Shown: positions 1 to 64,000 of the stretch, piece by piece
Layout of the letters: the number at the start of each line of letters is the position of its first letter
Numbering within the stretch: the first letter of the stretch is position 1
Virus record (IMG/VR): IMGVR_UViG_3300020202_000061
Span: 124,001 to 188,000 of that record
Reading direction: 5' to 3' (one strand)
DNA: 64,000 nucleotides
The notes under the pieces: generated by a model
Told to the model about the DNA's origin: nothing
Seen by the model: only the letters and a program-made list of their open reading frames with translations
Databases searched by the model: none
Made by a program: the position numbers and the translations under genes

Positions 1-1805
1 GCCATGATCGCATCAGCCGCACCACCATTGATTCCGATATCCAAGGTTTCGATCTGATCCCAGACCGTGTTCACGTCCACGCTCGCACGCAGAACGCGGG
101 AATCCGCTGGAAGCGTTCCGACCACGACCGGACTCGAACTGTTGAAGTTCACCGTCACATACATGACTCGGACCGCAGGAACTTCAGCCCGAAGTTCAGA
201 TTTGATTGCAGCCCAGGTGGTCTTGCGGTTGTTGGTGCCGTTGAAATAGGGAAACTCGTCGGTATCCTCGATGGTGTTGTCCGAGGTCAATCCGGTGATG
301 TTCAGACCAATGGTCGGATTACCGCTGATGCCATCACCATTCGTGATGCTGACACCCTCAAGACCAGCACCACCCGCAGTGAGGGTGCGATTCGAATAGG
401 CAGCGTTACCAGTCTTCGCCACCATACCATTACCCAGCGCATCGAGCGCAGCTAACTCAGCCTGCTCCGATGCAGGGATGTCGGTGGTCGTGAGCAGACC
501 GATATCAGAGATGATATTGGCCCAGCTACGAAACTCTGGTTGATTCGAAGCACTTGCATCAAAGAACGGTACCGTATCAGTGGTGACCGTGACAGTGTCT
601 GCGAGACCCGCACGGGTGAAACTGAATGTCAGCGTGTCGGTTCCGGCCGTTCCATCGATCTGAATACCATCAGATGCGGCAAACGTCGCTGTGTCCGGTG
701 CCGCATCCGCCACAATTGATGTGCCATTGGAGTTGCCACTCGGGGTAATCGTACCGAAGGCGTTAGTCGAACCTGCCGTCGCGATCTCACTCACCAAGTA
801 GTACTCGTTGGCACCACTCGTAGCGTTGTAGACGGGGATACGGTCGTTTGGATCAACCGCATCGGAACGAGCAGCAAGACCATTGATGTTGAGACCAATA
901 GTCGGGTTACCAGAAACTCCAGTTCCATTCGACACTGATAGTCCGGCGAGGTTACCCGCGCCATTTGCGGTAATCGTACGAGCAGCATAAGCGGCATCAC
1001 CGGTCTTCGCGACCATGCCAGCAGCCAGAGCATCGAGTGCGGCCAATTCTGCCTGCTCGGTCGCGGGGATGTCTGCTGTGGTCAGGATGCCCAGATCACT
1101 GATGAAATCGGCAACCGTAGTTTTGGATTCGTTGGTCAAGCTGGCATCGTAGAACGCCAAGGTATCACCGGAGACAATCGTGTTGGTGCCCAACCCGTTG
1201 AAGTCGAGTTGGAAATCAGAACCAACCAGTGTGATACCATTGCTGGCCGTGAAATTACCGGCCGAACTGAATTGGACCCAAACGACCGGGTCGGTGCCCA
1301 GAACATCACTGGAATTGAATGTGGTAACGAATCCCTTGTCGCCGTTTACAGTGCCTTCTTCGACGAATACGAATGCCGCAGCAAGCTTACCAGCGGTATT
1401 TGCATCCGTGGCGCGGGTCGGAGCACCACTAGCGTTGACCGTGTAGATACCATTGGTTTCCGGAGCCGCCTGATTCTTGATCAGAATGCGGTCGTTCGTG
1501 GCCAATACCACACCGTCGATGGTGTCACCGTTCTCGAAGCTGCTCGCCAGGGTTCCTGCAATGGTCGTTGCAGCACGAACTGCTTCCTTCGGACTCGCTC
1601 CCTGCACAAGCCCATCGACATATGCTTTGGAGGCGGCATCGTTGGGATCGGTCGGTGCAGTTGCCACACGCAGATTCACGTAGCTCGAATCGGTCCGATC
1701 ACGCGAGTTGAAATGGTCGGTGACCCAGGTCAGACGACCACCACCCTTGCCGTACTGGACATCCGAACCGATACCGATGAGGCCGAATTTCTTGTGGTTA
1801 GACAT
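1..1805 (-). CDS. Virion structural/fibre protein, 3' end truncated by window edge (MSNHKKFGLIGIGSDVQYGKGG...)
   Basis: Not in the ORF track (no stop inside window). ATG at 1805 with GAGGA RBS; open frame to position 1; contains AASKAYVDG, NDRILIKNQ..NGIY fibre-type motifs and an internal duplication (EQAELAALDAL..GMVAKTG..AY..RT). Confidence 0.75.
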   Translation of the reverse strand, partial: MSNHKKFGLIGIGSDVQYGKGGGRLTWVTDHFNSRDRTDSSYVNLRVATAPTDPNDAASKAYVDGLVQGASPKEAVRAATTIAGTLASSFENGDTIDGVVLATNDRILIKNQAAPETNGIYTVNASGAPTRATDANTAGKLAAAFVFVEEGTVNGDKGFVTTFNSSDVLGTDPVVWVQFSSAGNFTASNGITLVGSDFQLDFNGLGTNTIVSGDTLAFYDASLTNESKTTVADFISDLGILTTADIPATEQAELAALDALAAGMVAKTGDAAYAARTITANGAGNLAGLSVSNGTGVSGNPTIGLNINGLAARSDAVDPNDRIPVYNATSGANEYYLVSEIATAGSTNAFGTITPSGNSNGTSIVADAAPDTATFAASDGIQIDGTAGTDTLTFSFTRAGLADTVTVTTDTVPFFDASASNQPEFRSWANIISDIGLLTTTDIPASEQAELAALDALGNGMVAKTGNAAYSNRTLTAGGAGLEGVSITNGDGISGNPTIGLNITGLTSDNTIEDTDEFPYFNGTNNRKTTWAAIKSELRAEVPAVRVMYVTVNFNSSSPVVVGTLPADSRVLRASVDVNTVWDQIETLDIGINGGAADAIM

Positions 1806-1817
1806 CAGCGGTTATCC

Positions 1818-2579
1818 TCAGATGAGCCCAAATTCGGCGTAGATTCGAATTTGACCTTGTGTGCCTCCGTTCCCGTTGGGATCGGCATTGAACTGGGCTC
1901 TGATCTGTCCGTTACTGACCTGTGTGGCGGGGAGTTCCCGGATGTAGACCCCAGGGGTTCCGATATCCACATCAGTCTGTGCCATCAACGTGGTGAAACC
2001 ACCCGTGGCGACAATCGTCAGATCGGTGGCGAAGGGATCGTTGAACGGGGTCACAACCTCTACTACAACGCGCTCCACACGGGTGTTAGCGACCAGCGCA
2101 GTGCCCACGTTGTAGACGTTCGAACCGACATCAGCCGGATCGCTGAAACTGATCGTGCGGGCATACTGGCCCTTGTTGGAACCCGGTGGGTTTGAATATT
2201 CCAGAGCGGTTTCGCCCGCGTTGACCTTGATGAACTGCCCGGCATGACCGGTGAAGTCACCAGGACCATCCGGGAGCCCCTCGAACGAACCCGAGCTACT
2301 CGTGGGGGTCGTGGCCAAATCCCAAGCCGCACCGTTCCAGAGAAATCCAGCAGAGTCATTTGCAGGAATTGTGATCCCGTTGATCCGCACAGGATTGGTC
2401 GAACCCGTGGCGTTCTGGACCATGAAAAATTTGCCCACGTAGGAGCTAGGCAGGACGTGCAAGGCGCTCGGAATCGTCTGAAGGACCACGACACCAGCGT
2501 TGTGGTTGACCAGGGTCGATGTGAACGTGCCCAGTGCCGGATTTGAGAGTGTGGACCAACCGATGTAGTTGTTCGTCAT
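1818..2579 (-). CDS. Virion structural protein (253 aa)
   Basis: ORF track; TAAATA late-type promoter upstream (2603-2608); C-terminal beta-rich domain resembles the end of the adjacent ORF. Confidence 0.6.
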   Translation of the reverse strand: MTNNYIGWSTLSNPALGTFTSTLVNHNAGVVVLQTIPSALHVLPSSYVGKFFMVQNATGSTNPVRINGITIPANDSAGFLWNGAAWDLATTPTSSSGSFEGLPDGPGDFTGHAGQFIKVNAGETALEYSNPPGSNKGQYARTISFSDPADVGSNVYNVGTALVANTRVERVVVEVVTPFNDPFATDLTIVATGGFTTLMAQTDVDIGTPGVYIRELPATQVSNGQIRAQFNADPNGNGGTQGQIRIYAEFGLI

Positions 2580-2602
2580 GCGGGTTTCCCAAGATTACCG
2601 GG

Positions 2603-2608
2603 TATTTA
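2603..2608 (-). promoter_or_regulatory. TAAATA late-promoter motif (representative; also at 2636+, 4807+, 5294+, 9274+, 9583+, 24641+, 29363-, 30544-, 37505-, 40242-, 43690+, 47942-)
   Basis: Recurrent (C)TAAATA(C) just upstream of structural, lysis and head-protein genes; resembles the T4 gp55 late promoter TATAAATA. Confidence 0.7.
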
Positions 2609-2646
2609 GGAAACACCGGAGGTGCCCGAGGCTCGTAAATAATTGC

Positions 2647-2898
2647 ATGCTGATCATGCCCGAGCGCCTGACCACCATCACTATCCTCTACTGGAGGCCG
2701 GACTACCGCAGCCTCCTACAGGAATTCCTCTGGCAAACCCAAGACCTTCCACCTGAATTCCCCAGGATGATGAAATTCCTTGATCACTGGCGCACTCAGA
2801 TCGACGCGGTAATCCACCGGGTTAATCTCGCCTACGAGGGAAGGGATTCTCGAATTCGCAAGGTCGATGCAACATTTCTGATTGACAAACTCCAGTAA
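2647..2898 (+). CDS. usg: Usg-family protein
   Basis: LTTITILYWRPDYRSLLQEFLWQTQDLPPEFPRMMKFLDHW matches the alphaproteobacterial Usg pattern (LTTAEILY.MPD.P.LLQ.F.WQ..DLAP.FP.L..FLDFW); start at ATG 2647, 5 nt after TAAATA. Confidence 0.8.
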   Translation: MLIMPERLTTITILYWRPDYRSLLQEFLWQTQDLPPEFPRMMKFLDHWRTQIDAVIHRVNLAYEGRDSRIRKVDATFLIDKLQ

Positions 2899-2916
2899 TT
2901 CACCTAGGCTGGATGA

Positions 2917-3198
2917 ATGTCCAGATATCTTAGCTCACTGGAAGATGCAGAGATTTTCAACAGTACGCAGAGGTCGGAAGTGAGCAAAGAGCAGTGTTAT
3001 TTGATTTGGTTTGGTGGAACCGAACATGGTGCGTTTGGGCTAACGCCACAGGAGGCTGTGGCTAATTGGAAGCGCGACTATATCGCTGATTTCCTGGCTG
3101 AACATCCAGGTTCAACGCCACCAGTACTGCCCTCTCAGGTGCTGATTCAGCCCGACACCAGAGAATGGCATGAATGGGAAAGTATTGATGTTCCGTGA
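2917..3198 (+). CDS. Hypothetical protein
   Basis: ORF track; TTGACA-N17-TAGGCT promoter (2882-2910) 6 nt upstream. Confidence 0.6.
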   Translation: MSRYLSSLEDAEIFNSTQRSEVSKEQCYLIWFGGTEHGAFGLTPQEAVANWKRDYIADFLAEHPGSTPPVLPSQVLIQPDTREWHEWESIDVP

Positions 3199-3199
3199 T

Positions 3200-3349
3200 T
3201 TGAGCAAGAAGAAGGGTCGTCCCTGCCGCGCGTGGCCTCGGTGTGCCTGCATCATGCAGGGTCGCGAAGATGTCCATTGTCCGACCGAATACACGGTGGA
3301 CGGTCAGAAGATCGTCGTCACGCAGACCCGCACAGGAAGCTCCAAATGA
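3200..3349 (+). CDS. Small Cys-rich hypothetical protein (MSKKKGRPCRAWPRCAC...)
   Basis: TTG start right after previous stop, ATGA overlap with next gene. Confidence 0.45.
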   Translation: MSKKKGRPCRAWPRCACIMQGREDVHCPTEYTVDGQKIVVTQTRTGSSK

Positions 3350-3714
3350 CCCAACAATTCCACGCCCTCTGTTACTTCCTCACCCAGTCCGATTTTGACC
3401 GCCGCTGGCTCGAACAGGACTACTCGATCCACTTCATGGCCGAAGACCCTCAGGACGCCACCAGGGCGGTCTGGCGCTGGGTACAGGGTCGGATGCGGGC
3501 GATCCCTACCAGCTTCGGGAAGCCCGCCTGCATCAAGCTGTACCACTTCAACCCGAAGCCTATCGGCCAGGATGGGCAACTTGAGTCGGCCAACTTCCTT
3601 CCGTTCTACGAATGGAAATACGACTGGGTGGGATCGAGCATACCCGAGGAATTGGAACGACTCGGTATGATCGAGAAGGATCATCCTCGGATGGATGCGG
3701 ACGCCGGAGAGTAG
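3346..3714 (+). CDS. Hypothetical protein
   Basis: ORF track frame, start reassigned to ATG 3346 (AGGA RBS). Confidence 0.6.
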   Translation: MTQQFHALCYFLTQSDFDRRWLEQDYSIHFMAEDPQDATRAVWRWVQGRMRAIPTSFGKPACIKLYHFNPKPIGQDGQLESANFLPFYEWKYDWVGSSIPEELERLGMIEKDHPRMDADAGE

Positions 3715-3740
3715 TCTGCCTGGGCTCAATGCCCTACAGA

Positions 3741-3778
3741 GGCGGTGGGACGGAAATCTCCGTTCGGCCGCCATTTTT
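3741..3778 (+). terminator. Intrinsic terminator
   Basis: GGCGGT..GACGGA / TCCGTT..GCCGCC stem followed by ATTTTT. Confidence 0.55.
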
Positions 3779-3803
3779 GCTTTCTGGAATAAAAATTAAT
3801 CAG

Positions 3804-3833
3804 TTACCCACAGAGTTATGCACGGTATCCCCA
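3804..3833 (+). promoter_or_regulatory. Cluster of DnaA-box-like 9-mers
   Basis: TTACCCACA (3804), TTATGCACG (3816), GTATCCCCA (3825) versus consensus TTATNCACA, in an AT-rich intergenic gap. Confidence 0.4.
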
Positions 3834-3912
3834 TTGCTCATAAAGAAAGAATCAAGTAAGGTCCGGGGTGGGGGTTACCTGCAACCCAAGGGGGATTTCA
3901 GGGAGGGCATTT

Positions 3913-4200
3913 ATGCCTTTAACCGTCCATCCCCTCGTGGAAAACCATCTGGGGCGTATTGAACGCGCACGTCTGATCGAGACACGCCTGCTTGCGATGA
4001 ATGTCCCACCGGACGTGGGAGAGCGCCTCGCCCAGAACAAAGCCACTCTATTGAAGCCGGTTCTGGACGAGGCATTGTCGTGGCCGGTGGAGGCCCTGGT
4101 TGATCTTGTGCGGATCATTCCAGATATCGACTTGAAGATGATCCTATATCGTCATTTGATTGTCCATAACAATGTTAGGCTTGACATCGGAGTCTGCTAA
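3913..4200 (+). CDS. Hypothetical protein
   Basis: GGAGG RBS before ATG 3913. Confidence 0.55.
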   Translation: MPLTVHPLVENHLGRIERARLIETRLLAMNVPPDVGERLAQNKATLLKPVLDEALSWPVEALVDLVRIIPDIDLKMILYRHLIVHNNVRLDIGVC

Positions 4201-4211
4201 AGTGCAACCCC

Positions 4212-4240
4212 TTGACATTCTCAAGGGTTTGCCTTAAATA
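4212..4240 (+). promoter_or_regulatory. Hybrid promoter TTGACA-N17-TAAATA for tmRNA
   Basis: Exact spacing; same design at 54045-54073 (tRNA cluster) and 5628-5656. Confidence 0.7.
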
Positions 4241-4246
4241 GGTCTT

Positions 4247-4515
4247 GTGACGTTGAAGCGTTGAAGAACGCTACTCTGGACCTGGGGGCGGTACCCAGCG
4301 GCTCCACCAAAATGCCCTCGGGCGCTATGGGGCCGAAACAGGATCGACAGGTAGTCAGTAGGCACGTGGAGTCATCCGGCGGAAGCTCGGTTAACGCAAC
4401 ACAAACAGTAATTGCCAACGATAACTTCGTTGCGGACGAGGGTTTCCGTATGGCCGCCTAAGGCGGTCCTCGGTAATCCAAATCCATCGCCCGGTGGGCG
4501 GGAAACAGAAACACC
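4247..4515 (+). ncRNA. ssrA: Circularly permuted two-piece tmRNA (alphaproteobacterial type); tag ANDNFVADEGFRMAA
   Basis: Acceptor piece first: T-arm CTGGG-GGCGGTA-CCCAG then CGGCTCC-A-CCA (ends 4309); 19-nt spacer; coding piece starts GGGGCCGAAACAGGATCGAC (4329). GGGGCCG/CGGCTCC gives the G3:U70 Ala determinant; tag 4414-4461; 3' GGAAACAGAA motif. Outer ends approximate. Confidence 0.93.
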
Positions 4516-4545
4516 AGAGAGCCGCCTTCGGGCGGCTCTCTTTTT
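4516..4545 (+). terminator. Intrinsic terminator of tmRNA
   Basis: AGAGAGCCGCC-TTCG-GGCGGCTCTCT followed by TTTT. Confidence 0.9.
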
Positions 4546-4561
4546 GTGTGGGATTACGGAA

Positions 4562-4768
4562 ATGCAAAAGTATCAACTCTGGTATAACGAAAAGACACAG
4601 ACCTATGCGATGCTCTACGGGAAGCGCCTGAATGAGCCGCTGATCGCTCGTACCTCGACCCTGTTCCATGAGTTCCAGGCCGAATCCTTGCGGCAAGCCG
4701 GACTAATCAGTTCCCGCGCCATCGCCGCCCATAAGCAGCGCTTGGCCAACCGAAAGAGGGTGGCGTAA
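4562..4768 (+). CDS. Hypothetical protein
   Basis: ATG 4562 in ORF-track frame. Confidence 0.55.
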   Translation: MQKYQLWYNEKTQTYAMLYGKRLNEPLIARTSTLFHEFQAESLRQAGLISSRAIAAHKQRLANRKRVA

Positions 4769-4836
4769 TTTTCCGCGAAATTTAACACCATTCTGGAGTT
4801 CTCCTGTAAATAGATAATATTAATAGGAGAACCCCC

Positions 4837-5139
4837 ATGGCCTCGTACGCGACCGAACGTAAGATCAGAATCATCAAGGAAAAGCTCGGACCTGACTGGG
4901 AGACCTACACCCAGGGCAAGCGGATCGACGCTGCCTACAACGAACTCGTAGGGGATTCCCGCAAGAACCTCTTCTGCAAGCTTCGCCCCGAGACCAAGGC
5001 CAAGTTGGATGAGATGGTCCGGGACAACGACACGAAGATGGCCGAATTCATTGAGAGCCTGATCGAACGCGAATACGACCGCTTCACCCAAGCCAAAACC
5101 CGCAAAACCGAAGACCTCGCCGCCCGGTTCACTCGGTAA
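4837..5139 (+). CDS. Ribbon-helix-helix (CopG/Arc-like) DNA-binding protein
   Basis: KNLFCKLRPETKAKLDEMVRDNDTKMAEFIESLIERE strand-helix-helix pattern; AGGAG RBS. Confidence 0.55.
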   Translation: MASYATERKIRIIKEKLGPDWETYTQGKRIDAAYNELVGDSRKNLFCKLRPETKAKLDEMVRDNDTKMAEFIESLIEREYDRFTQAKTRKTEDLAARFTR

Positions 5140-5145
5140 ACCACC

Positions 5146-5301
5146 CAGTATGATGGTATTGGTTTTCTAATACCATCATACTGAATCTGATTGTTAGGGA
5201 ATCTCAAGTAGTATGTGAGTTTTTCTCACACAAGCATATCAGATATGCTTGTATTACATTGATATTTCTATTGTATTAGTCAATACAAGTATCTAAATAC
5301 T
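5146..5301. repeat. AT-rich cluster of inverted repeats
   Basis: CAGTATGATGGTATT/AATACCATCATACTG (15 bp perfect), TGTGAG/CTCACA, ACAAGCATATC/GATATGCTTGT, TTGTATT/AATACAA, AGTAT/ATACT. Confidence 0.8.
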
Positions 5302-5319
5302 CTCTGTGGAAAGCAAACC

Positions 5320-5490
5320 ATGATGAACTGGCTCAAACGAGTTGGTCGTGAGTTGCTGATGACATCGAGGGAGCGCCAGGAGCAGGCATTCCTCGGGCAG
5401 GCGGTAGACCTAGCGGATTTGGAGTGGCGCATGAAAGAGATTCAATCGGGCCGCTTCATTTGCAAACCTTATGAGCGTTGCTACAGATGA
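5320..5490 (+). CDS. DUF3563-like small protein
   Basis: 56 aa, ERQEQAFLGQAVDLADLEWRMKEI resembles the DUF3563 pattern (E..EAYL..S.D..DLERRMR); below ORF-track cutoff. Confidence 0.6.
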   Translation: MMNWLKRVGRELLMTSRERQEQAFLGQAVDLADLEWRMKEIQSGRFICKPYERCYR

Positions 5491-5657
5491 TCTGGGGCAA
5501 AGCTGTGGGTCTGCTCGGGTTCATGCCGTCGCGACCGAGAGACGAGGTGGATCGCTTTTTCGACCTCGAATATCGTCGTGAATCAGCAGACTATCGTGAC
5601 GTTCTGAATCGCGAATTCCGAAAGGGGTTGAAAAACTCCTCGGAAACCGCTAAGTAA
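5487..5657 (+). CDS. Small hypothetical protein (56 aa)
   Basis: ATGA overlap with previous ORF. Confidence 0.45.
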   Translation: MIWGKAVGLLGFMPSRPRDEVDRFFDLEYRRESADYRDVLNREFRKGLKNSSETAK

Positions 5658-5662
5658 GAACC

Positions 5663-5768
5663 AAGCGACAACGACAATTTGTTCCTCCTAGCCGCGTAAG
5701 CGGCTGGATGGGTGATCCACCTGGAAACAGAACGGGTATGATGGGCGAGGAGAAATCCTCGCCTTTTT
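5663..5768 (+). ncRNA. Stand-alone tmRNA mRNA-like-domain RNA (tag-like frame DNDNLFLLAA*)
   Basis: GACAACGACAAT..GCCGCGTAA tag-like frame, stop-codon hairpin CTAGCCGC-GTAA-GCGGCTGG, ACCTGGAAACAGAA motif like the 3' end of alpha tmRNA coding pieces; promoter TTGAAA-N17-TAAGTA; terminator GGCGAGGA-GAAA-TCCTCGCC-TTTTT. Confidence 0.6.
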
Positions 5769-5811
5769 CATTTCTCTTGACATTTCCCGGAGTTTCTATG
5801 ATATTGGAGGA

Positions 5812-6225
5812 ATGAGCGAGAAAACCCCAGAGATCACCCGCACCATGGACGAGAAGGAATGGCTAGAAACCGGCCATACCCTGGGGATGCATGAGGTGCT
5901 TCACGCGGTTTCCATAGTCAGATATGTGGCGAAGCGCTACCTCCAGGAGCACCCGGCGGTGCAGGAGGTTCCCTTGATCAAGTCACACATCGACCGCATC
6001 TGCTCGGCTCTGGCTCGACTCTATCAAGACGTAGGTTCGTGGCCGGAATTCTTAGCCACCCCGGATGTTACTCTGGAGAATGCCGAGCGCATTGCCAATG
6101 CTATGCGCGATACTCTCGCCTCATCCACGTCCGAGCAGTTCCTCACCAGTCGTGAGGAACTGCTCGGTGTGCTCCGTTTGATGGAGGCGTACATTCTGGC
6201 TACGCCCCGAAAGGATCAGGCATGA
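5812..6225 (+). CDS. Hypothetical protein
   Basis: ORF track; TTGACA promoter and GGAGG RBS. Confidence 0.65.
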   Translation: MSEKTPEITRTMDEKEWLETGHTLGMHEVLHAVSIVRYVAKRYLQEHPAVQEVPLIKSHIDRICSALARLYQDVGSWPEFLATPDVTLENAERIANAMRDTLASSTSEQFLTSREELLGVLRLMEAYILATPRKDQA

Positions 6226-6545
6226 CCTGGATGGTCGAGTCCGACATCCGTATCGATCTGGTCCGACAAGACCAGCCGATGAGCGTGATGACCATGCTGA
6301 TTACCACCGGCACTGTAGTGGACGGACCCAGGGTTCCGCCGAAGCAGTTCGTCGATCTCATGGTTCGCCATTTCAAGTCTCATGCCCTGGTCAATCCCAC
6401 CGAGGACGCACTCACCGCATTCCCTGGCGATGCCATCTACGTGAACGGGGTGTTCCACGATCAGATTCGTCCCGATGACCTCAAGAAGGTCGAACAACCC
6501 AAGGTTCTCGACTACGAGGATTACCCAAGTTTCCGGGTGCACTGA
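6222..6545 (+). CDS. Hypothetical protein
   Basis: ORF track; ATGA overlap. Confidence 0.6.
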   Translation: MTWMVESDIRIDLVRQDQPMSVMTMLITTGTVVDGPRVPPKQFVDLMVRHFKSHALVNPTEDALTAFPGDAIYVNGVFHDQIRPDDLKKVEQPKVLDYEDYPSFRVH

Positions 6546-6712
6546 TGGAGAAATTCCTGATCGTCGGGAGCATCGTGCTGACCCTGGGTATTGTTGCGCT
6601 AGGCGGCATTCAAAAGGCCATACGCGAGGTCAATGCTGGACCGGTTCCAACTCTCGCTCCGCAACTCAAACCCGATGCCGGACCATTAGCGCCCGGTTGG
6701 AGCTACGAATAA
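6545..6712 (+). CDS. Small membrane-anchored protein
   Basis: MEKFLIVGSIVLTLGIVALGG hydrophobic N-terminus; TGATG and TAATG couplings. Confidence 0.5.
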   Translation: MEKFLIVGSIVLTLGIVALGGIQKAIREVNAGPVPTLAPQLKPDAGPLAPGWSYE

Positions 6713-7134
6713 TGGACAACTTCCGTATCGACGTGACCAGTAAGGGTGCACCTGCCCTGGTGCAAGTTCTCAGGCTGATCGAACTGAATGAGGGCAGGCT
6801 GCGCGTGCATGGATTCCGTCTGGAGAAGGGCGAGTTCGAGACTGGATCGAGTCGTACATATGTGCCAACCGAGCGCATCATCCTCTACAAGACCCGTCCG
6901 AGCCATCCTCATGAGGGATTCACCCCGTTGCCCGCGCCGATCAACCTGGAAATGGCGGTGGCCATGGTCATGTCCTGGTTGGAATTCGAGGACACCCAAT
7001 ACGGGCCAGAACTCGATCACGACGGCTCCAACAGCCGTGGCTGGCGTGCCTACAACGAGAACTGGGGCCACGTCCATGGGGAATGGGAAGCGTTTGTCGC
7101 AGTCGAACCCCATTGGGCGTGGCACGGCAAATGA
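6712..7134 (+). CDS. Hypothetical phage protein
   Basis: Start reassigned to ATG 6712 (MDNFRIDV...); DHDGS..GW..YNE.WGHV motif. Confidence 0.65.
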   Translation: MDNFRIDVTSKGAPALVQVLRLIELNEGRLRVHGFRLEKGEFETGSSRTYVPTERIILYKTRPSHPHEGFTPLPAPINLEMAVAMVMSWLEFEDTQYGPELDHDGSNSRGWRAYNENWGHVHGEWEAFVAVEPHWAWHGK

Positions 7135-7415
7135 CCATCCCTCGTCTCAATCCGGCCGATTTCCTCCCACTGGTTCTGCTCCAGGGTATTGCCCTGTACA
7201 TAATCCAGCCTTGGTGGAAAGCCTTATTGGTGATTCCCGCACTGTTTGCTGTGGCATTGCCTGCGATCTTATATGAGCGCGAATACGTACGTCGTCGCAT
7301 GCAAGGCGAACCCACACTTTGGATCAGTCTGGGTATCAGCTTGTATTTCGTTCTGATGTTGCTCGGACTCGCCGTTCTCCATTGGCAGCGAGCGATGGAG
7401 TCCGTCTATGGCTAG
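7131..7415 (+). CDS. Membrane protein
   Basis: Three hydrophobic segments; ATGA overlap. Confidence 0.6.
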   Translation: MTIPRLNPADFLPLVLLQGIALYIIQPWWKALLVIPALFAVALPAILYEREYVRRRMQGEPTLWISLGISLYFVLMLLGLAVLHWQRAMESVYG

Positions 7416-7905
7416 AGCCAAGAAGTATCCGCAGGTCGGGGTCAGTGTGTTTCTGTTCGGTGAGATCGAGCAGAAGTTATGCGTGCTGATGAGCCTGAAA
7501 AAGATTGGCAATCACAAGGGCTATCTGATCCTGCCCGGTGGCCATTTGGAGTTCCAGGAATCCTTGGAGGACTGCGCTCGCCGTGAGGTCCAGGAAGAAA
7601 CCGGCGTGGGTATCTGGAAAAACCACATCAAGATGGTCGCGATGTGCCAAGACATCCACCGATCGAACGAGAATCACTACCTGAATGTATTTTTCAGAAC
7701 CAGCCTGACCGATAAGCAGGTCAAACAAGTCTGCAATCCCGAGCCTCACAAGCACTCGGATTGGCAGTGGATCACCTGTGATGACCTTGTCTCTGACAAG
7801 GTCAAGAAGATCGCTCCCAGCACCCTGGAGGTGATCCGCAACAACGACCGTTACGAGATCGGAGAACCGGTTTCGCTCTACCCACTACGCTGGAGGAATG
7901 CGTGA
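7408..7905 (+). CDS. Nudix hydrolase (MutT/NUDT15-like)
   Basis: Nudix box GGHLEFQESLEDCARREVQEETGV; PQVGV and N.EP.K..W.W motifs. Confidence 0.9.
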   Translation: MARAKKYPQVGVSVFLFGEIEQKLCVLMSLKKIGNHKGYLILPGGHLEFQESLEDCARREVQEETGVGIWKNHIKMVAMCQDIHRSNENHYLNVFFRTSLTDKQVKQVCNPEPHKHSDWQWITCDDLVSDKVKKIAPSTLEVIRNNDRYEIGEPVSLYPLRWRNA

Positions 7906-8010
7906 TGTTCAACATGTGGACCTTTGCCGCTGTGGTGGCGGTCTGCATCACGGCCTACTCGATTGTTGAGTTACAGCCGTTCTGTCGTTAATCCCAGGAA
8001 AGGAATGAAT

Positions 8011-8319
8011 ATGTTCGGGAATCTTATCAGGAACACCGTGGGCGCGGTCGCCGACATCGCCGAAGCCGGTCTGAATGTGGCCACGGCCGTGGCCAAGCCC
8101 GTGGTGAATGCCACGGTCGAAACCGCCAAGGCCGGAATCGAACTCGCTACCCCGCTGGTCGAGGTCGCCGTGGATGCGACCAAGGCTGGTGTGGAAGTTG
8201 CGACCGATCTGGCCAAACCCGTGGTCGATCTCACCGTCGAGGCCGCCGATACCGTGGTCGAGGCCGGTGCGGAAGTAGCACGCGATATCCGCGATGCTAC
8301 CCGCTCGCTCAAGGACTAA
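8011..8319 (+). CDS. Ala/Val/Thr-rich amphipathic repeat protein
   Basis: AGGA RBS; repeated AG.xVAT..AKPVV..TVE units. Confidence 0.6.
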   Translation: MFGNLIRNTVGAVADIAEAGLNVATAVAKPVVNATVETAKAGIELATPLVEVAVDATKAGVEVATDLAKPVVDLTVEAADTVVEAGAEVARDIRDATRSLKD

Positions 8320-8368
8320 AGAGGCCATACTCTAATCGTCTGAGGTTCTGAAACAGGAGAAATAAGTC

Positions 8369-8671
8369 ATGGGAATGTCCTTTCACGTGATCGCCGAGCG
8401 CGAACGTGACGCCGAGTTCCAACGCATGTTCGAGGTCCTTCGTGTATGCAAGGAAAACGACGTGTCCGTGCCCCCGGAGGTCGTCAAGTTCTTCGGTGAG
8501 AAAAATATCGAGAACTACGATGATGTCGAAACCATTGCGGATGCTGCCGTGGAGGTGGACATCGACAAGCTCGTGAAGGTGGTCCAGGGCGATTATTTCG
8601 AGGATCGTACCCTCGATCTCAAGGACCTCCCCGCCTCGGTCAAGCGGTTGAAGTTTCGCGTCAGCGCATGA
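8369..8671 (+). CDS. Hypothetical protein
   Basis: ORF track; AGGAG RBS. Confidence 0.65.
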   Translation: MGMSFHVIAERERDAEFQRMFEVLRVCKENDVSVPPEVVKFFGEKNIENYDDVETIADAAVEVDIDKLVKVVQGDYFEDRTLDLKDLPASVKRLKFRVSA

Positions 8672-8889
8672 TCGATCTGATCCAGATCGTCACCTCGGTG
8701 GCGGAATATCACTACGAGGTTACCGGCATTGCTGGTGCAATCCTCGCCGGAATCCTCATGGTGTTTGCGGTGATCTGGATGATCATCATATGGTTTGCGG
8801 TGATGCTGGCTCTGATCATTGGATTCGGGTGGCCTTTCATCTTGCTGGCCCTGATCATCTACATTATTGTTTGGATGATAAAAAGATGA
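8668..8889 (+). CDS. Small membrane protein
   Basis: Long hydrophobic stretch; ATGA overlap. Confidence 0.55.
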   Translation: MIDLIQIVTSVAEYHYEVTGIAGAILAGILMVFAVIWMIIIWFAVMLALIIGFGWPFILLALIIYIIVWMIKR

Positions 8890-8964
8890 AGAAAATTTGG
8901 GAAATGATCGGTGCTGGTATCGAAGTGATTTTCAACTTCGGAAGTTTGGATTAGAGGTGTCGCG

Positions 8965-9276
8965 ATGTGGTGGATTTTGGAATTCCTGGCAAATCCCTGG
9001 TTGATCTGGATCATGGTCGGGATTCTAGCCGTCGCCTTGATCGCGATGGTGGCGGAATTCCTGCTGGAAGCCTTCTCTGATTCTCCTCTATTCCATATGC
9101 TTGGACATTCGTGGTCCGTGAACAAGTGGGAGCCTGAGACGCGCCGAGCCATGCGCTGGGTCATGCCCTTGTGGATGATCTGGACCTTCTTGACATATGT
9201 TCCGGTCGCCATCATTTTGGGTACTCTTATTGGACTCGATGCCCTAAAGGACTCGATCAAGTCCTTTACCAAGTAA
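8965..9276 (+). CDS. Membrane protein
   Basis: Two hydrophobic segments; GAGG RBS. Confidence 0.6.
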   Translation: MWWILEFLANPWLIWIMVGILAVALIAMVAEFLLEAFSDSPLFHMLGHSWSVNKWEPETRRAMRWVMPLWMIWTFLTYVPVAIILGTLIGLDALKDSIKSFTK

Positions 9277-9284
9277 ATACCATC

Positions 9285-9317
9285 ATGAACAAGAACCTGC
9301 ACCGCACCTCCATATGA
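9285..9317 (+). CDS. Putative leader peptide MNKNLHRTSI (last codon ATA) upstream of tRNA-Ile(UAU)
   Basis: ATG 5 nt after TAAATA (same spacing as other apparent leaderless genes here); ATA-TGA overlaps a small terminator hairpin. Confidence 0.5.
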   Translation: MNKNLHRTSI

Positions 9318-9336
9318 CTCCCACTCAGGAGTTTTT
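9316..9336 (+). terminator. Small attenuator-like terminator immediately before tRNA-Ile
   Basis: (G)ACTCC-CACTCA-GGAGT(T) then TTT; weak stem. Confidence 0.45.
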
Positions 9337-9426
9337 GGGCGTGTGGTGTAATGGCAGCACAGCGGTCTTATAAGCCGTTCGTTCCGGACTGGAGCATAGA
9401 GACGGGTTCGATTCCCTCCACGCCTA
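9337..9426 (+). tRNA. tRNA-Ile(UAU) with long variable arm
   Basis: Acceptor GGGCGTG/CACGCCT, A73; anticodon loop CTTATAA; V-arm GTTCCG-GAC-TGGAGC; T-loop TTCGATT with bulged T-stem; CCA not encoded (CCG). Confidence 0.8.
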
Positions 9427-9430
9427 CCGA

Positions 9431-9451
9431 GGCCCCCTAGTGGGGCCTTTT
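9431..9451 (+). terminator. Intrinsic terminator after tRNA-Ile
   Basis: GGCCCC-CTAGT-GGGGCC-TTTT. Confidence 0.75.
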
Positions 9452-9459
9452 CTGCGTCT

Positions 9460-9543
9460 AAACCTAATTTTGGTGCAGCAGAAAAACCTAATTCCAGCAC
9501 AATAAACTCGAACCCGTACAACACAATAAACGCGAAACCGTAC
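9460..9543. repeat. Direct repeats with 24-nt period
   Basis: AAACCTAATT at 9460 and 9484; CACAATAAAC(T/G)CGAA(C/A)CCGTAC at 9498 and 9522. Confidence 0.7.
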
Positions 9544-9656
9544 GAAACCCCAGGGTTCGTCCCAGAGCCTGATCGTCTGTCCTAAATATTCCTGATCTTT
9601 TTACGTGGCTTAAGCCGCGCACGGGCCTTGTGCCCGATCAGGAGGAACTGACGGTT

Positions 9657-12600
9657 ATGGCTACGTTCAATAACCTCGATGGTACTATGCGCCCAACTTT
9701 CCAGATCGGAAAGGGTGGCCCCAAGCTCAACAACAACACCGGAACCATCGAAGCCAGGAACAACGCGAACTCCGCATACGCTCCGTTCCAGTCCAGCACG
9801 ATCACCCTGAATGGGGGCTCCTCCAGCACCACAGCATTAAATTTTGCATCCGATCCCAACACCGGTCTCTACCGGAGTGGTGCGGATGTTCTGATTCTCA
9901 CCGCAGGTGGTTCCGATCTGGTCACGGTGCAGTTGCCGGGTGCGACCAATTCCTCCGTCGTATTTGGTGGTGGTGCGGCGATTACGCTGCCCAGAGGTAA
10001 CACGGCGGCTCAGCCGAGCACGCCCGTCAACGGTATGATCCGTTACAACACGCAGACTGAACGATTCGAAGGTCGTGAGAACGGTGCGTGGGTGAACGTG
10101 ATCAGCGCGGGCAATGCCGTGCGTATCGCGGATACCGATTCGGATACCGTGATCGACACAGAGAGTTCACCGGACGAAGACATTATTCGTTTTAGCACCG
10201 GAGACAGTCCGGTCGGATACGGAGCGATTGCCAACATCATGACCTTGGCGAGTTCCGGCTGGATCATCAGTCTGGGAACCGCTGATACCGCAACGACTGT
10301 TGGCGCTCCCATCAGTATGACGGCGGGTACCGGCAACACCACGGGTGTTGGTGGTACGGTCACGATCAACGCCGGACAAGGTGGTGCGACTGCTGTTGGC
10401 GGCGCTATCACCATCAGCGGTGGTAGTGGTGGAAGCACTTCCGGCGCTGGTGGCGCAGTCACGGTGCGTGGTGGTACGGCCACTGCGGGTGCAGGTGGTG
10501 CAGTCACCGTCCAGGGCCGTGATGGTGTGGGCACCAACATGGCCGGTGGTAACGTAACAATCCAGGCCGGAGCCGCGACTGGTTCTGGCACTCCCGGACA
10601 GATCAGCCTGGATGGAACTGCGAGTGCGGTTCGTGTCCCGCTGGGTGTGGCGGCGGATGAAGCCGCTCTGACCACGAACGGTCAGATCAGATACGACACC
10701 GGCATCAATCGTTTCCGTGTTCGTCAGGGTGGTGCTTGGGGAAGTCTCGTTGTGGGCAATCCCGGTGTCCTCTCGGATGCCGATGGCGACACCATGATTC
10801 AGGTCGAAGAGAGCGCGGACGATGACACGATCCGATTCGACCTCGGTGATAGTCCGGCCGGATATGGGTCCATCCAGAACGCCCTGGTCATGTCCAGTGC
10901 CGGTTTTCACATCAACATGGGTGTGGCAGATGTAGCGACCACAGTTGGCGCTCGGATTGGCATCAGTGCGGGTCAAGGAAATACTTCAGGTGCTGGTGGA
11001 GCTATCGACATCTTTGCAGGTTCTGGTGGAAGCACCGGCACTGGTGGTGTTCTCACTCTGGCTGGTGGGGCCGGAGGAAGCACGAGTGGTGCTGGCGGCA
11101 ATGTAGAGATTCACGCTGGTGATGCGACCACATTGGGTGGTGGTGGCACTCTCACTATGACCGGTGGTAACGCGGTCGGTGGTAATAATTCGGGCGGCAC
11201 TATCACGATCACCGGAGGAACCCCGACCGGAACTGGGCAAGCAGGTTCCGTCAATATTACGGGTGGTGCCCTTGCGGGTGCTGGCACGCCCGGTTCGATC
11301 AGTATCAATGCGGGCGCGGGTAACGGCTCGACCACAGGCGGTACGATCTCGATCAACGCCGGTAACGGTGGCACGACCGGTGCAGGCGCGGTGGTCACGA
11401 TCAGTGGTGGTGCGGGCGGCTCCACGAGTGGTGCTGGTGGTGCTGTAACCCTTCAGGGTGGTGCTCCGACGACTTCCGGAGCGGGTGGCGCGGTCAACAT
11501 CACCGGACGTAACGCACTTGCCTCAAACAACGCGGGTGGCGCGGTCACGATCCTGGCGGGCAATGCCACGGGCACTGGTGTGGCAGGCTCGATCAGTCTC
11601 ACCGCAGGTGCGCTGGGCGGTGCAGGTACTGCGGGCGCGATCACTATCACAGCAGGTGCTGGCAACGGCGCGACCACAGGTGGCGGTCTCACGATGTCCG
11701 CCGGTAGCGGTGGATCGACCGGGGTTGGTGCGGCCACGATCCTCAATGGCGGTCCGGGTGGCACGACCTCAGGCGCTGGTGGCACGGTCACGATTCAGGG
11801 TGGTCTGCCGGTGGCAGGCGCAGGTGGCGCAGTCACCGTCCAGGGACGTGGTGGTGTCGGCACGAACCAAGCTGGTGGTGCGCTGAGCCTGTTGGCTGGG
11901 GCTGCGACCGGTACCGGTGTGGCTGGCTCTATCACGATCACGGGTGGTGCGTTGGGCGGTGCTGGCACTGCGGGAGCCGTCAATATCACGGGCGGTGCAG
12001 GCAACACCGGAACGACTGGTGGTGCGATGACGATCACTGCCGGTAACGGCGGTACGACCGGTGCGGGTGCGATTACCACGATCTCAGGCGGGCCGGGTGG
12101 TTCTACATCGGGTGCGGGTGGTGCGATCACCGTGCAGGGTGGTCTCCCGGTGGACGGAAATGGCGGCGCTGCGACTCTGGCCGGACGCAATGGCGTCGGC
12201 ACGAACCGTACAGGTGGCGCAGTCAGTATCACCTCGGGTAACGGAACCGGTACTGGTGGTTCAGGAAACATTTCTATCACTGCTGGAGCCCTGGCGGGTG
12301 CTGGTACTCCCGGAGTGATCTCGATCACCGGAGCAGCCGGATCGGGTGCGACCACAGGCGGAGCCGTCAATATCACGGGTGGTTCGGGTGGTACGACCGG
12401 TGTGGGCGCGAACATCGTGTTCACAGCGGGTCCAGGTGGCTCCACGAGTGGTGCTGGTGGTGCTGTAACCCTTCAGGGTGGAACCGCCACAGATGGCAAT
12501 GGCGGTGCGGTCAGTGTGATCGGTCGCGATGGCGTCGGCACCAACCGTAATGGCGGCTCGATCACGATCACCGCAGGTAGTCCAACCGGATCGGGCACGG

Positions 12601-14366
12601 CCGGAACAATTCAGAATGTCGTCGCCGGAACCACACTGATCACGGTGCAGGCCCACGGCACGCAGAATTCCTCAGTCATCTTCGGTGGAACCGCCGCGAT
12701 CACTCTCCCAATTGGAACCACGGCGCAGCGTCCGCAAACCCCGGTCAATGGAATGATTCGCTACAACAGCGAGACCGGTAAGCTCGAAGGTCGCGAGGGT
12801 GGTGCATGGCAGGACCTCGTCAATCTGGGCGGTGCCGTTCAGGTTCAGATCAGAGACGCAGATTCCGATACCTCTGTGAACACCGAGTTGAACGCGGATG
12901 AAGACATCATCCGATTCAACACCGGAGATACTCCTGCCGGATACGGTGCAGTCACCAACATCATGACGCTCGCATCGAGTGGCCTCACGGTGGCCATGGG
13001 TACGGCAGATGTGGCCGCCACTGTGGGTGCCCCGATCAGCCTGACAGCGGGAACCGGAAACACCACGGGTGTTGGCGGTGCTCTGACGATCACGGCTGGA
13101 CAGGGCGGAGCCACGGGTGCGGGTGGTGTTCTGACCCTGGACGGTGGTGCGGGTGGTGTAACGAGCGGTGCTGGTGGAAACGTCCAGGTCCGTGGTGGTG
13201 TCGCAACGACATCTGGTGCGGGCGGATCGGTTACGATCTCGGGTCGCGTAGGTGTGGGAACGAACCAGAACGGTGGTGGAGTAACGATCACCGGAGGCAA
13301 CCCCACTGGTACGGGAACTCCCGGATCGGTCGCGATCACCGCAGGTGCCCTACAGGGTGCGGGAACAGCGGCTACGATCACTCTCACGGGTGGTGCTGGA
13401 AATGGTGCGACCTCGGGAGGCGCGGTCAATCTGATTGGTGGAACTGGTGGCACAACAGGCGCAGGCGCGGGTGTCTCGCTCACGGGTGGTGCTGGTGGTT
13501 CAACGAGCGGTGCCGCAGGTGGTGTCAGTCTAAGCGGTGGAGTTCCGGTCGATGGCAATGGTGGGGCAATCGCTCTAACCGGATCGGCTGGTATCGGTAC
13601 GAATCGTGCTGGTGGGTCGATCACTCTGACTGCGGGAGCCAGTACTGGATCGGGTGCGGTCGGAATCATTACACTGACCGGAACTGAATCGGCGGTTGTG
13701 GTTCCGATTGGAACCAACGCGGGTGAAGCCGCGCTCACCACGAACGGTATGCTCCGTTATGACAGCGGCACTAACCGCTTGCGTCTGCGTCAGGGTGGCA
13801 CATGGCAGAACGTCGTCGTCGGAACCGGAGGTTCGCTCTACTTCGACGATGATGGTGGTACACCCACAGATGCGCCGAGCGCGACCGGTACGGATTCCAT
13901 CGCCATTGGTGATGGTGCGGTAGCCAACAATTACGGACAGCTTGCCTTCGCCAACGGCAAATTCACCACGGCTGGTGATTTCAAGACCAGCATGTATGTG
14001 CTCCGCAACACCACGATCAATGCGACCCAGACTGAACTCTTCCGGGACGCGACCTCTCAGAGAATGGTGCTGTCCAACGATAGCACTTGGAAGTTCCGCA
14101 TCGACGTGGTGGCACGTCGTACGGATGCAGATGGGGAATCCGCTGCCTATCAGTTCGAGGGTTGTATCGACCGCAATACGAACGCGGCGAGCACGGCAAT
14201 TGTCGGAAACGTCATCAAGAATATCGTCGCCGAAGACATCACTGCCTGGGATGTGGAGGTGAATGCGGACACCACCAACGGATCACTGCGCATCCAGGTG
14301 ACGGGCGAAGCCGCGAAGACGATCCGTTGGGTTGCCTTTGTGAGCACGGTCGAGGTCATCGGATAA
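9657..14366 (+). CDS. Giant Gly-rich virion fibre protein 1
   Basis: GGAGG RBS before ATG 9657; TAAATA promoter; many GG.(V/I)T(I/L).GG repeats; LP.GTTAQRP..GMIRYN fibre motifs. Confidence 0.8.
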   Translation: MATFNNLDGTMRPTFQIGKGGPKLNNNTGTIEARNNANSAYAPFQSSTITLNGGSSSTTALNFASDPNTGLYRSGADVLILTAGGSDLVTVQLPGATNSSVVFGGGAAITLPRGNTAAQPSTPVNGMIRYNTQTERFEGRENGAWVNVISAGNAVRIADTDSDTVIDTESSPDEDIIRFSTGDSPVGYGAIANIMTLASSGWIISLGTADTATTVGAPISMTAGTGNTTGVGGTVTINAGQGGATAVGGAITISGGSGGSTSGAGGAVTVRGGTATAGAGGAVTVQGRDGVGTNMAGGNVTIQAGAATGSGTPGQISLDGTASAVRVPLGVAADEAALTTNGQIRYDTGINRFRVRQGGAWGSLVVGNPGVLSDADGDTMIQVEESADDDTIRFDLGDSPAGYGSIQNALVMSSAGFHINMGVADVATTVGARIGISAGQGNTSGAGGAIDIFAGSGGSTGTGGVLTLAGGAGGSTSGAGGNVEIHAGDATTLGGGGTLTMTGGNAVGGNNSGGTITITGGTPTGTGQAGSVNITGGALAGAGTPGSISINAGAGNGSTTGGTISINAGNGGTTGAGAVVTISGGAGGSTSGAGGAVTLQGGAPTTSGAGGAVNITGRNALASNNAGGAVTILAGNATGTGVAGSISLTAGALGGAGTAGAITITAGAGNGATTGGGLTMSAGSGGSTGVGAATILNGGPGGTTSGAGGTVTIQGGLPVAGAGGAVTVQGRGGVGTNQAGGALSLLAGAATGTGVAGSITITGGALGGAGTAGAVNITGGAGNTGTTGGAMTITAGNGGTTGAGAITTISGGPGGSTSGAGGAITVQGGLPVDGNGGAATLAGRNGVGTNRTGGAVSITSGNGTGTGGSGNISITAGALAGAGTPGVISITGAAGSGATTGGAVNITGGSGGTTGVGANIVFTAGPGGSTSGAGGAVTLQGGTATDGNGGAVSVIGRDGVGTNRNGGSITITAGSPTGSGTAGTIQNVVAGTTLITVQAHGTQNSSVIFGGTAAITLPIGTTAQRPQTPVNGMIRYNSETGKLEGREGGAWQDLVNLGGAVQVQIRDADSDTSVNTELNADEDIIRFNTGDTPAGYGAVTNIMTLASSGLTVAMGTADVAATVGAPISLTAGTGNTTGVGGALTITAGQGGATGAGGVLTLDGGAGGVTSGAGGNVQVRGGVATTSGAGGSVTISGRVGVGTNQNGGGVTITGGNPTGTGTPGSVAITAGALQGAGTAATITLTGGAGNGATSGGAVNLIGGTGGTTGAGAGVSLTGGAGGSTSGAAGGVSLSGGVPVDGNGGAIALTGSAGIGTNRAGGSITLTAGASTGSGAVGIITLTGTESAVVVPIGTNAGEAALTTNGMLRYDSGTNRLRLRQGGTWQNVVVGTGGSLYFDDDGGTPTDAPSATGTDSIAIGDGAVANNYGQLAFANGKFTTAGDFKTSMYVLRNTTINATQTELFRDATSQRMVLSNDSTWKFRIDVVARRTDADGESAAYQFEGCIDRNTNAASTAIVGNVIKNIVAEDITAWDVEVNADTTNGSLRIQVTGEAAKTIRWVAFVSTVEVIG

Positions 14367-14379
14367 GGAATGAACAGAT

Positions 14380-17300
14380 ATGACTATCAATATTAATCAT
14401 CAGACCGAAACCATCACGTCGAACACGATCATCACATTTGGTGATTCGAACGCGATCATCCTACCCACGGGTAACACGGCGGCACAGCCCAGCACGGATG
14501 GTGCGATCCGCTACAACTCACAGACCTCCAAGTTGGAAGGTCGTGAAGGTGGTGTCTGGGGCAACCTGATCAGTGCTTCGTCTACACCGATTCTGATCCG
14601 GGATGCCGACGCGGATACGCGTGTTCGAGTGGAAGCCTCTGCTGACGAGGATATCATCCGATTCGACACCGGAGATACTCCGGCTGGATACGGTGCGGTC
14701 GCCAACATCATGACGCTCGCATCGAGCGGGTGGACCGTCGCCATGGGTACGGCAGATGTGGCCGCCACCAATGGTGCTCAGATCAGCCTGACAGCGGGTC
14801 ATGGAAACACTTCTGGTGGTGGTGGTTTCCTAATCCTTCAGGCTGGTGATGGCGGCTCAACTGGTTCTGGGGGTAGTGCGTCTCTTCAAGGAGGAACTGG
14901 TGGTGCGACATCTGGTGCAGGTGGTGATGTCACGGTTCGCGGTGGTAATTCGGCAGATGGCAATGGCGGGTCGGTTCAGGTTTCCGGTCGTAATGCAGCG
15001 GGAACAAATCGCACGGGCGGTAGTGTTTCGATTTTCGGTGGTAATGCTACTGGCACTGGTGCTGGTGGTAACGTAACGATTTCAGGCGGTGCCCTAGCGG
15101 GTGTTGGATCGGGTGGATTGATTTCTATTACCGGAGGTGTTGGTTCGGGATCGACCTCAGGTGGCTCGGTCACAATTACTGCGGGCTCGGGTGGAATTTC
15201 TGGTCTGGGCGCAACAACAATCGTTCAGGGCGGACCGGGTGGCACGACCTCGGGTGCAGGTGGTGTTCTGACTCTGCGTGGTGGTTCGGCCACGGATGGT
15301 AGTGGTGGTGCCGTCTCACTGATTGGACGCGATGGCACCGGCACAAACCGTGCGGGTGGTAACGCCAGCATTTCCGCTGGTAACGCTACGGGCACCGGAA
15401 ATGCCGGACAAGTCATTATCACGGGTGGTGCGCTGGCTGGTGCTGGCACACCCGGTGATGTCAACATCACTGGTGGTGCCGGACAAGGCGCAAATGTCGG
15501 TGGCAACGTAAACATCACAGGCGGTAATGGTGGTGCGACTGCCATTGGTGCGAACGTTGTTGTTGATGCCGGTCCTGGTGGTTCTACGACGGGTAGTGGC
15601 GGAACTCTATTCTTGCGTGGCGGCTCGGCCACGGATGGTAATGGTGGCTCGATCACCGTGCAGGGTCGTGATGGGACAGGCACGAACCGCGATGGTGGTA
15701 ATGTCACTATACAGGCTGGCAACTTCACTGGTTCGGGCGCTCGCGGCATCATCACTCTGACCGGTACTGATACGGCTGTGGTGTTGCCGGTCGGAACTGC
15801 GGGTGCGGAAGCTTCTCTCACCACAAACGGTATGCTCCGTTACGACAGCGGCACTGGAAAGTTTCGTGCCCGTCAGGCCGGAACCTGGGTGGACGTGATC
15901 AGTGCGGGTTCGACCCCGGCATTCATCGTGGACACCGATGGCGACACTCGTGTGCACACCGAGGCCAGTGCCGACGAGGATATCATCCGCTTCAACGTGG
16001 GTGATTCGCCTGTCGGATATGGTGCGGTCGCCAACATCATGACGCTCGCATCGAGCGGGTGGACCGTCGCCATGGGTACGGCTGATACGGCTGCGACTGC
16101 TGGTGCCCCTATCTCGATTACTGGTGGAACCGGAAACACGTCGGGAGCGGGTGGTAATACCTCACTACGTGCTGGTCAAGGTGGAGCGTCGGGAATTGGA
16201 GGAAGCCTTTTCCTAACTGGTGGTGCTGGTGGTGCTACCGGAGCCGGTGGTGAAATCATTGTTGAGGCCGGACCTGGGGGTACGACCAGCGGTAACGGTG
16301 GTGTTCTTACCTTGCGTGGAGGAAATCCCACCGATGGCAACGGTGGTGGCGTCACCATCTCCGGTCGTACCGGACAAGGCACCAATCGTGCGGGTGGTGG
16401 AATAACCCTTACCGGTGGAACCTCATCAGGTTCGGGTACTGCTGGTGCAATCAGTATCACTGCTGGTTTCGGTGGTACTGGTGCTGGTGGCACAGTCACG
16501 ATCACTGGTGGTACGGCTGGTACAGGAAACGTTGGTGGTGCGGTCACGATCAGTGGTGGCACTGGACAAGGTGCTGGTGCTGGTGGTGCAACCATCATTC
16601 AGGGTGGTGCAGCCGGAGCTACTGGTGCTGGTGGTTTGATCACCGTGCGTGGTGGAACCGCGACCGATGGTAATGGAGGTGGCGTTGTAGTTGAAGGACG
16701 CCCTGGGGTGGGTACCAACCGCAATGGCGGTCAGGTCAATATCACTGGAGGCAACCCGACCGGAACCGGAAATGCTGGAATCATCAGCATCGTTGGTGGC
16801 GCTCTTCAGGGTGTAGGTGCACCGGGAACCGTGTCGATCACGGGTGGTGCAGGCAATGGCTCCACGGGCGGTGGATCGGTCGATATCATTGGTGGTTCTG
16901 GAGGCACAACCGGCATTGGTGCAAATGTCACGATCACTGCTGGCCCTGGTGGTTCCACATCGGGTGCTGGTGGTATCGCATCACTTCGTGGTGGTCTGCC
17001 CGTGGATGGCAACGGTGGCGATGTACAGGTGCTTGGCCGTAACGCTGTTGGAACGAATCGCAATGGCGGCAACGTCACAATCACCTCAGGCAACGCTACG
17101 GGTACAGGCTCGGGCGGTGCGATCAGTATTACTGGCGGTGCGCTGGCTGGTGCTGGAATAGCGAATGACGTGTCGATCACAGGTGGTGCAGGTTCAGGTG
17201 CGACCACTGGGGGCGGAATTACGATTACGGCTGGCTCGGGTGGTTCGACCGGAGCCGGAGCAGATATCACCATTCAAGGTGGTCCGGGAGGCTCTACGTC

Positions 17301-19770
17301 AGGTCAGGGTGGTGCGGTTACGGTTCGTGGTGGTTCACCTACGAGCGGTGCTGGTGGTGGCGTCAATATCCTTGGAAGAAATGCAGTCACTTCTGGTGAT
17401 GGTGGACACATCGTTATTACGGGTGGTGCTGGAGCCGGAGCCCGGAACTCAGGAAATGTTTTCATTACGGGTGGTGTAGGATTTGGCTCTACGACGGGCG
17501 GTCTTATTACGATCACGGCGGGTTCAGGTGGCGCGACCGGAACCGGTGCGACCACAATCTTGCAAGGTGGTCCTGGTGGATCAACATCAGGTTCTGGTGG
17601 CGCGGTTACGGTTCGTGGTGGTTCATCCACGAGTGGTGCGGCGGGTTCTGTCACGGTTATCGGTGGAACTCCTGTTGCGGGTGCTGGTGGTGCAGTCAAC
17701 ATCACCGGCTCGGCCGGTGTAGGTACGAACCAGAACGGTGGCAACATCGTCATCACAGCGGGTGCTGCTACTGGCTCTGGCACTAACGGTATCATCACCC
17801 TGACAGGTACTGAGTCCGCAGTTGTGGTTCCAATCGGAACCAACTCTGCTGAGGCTGTTCTGACCACGAACGGCTCCATCCGTTACGACTCGGGCACAAA
17901 CAAGTTCCGTGGTCGTCAAGCTGGTGCATGGGTCGATATCATTACCGCAGGCGGTGGTGGCAACAACATCTCCGATGCTGATGGCGATACTCGTATCCGC
18001 ACGGAAGCCTCTGCTGACGAAGACATCATCCGATTCGACACCGGAGATACTCCGGCCGGATATGGCTCTGTCACCAATATCATGACTCTTGCGAGTTCAG
18101 GTTGGACCGTCGCCATGGGTACGGCAGACGTGGCCGCCACTGTGGGTGCTCCAATCCGGATCACTGCTGGTACCGGAAACACTTCGGGAGCAGGTGGCGC
18201 GATCTCTTTGATTGCCGGAACCGGTGGTGTCACGGGTGTGGGTGGTAATTTGAATCTGGATGCTGGCGCAGGCGGCACTACGAGCGGTGCTGGTGGCTCA
18301 GTGATCGTACGCGGTGGCACGGTCACCGATGGTAATGGTGGTGGTATTCAAATTCTCGGTCGTGCAGGCATTGGCACAAACCGTAATGGCGGTACAGTTC
18401 TGATTCAGGCTGGTGATTCTACCGGTTCTGGAACCGCAGGTTCGATTACGATTCAGTCTGGAACTAGTGCGGGCTCTGCCGCAGGTGGTTCGTTGACTCT
18501 GAACGCTGGTATTGGTGGTGCGACAGGAACCGGTGGTCAGACCGTCGTTGAAGGTGGCTCTGGTGGAGGCACTTCCGGTAACGGTGGCACGGTTACCGTT
18601 CGTGGTGGAACTGCGTCGGATGGCGATGGTGGTGCGGTTACCGTTCAGGGTCGTAATGGTGTGGGCACAAATCGTGCGGGTGGAAATCTATCGTTGTTCG
18701 GTGGAAATCCAACAGGTACGGGCGCTGCCGGATCAATAACAATCACCGCTGGTAGCTTACAGGGTGCGGGCACAGCAGGCACTGTGTCCATCGCAGGTGG
18801 TGCAGGTAACTCAGGCACGACTGGTGGTGTTGTCACGCTGACCGGTGGTAGTGGTGGCTCGACCGGTACAGGTGCAGCGGTTACTCTTCGGGGTGGTCCT
18901 GGTGGATCGACCACAGGCGCTGGTGGGGTGATCACCGTTCAAGGTGGTCTTCCGGTGGATGGAAATGGTGGTGGTGTCAGCATCACCGGTCGCAATGGTG
19001 TGGGCACGAACCGCAACGGTGGATCGGTTACGATCACCGCTGGAAGCCCAACCGGATCAGGCACAACCGGCATCATCACTCTGTCTGGTTCTGAATCCAC
19101 CGTTGTAGTTCCGATTGGAACGAACGGTGCAGAAGCCTCTCTGACTACAAACGGTTCGATTCGCTACGACAGCGGTACGAACAAGTTCCGTGTCCGCGAG
19201 GGCGGTACCTGGAAGGACATGGTGTCCGGTGGTGGTGCGGGAACTCCGTACATCGATGATGATGGAACGAGTCCGGTTGATCTACCGAGCGCAACTGGAT
19301 CGAAAGCCTTGGCTATCGGTGATGGTGCGGTAGCCGGGACAGCCGGACAGTTTGCATTCGCCAACGGCAAATTCACTACAGCAGGTGATTGCAAGGTCAG
19401 CATGTACATTTTGCGTGCTCAGACGACCAATGCAACACAAACCGAAATGACCGCTCCTGCACGCCTCGTTTTGGCGAACGATTCGACATGGGCATTCGAA
19501 GCGAAGATCGTTGGTCGTCGCACGGATGTGGATGGTGAATACTACATGGAAGAATTCATTGGAGTAATCTTACGTAATACAAACGCCGCTTCTACAAGTA
19601 TTCCGCAGGCACTTTCAGCAAATAAATACGCCGATAGTAGCAGTGCTGCTTGGAGTGTCGCCGTGGATGCAGATACGACCAACGGATCACTGCGCATCCA
19701 AGTCACCGGACAGGCTGCAAAGACCATCAACTGGGTTGCGTTTGTTCAAGCAATTGAAGTGATCGGATAA
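14380..19770 (+). CDS. Giant Gly-rich virion fibre protein 2 (paralog of 1)
   Basis: 1796 aa; same repeat modules and shared C-terminal DTTNGSLRIQVTG..EVIG domain. Confidence 0.8.
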   Translation: MTININHQTETITSNTIITFGDSNAIILPTGNTAAQPSTDGAIRYNSQTSKLEGREGGVWGNLISASSTPILIRDADADTRVRVEASADEDIIRFDTGDTPAGYGAVANIMTLASSGWTVAMGTADVAATNGAQISLTAGHGNTSGGGGFLILQAGDGGSTGSGGSASLQGGTGGATSGAGGDVTVRGGNSADGNGGSVQVSGRNAAGTNRTGGSVSIFGGNATGTGAGGNVTISGGALAGVGSGGLISITGGVGSGSTSGGSVTITAGSGGISGLGATTIVQGGPGGTTSGAGGVLTLRGGSATDGSGGAVSLIGRDGTGTNRAGGNASISAGNATGTGNAGQVIITGGALAGAGTPGDVNITGGAGQGANVGGNVNITGGNGGATAIGANVVVDAGPGGSTTGSGGTLFLRGGSATDGNGGSITVQGRDGTGTNRDGGNVTIQAGNFTGSGARGIITLTGTDTAVVLPVGTAGAEASLTTNGMLRYDSGTGKFRARQAGTWVDVISAGSTPAFIVDTDGDTRVHTEASADEDIIRFNVGDSPVGYGAVANIMTLASSGWTVAMGTADTAATAGAPISITGGTGNTSGAGGNTSLRAGQGGASGIGGSLFLTGGAGGATGAGGEIIVEAGPGGTTSGNGGVLTLRGGNPTDGNGGGVTISGRTGQGTNRAGGGITLTGGTSSGSGTAGAISITAGFGGTGAGGTVTITGGTAGTGNVGGAVTISGGTGQGAGAGGATIIQGGAAGATGAGGLITVRGGTATDGNGGGVVVEGRPGVGTNRNGGQVNITGGNPTGTGNAGIISIVGGALQGVGAPGTVSITGGAGNGSTGGGSVDIIGGSGGTTGIGANVTITAGPGGSTSGAGGIASLRGGLPVDGNGGDVQVLGRNAVGTNRNGGNVTITSGNATGTGSGGAISITGGALAGAGIANDVSITGGAGSGATTGGGITITAGSGGSTGAGADITIQGGPGGSTSGQGGAVTVRGGSPTSGAGGGVNILGRNAVTSGDGGHIVITGGAGAGARNSGNVFITGGVGFGSTTGGLITITAGSGGATGTGATTILQGGPGGSTSGSGGAVTVRGGSSTSGAAGSVTVIGGTPVAGAGGAVNITGSAGVGTNQNGGNIVITAGAATGSGTNGIITLTGTESAVVVPIGTNSAEAVLTTNGSIRYDSGTNKFRGRQAGAWVDIITAGGGGNNISDADGDTRIRTEASADEDIIRFDTGDTPAGYGSVTNIMTLASSGWTVAMGTADVAATVGAPIRITAGTGNTSGAGGAISLIAGTGGVTGVGGNLNLDAGAGGTTSGAGGSVIVRGGTVTDGNGGGIQILGRAGIGTNRNGGTVLIQAGDSTGSGTAGSITIQSGTSAGSAAGGSLTLNAGIGGATGTGGQTVVEGGSGGGTSGNGGTVTVRGGTASDGDGGAVTVQGRNGVGTNRAGGNLSLFGGNPTGTGAAGSITITAGSLQGAGTAGTVSIAGGAGNSGTTGGVVTLTGGSGGSTGTGAAVTLRGGPGGSTTGAGGVITVQGGLPVDGNGGGVSITGRNGVGTNRNGGSVTITAGSPTGSGTTGIITLSGSESTVVVPIGTNGAEASLTTNGSIRYDSGTNKFRVREGGTWKDMVSGGGAGTPYIDDDGTSPVDLPSATGSKALAIGDGAVAGTAGQFAFANGKFTTAGDCKVSMYILRAQTTNATQTEMTAPARLVLANDSTWAFEAKIVGRRTDVDGEYYMEEFIGVILRNTNAASTSIPQALSANKYADSSSAAWSVAVDADTTNGSLRIQVTGQAAKTINWVAFVQAIEVIG

Positions 19771-19790
19771 TAATAGAGGGTATTTGATAG

Positions 19791-21923
19791 ATGTCTATCA
19801 GAGTAGATTCAGTCACTAATACGTTAACTGCGGTTAACCAGACTATTGGCAGCATTAATGGAGGAAACATCACTCTGCGTGGTGGAAACGCTACTAGCAC
19901 AGGCACTCCCGGAGCACTCACACTTACTGCGGGTACGGCTGTGGACGCAAATGGTGGCGTGGTTAGCATCACCGCGTCGGCAGGTGTAGGCACCAATCGA
20001 AACGGTGGAGCAATCTCGTTCACCGCTGGTGCTGCTACGGGTTCGGGCACTGGTGGCAATATCACCTTCACTGCGGGAAATGTCGGATCGAGTGGTGTTG
20101 GTGGTGTTATCACCGTGACTGGTGGTGCAGGAAATGGCGCGATCAGTGGGGGTGCTGTCACATTTATTGGTGGCTCGGGTACGGGAACCGGTGCTGGTGG
20201 TCCTGTTGAGATTCGTGGAGGTCCAGGAGGAGCAACCAGTGGTGATGGTGGTAGTGTTCTACTATTCGGTGGCATTCCTGTGAATGGTGCTGGTGGCTCA
20301 ATCTTTCTCACTGGAGAAGATGGTGTTGGAACAAATCAGGGTGGTGGTGGAGTCACCATCCAGGGTGGCTCGGGTACGGGAAGCGGTGCTGGTGGTAGTA
20401 TTAACTTCATTTTGGGTGGGGGGGGTACTTCTGGTGCTCCTGGTACGTTCCAAATTCTTGGCGGTACTGGTGGGCGGACTGGTGGTGCGGTCAACATCAG
20501 TGCGGGTCCGGGTTCTACTACTGGTGCTGGTGGGTCGATCACAATCACATCGGGTGCTGGTGGGTCAACCTCGGGCAACGCAGGCAGTGTAAGTGTTCTG
20601 GGTGGAACAGCCACCAATGGCAATGGTGGTGCAGTCACCATTCAAGGTCGTGCTGGTACAGGAACGAATCGTGCTGGTGGCAATGTTTCGATTACAGCAG
20701 GTAATGCCACAGGTACAGGAGCGGCCGGATCGATCACCATTCAAGGCGGTGCACTTGGAGGTGCAGGTACTACTGAGGGTGATGTGATCATCACTGCTGG
20801 TGCAGGAAACGGGTCTACGCAGGGTGGTATTGTCGAGATTATCGGTGGTTCGGGTGGATCAACGGGTGTTGGCGCATCTGTGACGGTTCGAGGTGGCCCA
20901 GGTGGTTTGTCCTCTGGTGCTGGTGGAGGGGTCAGTATTATCGGTGGTACACCAGTTTCGGGCGTGGGTGGTAACGTCAGTATTGTTGGGTCGAATGGAG
21001 TCGGAACCAATCAAAACGGTGGAAATGTGGTTCTTACAACTGGTGTAGGAACTGGAACCGGTGTTGGTACTGGAATCATTGATTGTAATAGTCTTACGGC
21101 ATTAACGCTCCCATCAGGGACGAGTGCTCAACGTCCATCTTCACCAGTAGATGGCATGATTCGTTACAACACCAGTTCAAGTGTTGTGGAAGTGTACGAG
21201 GAGAATAATTGGGTATCAGTAGCCGCTCCTTTTAACCTCATGCGCGGACGGGCTCTTTTGTTTGATGACTTCATCGGAACTCCAACAGGAACCGGTGGTG
21301 TCGTATTTCCAGGAAGTTCATTTGGTGGAAGCGTAACTGGAACCGGTGCCGCGTTTACTGCGGTTGCGGCAAACGCGACCAATCAGTGTGGTCTTCTTCA
21401 GATGTCCACTGGCACGACTACCACGGGTCGCGCTTCATTCATGGCTTCGCCAAATATTATCGCTTTCGGTGGTGGTAAGTGGGTGCTGGAAGCGAGGATA
21501 TCGATTTCGAACCTCTCGGATGCGACCAACGAGTATGATTTTCACATTGGATTCATCGATAGTTTGACGGTGGCTCCGAGCGGTGCGGCGCAGGATGTGA
21601 TCTGCTTCACCTACGACCGCAATGTTTCGACGAACTGGATTAGACGTACCGCGAGCAACGGCACAAACACGGCCACCGCGAGCGGTACGGCTGTTGCCAC
21701 CGGATTTCAGACGCTTCGTATTGAAGTAAATGTAGGTGGTACTATCGCTGAATTCTTTGTGAACGGGGTTTCTATCGGTTCTAATAATACGAACGTCCCC
21801 ACCGGAACAGCGCGAGCGACCAGTGTTGGTGCTTTCCTGATCAAGTCAGCCAGTACCACCGCCAGAACTGTTCTAATCGATTATATGAACGTGTCTTCAG
21901 ATTTTACTACAGCCAGGGGCTAA
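19791..21923 (+). CDS. Gly-rich fibre protein 3 with C-terminal beta-sandwich (lectin-like) domain
   Basis: Same repeats; C-terminal FDDF...F.VNG...IDY pattern. Confidence 0.7.
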   Translation: MSIRVDSVTNTLTAVNQTIGSINGGNITLRGGNATSTGTPGALTLTAGTAVDANGGVVSITASAGVGTNRNGGAISFTAGAATGSGTGGNITFTAGNVGSSGVGGVITVTGGAGNGAISGGAVTFIGGSGTGTGAGGPVEIRGGPGGATSGDGGSVLLFGGIPVNGAGGSIFLTGEDGVGTNQGGGGVTIQGGSGTGSGAGGSINFILGGGGTSGAPGTFQILGGTGGRTGGAVNISAGPGSTTGAGGSITITSGAGGSTSGNAGSVSVLGGTATNGNGGAVTIQGRAGTGTNRAGGNVSITAGNATGTGAAGSITIQGGALGGAGTTEGDVIITAGAGNGSTQGGIVEIIGGSGGSTGVGASVTVRGGPGGLSSGAGGGVSIIGGTPVSGVGGNVSIVGSNGVGTNQNGGNVVLTTGVGTGTGVGTGIIDCNSLTALTLPSGTSAQRPSSPVDGMIRYNTSSSVVEVYEENNWVSVAAPFNLMRGRALLFDDFIGTPTGTGGVVFPGSSFGGSVTGTGAAFTAVAANATNQCGLLQMSTGTTTTGRASFMASPNIIAFGGGKWVLEARISISNLSDATNEYDFHIGFIDSLTVAPSGAAQDVICFTYDRNVSTNWIRRTASNGTNTATASGTAVATGFQTLRIEVNVGGTIAEFFVNGVSIGSNNTNVPTGTARATSVGAFLIKSASTTARTVLIDYMNVSSDFTTARG

Positions 21924-21937
21924 GGATAAACTGATAA

Positions 21938-24052
21938 ATGGCGATTAAGTTTGATCATATTCAGGGGATAGTTCAGGGACTCGATGGTCACGCCGGGTCC
22001 ACTTCTGGTGCGAATTTGACCCTCAAGGGTGGGAATGCGACGAGCACTGGAACAGTCGGAACTTTGACGTTGGAGTCCGGAACTCCCAATGATGAAAACG
22101 GTGGGTCCATCGCGGTAAGCTCAACCTCTGGTGTTGGAACGAATCGTTCCGGTGGTAACCTCACGATCACCGCTGGTAATCCCACCGGGTCTGGTACGGG
22201 TGGTACAATCTCGATTACCGCCGGTCAGGCCGGGTCATCCGGGACCGCAGGTAATATCACATTTCAGGTTGGGACCCTCGTTGATTCCGCACAGGTTCCG
22301 AAGGCATTCATCAGGGGTGGCTCGGGAGGAACTACGGGAATCGGAGCAGATACAATTCTCCGAGGTGGTCCTGGAGGAGCAACCAGTGGTGCTGGTGGAA
22401 ATGTCACCTTGATAGGTGGAATTCCTGTGAGTGGTTTTGGTGGTTCGGTTCAAGCTAACGCAGCTAATGGTGTTTCCAATAGTGCCGGAGGTAACATCAC
22501 CATTGAAACAGGAAATTCAACCGGGACCGGAGTTGCCGGAGGAGTCCTTTTAGTTGGCGGAGACTCTCCTACCGGTACGGGTGGGGGCGTTACTTTGCAA
22601 GCGATTTTCACAAACTCAGGTGGCACATTTACGATTACAGCGGGAACTCCCGCATCGACGACTGGAACCGGTGGAAATATTTTCATCTCGGGTGGTGAAG
22701 GCGGATCGACCTCAGGTAATGGTGGTGCGATTACTGTCCAAGGTGGTACGGCGACCAATGGTAATGGTGGTGATGTTTCTGTTACTGGAGGAAATGGAAT
22801 CGGGACTAATCGTTCAGGTGGTGAAATCACTATAGATGCAGGTGATGCTACCGGAACCGGTGCTGCTGGGCGCGTCCTTATTACCGCTGGAAACAAGGGA
22901 GGTGCCGGAACTGGTGGCTCTGTGACTATCAATGGTGGGGCAGGCAATGGCGCGACAAACGGAGGCGTTGTTACGATTACTGGAGGTACGAATACCTCCA
23001 GTACTTCTACTGCTACCGTGATCATCAGAGGAGGTCCTGGTGGCACGTCCTCGGGTGCCGCAGGTAGTGTTACCATTACTGGTGGAACTCCAGTCTCTGG
23101 TGCAGGTGGTAATGTCAATCTCACAGCCTCTGATGGGGTTGGAACTAATCAGTTTGGTGGTAATATTTTTATAGCCAATGGTAGCGCAACCGGTACAGGA
23201 ATCTCTGGTGTGATTACCTGTAATAGCCTTACCGCGATTAAGATGCCATCTGGGACATCTGCTCAACGTCCGAATACTGTAGTCTTGGAGGATGCTCAAG
23301 TTCGATATAATACGACTCCAAACTCGCTCCAGTATTATGACAGTACAAACAGAGAATTTTGGTACACGGTTGGTCATCCTGCCCGGAGTATGCGTGTAAC
23401 ATCGTGGATTGCGGAAGAGTTTAACGGACTGATCGTAACCGCGAACACTGCTCCATCAGATTCACAACTCACACCAGCTATCACCGGTAATGGAACAATT
23501 ACAAATCTCGCTTCGGATGGGACTAACCAATGCGGGGTAGTTAGATTTGCTGGAATCGCAGGTGCAGGAACAGGAGGATCGGCCCGACTCTCAACACCCA
23601 TTAATTTACTTATGTTTGGGGATGGTATTTGGATACTGGAAGCATCTCTAAGAATGGATACTGGTGGAGATAATGAGACTAATTTTGCCTTTGGTTTTTC
23701 TGATAACACTAATCCTTTTGGTGCTAATAATGGAGCGTATTTCGTTAAATCGGTTTCAAGTCCCAATCTTTTTGCTCAAAATGAAAGTGGTGGTGTGACA
23801 CGGAGCACTAATGTAGGTGTGGTGGGCGATATTGCTTCCTTTACGAGATTAACGATTATTGTTAATGTTGATGCATCATCCGTTTCATACTATCGTAACG
23901 GCATATTATTGACCTCTATTGCTACGAATATTCCGACCGATCCTGTTGGAGTTACTGTACATTTTACTGCTAACAATACGGGTCTGGCAACAGAGCGTAC
24001 TTTTGACATTGATTATCTCTCTTTGACCTCGTATTTCACTACTCTCAGGTAA
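21938..24052 (+). CDS. Gly-rich fibre protein 4 (paralog of 3)
   Basis: Same architecture; divergent, more AT-rich C-terminal domain. Confidence 0.7.
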   Translation: MAIKFDHIQGIVQGLDGHAGSTSGANLTLKGGNATSTGTVGTLTLESGTPNDENGGSIAVSSTSGVGTNRSGGNLTITAGNPTGSGTGGTISITAGQAGSSGTAGNITFQVGTLVDSAQVPKAFIRGGSGGTTGIGADTILRGGPGGATSGAGGNVTLIGGIPVSGFGGSVQANAANGVSNSAGGNITIETGNSTGTGVAGGVLLVGGDSPTGTGGGVTLQAIFTNSGGTFTITAGTPASTTGTGGNIFISGGEGGSTSGNGGAITVQGGTATNGNGGDVSVTGGNGIGTNRSGGEITIDAGDATGTGAAGRVLITAGNKGGAGTGGSVTINGGAGNGATNGGVVTITGGTNTSSTSTATVIIRGGPGGTSSGAAGSVTITGGTPVSGAGGNVNLTASDGVGTNQFGGNIFIANGSATGTGISGVITCNSLTAIKMPSGTSAQRPNTVVLEDAQVRYNTTPNSLQYYDSTNREFWYTVGHPARSMRVTSWIAEEFNGLIVTANTAPSDSQLTPAITGNGTITNLASDGTNQCGVVRFAGIAGAGTGGSARLSTPINLLMFGDGIWILEASLRMDTGGDNETNFAFGFSDNTNPFGANNGAYFVKSVSSPNLFAQNESGGVTRSTNVGVVGDIASFTRLTIIVNVDASSVSYYRNGILLTSIATNIPTDPVGVTVHFTANNTGLATERTFDIDYLSLTSYFTTLR

Positions 24053-24127
24053 AACTTGAAACCCCAAAGATTCCCCACCATATGAGAGACGCTCGGGATT
24101 CCGGGCGTTTTTCAGTTGGGGGAATAG

Positions 24128-24643
24128 TTGTTGAAATGGTGGCGAGGGCTCGCCGCGATCCTGCGATTTTTGGATCAGGTGACACCGTGGGAGTTCGTCC
24201 GTGTCATTAAGGATCGCGAGACGAACGATGATTATCTGGTTCGACATTATGTGTTCAACACGAGATGGCTGGCGGAGCATTTGGCTCGCCATATCCACCC
24301 GTGGTTCCATAAACTCTCCTACAGGGTGACCCTACATCGTACGTTGCGCTCGGATTTTGACGCCGCCCTCCATGATCATCCATGGAATTGGGGTTCGCGA
24401 ATCCTTGAAGGCGGCTATCTCGAACATACTCCGGAGGGAGTGTTCTGGCGTGATCCCCAACAGGGCTGGCGCTGGCGTAAGGCTGAGGATTTCCATCGAT
24501 TGGAACTCGCGCCCGACATCAACCCGGATCAGACCTGGAGCCTGTTCGTGATGGGTCCGCGCCGCAAGGACTGGGGATTTTTGAGTCCGACTGGGTGGGT
24601 TCAGTGGGAAACCTACTTGAATTCTCGGAAACTCCCTGGCTAA
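24128..24643 (+). CDS. Cupin-fold protein
   Basis: LHDHPW...IL.GGY.E...FHRLEL...W.LFVMGP...WGF motif. Confidence 0.65.
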   Translation: MLKWWRGLAAILRFLDQVTPWEFVRVIKDRETNDDYLVRHYVFNTRWLAEHLARHIHPWFHKLSYRVTLHRTLRSDFDAALHDHPWNWGSRILEGGYLEHTPEGVFWRDPQQGWRWRKAEDFHRLELAPDINPDQTWSLFVMGPRRKDWGFLSPTGWVQWETYLNSRKLPG

Positions 24644-24651
24644 ATATCTGA

Positions 24652-25023
24652 ATGAACCAGACTTTACTTCGAGACCTATTGGACCTGCGTATGGCGATGC
24701 TGGCTGCGGCCCAACCAGATACGGCATACGACCTCAATCAATATGAGCAGCGCAAGGAGAAATCGAACCTTGCAGGGCATTGTGCAGCCGTAGCTCATGT
24801 GGTACAGCAGCAGTTTGGTGGAGATATTATTGCGGGACAAGTTCAGGGCGAACTTCACTATTGGAATCGTCTTCCGGATGGATTAGAGGTGGATTTGAGT
24901 TCGGACCAGTTTGGTGGGGATGGATTGAATCCGTTGGTCACCGGTCGCCGTGTACCAACCAGAAAGACCGTGAATCCACGATTCGTCAAGTTTGCCCATC
25001 GAGTTGGCGAACATAAAGGTTGA
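24652..25023 (+). CDS. YunG-like protein
   Basis: GHC..VA.VVQ..FGG.I...HYWNRL.DG.EVDL..QF. Confidence 0.65.
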   Translation: MNQTLLRDLLDLRMAMLAAAQPDTAYDLNQYEQRKEKSNLAGHCAAVAHVVQQQFGGDIIAGQVQGELHYWNRLPDGLEVDLSSDQFGGDGLNPLVTGRRVPTRKTVNPRFVKFAHRVGEHKG

Positions 25024-25077
25024 CAACCTCGTAAAATTCTTGATATCCTTGGGTATTACCAACGAAGGGGGTACCCG

Positions 25078-26523
25078 GTGTCAAAGACCCAGGATATCGA
25101 CGAGAAAACCAAGAAAGAGCGGGAAAAGTTTACCGGGCTGGATTGGGCCTGCATTCCTAGCACCTTGGTACCGCTGCTCGAATATCTGCTCGGTGAACAG
25201 AAGCGGGATGGGAGTTGGAAGCCCGCAGCGAACGTGATGATTTGGGGCGCTCCTGGCATCGGCAAGACCGACATCGTTCGACAGACCGCTCGCTCCTGGG
25301 GCTATTCTACGGTGGCTCTCCATCTGCCCCAGTACGATCCCACTGACATCAAGGGTATCGCCGTCCGTATGGAGGATGGCTCGGTTCGGTGGATGAACAC
25401 CAGTTACCTGCCACAGCAGGTGGTGAAGCGGGTCATCGAGGATACCAAGTCGGTCGGTGTGGATTTCAAGGTGGTCAATCCGGACCGCGATCTGTGGGTG
25501 CGTCTGGTCGATGCCAAGGGGCGCACGGTCCACGCCTGGAACAACGACAAGCGATATCCCGGACTCCGTATGGATGGGGTCCAGATGACCATGACTGAGC
25601 GCACCACCGACGAACACGACCATTTCAAGCTGTTCACGGTGACCTCGAAGTCCTCTCTCAAAGGCTATCGGATCGAAGTGATCGAGAAGGTCATTCTGTT
25701 CCTGGATGAGTTGTCGGCGGCCGATCCGGGCACACAGAACGCTGCACTCCAACTTGTCTTGGATCGCCGTGTCAACGAGTATGACGTGCCCGAGGGTGTG
25801 CCCATCGTGGCCGCAGGCAATCGTGAGAGCGACGGCGCGTTTGTCCAGCAGATGAGCTTGCCCTTGGCGAACCGCTTCTGCCATATCAAGCTGATGCCCT
25901 CGGTGGACGATTTCGTCTCTTACGCGCTCAAGATTGGTTGCCATCCGGATATCGTCTCCCATCTGTATGACTCCGGTAGCAACTCCCTGCTCAAGGTGGA
26001 CGCTGACGCTCTGGCTGACGGCAACATGGGGTTCCCAAGCCCGCGCATCTGGATCAAGTTCTCTGAGCAGTATGACGATGCGCTCCCCGATGATATGATC
26101 AATCGGATGGCTGTGGGGTTCGTCGGCGTCCTGGAAGCGGCGAATTTCTCGATCTTCCGGAAAGTCAGCACGAAGCTGCCCAGCACCGAGGCGATCCTTC
26201 GGGGTCAGGACGTGTCCGACAAGATGCACGGCTTGGATCGGGTCGCTTACAACAACTTGGTCATGCGCTTGCTGTCCAAGCTCAAGGACTACCACACCAA
26301 TTACTACAAACCGGGTGTCCATGAGAATGATCAGGTCCAGGAGTGGCAGACCGCCGTCAACTCGGCGTTCACATTTATTCCGAAATTCCTCGGAGCCGAG
26401 ATCAGCGCATTCGTGGCGTTCCTCATTCCCGGCCTTATCCCGATGGAACATCTGCGCAGCGATGCGTTCGAGAAGTTCTGCAATAAGTACGTGGACATGT
26501 ATCAGAGGGTGAACCGGTTTTGA
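25078..26523 (+). CDS. MoxR-type AAA+ ATPase
   Basis: Walker A GAPGIGKT, Walker B ILFLDE, AAGNR sensor, LANRF arginine finger, SPR.W. Confidence 0.9.
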   Translation: MSKTQDIDEKTKKEREKFTGLDWACIPSTLVPLLEYLLGEQKRDGSWKPAANVMIWGAPGIGKTDIVRQTARSWGYSTVALHLPQYDPTDIKGIAVRMEDGSVRWMNTSYLPQQVVKRVIEDTKSVGVDFKVVNPDRDLWVRLVDAKGRTVHAWNNDKRYPGLRMDGVQMTMTERTTDEHDHFKLFTVTSKSSLKGYRIEVIEKVILFLDELSAADPGTQNAALQLVLDRRVNEYDVPEGVPIVAAGNRESDGAFVQQMSLPLANRFCHIKLMPSVDDFVSYALKIGCHPDIVSHLYDSGSNSLLKVDADALADGNMGFPSPRIWIKFSEQYDDALPDDMINRMAVGFVGVLEAANFSIFRKVSTKLPSTEAILRGQDVSDKMHGLDRVAYNNLVMRLLSKLKDYHTNYYKPGVHENDQVQEWQTAVNSAFTFIPKFLGAEISAFVAFLIPGLIPMEHLRSDAFEKFCNKYVDMYQRVNRF

Positions 26524-27980
26524 GCAATCCACTGAGTCCGAGCGAGCAAACGGTCATCGCCGATCAGGTTAAACAGGCGATGACCCTGCTCACCAAATGC
26601 CCATTGGGCAAGACGTTCAAGGACAACACCTACTATGATGAGGATGCTTATCAGAGGATGGTGGCGGCCAAGACCAGCCTGCTCTATCGTCATCCTCTGT
26701 TCGGGGTGTTGTCCATCGCACTGGTTCTGGTCGAGGATACGACCGGGATCATCGGCACGATGGCGACCGATGGGAAGCATATCTTCTACAGTGCGAAATT
26801 CGTCAATTCGCTGAGCGATGCAAGCTGCGAGTTTGCCGTTGCCCATGAAATCTACCACTGTATTTTCCGCCACTGTGGTCATGTCACGGAGTCGCGTGCC
26901 TTCGACAAGGATATGCGAATTTGGGGCTATGCCACGGACTATGTGATCAACGCGGACCTGAAAGAGGCGAACGTCGGTAAGTTCATCACCGAGATCAAAA
27001 TTCTCTATCGTGCCGAATATCTCGGATGGTCGAGCGAGGAGGTCTATGAGGACCTCAAGAAGAACCCGGAGAAGATGAATTCCAACCAGGGTGATAGTTC
27101 TGATAAGAACGGTACACCTCAGGCTGGTCAAGGTGGATCGGGTGATGCCCCGGATGGTCCCCACGACAAGCATATCCAGGTCGAGGTCATCCCGGACGAG
27201 GACGAGGGCAAGCAGCCCAAGGTCGAGCAGGATGGGTCTGAGATCAAGGTCAGGATGACCCAATCCGAATATGACAAGCTGCGTCAGTCCTGGAACGAGC
27301 AGCTACAGCAGGCGGCCGTGGCCCATCGTGAGGCTCAGCAAAGTCGTGGTGTGGGCTCGATCCCGGCCGGTATGGAGCGCATGCTCGATCACCTGCGTAC
27401 GCCACAGGTGAATTGGAAGGACGTGCTTCGTCGGTTTGTCCGACAGGTCAAACGCCGTGGCTACTCCTACATGAAGCTGAACAAGAACATGTTCCCGCTC
27501 GGCATCAGCATTCCCGGTTATCGCAGGATGATCAACGAACTGGATATTGTGGTCGGGATCGATGCCTCGGGTAGCGTCAGCGAGGAACAGCTTCGCGATT
27601 TTGCAACAGAGCTTCTCGGTATGCTCCAGGCATTCGACAGTTATCATGTCCTGGCCATGTGCTGGGAGTTCCTGGTTATGGAGGAGTCTGTCACCTGGAT
27701 CACACGCCAGAACATTGCGAAGAAACCCATGGATAGTCTGATCCCGTTCTTGAAGGTGATGGCGGGCGGTGGTGGGACTGATCCCAACTCGTGCTTCGAG
27801 TGGCTCAAGCGCAACAAGATGAAACCCAAGCTGCTCGTGATGTTCACGGATGGCGAAATTGGCTCGAACTGGGGCGATCCTAAATACTGTCCGACGCTGT
27901 GGATCATCCACAACTCGAACAAAAAGATCAAAGCCCCATTCGGACACACCGTGCATTATGAGCCAAAACAAACAGCCTAG
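26520..27980 (+). CDS. HExxH metallopeptidase-like + vWA domain protein (DUF2201-type MoxR partner)
   Basis: TMATDG, HEIYH, DYVIN; MIDAS DASGS, GGGT, FTDG. Confidence 0.85.
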   Translation: MSNPLSPSEQTVIADQVKQAMTLLTKCPLGKTFKDNTYYDEDAYQRMVAAKTSLLYRHPLFGVLSIALVLVEDTTGIIGTMATDGKHIFYSAKFVNSLSDASCEFAVAHEIYHCIFRHCGHVTESRAFDKDMRIWGYATDYVINADLKEANVGKFITEIKILYRAEYLGWSSEEVYEDLKKNPEKMNSNQGDSSDKNGTPQAGQGGSGDAPDGPHDKHIQVEVIPDEDEGKQPKVEQDGSEIKVRMTQSEYDKLRQSWNEQLQQAAVAHREAQQSRGVGSIPAGMERMLDHLRTPQVNWKDVLRRFVRQVKRRGYSYMKLNKNMFPLGISIPGYRRMINELDIVVGIDASGSVSEEQLRDFATELLGMLQAFDSYHVLAMCWEFLVMEESVTWITRQNIAKKPMDSLIPFLKVMAGGGGTDPNSCFEWLKRNKMKPKLLVMFTDGEIGSNWGDPKYCPTLWIIHNSNKKIKAPFGHTVHYEPKQTA

Positions 27981-28947
27981 CGTCTCCTGGCGCACTCCGT
28001 TCCTCGATCTCGAATATGAGATCGCGCAGAAGGTCGGGCACTATGTGGTGACCTGCGAGGAGTATGCGTATTCGGATGATCATGGTCATTTGTTTGAGGA
28101 AATCTCCAAGGGTTATCATCTTCCCATCAAGTTGATCACGAACGACGGCAATGAGATCAGTTGGTGGACGAATGGAGTCAATCACAATCCGGATGGACCG
28201 GCGATTAATTTCCGGTACGGAGATCGGAAGATTGATATCATCTACAAGACTCCGGACGGAACCATCCACAATCCTGGTGGTCCGGCATGGATTCATCGTG
28301 ATGAAAACATCTACGAGGAAATCTGGACCAATCATTTGGGTCGGAAACATCGTGAAGAAGGACCCGCCTATACCCACATCACCTACAAGCGTGATGGTCG
28401 GGAGATCGTTCCGTTTTTCCCCGATCTTAAGGGCACCTACGGGATGGAGTTTTTTCGACCTGATGAGACGTTCGAACAGGTCCATGAAGAACTTTATGAG
28501 TGGGTTGAGCACGGCGCAACGACAAAGCGTATGACTCAGAAGCTGACTCTCTCACAGAAGTTCCTGGTTGCGGATGATGACCAGAATTTGGATTTTGAGG
28601 AGCGTAGCCATATCGAATCCATCACCTGGGAGTTCTTCGAACCGGTTCAGCGCACCGAAGAGAGTGATCCTCTTCTGCATCGTGTGAATGGTCCCGCCAT
28701 GATCGTGTTTCGGGATATCTTCATGGTCAATCGTGGGGGCCAGACCAAGATAATCCATCAGCATCGGCCAGACTATCGTTGGTACGTGGGTGGTGAACCC
28801 CTAGCAGGGGTGGAGAAGTTCCTCAAGCAGGCTCGGATCGATCTGAAAACGAATGATCCTGAGAAGTCCTTTTTCAGGTCTGCCCAGGATCACATGATCT
28901 TCATGAGTCGGATCAACGATCTGAAAACGTCGATTCGGTTTGCTTAA
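27958..28947 (+). CDS. Hypothetical protein with H(R/N)xxGPA repeats
   Basis: HNPDGPA, HNPGGPA, HREEGPA, HRVNGPA. Confidence 0.65.
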   Translation: MSQNKQPSVSWRTPFLDLEYEIAQKVGHYVVTCEEYAYSDDHGHLFEEISKGYHLPIKLITNDGNEISWWTNGVNHNPDGPAINFRYGDRKIDIIYKTPDGTIHNPGGPAWIHRDENIYEEIWTNHLGRKHREEGPAYTHITYKRDGREIVPFFPDLKGTYGMEFFRPDETFEQVHEELYEWVEHGATTKRMTQKLTLSQKFLVADDDQNLDFEERSHIESITWEFFEPVQRTEESDPLLHRVNGPAMIVFRDIFMVNRGGQTKIIHQHRPDYRWYVGGEPLAGVEKFLKQARIDLKTNDPEKSFFRSAQDHMIFMSRINDLKTSIRFA

Positions 28948-29318
28948 CCGAGATAGCGCTGAACCAGCCAGTATCCAAATACACCTAGGCCGGAGCCCAG
29001 GACGAGACCAATCATACCAGCCCATACCACAAACATACTCAACACCTTGTAACCGCGCTGGGCGTCCAGACGGACCCACTCGGAACCAAGGTTCTTGCGC
29101 TCGTGGAAAATCGGACTCGCTTCGTAGTCCTGGAAGTGCTGATCCATTGCTGGATCGAACCATCCGAACAGATTCTCGGTGCGTGCCCTGTCCTGCTGGC
29201 TTGCCGGGGCATCACTGAATCCATCGGTCATGGCCTTCCACACCCAGGACCAAGCCCGTTTAGCACCGTCCCAGACAACACGTGGAATCAACCACTTCTT
29301 GCGTGCGTTCGACATCAT
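28944..29318 (-). CDS. Membrane protein
   Basis: C-terminal TM segment; GGAGG RBS; TAAATA upstream. Confidence 0.55.
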   Translation of the reverse strand: MMSNARKKWLIPRVVWDGAKRAWSWVWKAMTDGFSDAPASQQDRARTENLFGWFDPAMDQHFQDYEASPIFHERKNLGSEWVRLDAQRGYKVLSMFVVWAGMIGLVLGSGLGVFGYWLVQRYLG

Positions 29319-29365
29319 TTGTGAATCCCTCCTTCCTCGGTTCCTGATGGAACTCTTGGAGGTAT

Positions 29366-30004
29366 TTAGGACCCAAACTGACGCTTAAACTCCGCAGCAA
29401 TGTCGCCGCTATGGAAAGGAAGCACACGAAGCACTCGATTCAGATGCTTGCAGACAACACCACGTTGCGTGGGATTGCGCTCACCAGGGTAGCGTTCTTC
29501 CGGGAAGATAGCCGCATCCAATTGCGCGAGAATTTGCTGGTAGCCCCAGTAGAGAAAGCTGGGATCGGTGCAGTGTAGGCGAAGGTTCCCGACCCACAGA
29601 ATCATGCGGGCCTTCTCGTTGGCCTTGAGGTCGGCATCCTGACCGACTTGTTCCCACTCATCGAACTTGATCAGGCATTTGTAGACGATACCATTCTCGT
29701 CGTATTCCCGCGAGTTCACGTCGAATATCATGGTGTCTCCATCGAATCCGGCCAACCTGATTCCTTTGAGTTCGTTCGCACGAACATTCTGGTTCAGGAA
29801 GTTGCCGTCGATGAACATGGCGATCTCTTTGTAGGTGGCCTCGTAGAGCGGACGTAGCTCTTTCAGGTCCACCAATAAACCGGGTTGAGCAAGCTTGTTG
29901 ATCTCACTCGGAATGTCCTTGTGCTCGATCAGCAAGTCGTGACGACACTGATTGTGGCAAAACATTCCGTGAATATGACTTGGACGAATCGTGTCTACTT
30001 TCAT
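29366..30004 (-). CDS. Hypothetical protein with SWIM-like Zn motif
   Basis: HCTDPSFLYWG...NP..RG.VCKHL..VL. Confidence 0.6.
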   Translation of the reverse strand: MKVDTIRPSHIHGMFCHNQCRHDLLIEHKDIPSEINKLAQPGLLVDLKELRPLYEATYKEIAMFIDGNFLNQNVRANELKGIRLAGFDGDTMIFDVNSREYDENGIVYKCLIKFDEWEQVGQDADLKANEKARMILWVGNLRLHCTDPSFLYWGYQQILAQLDAAIFPEERYPGERNPTQRGVVCKHLNRVLRVLPFHSGDIAAEFKRQFGS

Positions 30005-30534
30005 GGGAGTTGGTTCTTCCAGGCTTCGATCCGGTCGTTGTGGGAATCGGTCGTGTCGTGAATGGTTGGGTCCGGGTTCGCAGCATTGCCTAACGCTCCG
30101 TATGCCCGATAATCATCATTCCCGTACATCCGACCATATCCGGATTCCTGACCGGTCCCGATCCGCAGCCCCTTCCGGGTCTTTCCACGGAAGTCGCGCA
30201 TGGCCTTGGTCGTGGCCCAGCTACCGACCACCATGAAGATCAACAGCCAGACATTCTCCGGGGTCAAGTCAATGGCCTTTGCCCAGGCCGTAAAACCCTC
30301 CACGTCGAAGATTGGCCAAGCCATGATCGCCATGGCCCCGAACAGCATAAGCAGCCTTGGCAGGCGGGAAATCCCGCTTATGGCACGATCAAAACGAGTC
30401 TGCGGCTGAGCGACCTCATCCGGACGCTCCCCAGCGGTCATTCCACCCATGATATTCCCACCCATGGACTGAACTATCTGCCAGCCCTGACTAAGCATGC
30501 CCATACCTGGAAACGGCACATCGATTACCCTCAC
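30001..30534 (-). CDS. Holin, GTA 3TM type
   Basis: FDRAI.G..RLPR.L..FG...W..FD..F..A..L.PE.VWLL..VVG.W resembles the GTA holin family; TAAATA upstream. Confidence 0.65.
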   Translation of the reverse strand: MRVIDVPFPGMGMLSQGWQIVQSMGGNIMGGMTAGERPDEVAQPQTRFDRAISGISRLPRLLMLFGAMAIMAWPIFDVEGFTAWAKAIDLTPENVWLLIFMVVGSWATTKAMRDFRGKTRKGLRIGTGQESGYGRMYGNDDYRAYGALGNAANPDPTIHDTTDSHNDRIEAWKNQLP

Positions 30535-30567
30535 CTGTCCGGGTATTTAGGCGAAAATATTCTTGAA

Positions 30568-32868
30568 CTATTTGCCCTGGATGAACTTCTTCCGGAGAGT
30601 CCGGATGGTGTGGGCGGATTTCGGGTCCTTGAGGAGAGCCGCCAATCCGAAATGCAACGGCTGGGGCCACTCACCCGGATAAACCCAGGTTGAAGTTTCC
30701 GTTTCCCAATCCAGGACGGGTTCGAATTCGTTCTGGACCACAGCTAGGAAATTGTAGTAATGGAATTCACCCCGCTTGAACACATAGAGTGGGATCATCT
30801 GTACCGGACCACGATATCCAGCTTCTTCCTGGACCTCGCGCTGAGCGGCCTCGATGGGGTTTTCACCCCGGTCGATAGCGCCACCCCAGGTCCCCCAAGT
30901 GTGAGGTTGTTCGACATGACCCGTGGTGCGGCCGGGTGGTGGTCGTTTGGAGCGAAACGGCAGTAGGATGCGACCCGTGTCTTTGGCTATTATGATGCAA
31001 CCAGCACCACGGCGACCCCAAAATCCGGTTTGACGGAGTGCTTCACCGTGGTCCTGATCGTCTCTCACAACCTCGCGGAGATTTTGGATGGTCCGTGGAA
31101 TACGTCCGGTCTTCATGAACTGCTGGACACCTACACCCTTGATGTCGTGCCATTTCCCATCTACTACCAAACCGATTTGGGTGATCGGTTGTTCATGGTG
31201 CTTAGCAATCCATTGTGCGGTCAAGGCACCATCTCGGGGACTCGCTGCATCTATGGACAATTGTCCACGGTTATTGAATCCGACACGCACCCATCCCTGA
31301 CTGTTTGCGTATTCCACGACATCATCAGTCCGGGTGAATCCTGGACCTGCTTTCCAGTTAGCACCAAACAATGAGAGATTTTTCAGGAACACGTCGTAAT
31401 GGTGTGAGGCGTCTGGGTCCGCCTCGGGATCACTTAGACCCCAATCCACTGTGAGATGTTGTCCAGTGCTGGGTTTGAACCAGTAGCCTATAGTGTGGAA
31501 TTCGGTGGTTTTGCCCTTGTCGATGATCGGATAGAGTTTACCTATGGGATTGGCGGTTTCCGCAGCCATTCTACGGCCGATGGGTTCACTAGGTTGGATC
31601 ACCCATTCACCCTTGGGAGTCATTACTCCGGGGAAATGACTCGATGAGATGCGCTCGTAATACTGATCCATGAAGTCATCCGGAACCTTGCCGTAGTGCA
31701 GGATCAGAGGGCGGTCAAACGGACCAGCCTTGGACTCCTCGTCCCAGAGTTGGAGGATGCAGATAATCTTTTGAGCCCCACGGAATCCGATAACGTATTC
31801 GGTGCGTAGAGTATGAGCACCTGCTCCACCCTCGGGCTTGTAGGCGGAGGCTTTATAGCGACGGGTGAGCAAATCAATTGCTCTGGCGTAGTTGTCCTCG
31901 GCTACATTCGTTGGCGGTATTTCTGGTTGGTTTTTGATCTTTCTCAGATGATAAGCGATCCCGTAGAGACTTCCGCGAGCAGATTTTTCCATGGCGTGCG
32001 AAATGATACGCATGAGGAAAGCTTCAAACACCATATCGGTGAGCTTTCGATTGAGTGGTCCGGTCCCTTCTAGTAGATCGTGAAGCGATTTGGCGAACAC
32101 CTCTAACATCTGTTCACGATATTGCGGATCATCATAGTAGTACATCGCAGCCACACCATAAGCATCTCTGGCCAAACCAGGATGCACTTTGTGAATCATC
32201 TCGGCGAAAGCACGTGGAATTACATTGGTCTGACTATCCTCATCGGCTAGACCGGCTTGTTCCCGGATCATCGCACACACGATCATCGGGTAGGAGTTGA
32301 ACTTACGCATGGCGCTGGTTGAACTACTCCAGGCGGTCATCATGTTGGTGGACCAATACGATCCGCCAATACTAGCACGGCTTGGAAAGGCTTCACTACC
32401 GGGGTCCTTATCGCGATCCCAATACTTGGCAGGCGGATTCGGCACCACACCATGTGTCATGATCGAACGCAAGGCGTGTGTGGTGGTACCGTGGTACATG
32501 ATGATGGGCTTGCGAAACTGAGCCTCTTTGATCTCGGTGCGACCATGAAATACGTCTTCACTATCGTAGTAGTTCGTATCGACCATGTGGTCTTTGTCTT
32601 TGAAATAGTCCGCGAGCCTAACGGCTTTTGCAGCTTCTTCACGATCCAAGAATTCTCCGGTATCCGTGTAAAATCCCTCGATCACATCATCCCCTAGCAT
32701 GAATTCAAACTCGTCGTAGTCGGTTTCGGGATTCATTCCAAGGTCCTTCATGGCCTGGATCATGGCATCCCGATGAACCGTCTTGGCTTTTCCGATGATG
32801 CGATCCTCTGGTGTGTAAAGGAATGCCACACCTTCGATCTTGGCCTCTAACAGATCGGTCAGCTTCAT
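30568..32868 (-). CDS. Multi-domain putative head-packaged polyprotein: ART-like domain, repeated unknown domain, C-terminal Nudix hydrolase
   Basis: MKLTDLLE start; IMYHGTT; Nudix box GGAIDRGENPIEAAQREVQEEAGY; IKE and LRE at domain boundaries. Confidence 0.7.
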   Translation of the reverse strand: MKLTDLLEAKIEGVAFLYTPEDRIIGKAKTVHRDAMIQAMKDLGMNPETDYDEFEFMLGDDVIEGFYTDTGEFLDREEAAKAVRLADYFKDKDHMVDTNYYDSEDVFHGRTEIKEAQFRKPIIMYHGTTTHALRSIMTHGVVPNPPAKYWDRDKDPGSEAFPSRASIGGSYWSTNMMTAWSSSTSAMRKFNSYPMIVCAMIREQAGLADEDSQTNVIPRAFAEMIHKVHPGLARDAYGVAAMYYYDDPQYREQMLEVFAKSLHDLLEGTGPLNRKLTDMVFEAFLMRIISHAMEKSARGSLYGIAYHLRKIKNQPEIPPTNVAEDNYARAIDLLTRRYKASAYKPEGGAGAHTLRTEYVIGFRGAQKIICILQLWDEESKAGPFDRPLILHYGKVPDDFMDQYYERISSSHFPGVMTPKGEWVIQPSEPIGRRMAAETANPIGKLYPIIDKGKTTEFHTIGYWFKPSTGQHLTVDWGLSDPEADPDASHHYDVFLKNLSLFGANWKAGPGFTRTDDVVEYANSQGWVRVGFNNRGQLSIDAASPRDGALTAQWIAKHHEQPITQIGLVVDGKWHDIKGVGVQQFMKTGRIPRTIQNLREVVRDDQDHGEALRQTGFWGRRGAGCIIIAKDTGRILLPFRSKRPPPGRTTGHVEQPHTWGTWGGAIDRGENPIEAAQREVQEEAGYRGPVQMIPLYVFKRGEFHYYNFLAVVQNEFEPVLDWETETSTWVYPGEWPQPLHFGLAALLKDPKSAHTIRTLRKKFIQGK

Positions 32869-33758
32869 GCCTGATGATCCTCGGCCGCGCCACGAGTTCT
32901 CTGAGTCCTACCCTGGCCTCGGTTCAGAACTTCCTTGGCTCTGATCTTGTCGAGCAGACCCGGTAGGCTGCGCATGAACTGCTGATCATTCCGGGCATTC
33001 TGATTGAATGAGTCATGGGTGAGTTTGACCGGGTCCTTTGAGAGATCAATACCCTCAGGCGTCCGGTTGGAAACCCAAATCAGATAGAGGTCCTTGCCCC
33101 GACGCGGACTCACGAATACAGCCTCACAACGATAGGGATTACCACCCTTGGTCTGCCACACGCGCATAGCCTCGGCCATGTCCTTGAAGATGGAGGAGGC
33201 ACCATACACGGTCAGAGTGTTGCGGAAAAACGCCCCATCGTAGCCCTGAATGGTCCATTCCTCGTTGGTGTGTTTCCCGGCTTTCTCCCACATGGTCTTC
33301 TTGATGAAGTTCATGTCAGTGTAGTCCTGACGGTAGATGTGGGAGGAGTTTGGCATGCCTCCGGAATGTCCAGCCTGAGCCCACCCGGCATTTTGCTCTT
33401 GCCGCTCACGCTCACGGTTCTGCTGCTCACGACGGGCATCCGCAGCACGCCAAAAATCATCCCAGGCTTTCTTCTTGCCGGGATCGGATGGACGACCACC
33501 CGGATAGTTCCAATATTCGGAATTCGGTGTAGTCTCGTTGTGGACTCCATCCTTGATCAATCCGTATGCCTGATTGATTTGTTTGGCCAGAGCCTCGTTG
33601 CCACCGCGATCCGGATGGTTATGGAAGATGATTCTGCGGTAGGCCCGTTTGATATCGGCCGGGGTCTTGCCCTGGGGATCGAAACCCGCGTTGGTGAAAA
33701 CCTCCACGGCTTGAGCCACGGTCATCTCTTTGAGGATACGGAGTTCGTTCAGTTTCAT
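32865..33758 (-). CDS. J-domain (DnaJ-like) protein
   Basis: IKRAYRR..HNHPDRGG....KQINQAY (HPD motif); MKLNEL start. Confidence 0.8.
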   Translation of the reverse strand: MKLNELRILKEMTVAQAVEVFTNAGFDPQGKTPADIKRAYRRIIFHNHPDRGGNEALAKQINQAYGLIKDGVHNETTPNSEYWNYPGGRPSDPGKKKAWDDFWRAADARREQQNRERERQEQNAGWAQAGHSGGMPNSSHIYRQDYTDMNFIKKTMWEKAGKHTNEEWTIQGYDGAFFRNTLTVYGASSIFKDMAEAMRVWQTKGGNPYRCEAVFVSPRRGKDLYLIWVSNRTPEGIDLSKDPVKLTHDSFNQNARNDQQFMRSLPGLLDKIRAKEVLNRGQGRTQRTRGAAEDHQA

Positions 33759-36700
33759 GATAGTGATTTCCTCAGAGCGGTCCCCTCTGGTGTGGTATTG
33801 GTCCAGACCAGCTTCTCCTGGGGAAACTCCTTCTGCAATTCCTTGACCAATGCGGTGCCGATTCCACGACGCTGGAACTCCGGTTCCACCTGTATATAGT
33901 TGATGAAAATTTTCCCCTGATACTGTGTCCAGTTCAGACGACCCGCAACCCGCCTGGGTGGCCAGAGGTCCCCGGCGGTGGAGCGGTCGTAGAAATAGAT
34001 GGTCCCATCGGTCTGACCATGGTGGTGACCGGTCACATCGTTATGGAAGCTATACTGCTGGGGTAGGTCTGCACTTTCCACTACCTGCTTGAGGCTTTCG
34101 TGCTCGGCTTCCTGTTGGGCGATGAACTGCTTCAGTGGCATCTTGGGTAGACCCTGAACCTGTTGGTTCATATTGTGGGACTTCCAGAGTTCTTTCCAAT
34201 GCAACATTCTGGCTTTGGTGAATGGAATCCCATACACGTTGAGACCCTGCTGCTCCATCGCCTTCATTTCGGCATACCGAATCGGAGGCATATCGTGTTC
34301 GGCACGCATGCGATTTCCGATGGCCTCGTGCTGCTCCTCCGCACGTTTCTTCAGGAACATGGCGCGATCTTCAGGAGACCAATAGGTCTGTTTCTGCTCT
34401 CCCTTGAGACGCTCGAAACGACGAACGATGTCCGAGACGATCTGATCCAGACGAGCCGAACCACTGTACTCTTTCACCTCAATATCACCAACTTCCGTAC
34501 GGACATTCACCTCAATCACGTGATTGGTGTGTTTGCGGTCGTACTTGTGAGGCTTCTCCATGGCGGGACGTTGATTATAGTAGTTGTTGGGGCGTTCGAT
34601 CTGGATTTCGATACGACGACCCGCTTTGGTCCAGAGATAGGCCCAGCCCATAAGATTCGAGGTTTCGGTTTTGTCGGTGAGTTTGTCATCCAGGGCGTTC
34701 GCGATCTTCCGGGCAAACTTCCTAATAAACTCCCTGTTATGACCGGGCTGGTTGATGGTCATGTGATCGGCCTCACCACGACCCGGACGTAAATCATAGG
34801 TCTCAATCACTTTGAAGCTGGCGCGGGTCAAGAAGATGATCTGCTCGGGCTCTCGCTCATTGATCGCGCCGGTCCCCTCATCGATTACCGCATCATATCC
34901 AGCCTTCAGCAAGAGTTGAGTTTGTTCCTTGGCCGAGCGCATGGGCCACTTCTTGGTGCCCCAGCCGTCCTCGGTGGTTTCACCCTCGTGGTTGATCTGG
35001 AATGCCCGCATGAACGTGTTTACTGGGGCATACTTGCCGGTCCACTGATAGTTACGCTTGATCCAGCGCAGGTCTTTATCGGATACGTTGAGACCCATCC
35101 GCCACAGCATGTTGCGGACACGACCCCAACCGAGATTGTTCAACTCTTTTAGACGAAGTGGATTCCTCGCAGTGTTCTGGAGCACACGCACGTAGCGGGC
35201 CGCAGCCCCATACCAGATGTCGGCGGGATGCCGCAGCACATACTTCAGAGGGTAACCATAGACTCCCATGGGGTCAGTGTGATTGGGCTTGTCATAGGCG
35301 GAGCGATCCAGCTTGTCGTTCCGGAAATTCCGGAACTGCACGTAGTAGTGCTCCGGATTGATTTCCTTCTTGCGGACCATGTTGCGATACTTGCGATGGA
35401 ACGCCTCGAAGCGCTCCGGGAACATGTCCTGGTAATGGACCTCGTTGAGTTGTCCCTCATTGATGCCGGACCGGAGAAACTTGGTGAGTGCGGCATACCC
35501 GTCCAGGGTGATACCCTTGTGGAACTCTCCTTGTATACCGATGTTGACACGCTCGGTTTCGCGAGGATCGATCATACGCTTGTTCATCAGAGCACGAATC
35601 GTAGCCTGGGCATCCAACATCGTGGGGGCATCGATCATCAGTTTCGAGCCCACGATGGAACCGCGCGTCCAACCATTCTCGTAAGCCTGACGATAACGTT
35701 CCTCATCCATGAGGTCGCCCAGGTCTACCCCTTCAGGGGCTTTGATCCCATACTTGTCAGGTTCCGCAAAGAGCTTCTGCTCGTGATGTGGTTCCGCATA
35801 GATGTCGGCAGTATCATTCAGGAATGGGTGCCACTGTTCGAGCTTACCACTCCTGGCGTGATACCAGAACTTGGTGATATTCGGATTGATGTCGCTTTCA
35901 CTGAGGAACTGACTGATCTCTCCTGGCGACCGATAAAGCATGCTACCTACATCCGCCATATCCACGAGAAGATTATCGATGGTTCTGCGATCAATCAGTT
36001 TTCGACTGATAAGGTAGCGTAAAGTAGCCTGAGCTTCGACTTTGTTGTTGGAATCCAGATAAAGATCACCCCGACTCTTGATAACTCCACGAACCCAACC
36101 ATCCTCGGCGGCCTCCACGGAATAGTCGGCTCCGGTTTTACCTTCCCGATAATCCAGTCCGAACTTGGCGGGATCAGCCATTAAAGCTTCATCATGGTGG
36201 GGTCCGCCTGAATCGACATTACTGAAACGAACGGTCCATGGTACGAACTGCTTGGTTCGAACGTTGAACCAAAACTTGGTCGCAACACGAACCTCCTCAG
36301 TGAGTGATTCGGCCACCTTGCGCTTGAACGGGACGAACAAGGGATTCTCGGATGCGACGGGAGCGACCTTCTTGAACTTGGTGTGACCACCATGTCGAGG
36401 GTTTGGGAATCCCTCATCGTGAACCTGCTCGGGCCAATCGATCTGACCATGCGAGTAGGGCCACAATCCGAGACGCTCCAGGACACGCTTTAGTTTAGAC
36501 CCGGTCAGGATGAAATCACCCTGTTGACGACGATCCGTATAGTAGTCTCCCGACTCGACGCCACCGCCGCCATCCTCATTATCATAATCGTCGGGATCAC
36601 GATGTTTGAAATCGTCCTCGGCATGCTTTAGAACGACTAATGCGCCGTGATTCAGGAATTCTTGCGGGGTGATCGTGCGCTTTCCGAGTTTCGTCGCAAC

Positions 36701-36940
36701 GTGATGGACAATCGCATTCAGGGCTTTGCCAAGCTCGGGCTTATCGGCGGCGAACACCAACGGGTAATAGCCCATCTCTCGGGCATCCGCTTCTCCACCC
36801 AATCCGTACGCGTCCTGGACGAAATCACCCACACGCGGCTCCAATCCCCATCGCTGCACACTGGGATCACGCGCCACATCCAGTGTGGTGCCATGGTAGA
36901 GGGTGCGTGGCATACTCTCGTGCAGGTCGGTCAGCTTCAT
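33755..36940 (-). CDS. Multi-domain putative head-packaged polyprotein: ART-like N-terminus, two copies of an unknown domain, C-terminal GNAT
   Basis: MKLTDLHE start; TLYHGTT; IQVEPEFQRRGIGTALV...TPEG GNAT motif A; LTE, LSE, INE/LNE, VVE at domain boundaries. Confidence 0.7.
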   Translation of the reverse strand: MKLTDLHESMPRTLYHGTTLDVARDPSVQRWGLEPRVGDFVQDAYGLGGEADAREMGYYPLVFAADKPELGKALNAIVHHVATKLGKRTITPQEFLNHGALVVLKHAEDDFKHRDPDDYDNEDGGGGVESGDYYTDRRQQGDFILTGSKLKRVLERLGLWPYSHGQIDWPEQVHDEGFPNPRHGGHTKFKKVAPVASENPLFVPFKRKVAESLTEEVRVATKFWFNVRTKQFVPWTVRFSNVDSGGPHHDEALMADPAKFGLDYREGKTGADYSVEAAEDGWVRGVIKSRGDLYLDSNNKVEAQATLRYLISRKLIDRRTIDNLLVDMADVGSMLYRSPGEISQFLSESDINPNITKFWYHARSGKLEQWHPFLNDTADIYAEPHHEQKLFAEPDKYGIKAPEGVDLGDLMDEERYRQAYENGWTRGSIVGSKLMIDAPTMLDAQATIRALMNKRMIDPRETERVNIGIQGEFHKGITLDGYAALTKFLRSGINEGQLNEVHYQDMFPERFEAFHRKYRNMVRKKEINPEHYYVQFRNFRNDKLDRSAYDKPNHTDPMGVYGYPLKYVLRHPADIWYGAAARYVRVLQNTARNPLRLKELNNLGWGRVRNMLWRMGLNVSDKDLRWIKRNYQWTGKYAPVNTFMRAFQINHEGETTEDGWGTKKWPMRSAKEQTQLLLKAGYDAVIDEGTGAINEREPEQIIFLTRASFKVIETYDLRPGRGEADHMTINQPGHNREFIRKFARKIANALDDKLTDKTETSNLMGWAYLWTKAGRRIEIQIERPNNYYNQRPAMEKPHKYDRKHTNHVIEVNVRTEVGDIEVKEYSGSARLDQIVSDIVRRFERLKGEQKQTYWSPEDRAMFLKKRAEEQHEAIGNRMRAEHDMPPIRYAEMKAMEQQGLNVYGIPFTKARMLHWKELWKSHNMNQQVQGLPKMPLKQFIAQQEAEHESLKQVVESADLPQQYSFHNDVTGHHHGQTDGTIYFYDRSTAGDLWPPRRVAGRLNWTQYQGKIFINYIQVEPEFQRRGIGTALVKELQKEFPQEKLVWTNTTPEGTALRKSLS

Positions 36941-36942
36941 CC

Positions 36943-37479
36943 TTAGCCCCTCGGCGGTACCGGTAGGCGGAACCGCTCCGCACGACGCAGCCAGCCCTTC
37001 AGAAACACCTGCTGTTTCGGATCATTCGCGGCGATCTGCTGGAAGAACTTGATGCGCTCGTCCACGATGGCGTTCTGGAAGTATGGACCCATCGCCTGCT
37101 GGGCGGCAATCGCACGGTCACGGCTTTGCGGACCTAGGATGCCGTCCTGATCGACCGGACCAAACCCTGCGAGGTTGATCACCCTCTGCATGATCCGGAT
37201 CGCCTTACGTGGCCCGTGGTTGATCCGCATGTCCAGGATCAGGGTCATCGGGGGATTCGGCAGGGTGTGGATGCGTGGGTCCGTCAGGTATCGCTTCTCA
37301 TAGATTTCACGAGCCTCACCCTCGGTGAGCTTCTTTACGTCGTCAATCCGGGCCGGACGATGCAACCATTCCCGCAGGGTTTTCTGGGTGATTCCGAAAT
37401 TTGTCGGCCCACCTCTGTCATTGGGATGATTGACATACCCACCCTCATGCCTCAAAACCTCACTGATTGGATCGACCAT
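36943..37479 (-). CDS. Endolysin, glycoside hydrolase family 108 with peptidoglycan-binding domain
   Basis: HEGGYVNHPNDRGGPTNFGIT; DGILGP; Q..FLKGW.RR; TAAATA upstream. Confidence 0.92.
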   Translation of the reverse strand: MVDPISEVLRHEGGYVNHPNDRGGPTNFGITQKTLREWLHRPARIDDVKKLTEGEAREIYEKRYLTDPRIHTLPNPPMTLILDMRINHGPRKAIRIMQRVINLAGFGPVDQDGILGPQSRDRAIAAQQAMGPYFQNAIVDERIKFFQQIAANDPKQQVFLKGWLRRAERFRLPVPPRG

Positions 37480-37668
37480 AGCTGTTTTCTCCCAGATTCC
37501 CAGGTATTTAGGACTCCGGGAGGTTAAAATGAAAACCCGAATACTGTGTGATATGTGTCACGAAAAAAGTATGGTAAACCCCTGATTTGTTTGTTGACAG
37601 GAGAAAAACCCTGGGGTATTCTCTGCTGGCCCACGCTGTGTGGGTAACCGAATGGAGAGCGCAAGCAA

Positions 37669-38538
37669 ATGAAGCGTATTCTTTTCTCGGCCATGTTGGT
37701 CCTGGGTGCCCTCGCGGTTACCCCGGCAATGGCCTCAGGCAACCATCACAACAATGGTTGTGACGGCGGAAACAACTCCTGCAATACTACGACCAACACC
37801 ACGAACAACACCACCAATAACCAGGGCGGCCAAGGCGGCGCTGGTGGTCAGGGTGGTGCGGGCGGCCAGGGCGGCACTGGTGTCGGTGTCGGCGTGGGCG
37901 TGGGAATCGGTGTGGGTCAGGGCGGAAACGCCACGAACTCCAACACCAACAACGCCAACAACACCAACACGAACACCCAGGGCCAGGGTCAAACCCAGGG
38001 CCAGGGTCAGTCCCAGTCGAACTCGAACGTCGTCACCAACGTGAACGGCCAGAACCAGAACCAGTCCAACTCCAACAACAACTCCGACACCAACAACAAC
38101 GACGTGTCGGTGAACGTCGAAGGGGCCGACGTGGAGGCCGCCGCCAACGCGGTGCCGGTCTACAACAGTCCCATCGTCGCCAGCGAGGACACCTGCATGG
38201 GCTCGATCAGTGGCGGCGCGGGCTTCGGCGCGATGTCGTTCACGGTCGGCGTCACCATCGGTTCGACCTACACCGATGAGAACTGCCAGAACCTCAAGTG
38301 GTATCGCGAGTTCGCCAAGTCCGGTCTGGACAAGGCCGCGATGAGCATCGCCTGTCAGGCGAACGATGGTCGCAACGTGGTCGCCCTGGAAGCGCAGGGT
38401 TTCGACTGCGGCGATCTGACCGGCGGCACGGTTCAGGTGTCGGCGGTTTCCGTGAAGGATGCCGTGCAGACGGCGTCGGCGGCTCCGGCTGAGGACAAGG
38501 TCATCAATCCGACTCACAAGCGCGGCAACAACAAGTAA
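37669..38538 (+). CDS. Secreted Asn/Gln/Gly-rich low-complexity protein
   Basis: Signal peptide (AMA site), N/T/Q/G tracts, Cys-containing C-terminal domain; own promoter and terminator. Confidence 0.75.
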   Translation: MKRILFSAMLVLGALAVTPAMASGNHHNNGCDGGNNSCNTTTNTTNNTTNNQGGQGGAGGQGGAGGQGGTGVGVGVGVGIGVGQGGNATNSNTNNANNTNTNTQGQGQTQGQGQSQSNSNVVTNVNGQNQNQSNSNNNSDTNNNDVSVNVEGADVEAAANAVPVYNSPIVASEDTCMGSISGGAGFGAMSFTVGVTIGSTYTDENCQNLKWYREFAKSGLDKAAMSIACQANDGRNVVALEAQGFDCGDLTGGTVQVSAVSVKDAVQTASAAPAEDKVINPTHKRGNNK

Positions 38539-38565
38539 GCAGCGCCTCGGCGTCGGGAAAAGGGT

Positions 38566-38591
38566 GAAAGGGCGGCTTCGGCCGCCCTTTC
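38566..38591 (+). terminator. Hairpin/terminator
   Basis: GAAAGGGCGGC-TTCG-GCCGCCCTTTC. Confidence 0.7.
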
Positions 38592-38633
38592 CATTTGTCT
38601 CCCAGCAGCCTATATAGGTTGGGGGATTTTTGT

Positions 38634-39512
38634 ATGAAATTCGATCTTATCAGTGATTTCCACGTCGAAATGAATGATCCGTTCTCGACCCAATCCACGT
38701 GGCGTGACGGTGATCCGACCTTCTATAATTGGCCGAGACAGAAGAAGTCCGATGTCCTGGTGATCGCGGGGGATTCCTCGAACCGTCCAGAATTCACTAT
38801 AGAAGTGGTGAAAGAGGCCCGAGCCTATTACGAGTCGGTGCTGTTCGTTGATGGCAACCACGAGCACTACGTGGGCTATCAGAACCATTCTCGCACGGTC
38901 GGCCGCAACATGAACGAGTTGAGGAAGTTCGCCACGGAAACCCCTGGGGTAACCTATTTGGATGGTGAGATCACGGCTCGTTTCGGCTCGACCCTGGTGA
39001 TCGGAGCGAATGGTTGGTACGACTGGAAAGGCAATCAGATTCTGTCTCGTGAAATGCAGCACATGTACTGGAAGTCGGATTCCAACGATGCTACCTGCAT
39101 CCGTTTCGATCCGGATGGGTATGCGGACAAACTCGCTCGGTCGCATGCGGATCAGCTTGTGGCTCATGTCACAGCAGCCCAATCTGATGAGGCGGTGGAT
39201 AAAATCCTCGTCATTACCCATACCATCCCCAACCTCAAAGGAATCGTTCCTGATTCACACCGTTGGGGGTATTTGAACGGGTCCTATGCGAATACCGAAA
39301 TGCAACGCGTGGTCAAGGCGGATACGGCGAAGAAAATCAAGATTTGGGTTTACGGGCACACCCATTTCCTGTATGATTTCGTCGATCAGGGGGTGCGTTA
39401 TGTGACGAATCCCCGTGGTTATCGCGGTGAGAAGCGCAGCCCGGATTTCACCGGGATCAAGCAGATCGATCTCGATGACATCGGTTCAGCATTTGGGGGA
39501 ATTGATGTGTGA
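38634..39512 (+). CDS. Calcineurin-like metallophosphoesterase
   Basis: SDFH, AGD, GNHE, TH, GHTH, NPRGY motifs. Confidence 0.9.
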   Translation: MKFDLISDFHVEMNDPFSTQSTWRDGDPTFYNWPRQKKSDVLVIAGDSSNRPEFTIEVVKEARAYYESVLFVDGNHEHYVGYQNHSRTVGRNMNELRKFATETPGVTYLDGEITARFGSTLVIGANGWYDWKGNQILSREMQHMYWKSDSNDATCIRFDPDGYADKLARSHADQLVAHVTAAQSDEAVDKILVITHTIPNLKGIVPDSHRWGYLNGSYANTEMQRVVKADTAKKIKIWVYGHTHFLYDFVDQGVRYVTNPRGYRGEKRSPDFTGIKQIDLDDIGSAFGGIDV

Positions 39513-39711
39513 TTATGCCGAACGCCCGTTGAACCCGTCTGAGGCTGAATTGGTTCGTGCCGGAGCCATCATCAGCCGCTATCAAGAGGGAGACCTGTTC
39601 TCCCGAATCAAGGCGATCCACGCGGGTATCTCGATGGCTTTCGGCACTCCTATGCCCACGGATGAGGAGCTTCGAGCCCTCATGGACGTGATCACGCCAG
39701 AGGATCAGTAA
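39505..39711 (+). CDS. Hypothetical protein
   Basis: Start at ATG 39505 overlapping previous gene. Confidence 0.5.
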   Translation: MCDYAERPLNPSEAELVRAGAIISRYQEGDLFSRIKAIHAGISMAFGTPMPTDEELRALMDVITPEDQ

Positions 39712-40234
39712 ACACCGGGGTTTCGCCTCGGAATAGGATGTTGGCGTCCTTGAAATCATCCATGCATCCGCGTGCGCGAGGCGCTTGTTTGGTCGAATAG
39801 ATCAGGTTAAGCGCCTCGACCATTTTGGGGAATTTCTGAGTCCACTCTGCGTGGTGCTCAATTATGAATTCCGCACGATCTGGTCGTTTCCGTTCGAGCG
39901 CGTCATAGTAGGACGTGATGAAGTTGTAGAGAGGAAACGGAATCTCCCTTATTTTTAGCGGCTCTAGGCGTTGAGCCACGTAGGCATCACTGAGCCAAAC
40001 CAGCTTCCCGATGATGCGGGGCATATGTGGGTTGTCCGCGTTGGCGCGTGCCACCTTGAGGAACTCGAAGTAGCAGTTGTCATAGGTCGCGAACACCTTG
40101 AGCACATACTTCGCGCCGGGTTTTTGCCAAACCGCACCATGGAATCCCTGGCCCAACCCCTGGTATCCGGCGTCAATCAAACGCTGGTCGATCTGGTTGA
40201 ACCGCTGAGGACGGGTGAGTTCGAATAACTTCAT
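39692..40234 (-). CDS. Minimal protein kinase-like protein
   Basis: LGQGFHGAVW, VLKVF, DFKDANIL, TDP; MKLFEL start 7 nt after TAAATA. Confidence 0.75.
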   Translation of the reverse strand: MKLFELTRPQRFNQIDQRLIDAGYQGLGQGFHGAVWQKPGAKYVLKVFATYDNCYFEFLKVARANADNPHMPRIIGKLVWLSDAYVAQRLEPLKIREIPFPLYNFITSYYDALERKRPDRAEFIIEHHAEWTQKFPKMVEALNLIYSTKQAPRARGCMDDFKDANILFRGETPVFTDPLA

Positions 40235-40301
40235 GGTATTCTATTTATTTCCTTGACGTTTTTCACAATATCTGGTATAAACGGCCATCAGGAGGACACC
40301 G

Positions 40302-40844
40302 ATGGCCACAGGCACCCGTTACGTTCCGATCCAGATCAGCCAGATGCAGGCGGTCCTGGAGCATGACATGGGTTTCGTCCGTGCCGACGAGAGCACGTCC
40401 TGGGAGGCTATCTGGACCCGTCAGGTCGCCACCAAGGGTGGTCGCACGTTTCCCTATTCGGTCAAGGTCTATTCCAGCGTGGACCTGCGCACCAACGTGA
40501 GCCGCGACTCCGGCGAGGACGCGATCCGTCTGGTTCTCAAGGACGACATTACTGGCTACGCCGTGAAGGCGGCTGAGAAGCGGGTGTTCCGCACGAAGTC
40601 CGCCCTGATCAATCTGCGCGAGCGTGCGCGTGAACTCTTCCAGGAAGTCGTTGACGGTCCTCATTGCCCGAAGTGCGGAGCCCTGATGAAGGCCCGCCAG
40701 GGCGGGCCGGGCAAGCATTGGTTCCTCGGTTGCACCCATTACAACCCAGACAAGTCCTGGCACTGCACGGGCACGCGCCGGGTCAGTGATATCACCCCGG
40801 AGCAGAAGGTCGCCATGGGTATCCCCACCGATACCACGTCATGA
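40302..40844 (+). CDS. Protein with topoisomerase-type C4 zinc ribbon
   Basis: CPKCGALM..R......FLGC..Y....C; sigma70 promoter and GGAGG RBS. Confidence 0.7.
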   Translation: MATGTRYVPIQISQMQAVLEHDMGFVRADESTSWEAIWTRQVATKGGRTFPYSVKVYSSVDLRTNVSRDSGEDAIRLVLKDDITGYAVKAAEKRVFRTKSALINLRERARELFQEVVDGPHCPKCGALMKARQGGPGKHWFLGCTHYNPDKSWHCTGTRRVSDITPEQKVAMGIPTDTTS

Positions 40845-41047
40845 GCCGATTGCGGGGGATGTTCGCGGCCGTCAACGGGTGCAAGATCGAGGCACTGAAC
40901 CGGACGGCCACACTGGTGCGGAAGGAAATGGGCTCCTACTATCAGGAGAACCCGTTCAGTTTGGCCGATGATGAGAATCGCGCCGGATGGAAACGCGCCC
41001 GAAAGGACGGTTGGCGAGTCCGGCCGGTGATGGTGACGGTGAAATGA
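40841..41047 (+). CDS. Hypothetical protein
   Basis: ATGA coupling. Confidence 0.55.
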   Translation: MSRLRGMFAAVNGCKIEALNRTATLVRKEMGSYYQENPFSLADDENRAGWKRARKDGWRVRPVMVTVK

Positions 41048-41316
41048 GCCAATGGCGGAATATCGCGTCCGCGCCTAAGGATCGCCGCATTCTGTGTTGG
41101 GCTCCGGACTGGGCCGAGGGTATCGAGGGAAAGCTCGACGCCGCCATGTTTCTGGTCTGGAAAACCAACCCCCGCATCACCAGATGGCATAACGAGGGGA
41201 AATACCTGGAATACTCCGAGAGCTATTACGGGGTTCCCGACGAGCTAGACGATTACGAGTTGGCGTTACCCGGTGGGGGTCCGACTCTGTGGTTCGACAT
41301 ACCCGCGCCGGAATGA
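41044..41316 (+). CDS. Small phage protein (W..I..APKD type)
   Basis: MSQWRNIASAPKD...PT.W..P. Confidence 0.6.
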   Translation: MSQWRNIASAPKDRRILCWAPDWAEGIEGKLDAAMFLVWKTNPRITRWHNEGKYLEYSESYYGVPDELDDYELALPGGGPTLWFDIPAPE

Positions 41317-41325
41317 GAGGGATTT

Positions 41326-41589
41326 ATGCCGTTCAGTTTGCCCAAGGATGATGGGCGCTTCAAAGTCGGGGATACAGCGTGGATTCACCTGGGCAACCCG
41401 GATGTCGAAAATGCCCGTGGCTTGCACGAGGCCAAGATCATCCACATGTTCGAACACCAAGGCCAGAGCCTGTATGTGCTGGAAGTGGACACTCCGATGG
41501 ACCCCTATCATGAGTGCCGCGAGTTCGGCACCATGTCGGATTCCCCGGACGAACCGATCATGTTCTATCGCGGATTCGCGAGCGCCTGA
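41326..41589 (+). CDS. Hypothetical protein
   Basis: ORF track; GAGG RBS. Confidence 0.6.
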   Translation: MPFSLPKDDGRFKVGDTAWIHLGNPDVENARGLHEAKIIHMFEHQGQSLYVLEVDTPMDPYHECREFGTMSDSPDEPIMFYRGFASA

Positions 41590-41978
41590 TGTTTCAGCGT
41601 CCTGATGATCGACATTTTGTTCGTGATGGCGATGACAACTCGGTCCAGAAGATCAACGATCTGACCGACAAGGCACTGCTCGATCTCATCACGAAGGTCG
41701 AACGTAATGCGGCTGTGCAGCACGACTACCAGATCGGTGAGGTTGAGCGGAATCTGAGCCGGGTTCAGGGAGAGGATGCTACCCGAATTCTCGAATCCGA
41801 CCTGCATCGGCTCCAGGACATGAGCGATCAGGAGTTTCTCCTGTCGTTCCCTCTCTACAACGCGCTCTTGGGTGAGGCTGTATTCCGTAAACTGATCAAT
41901 CCCGACGATTACGAGGACGACACGTGGTGGTACGAATCCGAGGACGACCGACCGATCCTTTACCGGTATCCGCTGTGA
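41589..41978 (+). CDS. Hypothetical protein
   Basis: TGATG coupling. Confidence 0.6.
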   Translation: MFQRPDDRHFVRDGDDNSVQKINDLTDKALLDLITKVERNAAVQHDYQIGEVERNLSRVQGEDATRILESDLHRLQDMSDQEFLLSFPLYNALLGEAVFRKLINPDDYEDDTWWYESEDDRPILYRYPL

Positions 41979-42331
41979 TGCCCCACCACTCTATGTGGCC
42001 CTATTGGGTGATTATTCCGGCCTGGGCCTTCACCATGGCGTTCTGCGGGTATGCTGTGGTCATGCCCCCGGCCGAGGCCGCCAGCACCCAGGCCCTAGAG
42101 GAAGTCCTTCCAGACCCACCGGGCGGGCTTTACGGGCTCCAACCGGAGCGAACCGATATCTCGGCCCAAGAATTCAAGCACGACTCCCTCTACATCCTGG
42201 GCAAGGCATTCGTGAAGCTCGGGGAGCAGGGTGTTAAATTTAATCCCGAGGACCGGGATTTCCGTCAGTGGGTGGAGGAGCGACTCTATCGGTATTATCG
42301 GAGTATCGGAGTGACTCCGCACGCCTACTAA
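41978..42331 (+). CDS. Hypothetical membrane-anchored protein
   Basis: TGATG coupling; N-terminal hydrophobic segment. Confidence 0.55.
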   Translation: MPHHSMWPYWVIIPAWAFTMAFCGYAVVMPPAEAASTQALEEVLPDPPGGLYGLQPERTDISAQEFKHDSLYILGKAFVKLGEQGVKFNPEDRDFRQWVEERLYRYYRSIGVTPHAY

Positions 42332-42334
42332 TTC

Positions 42335-42363
42335 TTGACAAATCCTTGAGTTTCTGGTAGACT
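42335..42363 (+). promoter_or_regulatory. Early sigma70-like promoter with conserved quasi-palindromic spacer (representative; also 4212, 5777, 42924, 54045, 60647, 61463)
   Basis: TTGACA-AATCCTTGAGTTTCTGG-TAGACT; spacer consensus approx AAACCCTRGGGTTT. Confidence 0.75.
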
Positions 42364-42389
42364 CCTCATTGAAATCAGGAGGCTGCGTA

Positions 42390-42647
42390 ATGGCGAACAA
42401 GGTCAAGCGCATCGGTGCGGGCGAATACACCGTCAGCAACGGCCAGTATGTGGTCGAGGTCACCAAGGTTGGACCCCGGAAGTGGTCGGCTCAGGCCCAG
42501 TGGGACCGCACCAAGGTTGGCTCCGAGCAGAAGTTCATCCGGGCCAAGCGAGTGGCAGTCCGGTTCCTGGACGCCGCTATCAACGACGAAATCCGCCGGA
42601 CACAGGCCGCCATCGCGGTGAGTCGCCGGGCGCTCGGCTTAGAGTAG
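42390..42647 (+). CDS. Hypothetical early protein
   Basis: GGAGG RBS; paralog of next ORF (KVKR.G.G.Y.V..G..VV.V.K...W.A.A.WDRT). Confidence 0.65.
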   Translation: MANKVKRIGAGEYTVSNGQYVVEVTKVGPRKWSAQAQWDRTKVGSEQKFIRAKRVAVRFLDAAINDEIRRTQAAIAVSRRALGLE

Positions 42648-42657
42648 AGCGCGGTCT

Positions 42658-42927
42658 ATGAAGCTCAAAGTCAAACATCAGATCGATGGGCGTTGGATTT
42701 GGGGTACTATGGTCATGAAGAATCTCAAGGTCAAACGTCATGGACCGGGTGATTATCATGTGACTGATGGGACCAACGTGGTCCAGGTCTACAAGCATGA
42801 GCAACGTTGGACGGCGGCGGCTCTATGGGACCGAACCCTCCAGAGCCCCTATGGGCGATTTCGGTTCTCCGAGGCCAAACGGGATGCCGTCAAGATGCTG
42901 GAGTCGAAAACTCCTGAATTTGCTTGA
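42658..42927 (+). CDS. Hypothetical early protein (paralog of 42390)
   Basis: Shared motif; true start may be 42709 or 42715. Confidence 0.6.
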   Translation: MKLKVKHQIDGRWIWGTMVMKNLKVKRHGPGDYHVTDGTNVVQVYKHEQRWTAAALWDRTLQSPYGRFRFSEAKRDAVKMLESKTPEFA

Positions 42928-42972
42928 CAATTCCTGGGGTTTCTGCTAGACTTCGCATCATCAGGAGGACCC

Positions 42973-43185
42973 ATGCCCTATTACACCGTTCGTGAATACA
43001 CTCTGGTCACTGGCTGGACCCACGACGAGCGTCCCAGTGGTCGGGCCGAGTTCGAAGGTCATATTGACCTGCAAGAGGCCATCAAAATGGCGGCCGACCG
43101 GATCAAGGTTGGTGATGGCGCTTATGTCGATGCCAAACATGTGGTCGAGGCCCAGGGCCTCCAATCCTGGTCCGGCAACACCTAG
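42973..43185 (+). CDS. Hypothetical early protein
   Basis: Promoter and AGGAGG RBS. Confidence 0.65.
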   Translation: MPYYTVREYTLVTGWTHDERPSGRAEFEGHIDLQEAIKMAADRIKVGDGAYVDAKHVVEAQGLQSWSGNT

Positions 43186-43196
43186 GAGCGCCCCGC

Positions 43197-43403
43197 ATGA
43201 GCGAATCTTGCAAACATTGTGGTGTGGTTTCCCGCAATCCATGCAGCCAATATACCGGGAGCAACCGTTTCGATGGTTGCTACAACCTATCTGAGGAACA
43301 ACAACTTTTGGCACTCTCGGCCGAGGGTGATGAACGCGCAACGAAAATGCTCGAATTGATGCGGGAAAACGCCGAATTGCGGGAGAGGAACCGACATGCG
43401 TGA
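43197..43403 (+). CDS. Small Cys-containing protein
   Basis: AGGAG RBS; CxxC. Confidence 0.55.
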   Translation: MSESCKHCGVVSRNPCSQYTGSNRFDGCYNLSEEQQLLALSAEGDERATKMLELMRENAELRERNRHA

Positions 43404-43662
43404 ATTCCCCCGTTGGAACCCCGAGGGTCGTGGCTGCAAGGGCGGCACCGGCCCGACTAAGGGCAAAAAGTCCTGCCTCTATCGGGTTCCATTCCCGAAT
43501 GGCACCGACGTGGACGTGCGCTCGTTCAAGGCTCAGGGCCAACTCGCGCACGCCGTGATCTACCTGCATGACGGCCAGTGGCACGCAAACGGTGTGTTCG
43601 ACGAACTTCCGGAGTGGGTCAAGGACGGCAATCGCACCGTCGTTCAAGCCTGTCGCCTCTAG
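43396..43662 (+). CDS. Hypothetical protein
   Basis: GAGG RBS. Confidence 0.55.
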   Translation: MREFPRWNPEGRGCKGGTGPTKGKKSCLYRVPFPNGTDVDVRSFKAQGQLAHAVIYLHDGQWHANGVFDELPEWVKDGNRTVVQACRL

Positions 43663-43719
43663 CCCGGCCTGACCCAGGCGTATCTTCCGTAAATACGTGT
43701 GATTTACGGGAGATACACC

Positions 43720-45321
43720 ATGGTAAAAGCTGTCGATATTCTTCGTCTGGTTCTGGAGAACTCCAAGGGGCGGGCTCACGCTCCGGGCGAGGTCAAGACC
43801 CCCAGCTACGACAACATCCACACCCCGGACAACCACAAGCGGAAATCCCGCGAGGTTCGGGCCAAGGGCCTGGGTGATCGTCCCGCACGGAAGAACGTCA
43901 AGCAGACCGAGAAGCCCAAGGGCATGGTCGATAACGGCGGCCCAGCCGCACCGGTCAAGATGAAGGAATCAGACGAGTACGCTTTGCGTGGTATGCCTGG
44001 AAGCACAAGAGAATTTTCTCATAATTTCAATCAAGGAAATTCAAATACTAAATTCTCAGGACCTTCCAAAATCACATACGAGCAGTGGAAGAACACGGTT
44101 AAGAAATTGTGGCCTGCTGCTCAGTTTCGCAAAGATTCCGTTCACGGCGATAGTTTCATTCATGAAGGTAAGCCTATTGCCAACTACAATAGTGGTGGTG
44201 TTTGGGTGAAAAAGCCCGGTTTCGTTGAGGCTCGGACCGCAGGCGCAAAGCGCCGCTACGGTCAGGGTAACAACGAGAATCAGGATGAGAACGCCATCGA
44301 CGATGGTAACGATGATCCGCGTGCGGTCCAGGAGACTCGGGGGAAGGTCGGGAAGCCCTCTACGAAGAAGCACAACCAGACCCAGGATCGGCCGAAGAAG
44401 CCTGCTGTGAAGGTCCAGGAAGGCGTCACCGATGCGGTGGCCGAGTTCCTCATGAAGATGTCCGGCCCCAAGGTGGGTCAGAAGCTCTACGCCGATCTCA
44501 AGACGGAGCGCCCTGATCTCTACCAGCAACTGGTGCAGACGTTCAAGCGCATGGCCGTGGGCACGGGTGGAGTCGGTGTGGTCCACGACGCCACGGCGTT
44601 CAAGAACATGATGAACGATCCCGAAGCGGTACAACTTGCCCGGCAACTGCGTCGGTGGGCAGCGGGTAAGCTCCGCAACAGTCCGGAGATTGTCGCTTGG
44701 CTCCAGCAGAAAGCTGAGAAGCTCAATGCCAAGGGTCTGAGCACGGTCGATCCATTGGGTGGTGACGACGAGGAAGAACTTAGGGATGCTGTGGGTAGCC
44801 CGAGTCAGTACCGTCCCGGCCTGGGTGAGAGCGCTCTGATGGGTCGTGAGACGATCCGTATTGTTTTGAAACTGCTCAATGCGGGTCTGATGAACGCGAT
44901 CTATGATCGGAAGCTCGGCATGGCTGCGCGTCAGATCATGAAGAACCCGAACGATCTCAGCCGGATCGAACCGGCCATGCAGATCATGCAGTTCGTCCGT
45001 AACAACGCCAAGACCCTGTCTCCGGAACTCCAGGCGGTTCTCAATCAGAACGTCATGCCCAAGGTTGCGGAGTCCAGCAAGACCTCCAAGAGCGCACCGG
45101 GCGAGATGCGGAAGCCTGCGGTCAAAACCGATGCCCCGGCCAAGTCCGCGAGCATGCGTTCGGGAAGTCTGACTCCGGAGAAGAAGGTTCCGGTTCGGGA
45201 CAAGAAGCCCGCCCTCAACAAGGATGCGGCCGAATTCGTCCGGGTCAGCGTGAAGAAGGTCGAGGAGGGCGTGAAGGCGCTCGCCGCAATGGGATTTCAG
45301 GTTCAAGGTTTGAAAAAGTAA
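43720..45321 (+). CDS. Late, charged low-complexity protein; putative prohead core/internal head protein
   Basis: TAAATA promoter; many hydrophobic-x-E sites (VLE, MKE, FVE, VQE x2, LGE, VAE, VEE). Confidence 0.55.
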   Translation: MVKAVDILRLVLENSKGRAHAPGEVKTPSYDNIHTPDNHKRKSREVRAKGLGDRPARKNVKQTEKPKGMVDNGGPAAPVKMKESDEYALRGMPGSTREFSHNFNQGNSNTKFSGPSKITYEQWKNTVKKLWPAAQFRKDSVHGDSFIHEGKPIANYNSGGVWVKKPGFVEARTAGAKRRYGQGNNENQDENAIDDGNDDPRAVQETRGKVGKPSTKKHNQTQDRPKKPAVKVQEGVTDAVAEFLMKMSGPKVGQKLYADLKTERPDLYQQLVQTFKRMAVGTGGVGVVHDATAFKNMMNDPEAVQLARQLRRWAAGKLRNSPEIVAWLQQKAEKLNAKGLSTVDPLGGDDEEELRDAVGSPSQYRPGLGESALMGRETIRIVLKLLNAGLMNAIYDRKLGMAARQIMKNPNDLSRIEPAMQIMQFVRNNAKTLSPELQAVLNQNVMPKVAESSKTSKSAPGEMRKPAVKTDAPAKSASMRSGSLTPEKKVPVRDKKPALNKDAAEFVRVSVKKVEEGVKALAAMGFQVQGLKK

Positions 45322-45373
45322 CGCTTGCCTCAGAACCAAATCCCCACCATATTTGGGGTTGGAAAGAAGAATA

Positions 45374-46960
45374 ATGGGGAATGCAGGTACTTTTGTCGGA
45401 GCCAAACTCACAGAGGATTGCGCAGATCGCCTGATTGAGTGGATGACCCAGCAGGGTATCCCGAATCCGACTCCCAAAGAGGAGCTTCACTGTACGGTCG
45501 TCTACTCGGAAGAGCGTGAGATCAAGATCACACCGCTCGCCTATGAGCCGCCGCTGGAGATCGATCCGCGATTGTTCAAGTTCAAGCACTTCGGCGAGAA
45601 CCGCGAAGTTCTGGTCCTGGCATTCGACCGGCCTGAACTCGCTTACCGACATAAGCTGCTTCGCGAGAAGTATAAGCTGGGCTGGAAGTTTCCCAGCTAC
45701 ATCCCGCACGTCACTCTGAGTTACAACGCTCCGGAGCACATCGAGGTGTTGCCGGATTTTCCGCTGGTGTTCCAGGGAGAAGAGGTTGGTGGGTTCAATC
45801 CACCGGAGGAGTCTGCTGCGGCCGAGCATCTGGAGAAGAACGAACTCAGTGAGTATTACGAGATCGTCAACGATGAGCCCGTGCGCAAGAAGAAGCGCCC
45901 AGAACCGCCGAAGAAGTTGATCGCGCAGAATCTCATAAAGTTGGGCCTGAAAGAGGATCGTCATCATGAGGACCATCCTCGTGTGCAGGAGCCGGGTCCA
46001 CAACAACTCTCGTATACGAGTTCGATGCGACAGAACGCTGTGGGACAGAAGTGTCAGGTCATCGTGCAGATGCCGGTGCAGGACTTCCTCCGTCTGACCA
46101 CGACGAATGACGCGGATATCGAGACGGTCTTCCGCAAGCAGGCTCATCCGCTGGATTCCTACAATCACTGGAACCGCATGGGCGATGAGCGTGAATACGC
46201 GTCCCAGGTCAATCAGGGCAAGACCTCACAGGATAAAGATTATCAGTGGGGACGGATCGTCGGTCCGTTCTTGCGCATCGACATTGAGCCGCCAGCGGGC
46301 ACCTTCGGTAAGGTCTCCGGCCACGAAGGTCGTCATCGAGCAGCAGCCGTGTGGAACGCCGGAGGTAAAGTGATCCCGGTCGCGTTGTGTCTGCGTCCCT
46401 TCAAGGGAATGTTCCCGAAGAGCTATGGACCCGAATACGAGGCACATCGGGAGCACATCCCGATGGCCGTGCACGGCCAGTTTCGTTCGATCAGTGTGAG
46501 CACGAGGAATTGGAAGGTGATCGAACCAGACCTGCTCAAGCCGTATCGTCGCACGAACGAATCAGTGCTGATGGAGGTCGCAGGCTCGTTCTCGTGGTTT
46601 CATCCTAAGACCGAGCAAGAGGTCACTGCGGAATTCGGAAAGAACGAACACTGGGACCTCGTCAAGGCGAATCCGACGAGGTTTGGCATGACTCGTGCGG
46701 AAGTGAATCAGCCTAATGCGCGGATCGATGATGTCTTCAAACATGGCTGGGTTCGAGTCAACTATTACAGAGGTGTCTGGTACTTTCATGGACAAACCGC
46801 TGCATTGGTGCAGGCCGCAGCCAAGCACTACGCGTGGGCACATGAAGGACTACACGAGGTGATTCTGGATATCGTCGAACCCAACTACAAGTCCTACACC
46901 CTGATGGGTCCGGCCATCGAAAAGTTTCTCAAGCACGGAGTGCTGCCGGAGTGGCGCTAA
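45374..46960 (+). CDS. acb1: Acb1/T4 gp57B-like 2H phosphodiesterase fused to a ParB/Srx-like domain and the repeated unknown domain
   Basis: GTFVGAK...IPNPTPKEELHCTVVYS...LVL.FD..EL..RH...YIPHVTLSY aligns by eye with T4 57B; GHEGRHRAAA ParB-like motif. Confidence 0.8.
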   Translation: MGNAGTFVGAKLTEDCADRLIEWMTQQGIPNPTPKEELHCTVVYSEEREIKITPLAYEPPLEIDPRLFKFKHFGENREVLVLAFDRPELAYRHKLLREKYKLGWKFPSYIPHVTLSYNAPEHIEVLPDFPLVFQGEEVGGFNPPEESAAAEHLEKNELSEYYEIVNDEPVRKKKRPEPPKKLIAQNLIKLGLKEDRHHEDHPRVQEPGPQQLSYTSSMRQNAVGQKCQVIVQMPVQDFLRLTTTNDADIETVFRKQAHPLDSYNHWNRMGDEREYASQVNQGKTSQDKDYQWGRIVGPFLRIDIEPPAGTFGKVSGHEGRHRAAAVWNAGGKVIPVALCLRPFKGMFPKSYGPEYEAHREHIPMAVHGQFRSISVSTRNWKVIEPDLLKPYRRTNESVLMEVAGSFSWFHPKTEQEVTAEFGKNEHWDLVKANPTRFGMTRAEVNQPNARIDDVFKHGWVRVNYYRGVWYFHGQTAALVQAAAKHYAWAHEGLHEVILDIVEPNYKSYTLMGPAIEKFLKHGVLPEWR

Positions 46961-47649
46961 CTATCGAGAATCGCAATAAGCGCGGGTGTGGCAACTGCAC
47001 CAAGTGCAAGTGCGGCACAGGCGTTTCTGGGCAGGTTCAACCGCGACAGGAACCGGGCCAATCCGAAGTTGATCTGCTTAGCGATCCACTCCAAGAACGT
47101 GGCGATCTCGTTCGCGATCAGATTTAGTATCTGACTGGCTAAACTTGATATCTGTCCAAGCACCGCTGTGAGTGCATTGGTGAGGTCTCCGACCAGATTG
47201 AGGATTGGCTGCAACAGGGATTGGATAGCCCGGAGAAGGGCTGCACCTGCACCGAGAATCCGACCGAGGAAATCCCGGATCAGAGCACAGGGATCGACGG
47301 TCCGCACCGTCGCAGATGCGGTTTGGATATTCAGGGTGTCATTGAGGTCAATCGCGGCTAGTGCCTGACCGATGTTCCGGGTTAATCCACCCCGAGTGGG
47401 ACTCGCACTGGCATCCCCGAAGACGAGTCGATTCGTGTGGGTTTGCAGACTACCGATCTGCGCCTGTAACGAAGTCAGTGCATCGGTGACGGTGGGATCG
47501 GTTGTTCTCGCCAGAGCCGAATTCACCATGCTTCCGGTTGATGCCGTACTCACGGGGTTCTTGATCATGGTCACGCCATCATTCAGACCCTTTGTGATCT
47601 CCACGGCTTTGCGAAGGAGTGGGGATTGATCTATTGGAAGTGCGGTCAT
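46957..47649 (-). CDS. Hypothetical helical protein, probably baseplate-associated
   Basis: Coupled to PAAR gene. Confidence 0.55.
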   Translation of the reverse strand: MTALPIDQSPLLRKAVEITKGLNDGVTMIKNPVSTASTGSMVNSALARTTDPTVTDALTSLQAQIGSLQTHTNRLVFGDASASPTRGGLTRNIGQALAAIDLNDTLNIQTASATVRTVDPCALIRDFLGRILGAGAALLRAIQSLLQPILNLVGDLTNALTAVLGQISSLASQILNLIANEIATFLEWIAKQINFGLARFLSRLNLPRNACAALALGAVATPALIAILDS

Positions 47650-47936
47650 GTCACGAATACATTCGGAGACCCGGCCGCTCTGGCGTGACCACAGGTATCA
47701 GGGTCTCCCTGGCGGTTTACCGGGATGTTGTTGATCAGCACCGTGAATGCGCCATTCGCGGTCTTCGGCAGACAAGTCGGAGCATGGGGTGGTATGAAAG
47801 GTGGGTGCGCGGTCACACACGAACCATTCACCCGGACCAGGAGATTGTTCGCGAATACGGTCTGTTGGAGCACGGCCTGGGTGACAGCACCTCCGGCAGT
47901 GTTCGGATCGGTTAGACGATGAACCATACGGGCCAT
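47646..47936 (-). CDS. PAAR spike-tip protein (T4 gp5.4-like)
   Basis: TVFANN...H...H....V.INN.PV.RQGD..CGH...GSPNVF. Confidence 0.88.
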   Translation of the reverse strand: MARMVHRLTDPNTAGGAVTQAVLQQTVFANNLLVRVNGSCVTAHPPFIPPHAPTCLPKTANGAFTVLINNIPVNRQGDPDTCGHARAAGSPNVFVT

Positions 47937-47944
47937 ACCCGTAT

Positions 47945-49231
47945 TTAGGGTCTAATCCAGCCCCTTGCTAGGGAGTTGACGGTCTGCTTAGCCCCAGCCC
48001 GAACCATAACCTCGCGCAGACGTTCCTTGAACGCGATGTTTTCCCAGCGGTCGGGATAGGTCAGGGTGAACTCACAGAGGGCCTGGATGTAGTCGTTCAG
48101 ACCATCCGGGTTCTTCTGATAATCCTTACCCCCACCAGAGCGATGTTCCAGGTAGCAGTAGGTGTTTATCTTCTCGTACTCGATGCTGCGATTGACGTGG
48201 CGATCCGCATTGGAATCGATCATATCGCAGACAAAACGGAATCCCCTATCGGTGTCGAGATCGTCCAGACAGATGTAATCGTAATTGCACAGACGCTTGA
48301 TCGTGTTCTCAACCTGACTGCGATTGTCCTTGTTGTGCTCATCCAGGCGACCGAACTGCTTCATGAACGAGAGATCATCGAACATCAGACCGATGTAGCA
48401 GGGGGAGTAATCATCACGGGTATAGTCGGGATGAGAGATGTTCACATGAATACCGCAATCATCCTGGGTCAGGAAACTGAATTCCTCCGTGGGCTCATCC
48501 AGAGCACGTAGGATCATCTTCGAATAGACCTGAGAGATCAGAGGATGACACGGAGGAGTGACCAGTTCCAGGCCATTGGCGGTGTGCCAGTTGAGTCCGT
48601 CCAGATCGAGCGATTCCTCTTTCATGTACCAGCCAGGATTTTTCTTGCCTGCCTCCCAATTGATACGGCGGCGACGATTTCCGGTGATGCAACGAGTGAT
48701 TCTCTGACCGATGACCTTTTCGAATTTGTCGGCCGCCGCATTGATCGCGTAGTTCCCGAACAGATGATACTGTTTGTGATCCTCTGCCATGTTGAAAGGG
48801 ATTTTCATGAAGAGCGGGTTCAGCTTCTTCGCGATGTAATCGAGGTCCTGGTTGTTCGCGAGCAGCGCATGAATCTCTTCGGTTCGATCCAGGAACTCCC
48901 CGTTGCGGTAGCGATAGAATTGCGCCCAATCGGGAACTCCTGCCATGGCCATATAACGGCCTGGAGTATTTTGACGGACGGCGGTTTTTTCGTTCACATC
49001 CAGGAAGCGTTTGCCCGAACGATACGAGTCAAACAAGGATAACGCGGACAGACGCGATTTGTACTGATCGTCATCCGAGTTCTTGTCCAGGCCCTGATAG
49101 AGTTTGCTCAATTCATAGGCAGTAAAACTACGCACGCGATGATACCGGCAAATATCCTCAGGGATATTGTCCAGGTTCAAAACCGCGATGAATTCGTATT
49201 CCAGACCTACGCGAAGATCATCGAACGCCAT
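47945..49231 (-). CDS. Putative amidoligase (COOH-NH2 ligase type 2)
   Basis: VGLEYE, LELVTP, CGIHVNIS, LEHRSGGG..Y. Confidence 0.7.
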   Translation of the reverse strand: MAFDDLRVGLEYEFIAVLNLDNIPEDICRYHRVRSFTAYELSKLYQGLDKNSDDDQYKSRLSALSLFDSYRSGKRFLDVNEKTAVRQNTPGRYMAMAGVPDWAQFYRYRNGEFLDRTEEIHALLANNQDLDYIAKKLNPLFMKIPFNMAEDHKQYHLFGNYAINAAADKFEKVIGQRITRCITGNRRRRINWEAGKKNPGWYMKEESLDLDGLNWHTANGLELVTPPCHPLISQVYSKMILRALDEPTEEFSFLTQDDCGIHVNISHPDYTRDDYSPCYIGLMFDDLSFMKQFGRLDEHNKDNRSQVENTIKRLCNYDYICLDDLDTDRGFRFVCDMIDSNADRHVNRSIEYEKINTYCYLEHRSGGGKDYQKNPDGLNDYIQALCEFTLTYPDRWENIAFKERLREVMVRAGAKQTVNSLARGWIRP

Positions 49232-49276
49232 ATCCCTCAGGTATGGCTGATTCCTCGTAGTTTCAAGGGATTTCGA

Positions 49277-49633
49277 TTATAATGGGGCGTACGGATAACG
49301 GAGAGAGGGAGACATTGATTCAGCAATCGCGACGATTTCGATCTGACGTTTTCTGCCAGCCTCGGCCATCCACATCAGATTGAAGTTTTCATCCCACGTC
49401 CACACCTCATGGGTTTCCAGAACGAGAAGTTCCTTGAGAAAGAGCCCCCTCGGGTCCACCCACTCCAATATGCGGAGTTGGAAATCCGAAATAGGTTTGC
49501 GGTAGGGAATCACCTTGCGTCCGACTTCCAGATCGACGAGGAGTTCGGGATGCTGATTCAGGATGTTTTTGATTCGATCCTGGACGAGATATGGAGCCCT
49601 ATAGAGTTCCAATAGATAATTGACTGTGCTCAT
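49277..49633 (-). CDS. Hypothetical protein
   Basis: ORF track. Confidence 0.5.
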   Translation of the reverse strand: MSTVNYLLELYRAPYLVQDRIKNILNQHPELLVDLEVGRKVIPYRKPISDFQLRILEWVDPRGLFLKELLVLETHEVWTWDENFNLMWMAEAGRKRQIEIVAIAESMSPSLRYPYAPL

Positions 49634-49675
49634 GTTCTAAAATCCTGGAGGCCGTTAAGGACCTCCAGGATTTCC

Positions 49676-50410
49676 CTACCTTTCGAGTTCGGTATCCCAG
49701 TAGAGGTAGTCGCGCCAGGAGTCATGGAGAAACCTGGGCGGATACTTCTTTCCCTTCTCGCGCAGTTCATACGCGGAAGGCTGGTAGGGCGGGCGGATCA
49801 GCCTGAGCGTCACCGGGTTGCCCTTCACATTGACCTTGAGCGTCCCATCCTTATTCAGGACACGGTCGCCTTTGGCCTCGTTCACGTCCTGGTCGGCCAT
49901 GACGATGTTGTCCCAGGAGGTCTTACCCCCACGAGAAGCCGGGTGGACGTGGTCGAACGTCAGTTTGTTCGCCGGGAGTTTCTTCCCGGTGTACTGGCAG
50001 GTGAAGTCGTCACGAAGCAGAATGTTGAACCTCGTGAACGGCACCATCACCGGCAGCGGCACCATTTCGGTGAACGCGACCACACTGGGCAGCGGATACT
50101 TTCCGTTGACCTTGATGTCCTCGTACACGTCCAGGACCGTGATGATGGACTTACCACCGTCTTTCACACGAGAATCACCCTTGGCGATCCAGAAGAAAAT
50201 CTGCGTCCACGGTGCGGTGCTCAGCGGGCAATAGCTCAGAGGCTGATAGTCCGCGTTCAGCAGCAGCGTACGATGCTTGTTCAGCATCGGATTCGCACGA
50301 GCCGCCTCTTCGAAGAATTTGTCTGTCTTGGCGTTCGCGACGAGATCGCCGACTTCCAGGAGTTCCTGGTCGGTGGGCATCTCGAACACGGGTTTCGGCT
50401 TCTCAGACAT
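49676..50410 (-). CDS. HNH endonuclease (alphaproteobacterial McrA-like type)
   Basis: LLLNADYQPLSY, FTRFNILLRD.F.CQY, LTFDHV.P.SRGG..W.N....N..KG, WRDYLYW. Confidence 0.88.
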   Translation of the reverse strand: MSEKPKPVFEMPTDQELLEVGDLVANAKTDKFFEEAARANPMLNKHRTLLLNADYQPLSYCPLSTAPWTQIFFWIAKGDSRVKDGGKSIITVLDVYEDIKVNGKYPLPSVVAFTEMVPLPVMVPFTRFNILLRDDFTCQYTGKKLPANKLTFDHVHPASRGGKTSWDNIVMADQDVNEAKGDRVLNKDGTLKVNVKGNPVTLRLIRPPYQPSAYELREKGKKYPPRFLHDSWRDYLYWDTELER

Positions 50411-50533
50411 TGTGGTTTCTCCTCAAGCGGTTATAAACGCTGGAGAACCACAAGTCAAGAAACTTGTGGATTCCCTAGTTGCTTGGTTTTCTCCAGAGTT
50501 TATTCATGGTTAGGGTATTCCTCCAGCAAATAT

Positions 50534-51070
50534 TTACTGATTGGGATACAGATTTTCCAATGATTTCTGTAGTTCTTCCAGTTGGAAGATCATTAGATCG
50601 GTCACATTCTGGAATGATGCCCAGAACAGCACATAATCGACCCAGAACCAGATCAGGCAGATGTAGGTCATGTAGTGGACCCATTGGTCGAAGCCGGTGA
50701 CGGTCCAGAACATCGCGGTAGTTTTGGGATCGAGCTTGTTCTTCTGACAGTGGTTCATCTTCCACCAATCACAATGATAGTGGATGAGGAACTCGAACAC
50801 GGCTGACCCTATCAATGCCCAGGCAACAAGACTTGGATATTGTTGGATTGGAGAGAGTCCGATCAGGACCAAATAGAAAAGGAACGATCCCAACACGTGC
50901 AGAGCGGAGTGAAGCAGACCTCCTGGATGTCCGTAGATGTGCTTGTTACGCCATTGATAAGGGGTCTGTGCGGGGAAGTCCAGAATGAAATGCTTGAGAC
51001 AGAGATACGCAAATCCTAGGATCGCAACCATATGGAAGCTGATCTGGTGTTCGATTAGGAAGTTCGACAT
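50534..51070 (-). CDS. DUF3307-like membrane protein
   Basis: KHFILDF..Q, HS..H, HYH.DW.K, G.DQW.H. Confidence 0.75.
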   Translation of the reverse strand: MSNFLIEHQISFHMVAILGFAYLCLKHFILDFPAQTPYQWRNKHIYGHPGGLLHSALHVLGSFLFYLVLIGLSPIQQYPSLVAWALIGSAVFEFLIHYHCDWWKMNHCQKNKLDPKTTAMFWTVTGFDQWVHYMTYICLIWFWVDYVLFWASFQNVTDLMIFQLEELQKSLENLYPNQ

Positions 51071-51077
51071 GGATCAC

Positions 51078-51368
51078 CTACTGGGGATCGACCGTGGCTG
51101 ACTGTGGTTCGTTGGTGTCGGTAGCAACCTCACCACGGCGTAATCTGCGTGTGGGCTCGGGACGTGGTGTGGTGGGCTGACGGGGATCGATCTTTTCCTG
51201 ATCGGTTTCGATCTCGACGATCAGTGCAGTATCCTCGTTGAACACGTCCTTCAGACTGGACTGGAAACTCTCACGCACATCGCTGGTGAGTGCGGTCGTG
51301 GTAGTGTCATCGCTGCGCACGATGCGGCTAAAGCGAACGGTCATGGTTTCGGTGACAAGCTTGGCCAT
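51078..51368 (-). CDS. Hypothetical protein
   Basis: ORF track; GGGG RBS. Confidence 0.55.
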   Translation of the reverse strand: MAKLVTETMTVRFSRIVRSDDTTTTALTSDVRESFQSSLKDVFNEDTALIVEIETDQEKIDPRQPTTPRPEPTRRLRRGEVATDTNEPQSATVDPQ

Positions 51369-51461
51369 AGAAATCCCCTGGTTTTACTCTTAAAGATTGG
51401 GCATCTTTGGAGTTTTTCAAGAAGTCTTGACGCGATCTGTGAGATTTGCTATATATTCGCC

Positions 51462-51830
51462 ACGACCGTGATGCCGGTGTGAGTCCGGTTCGCCCGAGGG
51501 CATCGCGCCCGGAGGCGGTAGCTCAAAAGGCCCATCTGCTACCACAGAGGGGCGAATAAACCCTGGTAGGGGAGAGCGCGGTCCCTTCTGCTGTTTGGTT
51601 CAGGTCATCGCGTTCACGTCGAAGCGGATACACCGGGCGAGCCTGCAATCCGTACGGGGCCTGCCAAGGGTCGCTAGACCAGTGGTGATCTGAACCAAGC
51701 AGCAATCGGCTAGTAGTCCTGGATCAGAATGCCAGGGCGAATACCGATACTCGTGTGGGTGCCCATCAATTCGTCACCTGAGGACGGAAGGCCGATGGGT
51801 AAACGGGAGCGTGTGTCAACGGCCCACACA
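51462..51830 (+). ncRNA. Unidentified ~370-nt structured RNA
   Basis: TTGACG-N17-TATATA promoter (51427-51455); no credible ORF; long helix TGCTGTTTGGTTCAGGTCATCGC / GTGGTGATCTGAACCAAGCAGCA and several other stems; ends approximate. Confidence 0.65.
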
Positions 51831-51884
51831 CCTTGATTCTCCAGGAATACGCACCATCTGATCCCCACGATTATGGGGGATTTC

Positions 51885-52247
51885 ATGCTGATTCGGATTC
51901 CAGAATTCAAGAACAAGGTCTATTGTCCGCTTCACGTCGTGAGCGTGTCCTGGTCCAAGACCGACCGTCATGGGTGGTGGGTAAATCACTGGTTTGTCAA
52001 TTTCTTTCGCCCCCTGATCGGACTCAAACCGAAGGAAAAGACTTGGATTCCAGATGAGTGGCACCAGTATCCGCCGACCGTCTATGTGAGGTATTCCTCG
52101 GAGGATCGGGACTACATAGAGTTCGAAATGGGACCCGATGGCGATGCCCAGGCCGAAGCCTGCTATCAGAGGATTATCTCCGAGGTCAACGAATTTTATC
52201 GCACGACTGGAATCAAAAAACCCCTTGACGGTTTGAGTTTGCTCTGA
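51885..52247 (+). CDS. Hypothetical protein
   Basis: GGGGG RBS before ATG 51885. Confidence 0.55.
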   Translation: MLIRIPEFKNKVYCPLHVVSVSWSKTDRHGWWVNHWFVNFFRPLIGLKPKEKTWIPDEWHQYPPTVYVRYSSEDRDYIEFEMGPDGDAQAEACYQRIISEVNEFYRTTGIKKPLDGLSLL

Positions 52248-52259
52248 TATAAGCCCGCC

Positions 52260-52396
52260 TCCCGACATGTCGGGAATGGTGATGAACGCACGTAGTAATC
52301 GTGTCGGAGGCCCCTAGGGGTCCGCCCTGAATGCCCTCGGTTCATAGCCTTGGGACTAAACTGGGAGTCGGGGTTACGGCCGACACATCGCTACCA
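52260..52396 (+). ncRNA. Unidentified ~140-nt structured RNA
   Basis: TTGACG-N17-TATAAG promoter (52225-52253); stems TCCCGAC/GTCGGGA, TGGTGATG/CATCGCTA, GTGTCGG/CCGACAC, GCCCTGA/TCGGGGT. Confidence 0.55.
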
Positions 52397-52469
52397 AGTT
52401 ATCCACAAGAAATTCTAAAATCGGTCACAAATCCCTTGGCCTTTTTTAGCGAACCGCATATATAGGGAT

Positions 52470-53281
52470 CGGCAGCGTGATGCCGTCAGCACAACCGGGG
52501 TGACCCGGCCAAAGCGGAGAAGGTCCCCACCAACCCCGCGCCTCGCAAGAGGAGCACTCACGCGACAACCCAGGTCTGCCCCAAAAGGGTGCATCGTGAG
52601 AGCGGTGCGAAACAGGACAAGGTGAGGTAGTCAAGCGGCCCTCAAAAGGGGTCGTCAGGTAGAGGTCGCACTCTACCGCTTCCTGCGAAACACCACCTGT
52701 GAGGACTCAAGGGAAGGGGTCGGGTTGACCGTTAGCGCGGGAAGGCTCGATTCCAGTCTGATGGGAGAGGTTCGGCTGTTCAAGGCTCGCCAGAAATGGA
52801 GGGTCACGTAGCCGGGCTAAGCTTCCAGAAAGACCGTTAGTAGGCCCGCAAGGTCGAAAGCAAAGCACGGGTGTATTCTGGCCGGGCAACCGGTTGGATC
52901 ACAGTCAGTGGCTCGTGTTTGGTGGTTCCGGTAGGCAATGGCTTTTGAACGGCCAATCCTATTGATGGAAACGGAAAAGGAAAGACCGCTGACAGCGTGG
53001 GCTGAAAGAGGCCAACGTCCCTCAGGGACACCACCGGGACCCCAAGTCCAGGTGGCATCTAGGGAAAGGGTCTATCGGGATTTTCGCGAGTCCAGGTAGG
53101 TTCAGGAACTGGAGAAGATGCCTACGTTAAGCGCAAATGCCAGCGCTCTATAAATGGGCGGCCTTGCTTGGCTACCAACGAAAGTTGGTGGATGAGGTTC
53201 GAAACCCGGTGTGCTTACCCATCGGGGAATAATGGATCGAAGGCCGAGTATGCCTCACCTTAGTCTAGGGTGGGGCTTTTT
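52470..53281 (+). ncRNA. GOLLD-like giant structured RNA (~810 nt)
   Basis: Size, phage/tRNA context, purine-rich with many GNRA and CAAAAG-capped hairpins; TAGTAGGCCCGCAAGGTCGAAAG and CTACCAAC-GAAA-GTTGGTGGAT..GGGGAATAAT elements resemble GOLLD as I recall it; terminal hairpin plus U-tract. Confidence 0.6.
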
Positions 53282-53319
53282 CTTTTGCAGAACTCTGAAA
53301 ATTCTGATATATCCTGGGG

Positions 53320-54048
53320 ATGTCCGACGAGAATCCCTTCGAGCACCTATCTGACTCGGAATTGATGGACCGTCTTGGTGTGTCCTGGAATTCCGTGCTG
53401 AACCTGCGTGCGCAGATCAAGAAGGCCAAGGAAGCTCTTCCGGCCGCGTCCGAGGAATTGGAACAGCTTGAACGGGAGGCGAGCAAGCGCAAACGCCGCG
53501 ATGAATGGCTGGCGAAGCAGCCCGAGTTCGAACGAGCCCGTCAGGACCCGGAGTGGCAGGCGTGGCGCGTGGCATTCCTAGCGCGGGCTCGGGCGGCCGA
53601 AATCAACACACTGAACCTTCCAACGCCGGGTTTGAATTTCGTCCATGAGGACGTGTCTCTGACAGACCTCAACCTGTTCATGGCTCCGATCCATCCCGAG
53701 GAAGAGTTCGTTCGGTTCGACAATTCCTGGACCATGGCCCAGGTTGTGGTGCACGTCGGTCTATTCCAGAGCCTGACTCAGGCCAGAAAGAACGGTTTCA
53801 ACAAGCCGATTCCCAGTGGTTTCTCCCAGCATGTGATGGGGAAGAAGAAAACCACGGTGTTCATTCTGAACCGCTTACCCAAAGAGCCTAAGCCCACGCG
53901 TAGCATGTCTTGGGTCTACCAGGGTGTCAGCTATACCTACGGAAATGGCTTTTACACCTGCACCTATCCCGATGGTATTTGGTCGGTCTCGTTCAATGGA
54001 GTGCATTTCGTAAATGGAAAAGTTGTGCGTTCGAAAAGAAACTCTTGA
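53320..54048 (+). CDS. Hypothetical protein with possible S4-like RNA-binding motif
   Basis: Coiled-coil N-terminus; MAQVVVHVGLFQSLTQARKNG resembles the S4 motif. Confidence 0.55.
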   Translation: MSDENPFEHLSDSELMDRLGVSWNSVLNLRAQIKKAKEALPAASEELEQLEREASKRKRRDEWLAKQPEFERARQDPEWQAWRVAFLARARAAEINTLNLPTPGLNFVHEDVSLTDLNLFMAPIHPEEEFVRFDNSWTMAQVVVHVGLFQSLTQARKNGFNKPIPSGFSQHVMGKKKTTVFILNRLPKEPKPTRSMSWVYQGVSYTYGNGFYTCTYPDGIWSVSFNGVHFVNGKVVRSKRNS

Positions 54049-54094
54049 CACACCCTGGGGTTTCGACTAAATACGTCCTGATCGCGAGATCAAC

Positions 54095-54207
54095 CCGATC
54101 ATAAGTTAACAAGCCGAGGGTTCGCTGTCCCATGACGATGGGAATGCACCTTAGCTAGACGACCAGCTTTTAACTGGTTAGTATGGGTCCGAGTCCCATT
54201 GGTCGGT
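54095..54207 (+). tRNA. tRNA-Lys(UUU)-like RNA with a ~40-nt hairpin inserted in the D-loop
   Basis: Acceptor CCGATCA/TGGTCGG; ACCAG-CTTTTAA-CTGGT; T-arm ATGGG-TCCGAGT-CCCAT; no CCA. Confidence 0.6.
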
Positions 54208-54210
54208 TAC

Positions 54211-54286
54211 GCCCCTGTAGCTCAGTGAATAGAGCGGCCGGTTTCTACCCGGTAGGTCGGGAGTTTGAATCTCTCCAGGGGTGCCA
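54211..54286 (+). tRNA. tRNA-Arg(UCU)
   Basis: GCCCCTG/CAGGGGT acceptor, loop TTTCTAC, encoded CCA. Confidence 0.9.
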
Positions 54287-54287
54287 A

Positions 54288-54364
54288 CCAGCGGTAGCTC
54301 AGAGACAGTAGAGCGCCGGAGTTAAATCTGGAGGTCGGGGGTTCAATTCCTTCCCGCTGGGCCA
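54288..54364 (+). tRNA. Atypical tRNA with 6-nt anticodon loop (GTTAAA); possibly Asn-derived
   Basis: CCAGCGG/CCGCTGG, G73, CCA; stem CCGGA/TCTGG closes only 6 nt. Confidence 0.65.
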
Positions 54365-54385
54365 TTTTGTAGAGGAAACACGACT

Positions 54386-54424
54386 ATGTTGTTGCGTGAA
54401 GAGGAATCGATGAAGGCTGTGTAA
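54386..54424 (+). CDS. Leader peptide MLLREEESMKAV (GAA-GAG-GAA) of the tRNA-Glu operon
   Basis: AGAGGA RBS 9 nt upstream; 3' end overlaps the antiterminator strand. Confidence 0.7.
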   Translation: MLLREEESMKAV

Positions 54425-54482
54425 TGTGACCAACATTGTTGGTGCACACGCAGCCGCCTGGAGAAATCCCGGCGGCTTTTTT
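54415..54482 (+). promoter_or_regulatory. Transcription attenuator: antiterminator 54415-54455 versus terminator 54452-54482
   Basis: GGCTGTGT pairs with ACGCAGCC around the GTG-ACCAAC/GTTGGT-G-CAC hairpin; terminator AGCCGCC-TGGA-GAAA-TCCC-GGCGGCT-TTTTT shares AGCC. Confidence 0.75.
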
Positions 54483-54490
54483 GTTGCTCT

Positions 54491-54567
54491 GTCCCTGTCG
54501 TCTAGCGGTCAAGGATGCCACCCTCTCAAGGTGGAGATCACGGGTTCGAATCCCGTCAGGGACGCCA
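54491..54567 (+). tRNA. tRNA-Glu(CUC)
   Basis: GTCCCTG/CAGGGAC, CCACC-CTCTCAA-GGTGG, TTCGAAT, CCA. Confidence 0.95.
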
Positions 54568-54581
54568 AGAATACGAACGAT

Positions 54582-54657
54582 GGCTCGTTCATCTAGTGGC
54601 CTAGGATACCGGACTTTCACTCCGGGTACACGGGTTCGACTCCCGTACGAGCTACCA
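54582..54657 (+). tRNA. tRNA-Glu(UUC)
   Basis: GGCTCGT/ACGAGCT, CCGGA-CTTTCAC-TCCGG, TTCGACT, CCA. Confidence 0.92.
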
Positions 54658-54659
54658 GA

Positions 54660-54734
54660 CGCCCATTCGTCTACTGCCTAGGACACTGGCCTTTCAAGCC
54701 AGGGGAAGGGGATGGATACCCCTATGGGCGACCA
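54660..54734 (+). tRNA. tRNA-Glu(UUC) with non-canonical T-loop
   Basis: CGCCCAT/ATGGGCG, CTGGC-CTTTCAA-GCCAG, T-loop ATGGATA, CCA. Confidence 0.85.
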
Positions 54735-54760
54735 GTTTCAGTTCCCGAACGGTAGTAGGG

Positions 54761-54837
54761 TGCTGGGGTGAAGCGGGGTTCGAGTCCCCAAGCGGATCGG
54801 TTCGACTCCGACTCGCGCAGGTGCAATATCCCCAGCG
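54761..54837 (+). ncRNA. tRNA-like element with two T-loop hairpins
   Basis: GCTGGGG/CCCCAGC closing stem; GGGG-TTCGAGT-CCCC and TCGG-TTCGACT-CCGA. Confidence 0.5.
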
Positions 54838-54841
54838 TTTT

Positions 54842-54922
54842 CCCCCGTGGGATTGCGGTTGGTGTGATCGCCGGTTTCTCAAATCGGAGCACAGATGGGT
54901 TCGACGCCCATACGGGGGACCA
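54842..54922 (+). tRNA. tRNA-Glu(CUC), divergent
   Basis: CCCCCGT/ACGGGGG, D-stem GATT/GATC, CCGGT-TTCTCAA-ATCGG, ATGGG-TTCGACG-CCCAT, CCA. Confidence 0.8.
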
Positions 54923-54965
54923 AAACTCCTAGACAAGATCGGGAAATCCTGGTATTACCGATCTC

Positions 54966-55319
54966 ATGCCGGTTCTCAAACATAAAATTCCCTGCAACCA
55001 GTGTCCGTTCCGACGCAAATCCGCGCCGGGCTATTTGGGTGCGGACACGCCGGAGCATTTCATTCAAACCACCCTGGCCGAGGCTCACATGCCCTGTCAT
55101 TGCGCCATCGACTACGAGCGCAAGGATTGGAAAACCCGACAGTATCCCAAGGCTGCTTTGTGCGCCGGGGCACTGACGTTCTTGAAAAACACCTGCAAAC
55201 TCCCACGTGATGAAGTGCTGCGTGAGGCCATGAAGGAAATTCCGGCAAATCATGCCGAGGTATTCTCGTTCGCTCCGCAGTTTCTGGAACACCACAACTC
55301 CCTGAAAGGACGCCGCTGA
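54966..55319 (+). CDS. Cys-rich hypothetical protein
   Basis: PCNQCPFR...CH...CAG. Confidence 0.65.
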   Translation: MPVLKHKIPCNQCPFRRKSAPGYLGADTPEHFIQTTLAEAHMPCHCAIDYERKDWKTRQYPKAALCAGALTFLKNTCKLPRDEVLREAMKEIPANHAEVFSFAPQFLEHHNSLKGRR

Positions 55320-55930
55320 TGTTCACGTTGATCGGACGCCTCGAATTCACCGGTTGGTTTAACCGGCCGTGGGCGCTGCACCCTCGTGATGGCGGTAAGG
55401 TATTCGATCTGTACTCTCTCATCAATGAGTCCCTCAAGGGTCTCAACGGCAAGCGGGTGACCATGGATTACAGTTTGTCCTCGCTTCACCTGAAACGGGA
55501 TGAGGAGTCGGAATTCGTTGTGGAGTATCGCGAGGATGAGATCGCCAGTCTGACCAAAGTCGAGGGCTTCGGTTTCACCAATCTTGGTGCGTATATCCCT
55601 CGTGCGTTCCAGACGTTCAACGGTCGCACGGTCTATTTCACCGCGCACGACGACGGTGGGTTTCAGATCACGCCGGATGACACCGAGGTCCTCAACGAGG
55701 TCTGGTTCGGCGGCGAGGGAAATCTGTGCCCGGTCGGCGACGATACGGTGAAGAACGTGTGCCGTCCTGGCACCACCGATACCTGTATCTTTCTGGTCGC
55801 GGGCGGTAATGGGTTCGAGTGTGCCAAATTCTGTTCCGCCACGGCGCGAACAATCCTTGACCGTCACCACAATCAAACGATGCGGGCGTCCCGTATCGGC
55901 AACTGCAAACTCATGGGAAGGAAGAAATAA
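55319..55930 (+). CDS. Hypothetical protein with C-terminal Cys cluster
   Basis: TGATG coupling. Confidence 0.65.
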   Translation: MFTLIGRLEFTGWFNRPWALHPRDGGKVFDLYSLINESLKGLNGKRVTMDYSLSSLHLKRDEESEFVVEYREDEIASLTKVEGFGFTNLGAYIPRAFQTFNGRTVYFTAHDDGGFQITPDDTEVLNEVWFGGEGNLCPVGDDTVKNVCRPGTTDTCIFLVAGGNGFECAKFCSATARTILDRHHNQTMRASRIGNCKLMGRKK

Positions 55931-56088
55931 TGGCCGCCAAGAACATGCCCTACCGCAAGCAGGCTCGTCGCCTGGGCGCGTTGAAGCGCTTCAAGATGAA
56001 AGAGTCCCGCAAGGGCGTGCAGTCCCTAGAGAACCGCAAGATCGAACTGGATCGGTTGACGGTCCTGGTCGGTAAGGGTTCTCACTAA
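55930..56088 (+). CDS. Small basic protein (52 aa)
   Basis: TAATG coupling; MAAKNMPYRKQARR... Confidence 0.5.
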   Translation: MAAKNMPYRKQARRLGALKRFKMKESRKGVQSLENRKIELDRLTVLVGKGSH

Positions 56089-56118
56089 ACCACCACGATC
56101 CATTGCCGGGAGACTGAC

Positions 56119-56361
56119 ATGCTGCTGACTGTGAACAACGACTCCACCAGTCGCCCTGGTCCAGACTTCGTGAAGAAGCTTCGGGAGTGCGATGACGTGC
56201 TCGAATACTCCGAGTGCGGCTGGTTCTGCGTGACGGGTTGGCGCACCGTCAATGGCGAACGGCGTCGGCACCTGCATGTCCATTTCAACTCGCGCGAGGA
56301 ATACCGGAACATGGTGGAGCCTCGGATCGACGAGTTCTTCACAGGACGGAGATATGGGTAA
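56119..56361 (+). CDS. Hypothetical protein
   Basis: GGAG RBS. Confidence 0.55.
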   Translation: MLLTVNNDSTSRPGPDFVKKLRECDDVLEYSECGWFCVTGWRTVNGERRRHLHVHFNSREEYRNMVEPRIDEFFTGRRYG

Positions 56362-56596
56362 ACTGATCGAGAAGGACGGCAAACACTACCGTCAACGTCG
56401 AGGCAAGCTCGTGGAGATTCCAGCCGAATGGGTCGGACAGGTTCCGCATCCACAAACCATTAACAAGCGTCCGAGCAAGCAAATCCACAAGCTGAGGAAG
56501 ATCGGCAAGCGCAGGAAGATCGGCAAGCGCAGGAAGAACGGTACCGTTCGGGATTCGAATGGACCGCGTCCTGGCACGGTGCCTCTGCAAGACTGA
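56354..56596 (+). CDS. Small very basic protein with RKIGKR tandem repeat
   Basis: GGAG RBS before ATG 56354; 18-nt repeat 56495-56537. Confidence 0.6.
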   Translation: MGKLIEKDGKHYRQRRGKLVEIPAEWVGQVPHPQTINKRPSKQIHKLRKIGKRRKIGKRRKNGTVRDSNGPRPGTVPLQD

Positions 56597-56608
56597 GGGG
56601 AAACAAGT

Positions 56609-57820
56609 ATGGCGAAGTTTGAAGTGCCCGTGGTTCGCGTTCGTGCGGTCGAGAAGCATCCGAACGCTGATCGACTCGATATCGTCCGTATCGGCGACTA
56701 CAACTGCATCAGCAACAAGAAAGAGGACGGCACGTCCAGGTATGCGCCGGGCGATCTCGTCGTCTACGTCCCGGAGGGTGCCATCGTTCCAGAGTGGTTG
56801 CTCCGCATGGGCTTCTGGAATGAAAAGACCAACATGGGTCTGCTCGCCGGACCTCAGGGCAATCGCGTGAAGGCGGTGACCCTGCGTGGGGTCATCAGCC
56901 AGGGCATTATGTTTCCGGTCAGCACTGGTGACGTGCAGGGCTTTCCCCTGGGTGATCCCAACATGAACGCGCCCTGGATCAGCGTTGAAGAGGGTCAGAA
57001 CCTCGCGACCGATCTCAACATCATCAAGTATGAGCCGGAGATTCCCGATTGCCTCAAAGGTTCGGTTGCGTCCTGCCACGGATGGACTCTCAAGGGCGAT
57101 CTGGAGAACGTCAAGAAGTTCCCCGACATCCTCCAAGAGGGTGAGGAAGTCGTGATGACCGAGAAGGTTCACGGCGTCTACATGCAGATCGGTTATGTAC
57201 CGAATTTGGAGTTCGAGATCGATGCCGACGAGAGCAATGGGCTCTACAAGGATGGCGATTGGTTCGTCACGTCCAAGGGTCTGGCCGAGGTCGGCATGGT
57301 ATTTCAGTTGAACGAGGAGAACGCTGAGAACCTCTACGTGAAGATGTTTCGCAAGATGAAGGAACGTCTGGAGTGGCTCTACAACGACATGTACGAGAAG
57401 TGGCAACAGACTCAGGATCGTTACTACCCGGAGAATCGCCCGTTCTACCTGATCGGTGAACTTTACGGGCCGGGCGTCCAGGACCTCCACTACAGTTTCC
57501 AGCAGGAGTTCGTCGCCCACGACATCTACATGGGTCAGCCCGGCAACGGTTGGTATCTGGATGAGGATCAGTTCGCCTATCATACCGAAAGGGCTCACAT
57601 CGACCGTGCGCCGGTCCTCTATAAGGGTCCGTTCTCGAAGGGGGTGATGCTCCAGCACACGAGTGGGCCAAGCGTCTTGGCTCTCGGAAAGCACATTCGT
57701 GAGGGACTGGTGGTGAAGCCCATGCAGAACCGCCGAGACGACCGGATCGGTCGCGTCATGCTGAAATCGGTCAGCGACGAATACTTGCTCCGTAAGGGAG
57801 ACGCTACGGAGTACGCATGA
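56609..57820 (+). CDS. RNA ligase, DRB0094/Rnl2-like family with N-terminal OB domain
   Basis: HPNADRL, YVPEG, LRG.ISQG, motif I EKVHG, GELYGPGVQ, REGLVVK, LKSVSDEYL. Confidence 0.9.
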   Translation: MAKFEVPVVRVRAVEKHPNADRLDIVRIGDYNCISNKKEDGTSRYAPGDLVVYVPEGAIVPEWLLRMGFWNEKTNMGLLAGPQGNRVKAVTLRGVISQGIMFPVSTGDVQGFPLGDPNMNAPWISVEEGQNLATDLNIIKYEPEIPDCLKGSVASCHGWTLKGDLENVKKFPDILQEGEEVVMTEKVHGVYMQIGYVPNLEFEIDADESNGLYKDGDWFVTSKGLAEVGMVFQLNEENAENLYVKMFRKMKERLEWLYNDMYEKWQQTQDRYYPENRPFYLIGELYGPGVQDLHYSFQQEFVAHDIYMGQPGNGWYLDEDQFAYHTERAHIDRAPVLYKGPFSKGVMLQHTSGPSVLALGKHIREGLVVKPMQNRRDDRIGRVMLKSVSDEYLLRKGDATEYA

Positions 57821-58332
57821 CGAACTGGGGCAAGATTTACCACCGGAAGGCTCGATTCACTAGGGATGAGGTTTATGGACGGTTTGGCTGTCCTCCGGCG
57901 AATCGTTCGAAGATCGTCGTCGATCTGCATGGTGAATGCACGTCAGTAAATCAACTTCGCCTGCGGGTGTTCTGGAACACCGGGTTTAGGTGTGTGGCGT
58001 GTTCAGCCGAACTGACCCATTTCTTCCAGGAGGCCCATGCCAACGACCCCAAGGTGAAATATCTGTTGGAGTTTCCTCCTGCCGGGGGTGGAAGTGGGAT
58101 TAAGTTTCATCTGAACGCTTATGGTCTGAACGAGTATGGTCATGAGGTCATGATGACCATCGACCATATTAAACCCCGGTGTCATGGCGGTAATAATCGC
58201 CTACACAACCTCACCACTCTTTGTTCGACCTGCAATGGAAAGAAGGGCGCAGACTTGAATTGGCTCAAAGACCTCCCACGTAATTCCCAGGGGTTTTTGG
58301 TGCCTCGCCCACATTTGCAGAATATTGAGTGA
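57817..58332 (+). CDS. HNH-motif protein
   Basis: CVAC; MTIDHIKP...GG.N...N...LC..CN..KG. Confidence 0.8.
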   Translation: MTNWGKIYHRKARFTRDEVYGRFGCPPANRSKIVVDLHGECTSVNQLRLRVFWNTGFRCVACSAELTHFFQEAHANDPKVKYLLEFPPAGGGSGIKFHLNAYGLNEYGHEVMMTIDHIKPRCHGGNNRLHNLTTLCSTCNGKKGADLNWLKDLPRNSQGFLVPRPHLQNIE

Positions 58333-59231
58333 TGTTCGATTCCATTGAAAAACCACCCGTGTGCGGAATCGCGTGCGGGGAAGCTGTCAATCTGCTCCGA
58401 GAGTATCCAGATGATTCGCTGGGTCTCGCCGTGACCAGTCCACCCTACAACATCAAGATGCCTTACGCGGATGGCGTCAGTGATAACCGCAGGGATTATG
58501 ACGAGTGGACTCTGGAATGGATCAGGGAAACCCTGCGCGTCTGCAAGGATGGGTTGATGATGAATCTCGCCCCATCGCCGAGCACGTCAACAAAGTTCTT
58601 CCGTGTGATGGGGCTGATCGCCCAACACTTTCATATCCAGAATTCTTGGGTTTGGGTGAAGTCGATCACCATTAATGAGACGACTTATGGGCATTTCAAG
58701 CCGGTGAATAGTGAATCTCATACGCATGTCTCGCACGAGCATGTCGTGTTGATTCAGAAGGACAAGAAGCACGAGGTCAAACTCGCTCGCAAGGCCATCG
58801 GCGTGCCCTACATGGATAAGTCCAACATCAAGCGTTTCAACCACGATTCCGATTTGCGTTGCCGTGGATCGACATGGTTTCTCCCCTACAAGACCCGACA
58901 GAAAAGCCTCGATCATCCTGCAACATATCCAGAGGATTTTGCTCGCATGATGATCCAGGTCGTGGACACCACGGGGATTGTGCTCGATCCCTTCGTCGGG
59001 TCAGGCACGACCATGGTTGCGGCTCACCAACTTGGGCTGCGCTCTATCGGATTCGACAAATCCCTAACCTATTGTGAAATGACTCGCGATAGGCTTGAGA
59101 AACTCCCGAATCCACCTAGATTGGCACTGCAAGGATTCGAGGATTCTCATGGAATTGATTGTCAAACCAACCCTCTACAAAAAGACTGCAACGGGGGCGA
59201 CTCAGATTTGGTATCAGGAGATCGAGGGTAA
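58332..59231 (+). CDS. DNA methyltransferase, N4C/N6A beta class
   Basis: TSPPYN, HPA.YP, VLDPFVGSGTT. Confidence 0.9.
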   Translation: MFDSIEKPPVCGIACGEAVNLLREYPDDSLGLAVTSPPYNIKMPYADGVSDNRRDYDEWTLEWIRETLRVCKDGLMMNLAPSPSTSTKFFRVMGLIAQHFHIQNSWVWVKSITINETTYGHFKPVNSESHTHVSHEHVVLIQKDKKHEVKLARKAIGVPYMDKSNIKRFNHDSDLRCRGSTWFLPYKTRQKSLDHPATYPEDFARMMIQVVDTTGIVLDPFVGSGTTMVAAHQLGLRSIGFDKSLTYCEMTRDRLEKLPNPPRLALQGFEDSHGIDCQTNPLQKDCNGGDSDLVSGDRG

Positions 59232-60291
59232 CAAATACCGCACCGTCTCCGGCCAACTCGATGGGCAGAAAGTCACCGCTGAATGGACCGTATGTGAGGG
59301 TAAGAACCTCGGTCGCGCCAACGCGACTACTCCAGAGCAGCAGGCCGGTCTGGAAGTGGAATCCAACTACAAGAAGAAGCTCGCCCAGGGCGGTTACTCG
59401 AACAGTGTCAACGAGATCGACACTCCGAACTACTTCAAGCCGATGCTGGCCAAGGACTATGATGACTATCCGGTCACGGAGGAAATGTGCCAGAAGGGAT
59501 TGGTCTATTCCCAGGCCAAGTATGACGGGGTTCGCTGCATCGCCACGGTCGATGGGTTGTGGTCGCGACAGGGCAAACCGATTCTATCGGTTCCCCACAT
59601 CAGCGAAGCACTGACTGAGTTCTTCCAGCACTTCCCGGACATGATCCTGGATGGTGAACTCTACGCGGATAAGTTCGCGAACGACTTCAATAAGATCATC
59701 AGCCTCGTGCGCAAGGCCAAACCCGGTTACGAGGATTTCAAAGCCAGTCGTGAGCACATCAAATATTTCAACTATGATCTGCCCGGTCACGGTGACATGA
59801 CGTTTGGCGAGCGCATCGCCCTGCGTGATGTCTACTACGAGAGTTTCCTCGGTCGCCAATCAGTTCTGCATCCGGTCGAGACCCACAAGGTCGAGAGCAT
59901 GCAGCATCTGGACAACCTCAATGATCTCTACCTCCAGGCCGGAATGGAAGGCCAGATGGTTCGCATTGATGGTTATCCCTACGAGAACAAGCGCGTCAAG
60001 CATCTGCTCAAGCGCAAGGTTTTCATGGAAAAGGAATTCCCCATTGACGATGTTGTTGAGGGTATCGGTAATCGAGCGGGTATGGCCGGGAACCTCACAT
60101 ATCGTCTGGAAGATGGTAGAACGTTTGACTCCGGAATTCGTGGAGGGGTTGACTTCTACAAGGAACTCCTCAAGAATAAGGCCAAATACATTGGCGGTCA
60201 GGGCACTGTCAGGTATTTCAATCTTACGCCGGACGGAATCCCAAGATTTCCCGTCACGGTCGCTGTGTTTGAGGGAGAGAGGGACACCTAA
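59149..60291 (+). CDS. ATP-dependent DNA ligase
   Basis: KPMLA, KYDGVR, LDGELY, EG.M.R, LLK.K, PRFP; GAGG RBS. Confidence 0.92.
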   Translation: MELIVKPTLYKKTATGATQIWYQEIEGNKYRTVSGQLDGQKVTAEWTVCEGKNLGRANATTPEQQAGLEVESNYKKKLAQGGYSNSVNEIDTPNYFKPMLAKDYDDYPVTEEMCQKGLVYSQAKYDGVRCIATVDGLWSRQGKPILSVPHISEALTEFFQHFPDMILDGELYADKFANDFNKIISLVRKAKPGYEDFKASREHIKYFNYDLPGHGDMTFGERIALRDVYYESFLGRQSVLHPVETHKVESMQHLDNLNDLYLQAGMEGQMVRIDGYPYENKRVKHLLKRKVFMEKEFPIDDVVEGIGNRAGMAGNLTYRLEDGRTFDSGIRGGVDFYKELLKNKAKYIGGQGTVRYFNLTPDGIPRFPVTVAVFEGERDT

Positions 60292-60650
60292 TGGACGACG
60301 AGAAGTCGAGTGCATTGTTCAAGCGATTTCCCGCACTCAAGGGAATCGAACATTATGGGATGGCTATCGGTGTTGGCTGGTATGCTCTTCTGGAACAATT
60401 GCTCACCGACATCGAGCGTCTGAACCCCACGGGGTTTGAGGTGCTCCAGATCAAAGAGAAGTTCGGTGGTCTCCGTTTCTATTTCCGCGTGGATGAGGAA
60501 TTCCAAGAACCTCTGAACAAGCTGGTTGCTGAGGCTGAACGTGTGGCTGATTGCACCTGTGAGGTTTGTGGTGAGGTCGGTAAGATTCGCACGGATCGTT
60601 CCTGGCTGAAAACCCTCTGCGATACCCACGCGGTCAAGAAGAACTCTTGA
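60291..60650 (+). CDS. Conserved phage hypothetical protein
   Basis: GW..L, QIKEKFGGLRFY, CE.CG..G, W.KTLC. Confidence 0.7.
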   Translation: MDDEKSSALFKRFPALKGIEHYGMAIGVGWYALLEQLLTDIERLNPTGFEVLQIKEKFGGLRFYFRVDEEFQEPLNKLVAEAERVADCTCEVCGEVGKIRTDRSWLKTLCDTHAVKKNS

Positions 60651-60705
60651 CAAACCCTGGGGTTTCCCCCACTGTAGAATTGTTCAACTCTAACTGGGGA
60701 ATCTC

Positions 60706-61185
60706 ATGACTTCGAGACAACTGACGGCTATCTGGGTTGCTGCGATAGCCTTGATCGTAGGGTTTGCATATTCGGCCCACTCTCAGGATCGCGTCGGCGA
60801 GGTCAGCACCACGTGGCGGATCGTTGGTCCCAACGACAAGGTGGTGATCGACCGCTACGACGATCCCAAGGTCGAGAACGCCTCCTGCTACGTCAGTCAC
60901 GCCGAGACGGGTGGTATCGGGGGCGCGATGGGTCTGGCCGAGGACCCCAGCCGATTCTCCATCGCCTGCCGCGCCACCGGCCCGGTCAAGATCACCGGGG
61001 ATATCGACCGAACCGCCGAGGGCGAGGTCATCTTCTCCGAGGATACGTCGGTCCTGTTCAAGGAAATGCGTGTGAGCCGCTTCTACGACGCCAGCAAGAA
61101 CGTGTTGGTCTATCTGGTCTGGTCCACCGAACTGATCGACGGTTCGCCCTTCAACAGCGTGACCGCGATCCCACTCACCGAATGA
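60706..61185 (+). CDS. creA: CreA-family periplasmic protein
   Basis: Signal peptide; DDPKV....CYVS.A.TGG..G..GLAED.S..SIACR..GP; S..FK...V.R.YD. Confidence 0.88.
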   Translation: MTSRQLTAIWVAAIALIVGFAYSAHSQDRVGEVSTTWRIVGPNDKVVIDRYDDPKVENASCYVSHAETGGIGGAMGLAEDPSRFSIACRATGPVKITGDIDRTAEGEVIFSEDTSVLFKEMRVSRFYDASKNVLVYLVWSTELIDGSPFNSVTAIPLTE

Positions 61186-61466
61186 TCAAGCCCGGCGATT
61201 GGGTGGTCTGGATCAAGGATCGCCACTACTTCGGAATTGTCCGTGATGTGTTCATGGATTCGAACGGGGAGTGGCGTATCAATCTTTATTGCTATGATTT
61301 CTATGGGATTTGTTTCGGGCGCTTTACCGATGCTGGCCCTGGGGATTGCATCGCATACGAGCCGGGTTTGGCCATGTCTGGCTTTGAACGAATTCAGGAG
61401 CCAAAATTCCCAATTCCTGATGAAAATTGGGAGACTTACCTGATTCCACCACCAATGTTTCCTTGA
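61182..61466 (+). CDS. Hypothetical protein
   Basis: ATGA coupling. Confidence 0.55.
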   Translation: MIKPGDWVVWIKDRHYFGIVRDVFMDSNGEWRINLYCYDFYGICFGRFTDAGPGDCIAYEPGLAMSGFERIQEPKFPIPDENWETYLIPPPMFP

Positions 61467-61514
61467 CAAACCCTAGGGTTCCTGGTATACTCCTCTTGTC
61501 AATCAGGAGGACTC

Positions 61515-62369
61515 ATGGCCCGTTATACCTACGACCAGTTGCTCCAGCAGATTACCGCCCATAAGGCCGCTGGCATGATCTGGAACCAGGAGCACGAGGC
61601 TCTCAAGTATAACATCGCATCGGTGTTCGAAGCCGAGCGTAACCAGTTCAAGAGCGGTGATTTCATGGATCGCGTCCGTAACTCGGACGACCGTGAGTCC
61701 ATTCCGAACCAACTCTACTGGGCCTACCCGTTCGAGGCTCGCCATGCTGGCGCTGGCCTCAAGAAGGCCGCCAAGCTGGACCAGACCAACTCAGACGTGA
61801 TCTCGTTCACCACGCTGATGAACCGTTGGAAGGTGCTGGCCGATGCCCAGGCCGAGTTGAAGCCGCTCATCGTGAAGGGCCGCAAGCCCTCGACCGAGCC
61901 TCGCCTGACCCCGGCCCGTACTCTGGACCACACCGGCACCTGCGCGATCTGCGGTCGGAACGTGAAGCTGAACGAGGGCGGTAAGATCGTCGCTCACGGC
62001 TACACCATCCGCTACGGTTTCCAACAGGGCAACTGCTTCGGTGTGGGCTTCGATCCCATCGAAGTCAGCCCGGAAGGTCTGCATGGCGCGTTGAAGGTGC
62101 TGACCGGCATCATCGAGCGCACCAAGATCGCGATCACCGAGGCCGAGCAGGACAAGCGCGAGGAATACCCGGATTACAGCGCCGGAACCAACATGTATGG
62201 TGGTGCGCTCAAGCAGGCCAAGCGTGGCGAGCCTAACTTTGAGCGGGCTCGCGAGCGGGCCATCCGCACCATGCAGGCCAACCTCAAGCAGGCTCTGCGC
62301 GACGAGGTTCACTGGAATGAGCGCATCGTCGAGTGGAAGCCCGGAACCCTTCCTGGAGAACGGAAATGA
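61515..62369 (+). CDS. Early hypothetical protein with Zn-binding motif
   Basis: GTCAICGR...AHGY....C; strong promoter and AGGAGG RBS. Confidence 0.7.
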   Translation: MARYTYDQLLQQITAHKAAGMIWNQEHEALKYNIASVFEAERNQFKSGDFMDRVRNSDDRESIPNQLYWAYPFEARHAGAGLKKAAKLDQTNSDVISFTTLMNRWKVLADAQAELKPLIVKGRKPSTEPRLTPARTLDHTGTCAICGRNVKLNEGGKIVAHGYTIRYGFQQGNCFGVGFDPIEVSPEGLHGALKVLTGIIERTKIAITEAEQDKREEYPDYSAGTNMYGGALKQAKRGEPNFERARERAIRTMQANLKQALRDEVHWNERIVEWKPGTLPGERK

Positions 62370-62656
62370 GCACCAAGAACGATCTCGCCCTCCCCTCGAT
62401 CCACGTGAACGGGACCAGTAAGGATGAACTGGTTCGTCAACTCTCTGAGGCGCATCTGCGCCTGCAACAGGCTCGTGAAGCGCTGATGCAGGCTGCGCCT
62501 CACCAGCGAGATTACTACGTGCAGAAGGATCAGGGTAACTATTACCGTGCCCGGAAACAGTACGAGGCCCGACTCCTCAAGATCGAGGAAGTGATGAGCG
62601 AACTGCTCGATCTCGGCATCCTCATTCAAGATGGTGGCCACAAGGCGGAGGAATAG
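62366..62656 (+). CDS. Hypothetical protein
   Basis: P.IH.NGTS..EL...P..RDYY. Confidence 0.65.
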   Translation: MSTKNDLALPSIHVNGTSKDELVRQLSEAHLRLQQAREALMQAAPHQRDYYVQKDQGNYYRARKQYEARLLKIEEVMSELLDLGILIQDGGHKAEE

Positions 62657-62798
62657 ATGACTCTGGCTGGCCTGATCAAACTGACCTACGTGGCCCAGGG
62701 CATGGCTGTGCTATTTGCGCTGCTTGCCGCATTCTCCCTCGGTATGGCCGTCAATGGTCGGAGTCGTGCTCGGCTCCGAACCCAACAGGAGCCCTAAC

Positions 62799-63065
62799 AT
62801 GGATCAGGCAACTCGCGACAAACACAACCTGGACCTCATGTTTGAGGCAACCAGAGCGCTGCGTCATGCGATTGCGCCCAACACACCGATCATCAAGATC
62901 GATGAGGCGTGCTTCGTATCGGCTCTTCATATGGCCGTGGTCCAACAGGACGTGGCGACCTTGGAGAAGATCGCCTACGACTGTCGCAAGAACCAGCAGC
63001 GTCTGGACAAGCTTCGGCTGTTGGTGAAGCGAATGGAGATCAACACGCGGGGGTATGCGATATGA
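62799..63065 (+). CDS. Hypothetical protein
   Basis: AGGAG RBS. Confidence 0.55.
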   Translation: MDQATRDKHNLDLMFEATRALRHAIAPNTPIIKIDEACFVSALHMAVVQQDVATLEKIAYDCRKNQQRLDKLRLLVKRMEINTRGYAI

Positions 63066-63313
63066 CCCCGGCCGAAGCCCGTTGGGAGCGCATAGCCAGG
63101 GTGACGTTCTTCGTCCTGGAAAAGACCGGCTCCGTGTTCGGGACGTGGCGCGGTCGGATGTCCGCGAAGGATCAACGCGCCCTGTTCGGCCAGTTCCTCG
63201 GCAAGGGTCTGATCGCGATCAACGGTGAGAAAGAGACAATCAAGCACACCCGTAAGGTCTGTTTCGGCTTGGACTTCGACACCACCCACGACATCGCCTG
63301 GAGGGACCTGTGA
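63062..63313 (+). CDS. Hypothetical protein
   Basis: ATGA coupling. Confidence 0.55.
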   Translation: MTPAEARWERIARVTFFVLEKTGSVFGTWRGRMSAKDQRALFGQFLGKGLIAINGEKETIKHTRKVCFGLDFDTTHDIAWRDL

Positions 63314-63390
63314 CCGCAATGCTTCGCTCGACTCTGGCCGCCGCTATTGGCTGGGCCGACCCCACTCAGCGTCATCTGGTGGAACCGCCG

Positions 63391-64000
63391 ATGAAGGATG
63401 GTGACTGGATGAAGCCGCTAGAGCGGGCCATCTTCATGGTGTTCGCCATGAACAAGACTGGTCCCAACGCAGACCTGCTGCGCCGAGCCGCCACCCAGTA
63501 TCTCCAAGGTGGTCGGATCGAATTCGACGATCCTGATCATCCTTCGGAGCATCTGGCCGAACAACCCTATCTGGAGTGTCTGGACTGGTACCGGAAGGAA
63601 CAGGAGCGCAAACAGCAGGTTCGGAACAAGCACGAACTGAGCCTCCAGCCTCTGGTTCTGACGCCAGAGCAGCAGGCCGAGATCATGAAGCCGGACTACG
63701 ATTTCCCTCGGTTGAAGAAAAACTCCAGCCGAGTCGTGGCCATGCTCTCGCATGTCATTCCGGAGATCGTGCACACCCACAGCAGTTGGGGTGCGATCTG
63801 GTCGAACAGCGCCAACACCAGCCACATCATGAATTCGATGGTTCGCCACGGAATTCTGGTGGTTGTCGAGGCCGTTCCCGACCGAAGCATCATGGCGGCC
63901 AAGGTCCGCAGCGGTCCGCAGTACGAGCGTGCCCTGGCTAAGTTCGGGATCAAGCCGGATTGGCGACCAACCGGAGTCAAAAAGGGTGTGAACTACGACT
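63391..64000 (+). CDS. Hypothetical protein, truncated at window edge
   Basis: Open frame from ATG 63391 to the end of the window. Confidence 0.5.
   Translation, partial: MKDGDWMKPLERAIFMVFAMNKTGPNADLLRRAATQYLQGGRIEFDDPDHPSEHLAEQPYLECLDWYRKEQERKQQVRNKHELSLQPLVLTPEQQAEIMKPDYDFPRLKKNSSRVVAMLSHVIPEIVHTHSSWGAIWSNSANTSHIMNSMVRHGILVVVEAVPDRSIMAAKVRSGPQYERALAKFGIKPDWRPTGVKKGVNYD

What the first reader, a model, noticed from the sequence alone, without database searches (positions are those of the whole stretch)
51427..51830. Unidentified ~370-nt structured RNA with a Y-RNA-like internal motif
Seen: strong promoter; a ~23-bp helix (51588-51703) whose interior contains GTCGAAGCG paired with CGCTAGAC, resembling the Ro-binding GNCGAANG motif; 3' stems TGCCCATC/GATGGGTA and GTGTGGG/CCCACAC. 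It shares CGTGATGCCG near its 5' end (51467 versus 52476) and CTCAAAAGG with the GOLLD-like RNA. I could not match it to RNase P, SRP, 6S or OLE.
Basis: partly seen in the sequence, partly recalled or inferred. Interest (0 to 1): 0.7.

Follow-up and report, generated by a model that had tools for sequence, protein, structure and literature searches.

The report
Structured leader RNA in jumbo phage
This is a real, conserved, highly folded RNA of a previously undescribed family that starts at a phage promoter and runs straight into a small orphan gene whose ribosome-binding site it locks in a hairpin; it is not a Y RNA, and in this phage it carries a faithful copy of a 16S ribosomal RNA hairpin.

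Summary
The sequence features are there. The window is part of a 347.5-kb jumbo-phage record. A conserved TTGAC-N17-TATATA promoter (51427-51455) drives a folded RNA that matches no Rfam family. I found five more lineages in soil, wastewater and cave metagenomes. The shared structure keeps 97.5% of cells paired, with 12 pairs changed on both sides against 0-2 in slid controls.

The RNA is modular. The constant core is the long helix (51590-51703), a 77-nt module (51753-51829, 96% identical where coding DNA is about 77-82%), a linker, and a hairpin that buries the Shine-Dalgarno sequence of an orphan 120-aa gene (51885-52247). No conserved terminator separates RNA and gene.

Variable add-ons are a 5' domain, tRNA-like elements in relatives, and a hairpin at 51704-51748 that copies 16S rRNA 1339-1378 (helix 43 and its junctions).

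My best reading (about 0.5) is a cis-acting translational leader with an unknown trigger. The main rival (about 0.3) is a processed, stable RNA of the phage's RNA island, which also holds a GOLLD-like RNA and a tRNA array.

The Y-RNA idea fails: no Ro gene, no YrlA or Y RNA match, and the motif is not conserved. No transcript evidence for this RNA was obtained.

The parts
51427..51455 (+). Sigma-70-type promoter: TTGACG, 17-nt spacer, TATATA
   Evidence: Read. TTGAC and GCTATATA are invariant in L002, L065, L067 and L070. The same motif occurs at 9 sites in the phage genome.
51465..51582 (+). 5' domain, closed by ACCGUG (51465-51470) paired with CGCGGU (51577-51582). It contains a GCCGG/CCGGU hairpin, a variable hairpin and an A-run loop hairpin. 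It is absent from L002 and L071.
   Evidence: Consensus folds and pair counts show double changes in helices 3 and 5. The deletion in L002 is seen.
51467..51475 (+). CGTGATGCC word, shared with the 5' end of the neighbouring GOLLD-like RNA (52476)
   Evidence: It is conserved in all four RNA1 copies that have a 5' domain and in all six GOLLD-like copies. These are its only two + strand occurrences in 347 kb.
51590..51703 (+). Long-helix domain: a 21-bp basal helix, conserved internal loops (ACGUCGAAGCGGAUACACC / GGGUCGCUAGACCAGUGG) and a variable apical hairpin
   Evidence: z -5.7. Four basal pairs have double changes among five lineages. The top of the helix is recoded in L071 (CGCCAC/GUGGCG).
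51704..51748 (+). Hairpin that copies 16S rRNA 1339-1378 (3' strand of h29, junction AGUA, helix 43 with loop AUCAGAAUG, junction GAAUAC). Present only in this phage, L002 and the relative in run X4.
   Evidence: blastn to 16S genes. Local alignment score 55 against 21.5 +/- 2.3 for shuffles. 38 of 41 positions match natural 16S genes that carry the same stem variant. One compensatory change in its lower stem in L002. Absent from L065, L067, L070 and L071.
51753..51829 (+). 3' module, 77 nt: outer stem GUGUGGG/CCCACAC, arm CCCAUC/GAUGGG carrying a UCGUC/GACGG hairpin, then UAAACGGGAG and a small hairpin. This is the most conserved part.
   Evidence: 96% identity to L002, where the flanking genes are 77-82%. 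Nearly invariant in five lineages. Kept in the cave and SRR31638529 lineage. Indels of 4, 1 and 1 nt rule out coding.
51830..51859 (+). Linker. UCUCCA (51838-51843) is a first possible partner of the Shine-Dalgarno sequence. CAUCUGAUCC (51855-51864) is complementary to the loop of the 16S-like hairpin.
   Evidence: 93% identity to L002. Alternative partner of the SD in the folds of L067 and L070. Loop complementarity has p about 0.007 to 0.04.
51860..51882 (+). Hairpin GAUCCCC/GGGGAUU that buries the Shine-Dalgarno sequence GGGGG (51875-51879), 5 nt before the start codon
   Evidence: C-to-U changes in L065, L067 and L070 keep G-U pairs while the loop sequence changes. The SD is paired with probability 0.94 or more in all five full-length homologs.
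51885..52247 (+). Orphan gene of 120 aa (MLIRIPE...), always downstream of the RNA. Its N-terminal half is basic and tryptophan-rich; its C-terminal half is acidic.
   Evidence: Six homologs at about 70-75% identity. Differences by codon position are 192/160/440. No Pfam, PHROG or distant relative. The structure model is poor, pLDDT 41.7.
52255..52414 (+). Conserved folded stretch after the gene ('RNA2'), possibly with its own promoter at about 52225-52255. It belongs to the same transcription unit.
   Evidence: Conserved hairpins with compensatory changes in five relatives. Weak match of the 3'-module model at 52298-52389 (24 bits).
52415..52449 (+). Terminator-like hairpin with a U run. This is the first conserved terminator after the promoter at 51427. 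It overlaps the -35 box of the GOLLD-like RNA's promoter.
   Evidence: Folds in the five relatives examined, with compensatory changes (GGUCA/UGGCC to GACCA/UGGUC; a longer stem in L065).

Best explanation
RNA1 is a conserved, modular, strongly folded RNA that forms the 5' leader of the mRNA for an orphan 120-aa phage protein. It most likely controls that protein's translation in cis.

Shown:
- Transcription signals are conserved.
- The RNA structure is under selection.
- The conserved sequence runs without a terminator into the gene.
- The gene's Shine-Dalgarno sequence is locked in a conserved hairpin, and a second possible partner lies 35 nt upstream.

Inferred:
- In the default fold, translation is off.
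- Some event at the nearly invariant 3' module and long-helix core frees the ribosome-binding site. The event could be binding of a protein, an RNA or a small ligand, or a refolding among the many mutually complementary GUGGUG-type and CACCAU- or CGUCAC-type segments.
- The changeable 5' parts are accessory modules that tune stability, processing or the signal sensed. These parts are the 5' domain, the tRNA-like elements in relatives, and the 16S helix-43 copy here.

The trigger itself is unknown.
For: - The promoter is conserved in all lineages that reach it.
- On five full-length homologs the consensus fold has 114 pairs, 13 of them with changes on both sides. On the four-sequence alignment, 97.5% of cells pair, with 12 double changes against 0-2 in slid controls and 0 of 500 shuffles reaching that number.
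- The long helix is recoded in the distant lineage L071.
- The module and linker are 93-96% identical where the adjacent genes are 77-82%.
- There is no terminator between the RNA and the gene. The first conserved one is at 52415-52449.
- The SD hairpin is kept through C-to-U changes opposite G while its loop changes.
- The SD is paired with probability 0.94 or more in all five full-length homologs.
- The gene follows the RNA in every lineage where the downstream DNA is held.
- In L071 the core sits between two genes rather than after a promoter. That fits a leader for the downstream gene.
Against: - There is no transcript evidence for RNA1. The only RNA-library contigs that fall on it are 16S rRNA fragments matching the helix-43 copy.
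- At 300-570 nt with removable modules, it is much larger than needed to hide a ribosome-binding site.
- tRNA-like elements ending in CCA at the 5' end in three lineages, and the position in an island of stable RNAs, point towards a processed stable RNA.
- No ligand, protein partner or alternative ON structure has been demonstrated.
- The homolog set is small (six lineages in two or three clades), so the covariation statistics are weak. The structure was also derived from the same sequences.
Confidence: 0.5

Rival explanations
1. RNA1 is a stable, trans-acting non-coding RNA of the phage's RNA island. It is cut out of the primary transcript, with RNase P or RNase Z acting at the tRNA-like elements in relatives. 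It works together with the ribosome, ribosomal proteins, tRNAs or the neighbouring GOLLD-like RNA. The downstream gene is merely co-transcribed.
For: - It lies in a block of RNA genes: RNA2, a GOLLD-like RNA (76.7 bits, E 2.7e-19) and a tRNA array.
- L065, L067 and L070 have one or two tRNA-like acceptor/T-arm elements between the promoter and the RNA. One ends in CCA, and its acceptor stem covaries.
- The 3' module shows extreme sequence conservation.
- It carries a 16S helix-43 copy.
- It shares a 5' word and A-run hairpin loops with the GOLLD-like RNA.
- GOLLD RNAs are reported near tRNA islands and to pull down ribosomes (bioRxiv 10.1101/2024.12.08.627333).
Against: - There is no terminator or recognisable 3' processing signal after the module.
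- The linker and SD hairpin are as conserved as the RNA itself.
- The soil metatranscriptome that holds the GOLLD-like RNA of this very phage (2 differences over 551 nt) gave no RNA1 contig, although such a gap proves nothing.
Confidence: 0.3
2. The RNA and the 120-aa protein are partners. The protein binds its own leader, either for autoregulation or as a ribonucleoprotein whose RNA is encoded just upstream of the protein gene.
For: - RNA and gene are strictly linked in all lineages.
- The protein has a basic, tryptophan-rich N-terminal half (pI 9.65) and an acidic C-terminal half.
- Both the RNA and the protein are orphans with the same narrow distribution.
Against: - The protein has no RNA-binding domain or any other recognisable fold.
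- Linkage alone is equally explained by plain cis regulation.
Confidence: 0.12
3. It is a Y RNA-like (YrlA-type) RNA that tethers a Ro60/Rsr protein.
For: - The word GUCGAAG fits GNCGAAN0-1G in this phage and in L071.
- RNA ligase genes lie nearby.
- Relatives carry tRNA-like elements.
Against: - No TROVE/Ro gene in the 347-kb genome, with positive controls ringing.
- No YrlA or Y_RNA match on the RNA.
- The word is GUCCGAAUG in four of six lineages.
- The nearby ligases are Rnl-type, not RtcB.
- The ends of the RNA do not form a Ro-binding stem.
Confidence: 0.02
4. There is no function. The region is spacer DNA that looks conserved because the relatives are close, and looks folded by chance.
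For: Only six lineages are known, some of them close to each other. The z-score of the whole RNA is modest (-2.7).
Against: - The module and linker are far more conserved than the flanking coding DNA.
- Double compensatory changes are concentrated in the predicted helices.
- The promoter is conserved.
- The core survives in a lineage whose neighbouring protein is only 54% identical.
Confidence: 0.03

Closest known systems
Ribosomal-protein autoregulatory leaders that mimic rRNA (for example uS7 on the str operon mRNA)
   Same: A leader RNA upstream of a translated gene carries a copy of an rRNA protein-binding site. Here that site is 16S 1339-1378, part of the h28-h29-h43 junction that uS7 recognises. 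The ribosome-binding site is controlled by RNA structure.
   Different: The regulated gene is not a ribosomal protein, and the phage has no uS7 gene. The mimic is an optional module, missing from four of six lineages. No binding has been tested.
GOLLD and ROOL, the large 'ornate' phage RNAs found near tRNA islands
   Same: It is phage-encoded, large, multi-domain and modular, lies next to a tRNA array and a GOLLD-like RNA, and has tRNA-like elements fused in some relatives. It shares a conserved 5' word and A-run hairpin loops with the neighbouring GOLLD-like RNA.
   Different: It matches neither family's model. It is shorter, has no terminator of its own, and leads into a gene.
Translational riboswitches and T-box leaders that sequester the Shine-Dalgarno sequence
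   Same: A long structured leader ends in a conserved SD-sequestering hairpin, and several alternative pairings are possible.
   Different: No known aptamer or T-box sequence is present. The ligand is unknown. It is larger and more modular than known classes.
Bacterial Y RNAs (YrlA) with Ro60/Rsr
   Same: It has a superficial GNCGAA-like word, and tRNA-like elements occur in relatives.
   Different: There is no Ro gene, no model match and no Ro-binding stem, and the word is not conserved.
RNAs encoded directly upstream of their protein partner (HEARO/omega RNA with IscB)
   Same: A large structured RNA abuts the start codon of an always-linked gene.
   Different: The protein is a 120-aa orphan without nuclease or other domains. 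There is no HEARO match.

Membership tests
Y RNA / YrlA | Match to the family covariance models (Rfam Y_RNA, YrlA) | tested here: not met
   No hit on 51456-51890 at E up to 10. The only YrlA lines are chance-level hits on tRNA genes and in L067.
Y RNA / YrlA | A Ro60/Rsr (TROVE) protein encoded nearby or in the genome | tested here: not met
   PF05731 search of the whole 347.5-kb record found no match. Positive controls rang in Deinococcus and Bacteroides. A host-encoded Ro cannot be excluded.
Y RNA / YrlA | Conserved GNCGAAN0-1G word in a tRNA-like module (recalled from the YrlA literature, not checked here) | tested here: not met
   GUCGAAG occurs in the window and in L071 only. L002, L065, L067 and L070 have GUCCGAAUG. 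ARAGORN finds no tRNA-like fold there.
Y RNA / YrlA | Ro-binding stem formed by the paired 5' and 3' ends | tested here: not met
   In the consensus folds the 5' and 3' ends do not pair, and the 3' end leads into the gene.
GOLLD RNA (RF02032) | Match to the conserved 3' half of GOLLD | tested here: not met
   RNA1 gives no hit. The neighbouring RNA at 52862-53271 gives 76.7 bits (E 2.7e-19, below the gathering score of 150).
rRNA-mimic ribosomal-protein leader | A segment that reproduces the sequence and structure of the protein's rRNA site | tested here: met
   41 nt are 88% identical to E. coli 16S 1339-1378, and 38 of 41 positions match some natural 16S genes. Stem differences are compensatory and the loop is identical. 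This holds only for the window, L002 and the relative in run X4.
rRNA-mimic ribosomal-protein leader | The regulated operon encodes the ribosomal protein that binds the mimic | tested here: not met
   The downstream gene is an orphan with no ribosomal-protein domain. No Ribosomal_S7 gene is present in the phage.
rRNA-mimic ribosomal-protein leader | Binding of the protein to the leader | not testable with these tools
   This needs a gel shift or pull-down with uS7 (and uS9) and the hairpin at 51704-51748.
Translational riboswitch / T-box | Expression platform that hides the Shine-Dalgarno sequence | tested here: met
   A conserved hairpin at 51860-51882. The SD is paired with probability 0.94 or more in five homologs.
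Translational riboswitch / T-box | A recognised aptamer or T-box sequence | tested here: not met
   No Rfam riboswitch or T-box hit at E up to 10 in the window or in relatives.
tRNA / tRNA-like structure | Cloverleaf or acceptor/T-arm fold recognised by tRNA finders | tested here: not met
   ARAGORN and the Rfam tRNA model find nothing in 51427-51884. Weak acceptor/T-arm elements exist only upstream of the core in L065, L067 and L070.

The most novel reading that the evidence does not exclude
RNA1 is the first member of a new class of large phage riboregulators that read the state of the host's translation apparatus. In this phage the inserted copy of the 16S h29-h43 junction would bind free ribosomal protein uS7, or another head protein. 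The hairpin's loop is complementary to the strand that locks the Shine-Dalgarno sequence. Protein binding would therefore decide whether the loop can open that lock. This would couple synthesis of the orphan protein to ribosome-assembly status, or else soak up uS7. The tRNA-like modules in sister phages would be alternative sensors plugged into the same invariant core.
Probability: 0.12. Interest if true: 0.85.

Novelty: new variant of a known kind. Interest (0 to 1): 0.6.

Why it matters
Large structured RNAs of phages (GOLLD, ROOL) are among the least understood RNAs known, and their partners are unknown.

This locus offers a second, unrelated structured RNA in the same island. It has three useful properties:
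- It has a measurable output, namely translation of the gene it leads into.
- It has a modular build in which natural variants add or remove a 5' domain, tRNA-like elements or an rRNA copy.
- It carries a concrete candidate ligand site, the 16S helix-43 junction that uS7 recognises.

These properties give simple experiments for asking what such phage RNAs sense. Those experiments may also show whether jumbo phages monitor or manipulate ribosomal proteins through rRNA mimicry.

Tried and rejected
**Family and paralog searches**
- Rfam at gathering and at E up to 10, on the window, on the RNA alone and on four relatives, gave nothing for RNA1.
- Paralogs in the genome by blastn: none.
- A covariance model of the 3' module found one weak second copy, inside RNA2 (24 bits). 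Its outer stem is not kept in three relatives, so I do not count it as established.

**Searches for relatives**
- IMG/VR searches with three flanking proteins and three DNA words found nothing, apart from one chance hit, L063.
- An 18-mer scan of JGI metagenomes gave 57 loci. All were chance hits except the phage itself.
- A first genome-contig scan gave nothing.
- Relatives were finally reached through exact-protein look-ups of the three neighbouring genes.
- Kin genomes cannot be drawn for a virus record.

**Expression**
Two rounds of run searching and read laying gave no RNA1 transcript. The high-depth 'RNA' signal at 51709-51744 is 16S rRNA cross-matching.

**The 120-aa protein**
- An HMM search of 1.84 billion representatives found only its own cluster plus one doubtful hit.
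- The AlphaFold model was too poor to search with (pLDDT 41.7).
- The Atlas gave no lead.

**Ideas rejected**
- Coding potential of the module: rejected because of frame-breaking indels.
- A terminator hairpin GUGUGU/ACACAC after the module: rejected because L002, L065, L067 and L070 break it.
- The window-specific pairing CGUGAUGCC/GGCAUCGCG in the 5' domain is not kept in L065 or L067.
- A tRNA-like reading of the 77-nt module (7-bp stem followed by ACC): rejected because the cave and L071 lineage shortens the stem and loses the ACC.
- Similarity of RNA2 and of the GOLLD-like RNA to rRNA: not above shuffles.
- A complex prediction of uS7 with the hairpin was not sent, because jobs with RNA give no verdict.

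Full report
**Where it lies**

The window is bases 124001-188000 of a 347,504-bp virus record, JGI soil metagenome contig Ga0196964_10000008, judged about 90% complete. It is a jumbo phage. It carries a two-piece tmRNA (4216-4552), a tRNA array (54211-54922), RNA and DNA ligases, and an Acb1-domain protein.

The finding sits in a block of non-coding DNA between a divergent 96-aa gene (51078-51368, minus strand) and a 242-aa gene (53320-54048).

**Checking the observation**

- Promoter: TTGACG, 17 nt, TATATA (51427-51455). The consensus scanner does not list it only because it demands T at the last -10 position. The same type of promoter occurs nine times in the genome and is conserved in relatives.
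- Fold: the + strand folds better than shuffles (z -2.7) and the minus strand does not (z -0.76). The helices hold many G-U pairs.
- Long hairpin: 51587-51706 alone has z -5.7.
- Shared words: the 10-mer and 9-mer shared with the GOLLD-like RNA are exact.
- Rfam: no match on the RNA at any threshold.
- Neighbour: the RNA at 52862-53271 matches GOLLD at 76.7 bits (E 2.7e-19), below that family's gathering score of 150.

**Finding relatives**

Searches of IMG/VR, and an 18-mer scan of JGI metagenomes, gave only chance hits. Relatives came from exact look-ups of the proteins of the three neighbouring genes:

| Locus | Source | Note |
|---|---|---|
| L002 | SRR27686863 | lacks the 5' domain |
| L003 | SRR12900989 | last ~80 nt of the RNA plus downstream |
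| L065 | ENA ERZ2854929, 38-kb contig | |
| L067 | SRR22388024 | |
| L070 | JGI 3300068441, 409-kb contig | |
| L071 | SRR31638529 | most distant |

Read laying showed further partial copies in wastewater, freshwater and cave runs. The cave variant is the same type as L071. The family is real but narrow.

**Anatomy**

Alignments A4, A5, A10, A11 and A12 show a modular RNA. In order:

1. Promoter.
2. In L065, L067 and L070 only, one or two tRNA-like acceptor/T-arm elements.
   - One has a canonical T arm (GAGGG-UUCGAAU-CCCUC), an acceptor stem that covaries between L067 and L070, and an encoded CCA.
   - tRNA finders do not call them.
3. A 5' domain (window 51465-51582), closed by ACCGUG/CGCGGU. 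It is missing from L002 and L071.
4. The long-helix domain (51590-51703).
5. In the window, L002 and the wastewater copy only, a hairpin at 51704-51748.
6. A 77-nt 3' module (51753-51829).
7. A linker (51830-51859).
8. A hairpin (51860-51882) that pairs the Shine-Dalgarno sequence GGGGG (51875-51879).
9. The start codon at 51885 of a 115-120-aa gene.

The 141-aa gene calls in L065 and L067 are over-extended into the RNA. The true start, MLIRIPE, is conserved.

**Is the structure selected?**

Yes, within the limits of six lineages.
- On the four-sequence alignment, 97.5% of cells pair, against 37-42% when partners are slid. There are 12 pairs with changes on both sides, against 0-2 in slid controls, and no shuffle of 500 reaches the observed number.
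- With five sequences, 13 of 114 pairs have double changes.
- Four of the double changes lie in the 21-bp basal helix. In L071 the top of that helix is recoded from CAUCGC/GUGGUG to CGCCAC/GUGGCG.
- The apical hairpin has a different sequence but still forms a helix in the two clades.
- Against L002, the 3' module is 96% and the linker 93% identical, while the adjacent genes are 77% and 82%.
- Frame-breaking indels exclude a hidden coding region.

Caveats: the structure was derived from these same sequences, and the lineages fall into only two or three clades.

**Link to the gene**

There is no conserved terminator between the RNA and the gene.
- A possible GUGUGU/ACACAC hairpin after the module is broken in four relatives.
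- The first conserved terminator-like hairpin is at 52415-52449. It comes after a further conserved folded stretch ('RNA2') and overlaps the -35 box of the GOLLD-like RNA's promoter.
- The SD hairpin is kept by C-to-U changes opposite G while its loop changes.
- In partition-function folds of all five full-length homologs, the SD is paired with probability 0.94 or more. Its partner is either GAUCCCC (51860-51866) or the upstream UC(U/C)CCA (51838-51843).
- The gene is truly coding: pairwise differences by codon position are 192/160/440. Its N-terminal half is basic and its C-terminal half acidic.
- The gene is an orphan: no Pfam or PHROG family, no distant relative among 1.84 billion representatives, and an unusable structure model.
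- In L071 the core follows an unrelated 103-aa gene instead of a promoter, so there it is intercistronic.

**The 16S copy**

Positions 51704-51744 are 88% identical to E. coli 16S rRNA 1339-1378.
- The local alignment score is 55, against 21.5 +/- 2.3 (maximum 33) for shuffles.
- The four differences from E. coli inside the helix-43 stem are two compensatory pairs. The nine-base loop and both junction strands (AGUA and GAAUAC) are identical.
- The same stem variant exists in real 16S genes of 14 species genomes. RNA1 differs from those genes at only 3 of 41 positions.
- In RNA1 the strand that corresponds to h29 pairs with the bases after GAAUAC and so closes the hairpin. That pairing shows one compensatory change in L002.
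- The junction h28-h29-h43 is the site recognised by ribosomal protein uS7 (PMC13674486). uS7 is known to repress its own mRNA through an rRNA-like site (PMC10931766).
- The phage has no uS7 gene.
- The hairpin's loop has 8 contiguous Watson-Crick complements, 10 with one bulge, to 51855-51864, which is part of the strand that locks the SD. The p-value is about 0.007 against the shuffled linker, and about 0.04 when the whole upstream RNA is allowed.

This is suggestive only. The hairpin is absent from four lineages that keep the same linker.

A practical warning follows from this copy. The deep 'RNA-seq' signal at 51709-51744 in public runs is rRNA cross-matching, not expression of RNA1.

**Shared word with the GOLLD-like RNA**

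CGTGATGCC lies about 10-12 nt after the -10 box of both RNAs.
- It is conserved in all four RNA1 copies that have the 5' domain and in all six GOLLD-like copies.
- On the + strand of the genome it occurs only at these two sites.
- In L067 it follows directly after the CCA of the tRNA-like element.
- Its structural context differs between the two RNAs: a helix strand in RNA1 and a hairpin loop in the GOLLD-like RNA.

I cannot explain it. It could be a common protein or processing site.

**What it most likely is**

I put about 0.5 on a cis-acting translational leader. The invariant core (long helix, 3' module, linker) and the double-locked SD form a switch that is off by default. An unknown signal turns it on, and the changeable 5' modules tune it. 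The many mutually complementary segments make refolding plausible (GUGGUG, GUGAUG and UGGGUG against CAUCGC, CGUCAC, CACCUG and CACCAU), but this is inference.

About 0.3 goes to a processed, stable, trans-acting RNA of the RNA island. The tRNA-like elements, the size and the neighbourhood favour this rival.

About 0.12 goes to the variant in which the orphan protein itself binds the RNA.

**The Y-RNA reading**

It fails its membership tests: no Ro gene, no model match, the motif is not conserved, and there is no end-to-end stem.

**Expression**

None was shown for RNA1. The GOLLD-like RNA of this phage does appear in a soil metatranscriptome (551 nt, 2 differences), and a relative's appears in a rhizosphere one (669 nt, 40 differences). 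DNA carry-over in those libraries cannot be excluded.

**Novelty and score**

This is a new RNA family, unmatched in Rfam, of a familiar general kind: a structured leader or phage ornate RNA. Its unusual traits are plug-in modules, which include tRNA-like elements and a faithful rRNA copy.

Interest is 0.6. It is solidly real and gives a testable handle on phage large RNAs, but its function is still open and its distribution is narrow.

Noticed in passing
window 52466-53285: GOLLD-like RNA with its own promoter (TTGGCC 52436-52441, TATATA 52459-52464) and a strong terminator (53252-53285). Its 3' half matches Rfam GOLLD at 76.7 bits (E 2.7e-19), below the gathering score of 150. The same is seen in four relatives (75-86 bits). 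It is present in two metatranscriptome runs. It is probably a divergent GOLLD subgroup.
   Followed up: partly
window 52255-52414 (and 52298-52389): A conserved folded stretch ('RNA2') between the 120-aa gene and the GOLLD-like promoter, with a possible promoter of its own at about 52225-52255. It has hairpins with compensatory changes and a conserved UAGUAAU loop. The model of RNA1's 3' module hits it weakly (24 bits, E about 1e-4), sharing UAAACNGGGAG and ACGGCC. Whether the two are paralogous is unresolved.
   Followed up: partly
L067:756-833, L065:2709-2774, L070:4740-4910 (minus strand): Relatives carry one or two degenerate tRNA-like elements between the promoter and the RNA. Each has an acceptor stem plus a T arm; one has an 8-bp acceptor stem, a UUCGAAU T loop and an encoded CCA. 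tRNA finders do not call them. The best Rfam hint is the tRNA-Sec model at 16 bits.
   Followed up: partly
window 54288-54364: Within the tRNA array (Arg-UCU and four Glu genes) one gene is called 'tRNA-???' with a two-base anticodon (ta). The same odd gene is kept in L002, L065 and L070 with (ca). It may be a tRNA with an unusual anticodon loop.
   Followed up: no
window 4216-4552: A two-piece (permuted) tmRNA of the alphaproteobacterial type, with tag peptide ANDNFVADEGFRMAA. It hints at an alphaproteobacterial host.
   Followed up: no
window 51709-51744 in public RNA-seq runs: Very deep short contigs from metatranscriptomes lie here, with depth up to about 80,000. Their loose ends read as 16S rRNA, so they are cross-matches to the helix-43 copy and would give a false expression signal.
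   Followed up: yes
window 45353-46960 and 56609-57820: A 535-aa protein with an N-terminal Acb1 (anti-CBASS) domain, and an Rnl-type RNA ligase with a PHA02142 OB fold, flank the RNA island. A DNA methylase and an ATP-dependent DNA ligase follow.
   Followed up: no
G000:C1 193941, 218662, 229061 (outside the window): Further copies of the TTGAC-N17-(GA)TATATA promoter are followed by GC-rich, non-ATG sequence. These may start other non-coding RNAs of this phage.
   Followed up: no

What the first reader, a model, noticed from the sequence alone, without database searches (positions are those of the whole stretch)
52436..53281. GOLLD-like giant RNA next to the tRNA cluster
Seen: ~810 nt without a credible ORF, own promoter (TATATA at 52459) and terminal hairpin, many GNRA and CAAAAG-capped stems. 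Established: GOLLD RNAs are ~800 nt, phage-associated, often near tRNAs and of unknown function. The family call is from recalled motifs only; if it fails, this is a new large RNA class. Its neighbours suggest a role in translation defence.
Basis: partly seen in the sequence, partly recalled or inferred. Interest (0 to 1): 0.7.

Follow-up and report, generated by a model that had tools for sequence, protein, structure and literature searches.

The report
Divergent GOLLD RNA in huge phage
The stretch encodes an ~810-nt non-coding RNA that is a divergent member of the known phage GOLLD family of cage-forming RNAs, in a 347-kb soil phage, and it appears as a discrete transcript in environmental RNA libraries from several studies.

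Summary
Window 52466-53286 (+) has no credible ORF. It is bounded by a promoter-like site (TTGGCC-N16-TATATA, 52437-52464) and an intrinsic terminator (53252-53286), and it is enriched in GNRA- and CAAAA-capped hairpins.

Evidence for GOLLD membership:
- The Rfam GOLLD model (3' domain only) aligns end to end to 52862-53271 at E 1e-19. The score is 76.7 bits, about half the curated cut-off of 150, so routine annotation misses it.
- 90 of 95 mapped consensus pairs are standard pairs.
- A model I built from the 5'-domain ends of five published GOLLDs, without this sequence, hits the 64-kb window once, at 52710-52863.

Evidence for function:
- Related phages in soil, water and wastewater keep the RNA at about 90-94% identity, against 81-83% for most laid stretches of the flanking ORFs.
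- They carry five compensatory pair changes.
- In four metatranscriptome studies, contigs lie only on 52489-53246.

The host genome is a 347.5-kb phage with 54 tRNA genes and a tmRNA gene. A tRNA cluster starts 930 nt downstream. It most likely acts as other GOLLDs do, as a self-assembling RNA cage; its biological role is unknown. The "translation defence" idea has no support. This is a new, unusually divergent member of a known family.

The parts
52222..52252 (+). Upstream promoter-like site P1 (TTGACG-N17-TATAAG with a TG extension). It is a possible alternative start that would add a ~210-nt leader.
   Evidence: It is the best local match to the phage's recurrent TTGACR-N16-17-TATATA type. 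The leader 52256-52468 shows no unusual folding (z -0.47). In one relative (X13) 52254-52396 is replaced by unlike sequence.
52437..52464 (+). Promoter-like site P2 (TTGGCC-N16-TATATA) directly before the first conserved hairpin of the RNA.
   Evidence: Read from the sequence. It has the same -10 type as the phage's other sites. The generic scan does not call it. Conservation in relatives starts at 52396-52458.
52466..52861 (+). GOLLD 5' domain (~396 nt). Elements: hairpin 52470-52486 (loop GCGUGA); GUGA hairpin 52495-52508 followed by CCAAAG; GCAA hairpin 52541-52552; CAAAA-capped hairpins 52577-52591 and 52635-52655; UUAGCG hairpin 52729-52740; GAAA hairpin 52790-52799; CGCAA hairpin 52843-52855 followed by GAAAG.
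   Evidence: Model R1, built from five published GOLLD 5'-domain ends without the window, has its only match in the window at 52710-52863 (23.6 bits, E ~1e-5). Model R2's only hit is 52466-52593 (11.8 bits, E 0.21). The UUAGCG hairpin pairs in all six aligned sequences, and three of its pairs change on both sides. Compensatory changes in relatives lie at 52596/52603, 52639/52651, 52791/52798 and 52792/52797.
52862..53271 (+). GOLLD 3' domain (Rfam RF02032, model positions 1-416). It comprises the P14-like hairpin 52862-52921 (GCAA loop), linker 52922-52993, long-range helix 52994-53003/53119-53128, hairpins 53017-53029, 53031-53055 (loop CCCAA) and 53058-53113, GAAA-tetraloop hairpin 53173-53190, and helix 53196-53201/53233-53238 with an inserted hairpin 53205-53227.
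   Evidence: The cmscan match is full length, 76.7 bits, E 9.7e-20. 90 of 95 mapped pairs are standard pairs. All 7 listed substitutions in these helices keep pairing.
52922..52993 (+). Variable linker (72 nt) with a hairpin at 52939-52955. It holds no tRNA, unlike the linkers of phiCbK, Mesorhizobium, Erythrobacter and Phaeobacter phage GOLLDs.
   Evidence: No tRNA match even in a permissive scan of 52905-53005. There is a compensatory change at 52941/52953. The other phages have a tRNA embedded here.
53072..53099 (+). Single hairpin where the family consensus has two inner hairpins (the P21 region). Its loop holds the palindrome UCGCGA (53084-53089), a candidate self-kissing contact.
   Evidence: Realigned pairs 53072-53076/53095-53099 and 53077-53079/53091-53093 are all standard pairs. 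The palindrome is read from the sequence. No substitution is listed there in relatives. Equating it with the published L21a kissing loop is an inference from PMC12286853.
53252..53286 (+). Last GOLLD hairpin (loop region UUAGUCUAG against the family's GUAAUCUCAG), extended to an 11-bp stem and followed by a T run. It doubles as the intrinsic terminator.
   Evidence: Terminator scan and alignment to the end of the Rfam model. RNA-run contigs end at 53242-53246.
54211..54922 (+). Downstream tRNA cluster (Arg-UCU, a tRNA with an odd anticodon loop, four tRNA-Glu). It is the first of the phage's tRNA-rich half.
   Evidence: ARAGORN and Rfam.

Best explanation
Window ~52466-53286 (+) is the gene for a GOLLD RNA: a bipartite, highly structured non-coding RNA of about 810 nt, carried by a 347.5-kb phage with 54 tRNA genes and a tmRNA gene. 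Shown here: it is homologous to GOLLD in both domains, it is under stronger purifying selection than most of the neighbouring ORF sequence laid, its stems are kept by compensatory changes, and it accumulates as a discrete RNA in environmental samples. Inferred: it is transcribed from its own sigma-70-like promoter (P2, or P1 followed by trimming) and ends at the last GOLLD hairpin, which doubles as a terminator. Also inferred, by analogy with the solved env-38 and Streptococcus agalactiae GOLLD structures: it folds into a 5' 'cap' domain and a 3' 'ring' domain and assembles with copies of itself into a closed RNA-only cage (I put this at about 0.5-0.6). Elements that could serve as contacts are the GAAA tetraloop at 53180-53183, the palindromic loop UCGCGA at 53084-53089, GNRA and CAAAA loops as A-minor donors, and a paired change in the linker flank and the CCCAA loop. 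What the cage does is unknown for the whole family. My best guess (about 0.3) is that it serves the phage's own translation module of tRNAs and tmRNA during lytic growth. Because this member has no tRNA in its linker, holding an embedded tRNA cannot be its role here.
For: Rfam GOLLD matches full length at E 9.7e-20, on the plus strand only. 90 of 95 consensus pairs are standard pairs. Model R1, built only from published GOLLD 5' ends, has its only match in the window (E<=10) at 52710-52863, abutting the 3' domain. It matches mycobacteriophage PegLeg in the same relative position with a similar score. Model R2's only hit is at 52466-52593. Relatives in DNA runs keep the RNA at about 90-94% identity, against 81-83% for most laid stretches of the flanking ORFs, in the same gene order. 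Among the listed substitutions there are 5 compensatory double changes, 13 one-sided changes that keep the pair, and one inserted C...G pair. In RNA runs from four studies, contigs lie only on 52489-53246 and end there. The flanks have zero depth, including in run X3, whose contig differs from the window at 2 positions. 24 RNA or RNA-like runs from at least 12 studies hold part of it. Published GOLLDs include Caulobacter phiCbK-like, Mesorhizobium, Roseobacter and Erythrobacter phages, all in tRNA clusters. The cage structures are described in PMC12286853 and PMC12990946.
Against: The score is 76.7 bits, about half of Rfam's gathering score; six published GOLLDs score 150.7-216 and a seventh (Erythrobacter phage) 141.9, also below the cut-off. 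The genome search with the same family misses it. Several family motifs differ: the first 3'-domain loop is GCAA rather than UCAAAAG; one hairpin is cut to 5 bp; one of the two P21 inner hairpins is absent; and CGCAA has become CCCAA. R2 alone is not significant (E 0.21), and its start point was set by my own alignment. The middle of the 5' domain rests on energy-based folds, where 5 listed substitutions break predicted pairs. Contigs carry no strand information, and the substitution lists were truncated by the tool. Neither RNA end is mapped. Oligomerisation and function were not tested here.
Confidence: 0.87

Rival explanations
1. The RNA is not an independent gene. It is the structured 5' part of a longer transcript: a leader of the 242-aa ORF at 53320-54048, or part of a precursor that starts at P1 (52222-52252) and runs into the tRNA cluster, from which the GOLLD piece is cut out.
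For: P1 fits the phage's promoter type better than P2. One published suggestion is that GOLLD and ROOL sit near tRNAs because they may be co-transcribed with them (PMC5737381). The RNA contigs start at 52489 or later and end at 53242-53246, so neither end is mapped.
Against: A strong terminator follows the last GOLLD hairpin, and a separate promoter-like site (TGATATATC, ~53300-53312) precedes the next ORF. No RNA contig covers 52258-52488 or 53292-54230. The leader 52256-52468 shows no unusual fold, and its 52254-52396 part is replaced by unlike sequence in one relative.
Confidence: 0.12
2. It is a new class of large structured RNA that only resembles GOLLD by chance or by convergence.
For: The score is below Rfam's cut-off. 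blastn and nhmmer find no similarity to seven published GOLLD loci. Several conserved loops differ.
Against: E 9.7e-20 for a full-length alignment of 416 model positions. An independent 5'-domain model has its only match in the window at the right place, order and strand. The two share hairpins with covarying stems and the same loop and flank motifs: UUAGCG, CGCAA followed by GAAAG, and a GNRA loop followed by CAAAG. The genomic setting is the same.
Confidence: 0.02
3. It is a decaying, non-functional GOLLD remnant.
For: It is the lowest-scoring GOLLD seen here, with truncated or missing peripheral hairpins and no embedded tRNA.
Against: It is better conserved than most of the neighbouring ORF sequence laid, across soil, groundwater, wastewater and biofilter relatives. 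Changes in stems are compensatory or keep the pair. It is found as RNA in many studies. Solved GOLLDs such as the S. agalactiae one also lack peripheral helices and still assemble (PMC12990946).
Confidence: 0.04
4. The region encodes small proteins.
For: There are minus-strand ORFs of 60-73 aa.
Against: Relatives carry 1-nt indels in each of them. The 73-aa ORF has no homologue among 5.8 billion protein clusters. The substitution pattern follows stems, not codons.
Confidence: 0.01

Closest known systems
GOLLD RNA (Rfam RF02032; Weinberg et al. 2009; cryo-EM structures of env-38 and S. agalactiae GOLLD, PMC12286853 and PMC12990946)
   Same: Length is about 800 nt, with a less conserved 5' domain, a variable linker and a conserved 3' domain. 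Every 3'-domain helix of the Rfam consensus can form. The GAAA tetraloop hairpin, the AUAAU and GAAAG motifs and the terminal hairpin loop are kept. It is phage-encoded and lies next to tRNA genes.
   Different: It scores 76.7 bits, against 142-216 for seven published phage GOLLDs. The loop of the first 3'-domain hairpin is GCAA, not UCAAAAG. One hairpin is reduced to 5 bp with a 3-nt loop. There is one inner hairpin instead of two in the P21 region. A ~23-nt hairpin is inserted in a late loop. The last hairpin is lengthened into a terminator.
GOLLDs of alphaproteobacterial phages (Caulobacter phiCbK-like, Mesorhizobium Cp1R7A-A1, Erythrobacter vB_EliS-L02, Roseobacter DSS3P8, Phaeobacter MD18), listed in the supplementary alignment of PMC12286853
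   Same: The 5'-domain elements can be aligned. G+C content is high. They sit in large phages with tRNA clusters and a two-piece alpha-type tmRNA gene, which this phage also has at 4216-4552.
   Different: Four of the five have a tRNA inside the linker; this one has none. In phiCbK, DSS3P8 and MD18 the tmRNA gene lies within 0.2-0.8 kb of GOLLD; here it is 48 kb away. There is no detectable primary-sequence similarity. The host genome is larger (347 kb, 54 tRNAs).
ROOL RNA (Rfam RF03087)
   Same: It is also a large, ornate, phage-associated RNA found near tRNAs that forms RNA-only cages.
   Different: Sequence and fold are unrelated. No match to ROOL at E <= 10 in 52100-53500.

Membership tests
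GOLLD (RF02032) | Score at or above Rfam's curated gathering cut-off (150 bits) | tested here: not met
   76.7 bits; not listed in gathering mode. This is an operational cut-off for automatic annotation, not a definition. The Erythrobacter phage GOLLD included in the published alignment also falls below it at 141.9 bits.
GOLLD (RF02032) | Statistically significant, full-length match of sequence and structure to the conserved 3' domain | tested here: met
   Model positions 1-416 align to 52862-53271 (+) at E 9.7e-20.
GOLLD (RF02032) | The consensus 3'-domain helices can all form | tested here: met
   90 of 95 mapped pairs are standard pairs. All 7 listed substitutions in these helices keep pairing in relatives. 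One hairpin is shortened and one inner hairpin is absent, as also happens in solved members.
GOLLD (RF02032) | A 5' domain homologous to that of other GOLLDs | tested here: met
   For its 3'-terminal ~150 nt: model R1, built without the window, has its only match in the window at 52710-52863 (E ~1e-5). It also finds mycobacteriophage PegLeg just before its 3' domain. For the first ~125 nt the test is inconclusive: R2's only hit is in the right place but at E 0.21. The middle (~52594-52709) was not tested.
GOLLD (RF02032) | Conserved loop and junction motifs of the 3' domain | tested here: inconclusive
   Kept: GAAA tetraloop hairpin followed by GUGGAU, AUAAU, GAAAG, and the terminal loop core UAGUCU. 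Changed: UCAAAAG to GCAA, CGCAA to CCCAA, GAGUAG to GAAGAUG.
GOLLD (RF02032) | Encoded by a phage or prophage, usually beside tRNA genes | tested here: met
   The record is a 347.5-kb virus record with 54 tRNA genes. The nearest cluster starts 930 nt downstream.
GOLLD (RF02032) | Expressed as a stable RNA (rising during phage lysis in Lactobacillus brevis) | tested here: met
   Presence as a discrete RNA is met: contigs in four metatranscriptome studies are confined to 52489-53246, and 24 RNA or RNA-like runs hold part of it. Timing during infection is not testable with these tools.
GOLLD (RF02032) | Self-assembly into an RNA-only cage (10-, 12- or 14-mer) | not testable with these tools
   Only candidate contact elements can be named: the palindrome UCGCGA at 53084-53089, the GAAA tetraloop at 53180-53183, and a paired change G52980/C53042. 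Needs mass photometry or cryo-EM.
ROOL (RF03087) | Match to the ROOL covariance model | tested here: not met
   No ROOL match at E <= 10 in 52100-53500.

The most novel reading that the evidence does not exclude
This lineage may be a distinct GOLLD subclass. It is tRNA-free, has a single palindromic P21 loop, a GNRA loop in place of the A-rich loop, and a swapped base pair in the linker-flank/loop contact. These differences could make it assemble into a cage of different stoichiometry. It could work within the near-complete translation toolkit of huge phages (54 tRNAs, tmRNA), for example by enclosing ribosomal or tRNA cargo. The 16S-helix-43-like element 0.7 kb upstream would then be part of the same ribosome-directed module.
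Probability: 0.12. Interest if true: 0.7.

Novelty: new member of a known kind. Interest (0 to 1): 0.38.

Why it matters
GOLLD is one of the largest bacterial or phage non-coding RNAs. It has solved cage structures but no known function. This member adds three things:
- It shows that standard Rfam thresholds miss divergent GOLLDs in huge environmental phages.
- It provides a high-G+C homologue, very distant in sequence, with natural variants. These help to test which helices and inter-chain contacts are truly required. One example is a possible compensatory swap in the L20-J13/15 kissing contact.
- It shows that a GOLLD accumulates as a discrete RNA in soil, rhizosphere and sediment metatranscriptomes, and parts of it are also held by wastewater RNA libraries. 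This argues that the RNA is made in quantity in nature.

Because this member lacks an embedded tRNA, it also argues against tRNA storage as the general role of the family.

Tried and rejected
Searches for relatives that found nothing useful:
- Motif patterns found only chance matches or the window's own contig. This covered IMG/VR, JGI metagenome contigs and GTDB genomes.
- blastn against INPHARED phages found nothing.
- The neighbouring 242-aa ORF has no relatives in IMG/VR.
- The 1796-aa protein gave only partial matches, which I did not examine further. Five large contigs reached that way hold no GOLLD.

Other steps that led nowhere:
- Using the spurious 73-aa ORF as a handle to fetch related contigs failed.
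- The genome search with RF02032 missed the window's own copy, so it was not used to judge absence.
- Terminase Pfam families gave no match in the phage.
- There is no second copy of the RNA in the phage.
- blastn and nhmmer see no similarity to published GOLLDs in either domain; only structure-aware models do.

Ideas rejected:
- The linker is not a tRNA, although its hairpin has a 7-nt anticodon-like loop.
- Rfam finds nothing in 51000-52480, and the leader 52256-52468 is not unusually structured.
- There is no sign that TAG, TGA or TAA is recoded, so table 11 was kept.

Not run: complex prediction, because it gives no verdict for RNA.

Full report
WHAT IS THERE

The window is part of a 347.5-kb IMG/VR virus record, about 90% complete. 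The record has 54.5% G+C, 54 tRNA genes and a two-piece tmRNA gene. Between the stop of an upstream ORF (52247) and the start of a 242-aa ORF (53320) lie 1072 nt with no ORF longer than 73 aa.

- TATATA lies at 52459-52464, 16 nt after TTGGCC.
- An 11-bp hairpin with a T run lies at 53252-53286. It is the only terminator-like site in 51800-55200.
- There are six GNRA-capped hairpins and two CAAAA-capped hairpins. Dinucleotide shuffles give 2.0 and 0.12 respectively.
- The plus strand folds better than shuffles (z -3.2); the minus strand does not.

FAMILY TEST, 3' DOMAIN

At Rfam's gathering thresholds nothing is reported here. With E-value reporting, the GOLLD model RF02032 aligns over all 416 positions to 52862-53271 (+). 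That model covers only the conserved 3' domain. The score is 76.7 bits and E is 9.7e-20; ROOL does not appear.

I mapped each consensus helix onto window coordinates. 90 of 95 pairs are standard pairs.

Kept motifs:
- the GAAA-tetraloop hairpin followed by GUGGAU (53173-53195)
- AUAAU
- GAAAG after the long-range helix
- the core of the terminal loop

Differences from the consensus:
- The first hairpin ends in GCAA, not UCAAAAG.
- One hairpin is cut to 5 bp.
- The P21 region has one inner hairpin instead of two.
- CGCAA has become CCCAA.
- A ~23-nt hairpin is inserted in a late loop.

For scale, six published phage GOLLDs score 150.7-216 bits, and a seventh (Erythrobacter phage) scores 141.9, also below the cut-off. 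This one is by far the most divergent.

FAMILY TEST, 5' DOMAIN

Rfam has no model for the 5' domain. The supplementary GOLLD alignment of Kretsch et al. (PMC12286853) lists Caulobacter phiCbK-like, Mesorhizobium, Roseobacter, Phaeobacter, Erythrobacter, Vibrio and Mycobacterium phages. I fetched seven of these loci.

blastn and nhmmer see nothing in common with the window in either domain. A MAFFT alignment of the ~400-460 nt upstream of each 3' domain does show shared elements in the same order:
- a first hairpin with a GYRUGA-like loop
- a GNRA hairpin followed by CAAAG
- a hairpin with loop UNNGCG whose stem covaries (three pairs change on both sides; all six sequences pair)
- a final CGCAA hairpin followed by GAAAG

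As an independent test I built a covariance model from the last ~120 nt of the 5' domain of five published GOLLDs, leaving the window out. Its only match (E<=10) in the 64-kb window, on both strands, is 52710-52863 (+) at 23.6 bits and E about 1e-5, directly abutting the Rfam match. The same model finds mycobacteriophage PegLeg just before its 3' domain at 31.5 bits, so the element is a general GOLLD feature.

A second model, for the first ~125 nt, also gives a single hit, at 52466-52593. It scores only 11.8 bits (E 0.21), and its start was fixed by my alignment. I count it as suggestive only.

CONSERVATION AND COVARIATION

Thirty-one-letter words of the stretch occur in many public runs from soil, rhizosphere, freshwater, groundwater, drinking water, wastewater and sediment.

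In DNA runs, related phages keep the same gene order.

| Run | RNA region identity | Flanking ORF identity |
|---|---|---|
| X13 | about 90% | about 82% |
| X9 | 92-93% | 81-83% |
| X4 | 94-96% for most of it (about 88% for 53151-53286) | 82-88% |

- A few short flank pieces are higher: 89% and 97% in X9, and about 90% in X13.
- Some flank segments were too diverged to be laid at 80%.
- In X13, 52254-52396 is replaced by unlike sequence.
- Conservation resumes at 52396-52458, just at the promoter-like site.

The tool lists only the best-supported differences. Among the 43 listed substitutions in the RNA:
- 13 fall in unpaired positions.
- 13 are one-sided and keep the pair. All 7 that lie in Rfam-derived helices are of this kind.
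- 5 pairs changed on both sides and stayed paired: 52596/52603, 52639/52651, 52791/52798, 52792/52797, 52941/52953.
- One variant has a C inserted after 52614 and a G after 52698, on opposite strands of a predicted helix.
- 5 break pairs, and all of those pairs were predicted only by energy minimisation.

Single-base indels in relatives break all three of the longest ORFs.

TRANSCRIPTION

I laid Logan contigs from four metatranscriptome studies on 51600-54400.

| Run | Source | Contig(s) on the RNA | Differences from the window |
|---|---|---|---|
| X3 | soil | one 551-nt contig, 52696-53246 | 2 |
| X11 | rhizosphere | one 669-nt contig, 52489-53158 | 40 plus 9 gaps |
| X21 | soil | one 722-nt contig, 52523-53242 | 43 plus 4 gaps |
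| X24 | sediment | several pieces, 52587-53242 | 1-13 per piece |

- The X3, X11 and X21 contigs fit from their first to their last letter, so they do not run on into unlike sequence.
- Apart from a 16S-like 36-mer at 51709-51744 and a tRNA at 54308-54344, the rest of the laid stretch has zero depth. This includes the ORFs on both sides.
- In DNA runs the same flanks are covered.

The RNA therefore accumulates as a discrete molecule far above the neighbouring mRNAs.

Contigs carry no strand information. The plus strand is assigned from the covariance-model matches, the terminator and the folding. Contig ends about 20-35 nt inside the predicted ends are what short-read assembly usually gives, but a processed 3' end near 53245 is not excluded.

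PROMOTER

The generic scan finds no sigma-70 site. The phage does hold about ten sites of the type TTGACR-N16-17-(TG.)TATATA, nearly all on the plus strand. One lies directly before tRNA(CUA).
- P2 (52437-52464) has this -10 element but a weak -35.
- P1 (52222-52252) is a better match and lies 210 nt upstream.
- The stretch between them is not unusually structured.
- Another site of the same type follows the terminator, before the next ORF.

I favour P2, because the first conserved GOLLD hairpin starts at 52470. This is an inference.

HOW IT PROBABLY WORKS

Cryo-EM shows that GOLLDs assemble without protein into closed cages of 10-14 chains. The 3' domains form rings and the 5' domains form caps. 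The chains are held by kissing loops, tetraloop contacts and A-minor contacts, and the variable linker faces the interior. The function is unknown (PMC12286853, PMC12990946).

The window's RNA keeps elements that could serve as such contacts:
- the GAAA tetraloop
- a palindromic loop (UCGCGA, 53084-53089) in the region where the published L21a loop forms a symmetric kiss through a GC or CG dinucleotide
- GNRA and CAAAA loops that can donate adenosines

One detail is suggestive. Five of the seven published sequences checked, all from alphaproteobacterial phages, have ...GCAAAG... in the linker flank, and six have CGCAA in the loop I take to be L20. The window has GGAAAG and CCCAA: a C-to-G change in one and a G-to-C change in the other. 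This is what a base pair in the published L20-J13/15 inter-chain kiss would require. I did not verify which nucleotides pair in the structure, so this is a lead, not a result.

The linker here holds no tRNA. Four of the five alphaproteobacterial phage GOLLDs embed one. Enclosing its own tRNA therefore cannot be the function of this member.

The neighbours give no functional clue, and "translation defence" remains a guess.

VERDICT

This is a real, expressed, selectively maintained GOLLD RNA. It is a new and unusually divergent member of a known family, in a huge soil phage that probably infects an alphaproteobacterium (inferred from its alpha-type tmRNA). Identity: about 0.87. Cage assembly: about 0.5-0.6. 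Biological role: unknown.

Noticed in passing
window 51702-51750 (+): About 45 nt closely resemble bacterial 16S rRNA around helix 43 (from my recollection of the E. coli 16S sequence, ~1338-1380). The hairpin stem is changed in a pair-keeping way (CCUGG...CCAGG). Very deep rRNA contigs from RNA runs lie on 51709-51744 with 4 differences. It sits ~250 nt downstream of a strong promoter-like site (51427-51455) and before the 124-aa ORF. Rfam has no match. It could be a ribosomal-protein or tRNA-contact mimic, or chance.
   Followed up: partly
whole phage; in the window 51427-51455, 52222-52252, 52437-52464, ~53283-53312: A recurrent promoter-like type, TTGACR-N16-17-(TG.)TATATA, occurs about ten times in the 347-kb genome, nearly all on the plus strand. 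One copy lies directly upstream of tRNA(CUA) at genome 218699.
   Followed up: partly
window 45353-46960 (+): A 535-aa protein has an N-terminal Acb1 domain (anti-CBASS 2H phosphoesterase; Pfam PF23474, E 2.6e-22; PHROGs calls it 'RNA ligase'). The C-terminal ~390 aa are unassigned.
   Followed up: no
window 4216-4552 (+); loci L208, L211, L212, L214: The phage encodes a two-piece alpha-type tmRNA (tag ANDNFVADEGFRMAA). In phiCbK, DSS3P8, MD18 and mycobacteriophage PegLeg a tmRNA gene lies within about 0.2-0.8 kb of GOLLD. This recurrent GOLLD-tmRNA-tRNA neighbourhood is not kept here, where the two are 48 kb apart.
   Followed up: partly
window 54288-54364 (+) and 9337-9428 (+); genome 218699-218776 and 64636-64709: Unusual tRNAs. 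One has a 6-nt anticodon loop GUUAAA (ARAGORN 'Stop|Leu'). A 92-nt tRNA-Ile(UAU) has a long extra arm. There is a tRNA(CUA) suppressor and a second tRNA with an odd loop. There are also four tRNA-Glu in a row at 54491-54922. Stop-to-stop ORF statistics give no sign of stop-codon recoding.
   Followed up: partly
window 57817-58332 (+) and 26520-27980 (+): HNH endonuclease genes lie near the tRNA cluster. GOLLD, tRNA arrays and an HNH endonuclease also travel together in mycobacterial tRNA arrays (PMC6582537) and in phage PegLeg (L214).
   Followed up: no
window 9630-19770 (+): Two adjacent giant ORFs (1578 and 1796 aa). The second has no match in isolated phages. It gave only partial matches to many IMG/VR contigs, and the peptide seeds drawn from it recur (DEDIIRFN/DEDIIRFD).
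   Followed up: no
window 52862-53271: Tool behaviour: the genome search with family RF02032 reports no match in the window's own genome (3 candidates scored). cmscan in E-value mode finds the full-length match at E 1e-19. Absence calls from that route are not reliable for divergent GOLLDs.
   Followed up: yes

What the first reader, a model, noticed from the sequence alone, without database searches (positions are those of the whole stretch)
54095..54207. tRNA-Lys(UUU)-like RNA with a long hairpin grafted into the D-loop
Seen: intact 7-bp acceptor, anticodon arm and T-arm, but the D-loop is replaced by a ~45-nt stem-loop (AGCCGAGG..TCCCAT-GACG-ATGGGA..CCTTAGCT); no CCA; first gene after the promoter. 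Established: tRNA-Lys(UUU) is the target of PrrC and PARIS AriB. Inference: a nuclease decoy, or a precursor whose insert is removed and resealed (an RNA ligase gene lies 2.4 kb away).
Basis: partly seen in the sequence, partly recalled or inferred. Interest (0 to 1): 0.7.

Follow-up and report, generated by a model that had tools for sequence, protein, structure and literature searches.

The report
Phage tRNA-like RNA with extra arm
A giant soil phage and its relatives carry a conserved tRNA-shaped RNA gene in which a 45-base hairpin sits where the D-loop normally touches the T-loop, a tRNA architecture I found in no database or review I searched, and whose role (mimic, special tRNA or precursor) is still open.

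Summary
Window 54095-54207 (+) folds into a 7-bp acceptor stem, a 5-bp anticodon stem with a 7-nt loop, a 4-nt variable loop and a 5-bp T arm. A 45-nt irregular hairpin (54112-54156, GACG loop) stands in place of the D-loop's G18-G19. No CCA is encoded.

It is not a pseudogene. Syntenic homologues exist in related uncultivated jumbo phages (about 350-410 kb where size is known) from at least 8 other samples.
- The tRNA body is 94-96% identical, while flanking genes are 72-85% identical.
- The hairpin diverges to 64% identity, yet every predicted pair is kept. Four pairs show compensatory double changes, and the GACG loop is invariant.
- One relative (L017) has the same tRNA-like gene without the hairpin. 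This places the insertion between nt 4 and 5 of a 5-nt D-loop.

The "tRNA-Lys(UUU)" label is lineage-specific. All full-length hairpin-bearing relatives read UUG (Gln), and the hairpin-less one reads UUA.

The gene heads a short operon of odd tRNAs. About 0.8 kb upstream lies a previously unnoticed GOLLD-like RNA. Function is inferred only. I favour a stable extra-arm tRNA mimic or non-standard tRNA of the U34-U35 class. A special decoder, an excisable insert and a GOLLD partner remain open.

The parts
54045..54073 (+). Promoter-like element TTGACA-N17-TAAATA driving the odd-tRNA operon
   Evidence: Sequence. Both hexamers and the CGAC before TAAATA are invariant in L008, L015 and L017, while the 17-nt spacer differs. 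Not called by the strict sigma-70 scan.
54080..54091 (+). 5' leader mini-hairpin GATC-GCGA-GATC, upstream of the presumed RNase P site
   Evidence: Sequence. Identical in L008 and L013-L016, replaced by other sequence in L017. Its role is inferred.
54095..54207 (+). The tRNA-like RNA (113 nt) with an extra arm in the D-loop
   Evidence: MFE fold, z = -3.2. Covariance model R1 finds one copy in the 347.5-kb genome at 120 bits, and homologues at 127-143 bits in L008 and L014. In the alignment, 95.9% of cells are paired, against 20-50% when partners are slid.
54095..54101 (+). Acceptor stem, 5' strand. It pairs with 54200-54206; discriminator is T54207
   Evidence: U5-G68 here becomes C-G in L008 and L014, and U-A in run X12. 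The L014 type (and, from the run-X12 fragments, apparently X12 too) gains an A after the 5' strand together with a T before the 3' strand, giving an 8th pair.
54102..54111 (+). Linker and D-arm 5' part: TAA-GTT-AACA. GTT can pair with GAC of 54158-54160 as a 3-bp D stem
   Evidence: GTTAA is invariant in all four variants. The D-stem pairing is inferred (no variation to test it). L017 has GTCT/AGAC with the loop AATCA.
54112..54156 (+). Inserted irregular hairpin (extra arm): 8-bp lower helix with one C-A mismatch, 2-bp GC clamp, internal loop, 6-bp apical stem, GACG tetraloop at 54134-54137
   Evidence: RNAalifold on four variants gives 12 consensus pairs, none broken, 4 with both sides changed. 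GACG is invariant. The hairpin sequence is unique in the genome. It is absent from the L017 homologue, aligned by the model as a 43-nt deletion.
54162..54178 (+). Anticodon arm ACCAG-CTTTTAA-CTGGT. Anticodon at 54169-54171; position 54171 is T here and G in relatives
   Evidence: The stem is invariant. The only change in the arm is anticodon position 36.
54183..54199 (+). T arm ATGGG-TCCGAGT-CCCAT, with C instead of U at position 55
   Evidence: The loop is TCCGAAT in the L014 type. T-loops with C55 also occur in otherwise normal phage tRNAs.
54211..54286 (+). tRNA-Arg(UCU), second gene of the operon, CCA encoded
   Evidence: ARAGORN and Rfam, 62 bits. In relatives an unrelated tRNA-Arg(UCU) sequence sits here.
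54288..54364 (+). tRNA with a 6-nt anticodon loop (GTTAAA), third gene, CCA encoded
   Evidence: ARAGORN 'tRNA-???', Rfam 45 bits. It is 98.7% identical in L008. The only change is in the loop, GTCAAA.
54386..54424 (+). 12-codon ORF MLLREEESMKAV with a GAGGA Shine-Dalgarno, just before the terminator and the tRNA-Glu genes
   Evidence: Conserved in 5 lineages, with synonymous Leu codon changes TTG/CTG/CTA.
54453..54482 (+). Intrinsic-terminator-like hairpin GCCGCC...GGCGGC followed by T6, closing the three-gene operon
   Evidence: Sequence. Conserved with one compensated change. Missed by the scan tool, probably because of the internal mismatch (my reading).
52862..53271 (+). GOLLD-like large structured RNA (conserved 3' domain), 0.8 kb upstream, in a 994-nt ORF-free gap
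   Evidence: Rfam RF02032, 76.7 bits, E = 8e-20, full model length, below the curated 150 bits. Found at the same place in L008, L014, L015 and L017. ORF-free gap shown.
53320..54048 (+). 242-aa protein of unknown function between GOLLD and the operon, syntenic in all lineages
   Evidence: Homologues of 70-84% identity occur only in this phage lineage. No Pfam family. A weak lead to an S4 / TyrRS-C-like RNA-binding domain. The AF2 model is poor.
56609..57820 (+). RNA ligase (N-terminal OB fold plus nucleotidyltransferase)
   Evidence: Pfam PF21189 + PF09414; PHROG 'RNA ligase'. Syntenic in L008, L015, L017 and L029.

Best explanation
This is a real, selectively maintained gene for a tRNA-shaped RNA. 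It is not a broken tRNA-Lys.

It is transcribed from a conserved promoter-like element as the first of three unusual tRNA genes. It is presumably released by RNase P at its 5' end and by RNase P cleavage at the neighbouring tRNA-Arg, 3 nt behind its discriminator.

Its body is a tRNA with a minimal D arm. A 43-45-nt hairpin with an invariant GACG loop is inserted between nt 4 and 5 of an ancestral 5-nt D-loop. That is the place where G18-G19 would normally contact the T-loop.

My best reading is that the hairpin stays in the mature RNA as an extra arm or handle. The RNA then acts as a non-standard tRNA or tRNA mimic of the U34-U35 anticodon class (UUG in most lineages, UUU here). It would engage a tRNA-binding enzyme, most plausibly a host tRNA-targeting nuclease or a dedicated partner protein, rather than serve as a routine decoder.

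Shown: the gene, its fold, its conservation and covariation, the insertion site, and the variable anticodon. Inferred: processing, retention of the arm, and the mimic or handle role.
For: Fold and significance.

Homologues: syntenic homologues in independent assemblies and runs from soil, freshwater, groundwater and plastic biofilm.

Conservation: the body is 94-96% identical while flanking genes are 72-85% identical. The hairpin is only 64% identical between types, yet all 12 consensus pairs are kept, 4 with compensatory changes, and GACG is invariant. The acceptor stem gains a co-ordinated A/T pair in the L014 type.

Insertion site: the hairpin-less homologue L017 aligns end to end with the model (35.6 bits, E = 8e-8), with the arm as a clean deletion. 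Its D-loop AATCA equals the flanks of the X12 arm, AATC|A.

Not a routine decoder:
- There is no GG in the D region and no encoded CCA in any lineage, against 51 of 55 tRNAs with CCA.
- C1-G72 and U73 fit neither Gln nor Lys tRNAs (my knowledge).
- The genome already has ordinary tRNA-Gln(UUG) and tRNA-Lys(UUU).
- The only change in the anticodon arm is anticodon position 36, as expected if specificity is being retuned.

Published context: phage tRNAs are proposed to counter host anticodon nucleases (PMC10264068). Long D arms serve as protein handles in tRNA-Sec and allo-tRNAs (PMC7609411 and PMC7590224).
Against: There are no expression, end-mapping or aminoacylation data. The two read-laying runs gave DNA-level variants only.

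Only three full-length distinct sequences, one partial and one hairpin-less homologue are available, so the statistics are thin. The column-shuffle control reached the observed covariation score in 39 of 500 shuffles.

A cleavable decoy titrates a catalytic nuclease poorly. The anticodon arm does not copy any bacterial tRNA among the first 120 genome hits.

The translation machinery can accept a D-arm-less tRNA (PMC11551756), and the phage encodes a CCA-adding-type enzyme. A decoding role is therefore not excluded. Conservation of the hairpin base and loop would fit a recognition signal for excision equally well.
Confidence: 0.4

Rival explanations
1. Specialised decoding tRNA. The full-length RNA receives CCA from the phage or host CCA-adding enzyme, is aminoacylated, and reads CAA/CAG (relatives) or AAA/AAG (this phage). 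The extra arm stabilises a tRNA that lacks the D/T-loop contact, or marks it for a particular enzyme.
For: All parts needed on the ribosome are present: a 12-bp acceptor/T branch, a 5-bp anticodon stem, and a 7-nt loop with U33 and A37. The phage encodes a PolyA_pol/CCA-type nucleotidyltransferase at genome 225318-225737. E. coli HisRS, EF-Tu and the ribosome accept a D-arm-less tRNA, and in vivo use was limited by tRNA degradation involving PNPase (a pnp mutation enabled it) (PMC11551756). The body is conserved as tightly as the neighbouring true tRNAs.
Against: The acceptor-end identity nucleotides fit neither Gln nor Lys (my knowledge). The anticodon changed without any other change. Canonical tRNA-Gln(UUG) and tRNA-Lys(UUU) already exist in the genome. 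An engineered D-loop insertion in E. coli tRNA-Tyr was not stably expressed (PMC5397188). An arm at the elbow should collide with ribosomal elbow contacts (inference).
Confidence: 0.25
2. Precursor with an excisable insert. The hairpin is an intervening sequence, analogous to bacterial 23S rRNA intervening sequences. A double-strand-specific RNase such as RNase III cuts it out, leaving either a nicked 'split' tRNA or ends (5'-P, 3'-OH) that the nearby RNA ligase reseals into a ~70-nt tRNA with a 5-nt D-loop.
For: A hairpin-less homologue exists with the same D-loop sequence as the insert flanks. The hairpin-deleted sequences are called as tRNAs by ARAGORN. The 3-bp base and the loop of the hairpin are invariant, as a recognition signal would be. 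An OB-fold RNA ligase is syntenic in all lineages.
Against: The genome has no tRNA-splicing endonuclease and no RtcB. I saw no bulge-helix-bulge motif, and no group I intron match in Rfam. The ligase is 2.4 kb and at least six genes away, and occurs widely in phages without this RNA. A 16-bp interrupted helix is short for RNase III (my knowledge).
Confidence: 0.15
3. Partner or cargo of the neighbouring GOLLD RNA. The extra arm docks the tRNA-like RNA to the GOLLD assembly, or to the 242-aa protein encoded between them.
For: A GOLLD-like RNA lies 0.8 kb upstream and is syntenic with the operon in every lineage examined. GOLLD genes are known to sit in tRNA islands, sometimes with tRNAs or pseudo-tRNAs inside them, and GOLLD forms a hollow 14-mer cage proposed to hold tRNAs (PMC6582537).
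Against: L017 keeps GOLLD but lacks the arm. No consistent intermolecular pairing was found. The association of GOLLD with tRNA islands is general, so proximity alone is weak.
Confidence: 0.07
4. Functionless remnant: a tRNA gene disabled by an insertion and merely tolerated.
For: It is missed by tRNA finders, has no CCA, and has canonical duplicates of both possible specificities. In the window copy one acceptor pair is weakened to G-U and there is a C-A mismatch in the arm.
Against: The body is far more conserved than flanking genes. The arm keeps all pairs through 36% sequence divergence, with compensatory changes. It is maintained in all lineages under a conserved promoter-like element.
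Confidence: 0.06

Closest known systems
Canonical elongator tRNA (Rfam RF00005), in particular phage-encoded tRNA-Gln(UUG) and tRNA-Lys(UUU)
   Same: It shares the acceptor stem, anticodon arm with a CUUUKAA loop, short variable loop, and T arm with U54/A58/C56. It sits in a tRNA operon with RNase-P-type spacing.
   Different: The D-loop carries a 45-nt helical arm in place of G18-G19. Position 55 is C. No CCA is encoded. The acceptor-end nucleotides are atypical. Rfam and ARAGORN scores are below threshold. The anticodon is not conserved among orthologues.
tRNA-Sec and allo-tRNAs (long D stem with a 4-nt D-loop, 8/5 or 9/3 acceptor/T branches)
   Same: An elongated D arm is capped by a 4-nt loop, and the L014-type relatives have an 8-bp acceptor stem. 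In those families the long D arm is a protein handle (SelA-N, PSTK-C).
   Different: The arm is about 16 bp with internal loops, not 6 bp. There is no long variable arm, no UCA anticodon and no Rfam tRNA-Sec match. The window copy has a 7/5 branch.
Non-canonical tRNA introns of Archaea and red algae (including the D-loop) and bacterial group I tRNA introns
   Same: An extra structured segment interrupts a tRNA gene. Removing it leaves a recognisable tRNA, and an insert-free allele exists.
   Different: There is no bulge-helix-bulge motif and no splicing endonuclease gene. At 45 nt it is far too short for a group I intron. The host is bacterial and viral.
Bacterial 23S rRNA intervening sequences (extra hairpins excised by RNase III without religation)
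   Same: A lineage-variable hairpin is inserted into a conserved structural RNA, present in some relatives and absent in others, with its structure conserved but not its sequence.
   Different: This is known for rRNA only. Here the helix is shorter, and no cleavage has been shown.
Phage tRNAs that evade or counter host tRNA-targeting defences (PrrC, PARIS, retron effectors)
   Same: It is a phage-encoded tRNA-like RNA of a class often attacked (U34-U35 anticodons), with variation focused in the anticodon loop and an RNA ligase nearby.
   Different: The known cases are ordinary cloverleaf tRNAs with point changes in the anticodon stem-loop. None has an extra arm, and no defence system is identified here.
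YrlA / bacterial Y RNA tRNA-like modules, and pseudo-tRNAs embedded in GOLLD loci
   Same: A tRNA-like fold is combined with an extra helix, in a phage or tRNA-island context next to a large ornate RNA.
   Different: YrlA lacks an anticodon arm and needs Ro (no TROVE gene here). The candidate has open acceptor ends and a complete anticodon arm.

Membership tests
tRNA (Rfam RF00005 / ARAGORN cloverleaf) | Scores above the family threshold as a whole | tested here: not met
   Rfam gives 21.2 bits against a cut-off of 29, covering model positions 4-67 only. ARAGORN makes no call, with or without the intron option.
tRNA (Rfam RF00005 / ARAGORN cloverleaf) | 7-bp acceptor stem plus 5-bp T stem, 5-bp anticodon stem, 7-nt loop with U33 and a purine at 37 | tested here: met
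   Helices 1, 3 and 4 are 100% paired in all variants.
tRNA (Rfam RF00005 / ARAGORN cloverleaf) | D-loop G18-G19 contacting T-loop U55-C56 | tested here: not met
   There is no GG in the D region (AACA + arm + A). The T-loop reads UCCGAGU.
tRNA (Rfam RF00005 / ARAGORN cloverleaf) | 3' CCA end and aminoacylation | not testable with these tools
   CCA is not encoded in any lineage. Addition after transcription and charging need wet-lab assays.
tRNA-Lys(UUU) | UUU anticodon conserved in orthologues | tested here: not met
   The anticodon is UUG in L008 and L013-L016, and UUA in L017.
Intron-containing tRNA (archaeal type or group I) | Splicing machinery or a self-splicing core | tested here: not met
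   PF01974 is absent from the genome. There is no group I match in Rfam at 54095-54207. The insert is 45 nt.
Intron-containing tRNA (archaeal type or group I) | The insert is removed from the mature RNA | not testable with these tools
   No RNA data exist for this phage. The runs found hold DNA-level contigs only.
tRNA-Sec / allo-tRNA | Long variable arm, 13- or 12-bp acceptor/T branch of 8/5, 8/4 or 9/3, UCA or other special anticodon | tested here: not met
   The variable loop is 4 nt. The branch is 7/5 in the window copy (8/5 in the L014 type). There is no tRNA-Sec match on the element.
Y RNA-like (YrlA) | Ro/TROVE partner gene and a YrlA model match | tested here: not met
   There is no TROVE gene. 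The only YrlA hit (18 bits, E = 1.2) lies over the two neighbouring tRNAs, not the element.
Repeated mobile hairpin element (MITE/REP-like) inserted in a tRNA gene | Further copies of the insert in the genome | tested here: not met
   The insert is unique in the 347.5-kb genome; the best other match is 13 nt.
GOLLD RNA (for the neighbour at 52862-53271) | Rfam RF02032 match over the whole conserved 3' domain | tested here: inconclusive
   The match is 76.7 bits, E = 8e-20, over model positions 1-416, but below the curated 150 bits. It is reproduced in four relatives.

The most novel reading that the evidence does not exclude
The extra arm is a docking handle that ties this tRNA-like RNA to the adjacent GOLLD RNA assembly, or to the 242-aa protein encoded between them. 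That would make it the first defined cargo or partner of a GOLLD nanocage, and the first natural tRNA with a functional fifth arm at the elbow.
Probability: 0.06. Interest if true: 0.9.

Novelty: new variant of a known kind. Interest (0 to 1): 0.66.

Why it matters
[quoted passage not shown] A review of natural non-canonical tRNAs lists no D-loop arm and no phage example (PMC7609411). An engineered D-loop insertion was unstable in E. coli (PMC5397188).

Here nature has kept such an insertion through substantial divergence, by compensatory evolution. It sits in a phage lineage that also carries 6-nt-anticodon-loop tRNAs and a GOLLD RNA next door.

Each of the possible outcomes would be new:
- a tRNA mimic used against host tRNA-targeting defences;
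- a decoder with a fifth arm;
- a non-group-I insert that is cut out;
- a GOLLD partner.

The element is small enough (113 nt; operon of about 450 nt) to be tested directly by expression in a laboratory alphaproteobacterium or E. coli. It also shows that standard tRNA finders miss this class.

Tried and rejected
1. Close DNA relatives in the GenBank phage collection: only generic tRNA-level hits.
2. IMG/VR scans with single neighbour proteins and exact DNA motifs: nothing, or chance hits. The T-arm motif scan found only ordinary tRNAs with C55.
3. The one metagenome-contig scan used a pattern that required CTTTTAA. It therefore found only the window's own contig plus chance hits. In hindsight the relatives have CTTTGAA.
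4. My first reconstruction of the X3/X4 variant from read-laying tables was incomplete in 54153-54200. It was replaced by the real contig L013. The 'skips' seen are replaced (divergent) segments, not deletions.
5. Covariance model R1 against CcrColossus, CcrPW, Brevundimonas phage Marchewka, two 485-kb uncultured phages and 80 IMG/VR loci around RNA-ligase homologues: only ordinary tRNAs matched, with the arm deleted. One 131-nt oddity (L046) is a different thing.
6. Own-genome paralogues: none.
7. Exact mimicry of a bacterial tRNA anticodon arm: the first 120 genome hits were all outside tRNA genes.
8. Alternative genetic code to explain the odd tRNAs: rejected. 95% of the genome lies in ORFs of at least 100 aa under table 11, and reading TAG through does not lengthen the longest ORFs.
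9. Function of the 242-aa neighbour: no Pfam or PDB sequence match. The AF2 model has pLDDT 43, so no fold search was made. The S4-like lead scored only 0.77-0.83.
10. Intermolecular pairing between the element and the GOLLD region: nothing consistent between lineages.
11. Relatives of a virus record cannot be drawn by the genome search.
12. No complex prediction was run, because no specific binding claim is made.
Full report
WHERE WE ARE

The window is bases 124001-188000 of a single 347,504-bp contig. The contig comes from a JGI soil metagenome (Ga0196964_10000008). It is a jumbo phage with 55 ARAGORN tRNA genes and an alphaproteobacterial-type permuted tmRNA. It uses the standard code: 95% of the genome lies in ORFs of at least 100 aa under table 11.

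Its RNA ligase is 35-39% identical to those of Caulobacter phages CcrColossus and CcrPW and of Brevundimonas jumbo phages. An alphaproteobacterial host is therefore likely, by inference.

THE OBSERVATION

Read directly, 54095-54207 has these parts:
- a 7-bp acceptor stem (one G-U pair);
- a 10-nt single-stranded stretch, TAAGTTAACA;
- a 45-nt irregular hairpin (54112-54156) capped by GACG;
- AGACG;
- a 5-bp anticodon stem with the loop CTTTTAA;
- a 4-nt variable loop;
- a 5-bp T stem with the loop TCCGAGT;
- the acceptor 3' strand and a T discriminator.

The next tRNA starts 3 nt later, so no CCA is encoded. By contrast, 51 of 55 tRNAs of this genome encode CCA.

The unconstrained MFE fold reproduces this architecture: -40.1 kcal/mol, z = -3.2, 0 of 200 shuffles as stable. 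ARAGORN and Rfam do not call it. Rfam aligns only the 3' two-thirds, at 21 bits. The insert is unique in the genome, and a covariance model finds no paralogue.

RELATIVES

Public phage and IMG/VR collections hold no close relative.

Laying contigs of public runs on the region showed diverged copies in freshwater, plastic-biofilm and groundwater metagenomes.

I then went through the downstream 117-aa protein, its 90% cluster, and exact-protein look-ups. This retrieved syntenic loci:
- L008, from a 409-kb JGI contig;
- L014, L015 and L016, from ENA assemblies;
- L013, from a Logan assembly;
- L017, a more divergent locus.

All share the same layout:
- the promoter-like TTGACA-N17-TAAATA, with invariant hexamers and a variable spacer;
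- the element;
- a tRNA-Arg(UCU);
- a tRNA with a 6-nt anticodon loop;
- a 12-codon ORF;
- a terminator;
- tRNA-Glu genes;
- further downstream, the RNA ligase.

WHAT THE COMPARISON SHOWS

(a) Conservation of the body. The 3' body (anticodon arm, T arm, acceptor 3' strand) is 94-96% identical between lineages. Their flanking protein genes are 72-85% identical at the DNA level.

(b) Two types of arm. The arm comes in two sequence types, 64% identical to each other. With a partial third variant from run X12, RNAalifold predicts 12 pairs. None is broken in any sequence, and four have changes on both sides: U-A/C-G at the loop-closing pair, C-G/U-A, G-C/A-U, and G-C/A-U/U-A. The GACG loop and the 3-bp base are invariant.

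On the full-length alignment, 95.9% of cells pair, against 20-50% when partners are slid. With only three distinct full sequences, the shuffle control is not extreme: 39 of 500 shuffles reach the observed score.

(c) Acceptor stem. The G-U pair of the window copy is C-G in L008 and L014, and U-A in X12. The L014 type (and, from the run-X12 fragments, apparently X12) gains an A after the 5' strand together with a T before the 3' strand. That is an eighth base pair.

(d) Anticodon. The anticodon is not conserved. It is UUG in all full-length relatives with the arm, and UUU only here.

(e) Hairpin-less homologue. L017 carries, at the same position, a 71-nt tRNA-like gene. It aligns to the model end to end, with the arm as one clean deletion (35.6 bits, E = 8e-8). 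Its D arm is GTCT-AATCA-AGAC. The pentaloop equals the sequence that flanks the arm in X12 (AATC|A). So the arm is an insertion between nt 4 and 5 of a 5-nt D-loop, in the place of G18-G19. The L017 loop reads AGTTAAA (UUA).

(f) In-silico deletion. Removing the arm turns the relatives into ARAGORN-callable tRNA-Gln(UUG). The window copy is called tRNA-Lys(UUU) only if GG is put in the arm's place; simple deletion gives no call.

The element is therefore a maintained, structured RNA gene, not a decaying pseudogene.

CONTEXT

The three-gene operon is unusual throughout.
- The tRNA-Arg(UCU) is replaced in relatives by an unrelated tRNA-Arg(UCU).
- The third gene is a CCA-bearing tRNA with a 6-nt anticodon loop. 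Its only variation between lineages is also in the loop: GTTAAA against GTCAAA.
- The small ORF (54386-54424, MLLREEESMKAV) shows synonymous Leu-codon changes. It sits immediately before a covarying hairpin, a terminator and four tRNA-Glu genes.

A permissive Rfam scan revealed a GOLLD-like RNA at 52862-53271. It scores 76.7 bits, E = 8e-20, over the full model length, but below the curated cut-off. It lies in the only long ORF-free gap nearby, and it is conserved at the same place in L008, L014, L015 and L017.

GOLLD RNAs are known to sit in phage and prophage tRNA islands, sometimes with tRNAs or pseudo-tRNAs inside them. They form hollow 14-mer cages of unknown function (PMC6582537).

Between GOLLD and the operon lies a lineage-specific 242-aa protein of unknown function.

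The genome encodes a CCA-adding-type nucleotidyltransferase. It has no Ro/TROVE, no RtcB and no tRNA-splicing endonuclease.

HOW IT MOST LIKELY WORKS

Shown: the gene, its fold, its selective maintenance, the insertion site, the variable anticodon, and the lack of encoded CCA.

Inferred from tRNA biology:
- The conserved U after the acceptor stem, the AA that opens the D-loop, the A that closes it, the 4-nt variable loop ending in U, and U54/A58 in the T-loop are the nucleotides that build the tRNA core. The body should therefore fold into an L shape, with the arm leaving at the elbow.
- RNase P should cut at 54095 and again at the start of tRNA-Arg.

I favour retention of the arm in the mature RNA, with a role as a non-standard tRNA or tRNA mimic that presents a U34-U35 anticodon loop to a tRNA-binding enzyme. 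My reasons are:
- no elbow contact;
- no CCA in any lineage;
- acceptor-end nucleotides that fit neither Gln nor Lys;
- ordinary tRNA-Gln(UUG) and tRNA-Lys(UUU) elsewhere in the genome;
- change concentrated at anticodon position 36.

Two published ideas bear on this. Phage tRNAs are proposed to counter host anticodon nucleases (PMC10264068). Long D arms serve as protein handles in tRNA-Sec and allo-tRNAs (PMC7609411, PMC7590224). My confidence in this package is about 0.4.

RIVALS

- Special decoder, about 0.25. The bacterial translation machinery tolerates a D-arm-less tRNA, and the limiting step is degradation (PMC11551756). The phage also has its own CCA-type enzyme.
- Excisable intervening sequence, with or without resealing by the ligase, about 0.15. 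It is supported by the hairpin-less allele. It is weakened by the lack of any splicing machinery and by the wide occurrence of this ligase without the RNA.
- GOLLD partner, about 0.07.
- Functionless remnant, about 0.06, which the conservation pattern contradicts.

COMPARISON WITH WHAT IS KNOWN

It works like a tRNA in shape and genomic setting. It fails membership of the tRNA family as operationally defined (Rfam, ARAGORN) and structurally (no G18-G19 to T-loop contact). It is not a conserved tRNA-Lys.

It is not tRNA-Sec or an allo-tRNA, an archaeal-type or group I intron-containing tRNA, YrlA, or a repeated hairpin element. The membership table gives the tested features.

An engineered Spinach insertion at the same D-loop site of E. 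coli tRNA-Tyr was not stably expressed (PMC5397188). That makes the natural, conserved case notable.

I found no description of such an RNA in Rfam 15 or in the papers searched. Absence from a limited library is not proof of novelty.

VERDICT

I rate it a new variant of a known kind: a tRNA-derived RNA with a fifth arm at the elbow, restricted so far to one lineage of uncultivated jumbo phages. Interest is about 0.66.

Noticed in passing
window 52862-53271 (+), within the ORF-free gap 52314-53307: A GOLLD-like large ornate RNA: Rfam RF02032, 76.7 bits, E = 8e-20, full model length, below the curated 150 bits. It is conserved just upstream of the 240-242-aa gene in L008, L014, L015 and L017. 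It would be a divergent GOLLD in an alphaproteobacterial-type jumbo phage lineage.
   Followed up: partly
window 54288-54364 (+); also genome 64636-64709 (outside the window): Two tRNAs with 6-nt anticodon loops. The one in the operon encodes CCA and is 98.7% conserved. Its only variation between lineages is inside the loop (GTTAAA here, GTCAAA in all relatives), readable as UAA/CAA (Leu) or UUA/UCA (stop-reading).
   Followed up: partly
window 54386-54488 (+), then tRNA-Glu genes 54491-54922: A 12-codon ORF, MLLREEESMKAV, with a Shine-Dalgarno and synonymous Leu-codon changes between lineages. It is followed by a covarying hairpin and an intrinsic terminator, directly upstream of four tRNA-Glu genes. 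Three consecutive Glu codons suggest leader-peptide attenuation of tRNA-Glu genes. I know of no precedent for that.
   Followed up: partly
window 54211-54286 (+) versus L008:3165-3240: The tRNA-Arg(UCU) in the operon is replaced in relatives by an unrelated tRNA-Arg(UCU) sequence. This looks like a cassette-like swap of one isoacceptor between otherwise collinear genomes.
   Followed up: no
window 53320-54048 (+): A lineage-specific 242-aa protein between GOLLD and the operon. It has an N-terminal long helix and a central domain (about residues 100-190) that resembles small viral proteins. There is a weak feature-based lead to S4 / TyrRS C-terminal RNA-binding domains (scores 0.77-0.83). The AF2 model was too poor to test this.
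   Followed up: partly
window 4208-4552 (+): A phage-encoded permuted (two-piece, alphaproteobacterial-type) tmRNA with the tag ANDNFVADEGFRMAA. It points to an alphaproteobacterial host.
   Followed up: no
window 9337-9428 (+): A 92-nt tRNA-Ile(UAU) with a long variable arm and no encoded CCA. Several other class-I-type tRNAs of this genome (Thr, Arg-CCG, Gln-UUG) also have long variable arms.
   Followed up: no
L017:1462-1550: In the hairpin-less lineage, about 85 nt of unrelated, strongly folding sequence lies between the promoter-like element and the tRNA-like gene. It may be another small RNA.
   Followed up: no
L046 (LR745208.1 36273-36403, minus strand): A 131-nt tRNA-like sequence in a 485-kb uncultured phage, with about 55 extra nt and a duplicated D-arm 5' half between the acceptor 5' strand and a normal D arm. 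ARAGORN does not call it. It is unrelated in sequence to the element studied.
   Followed up: partly
genome 218699-218776 (outside the window): An amber-suppressor-type tRNA(CUA), although the genome shows no sign of stop-codon reassignment.
   Followed up: partly
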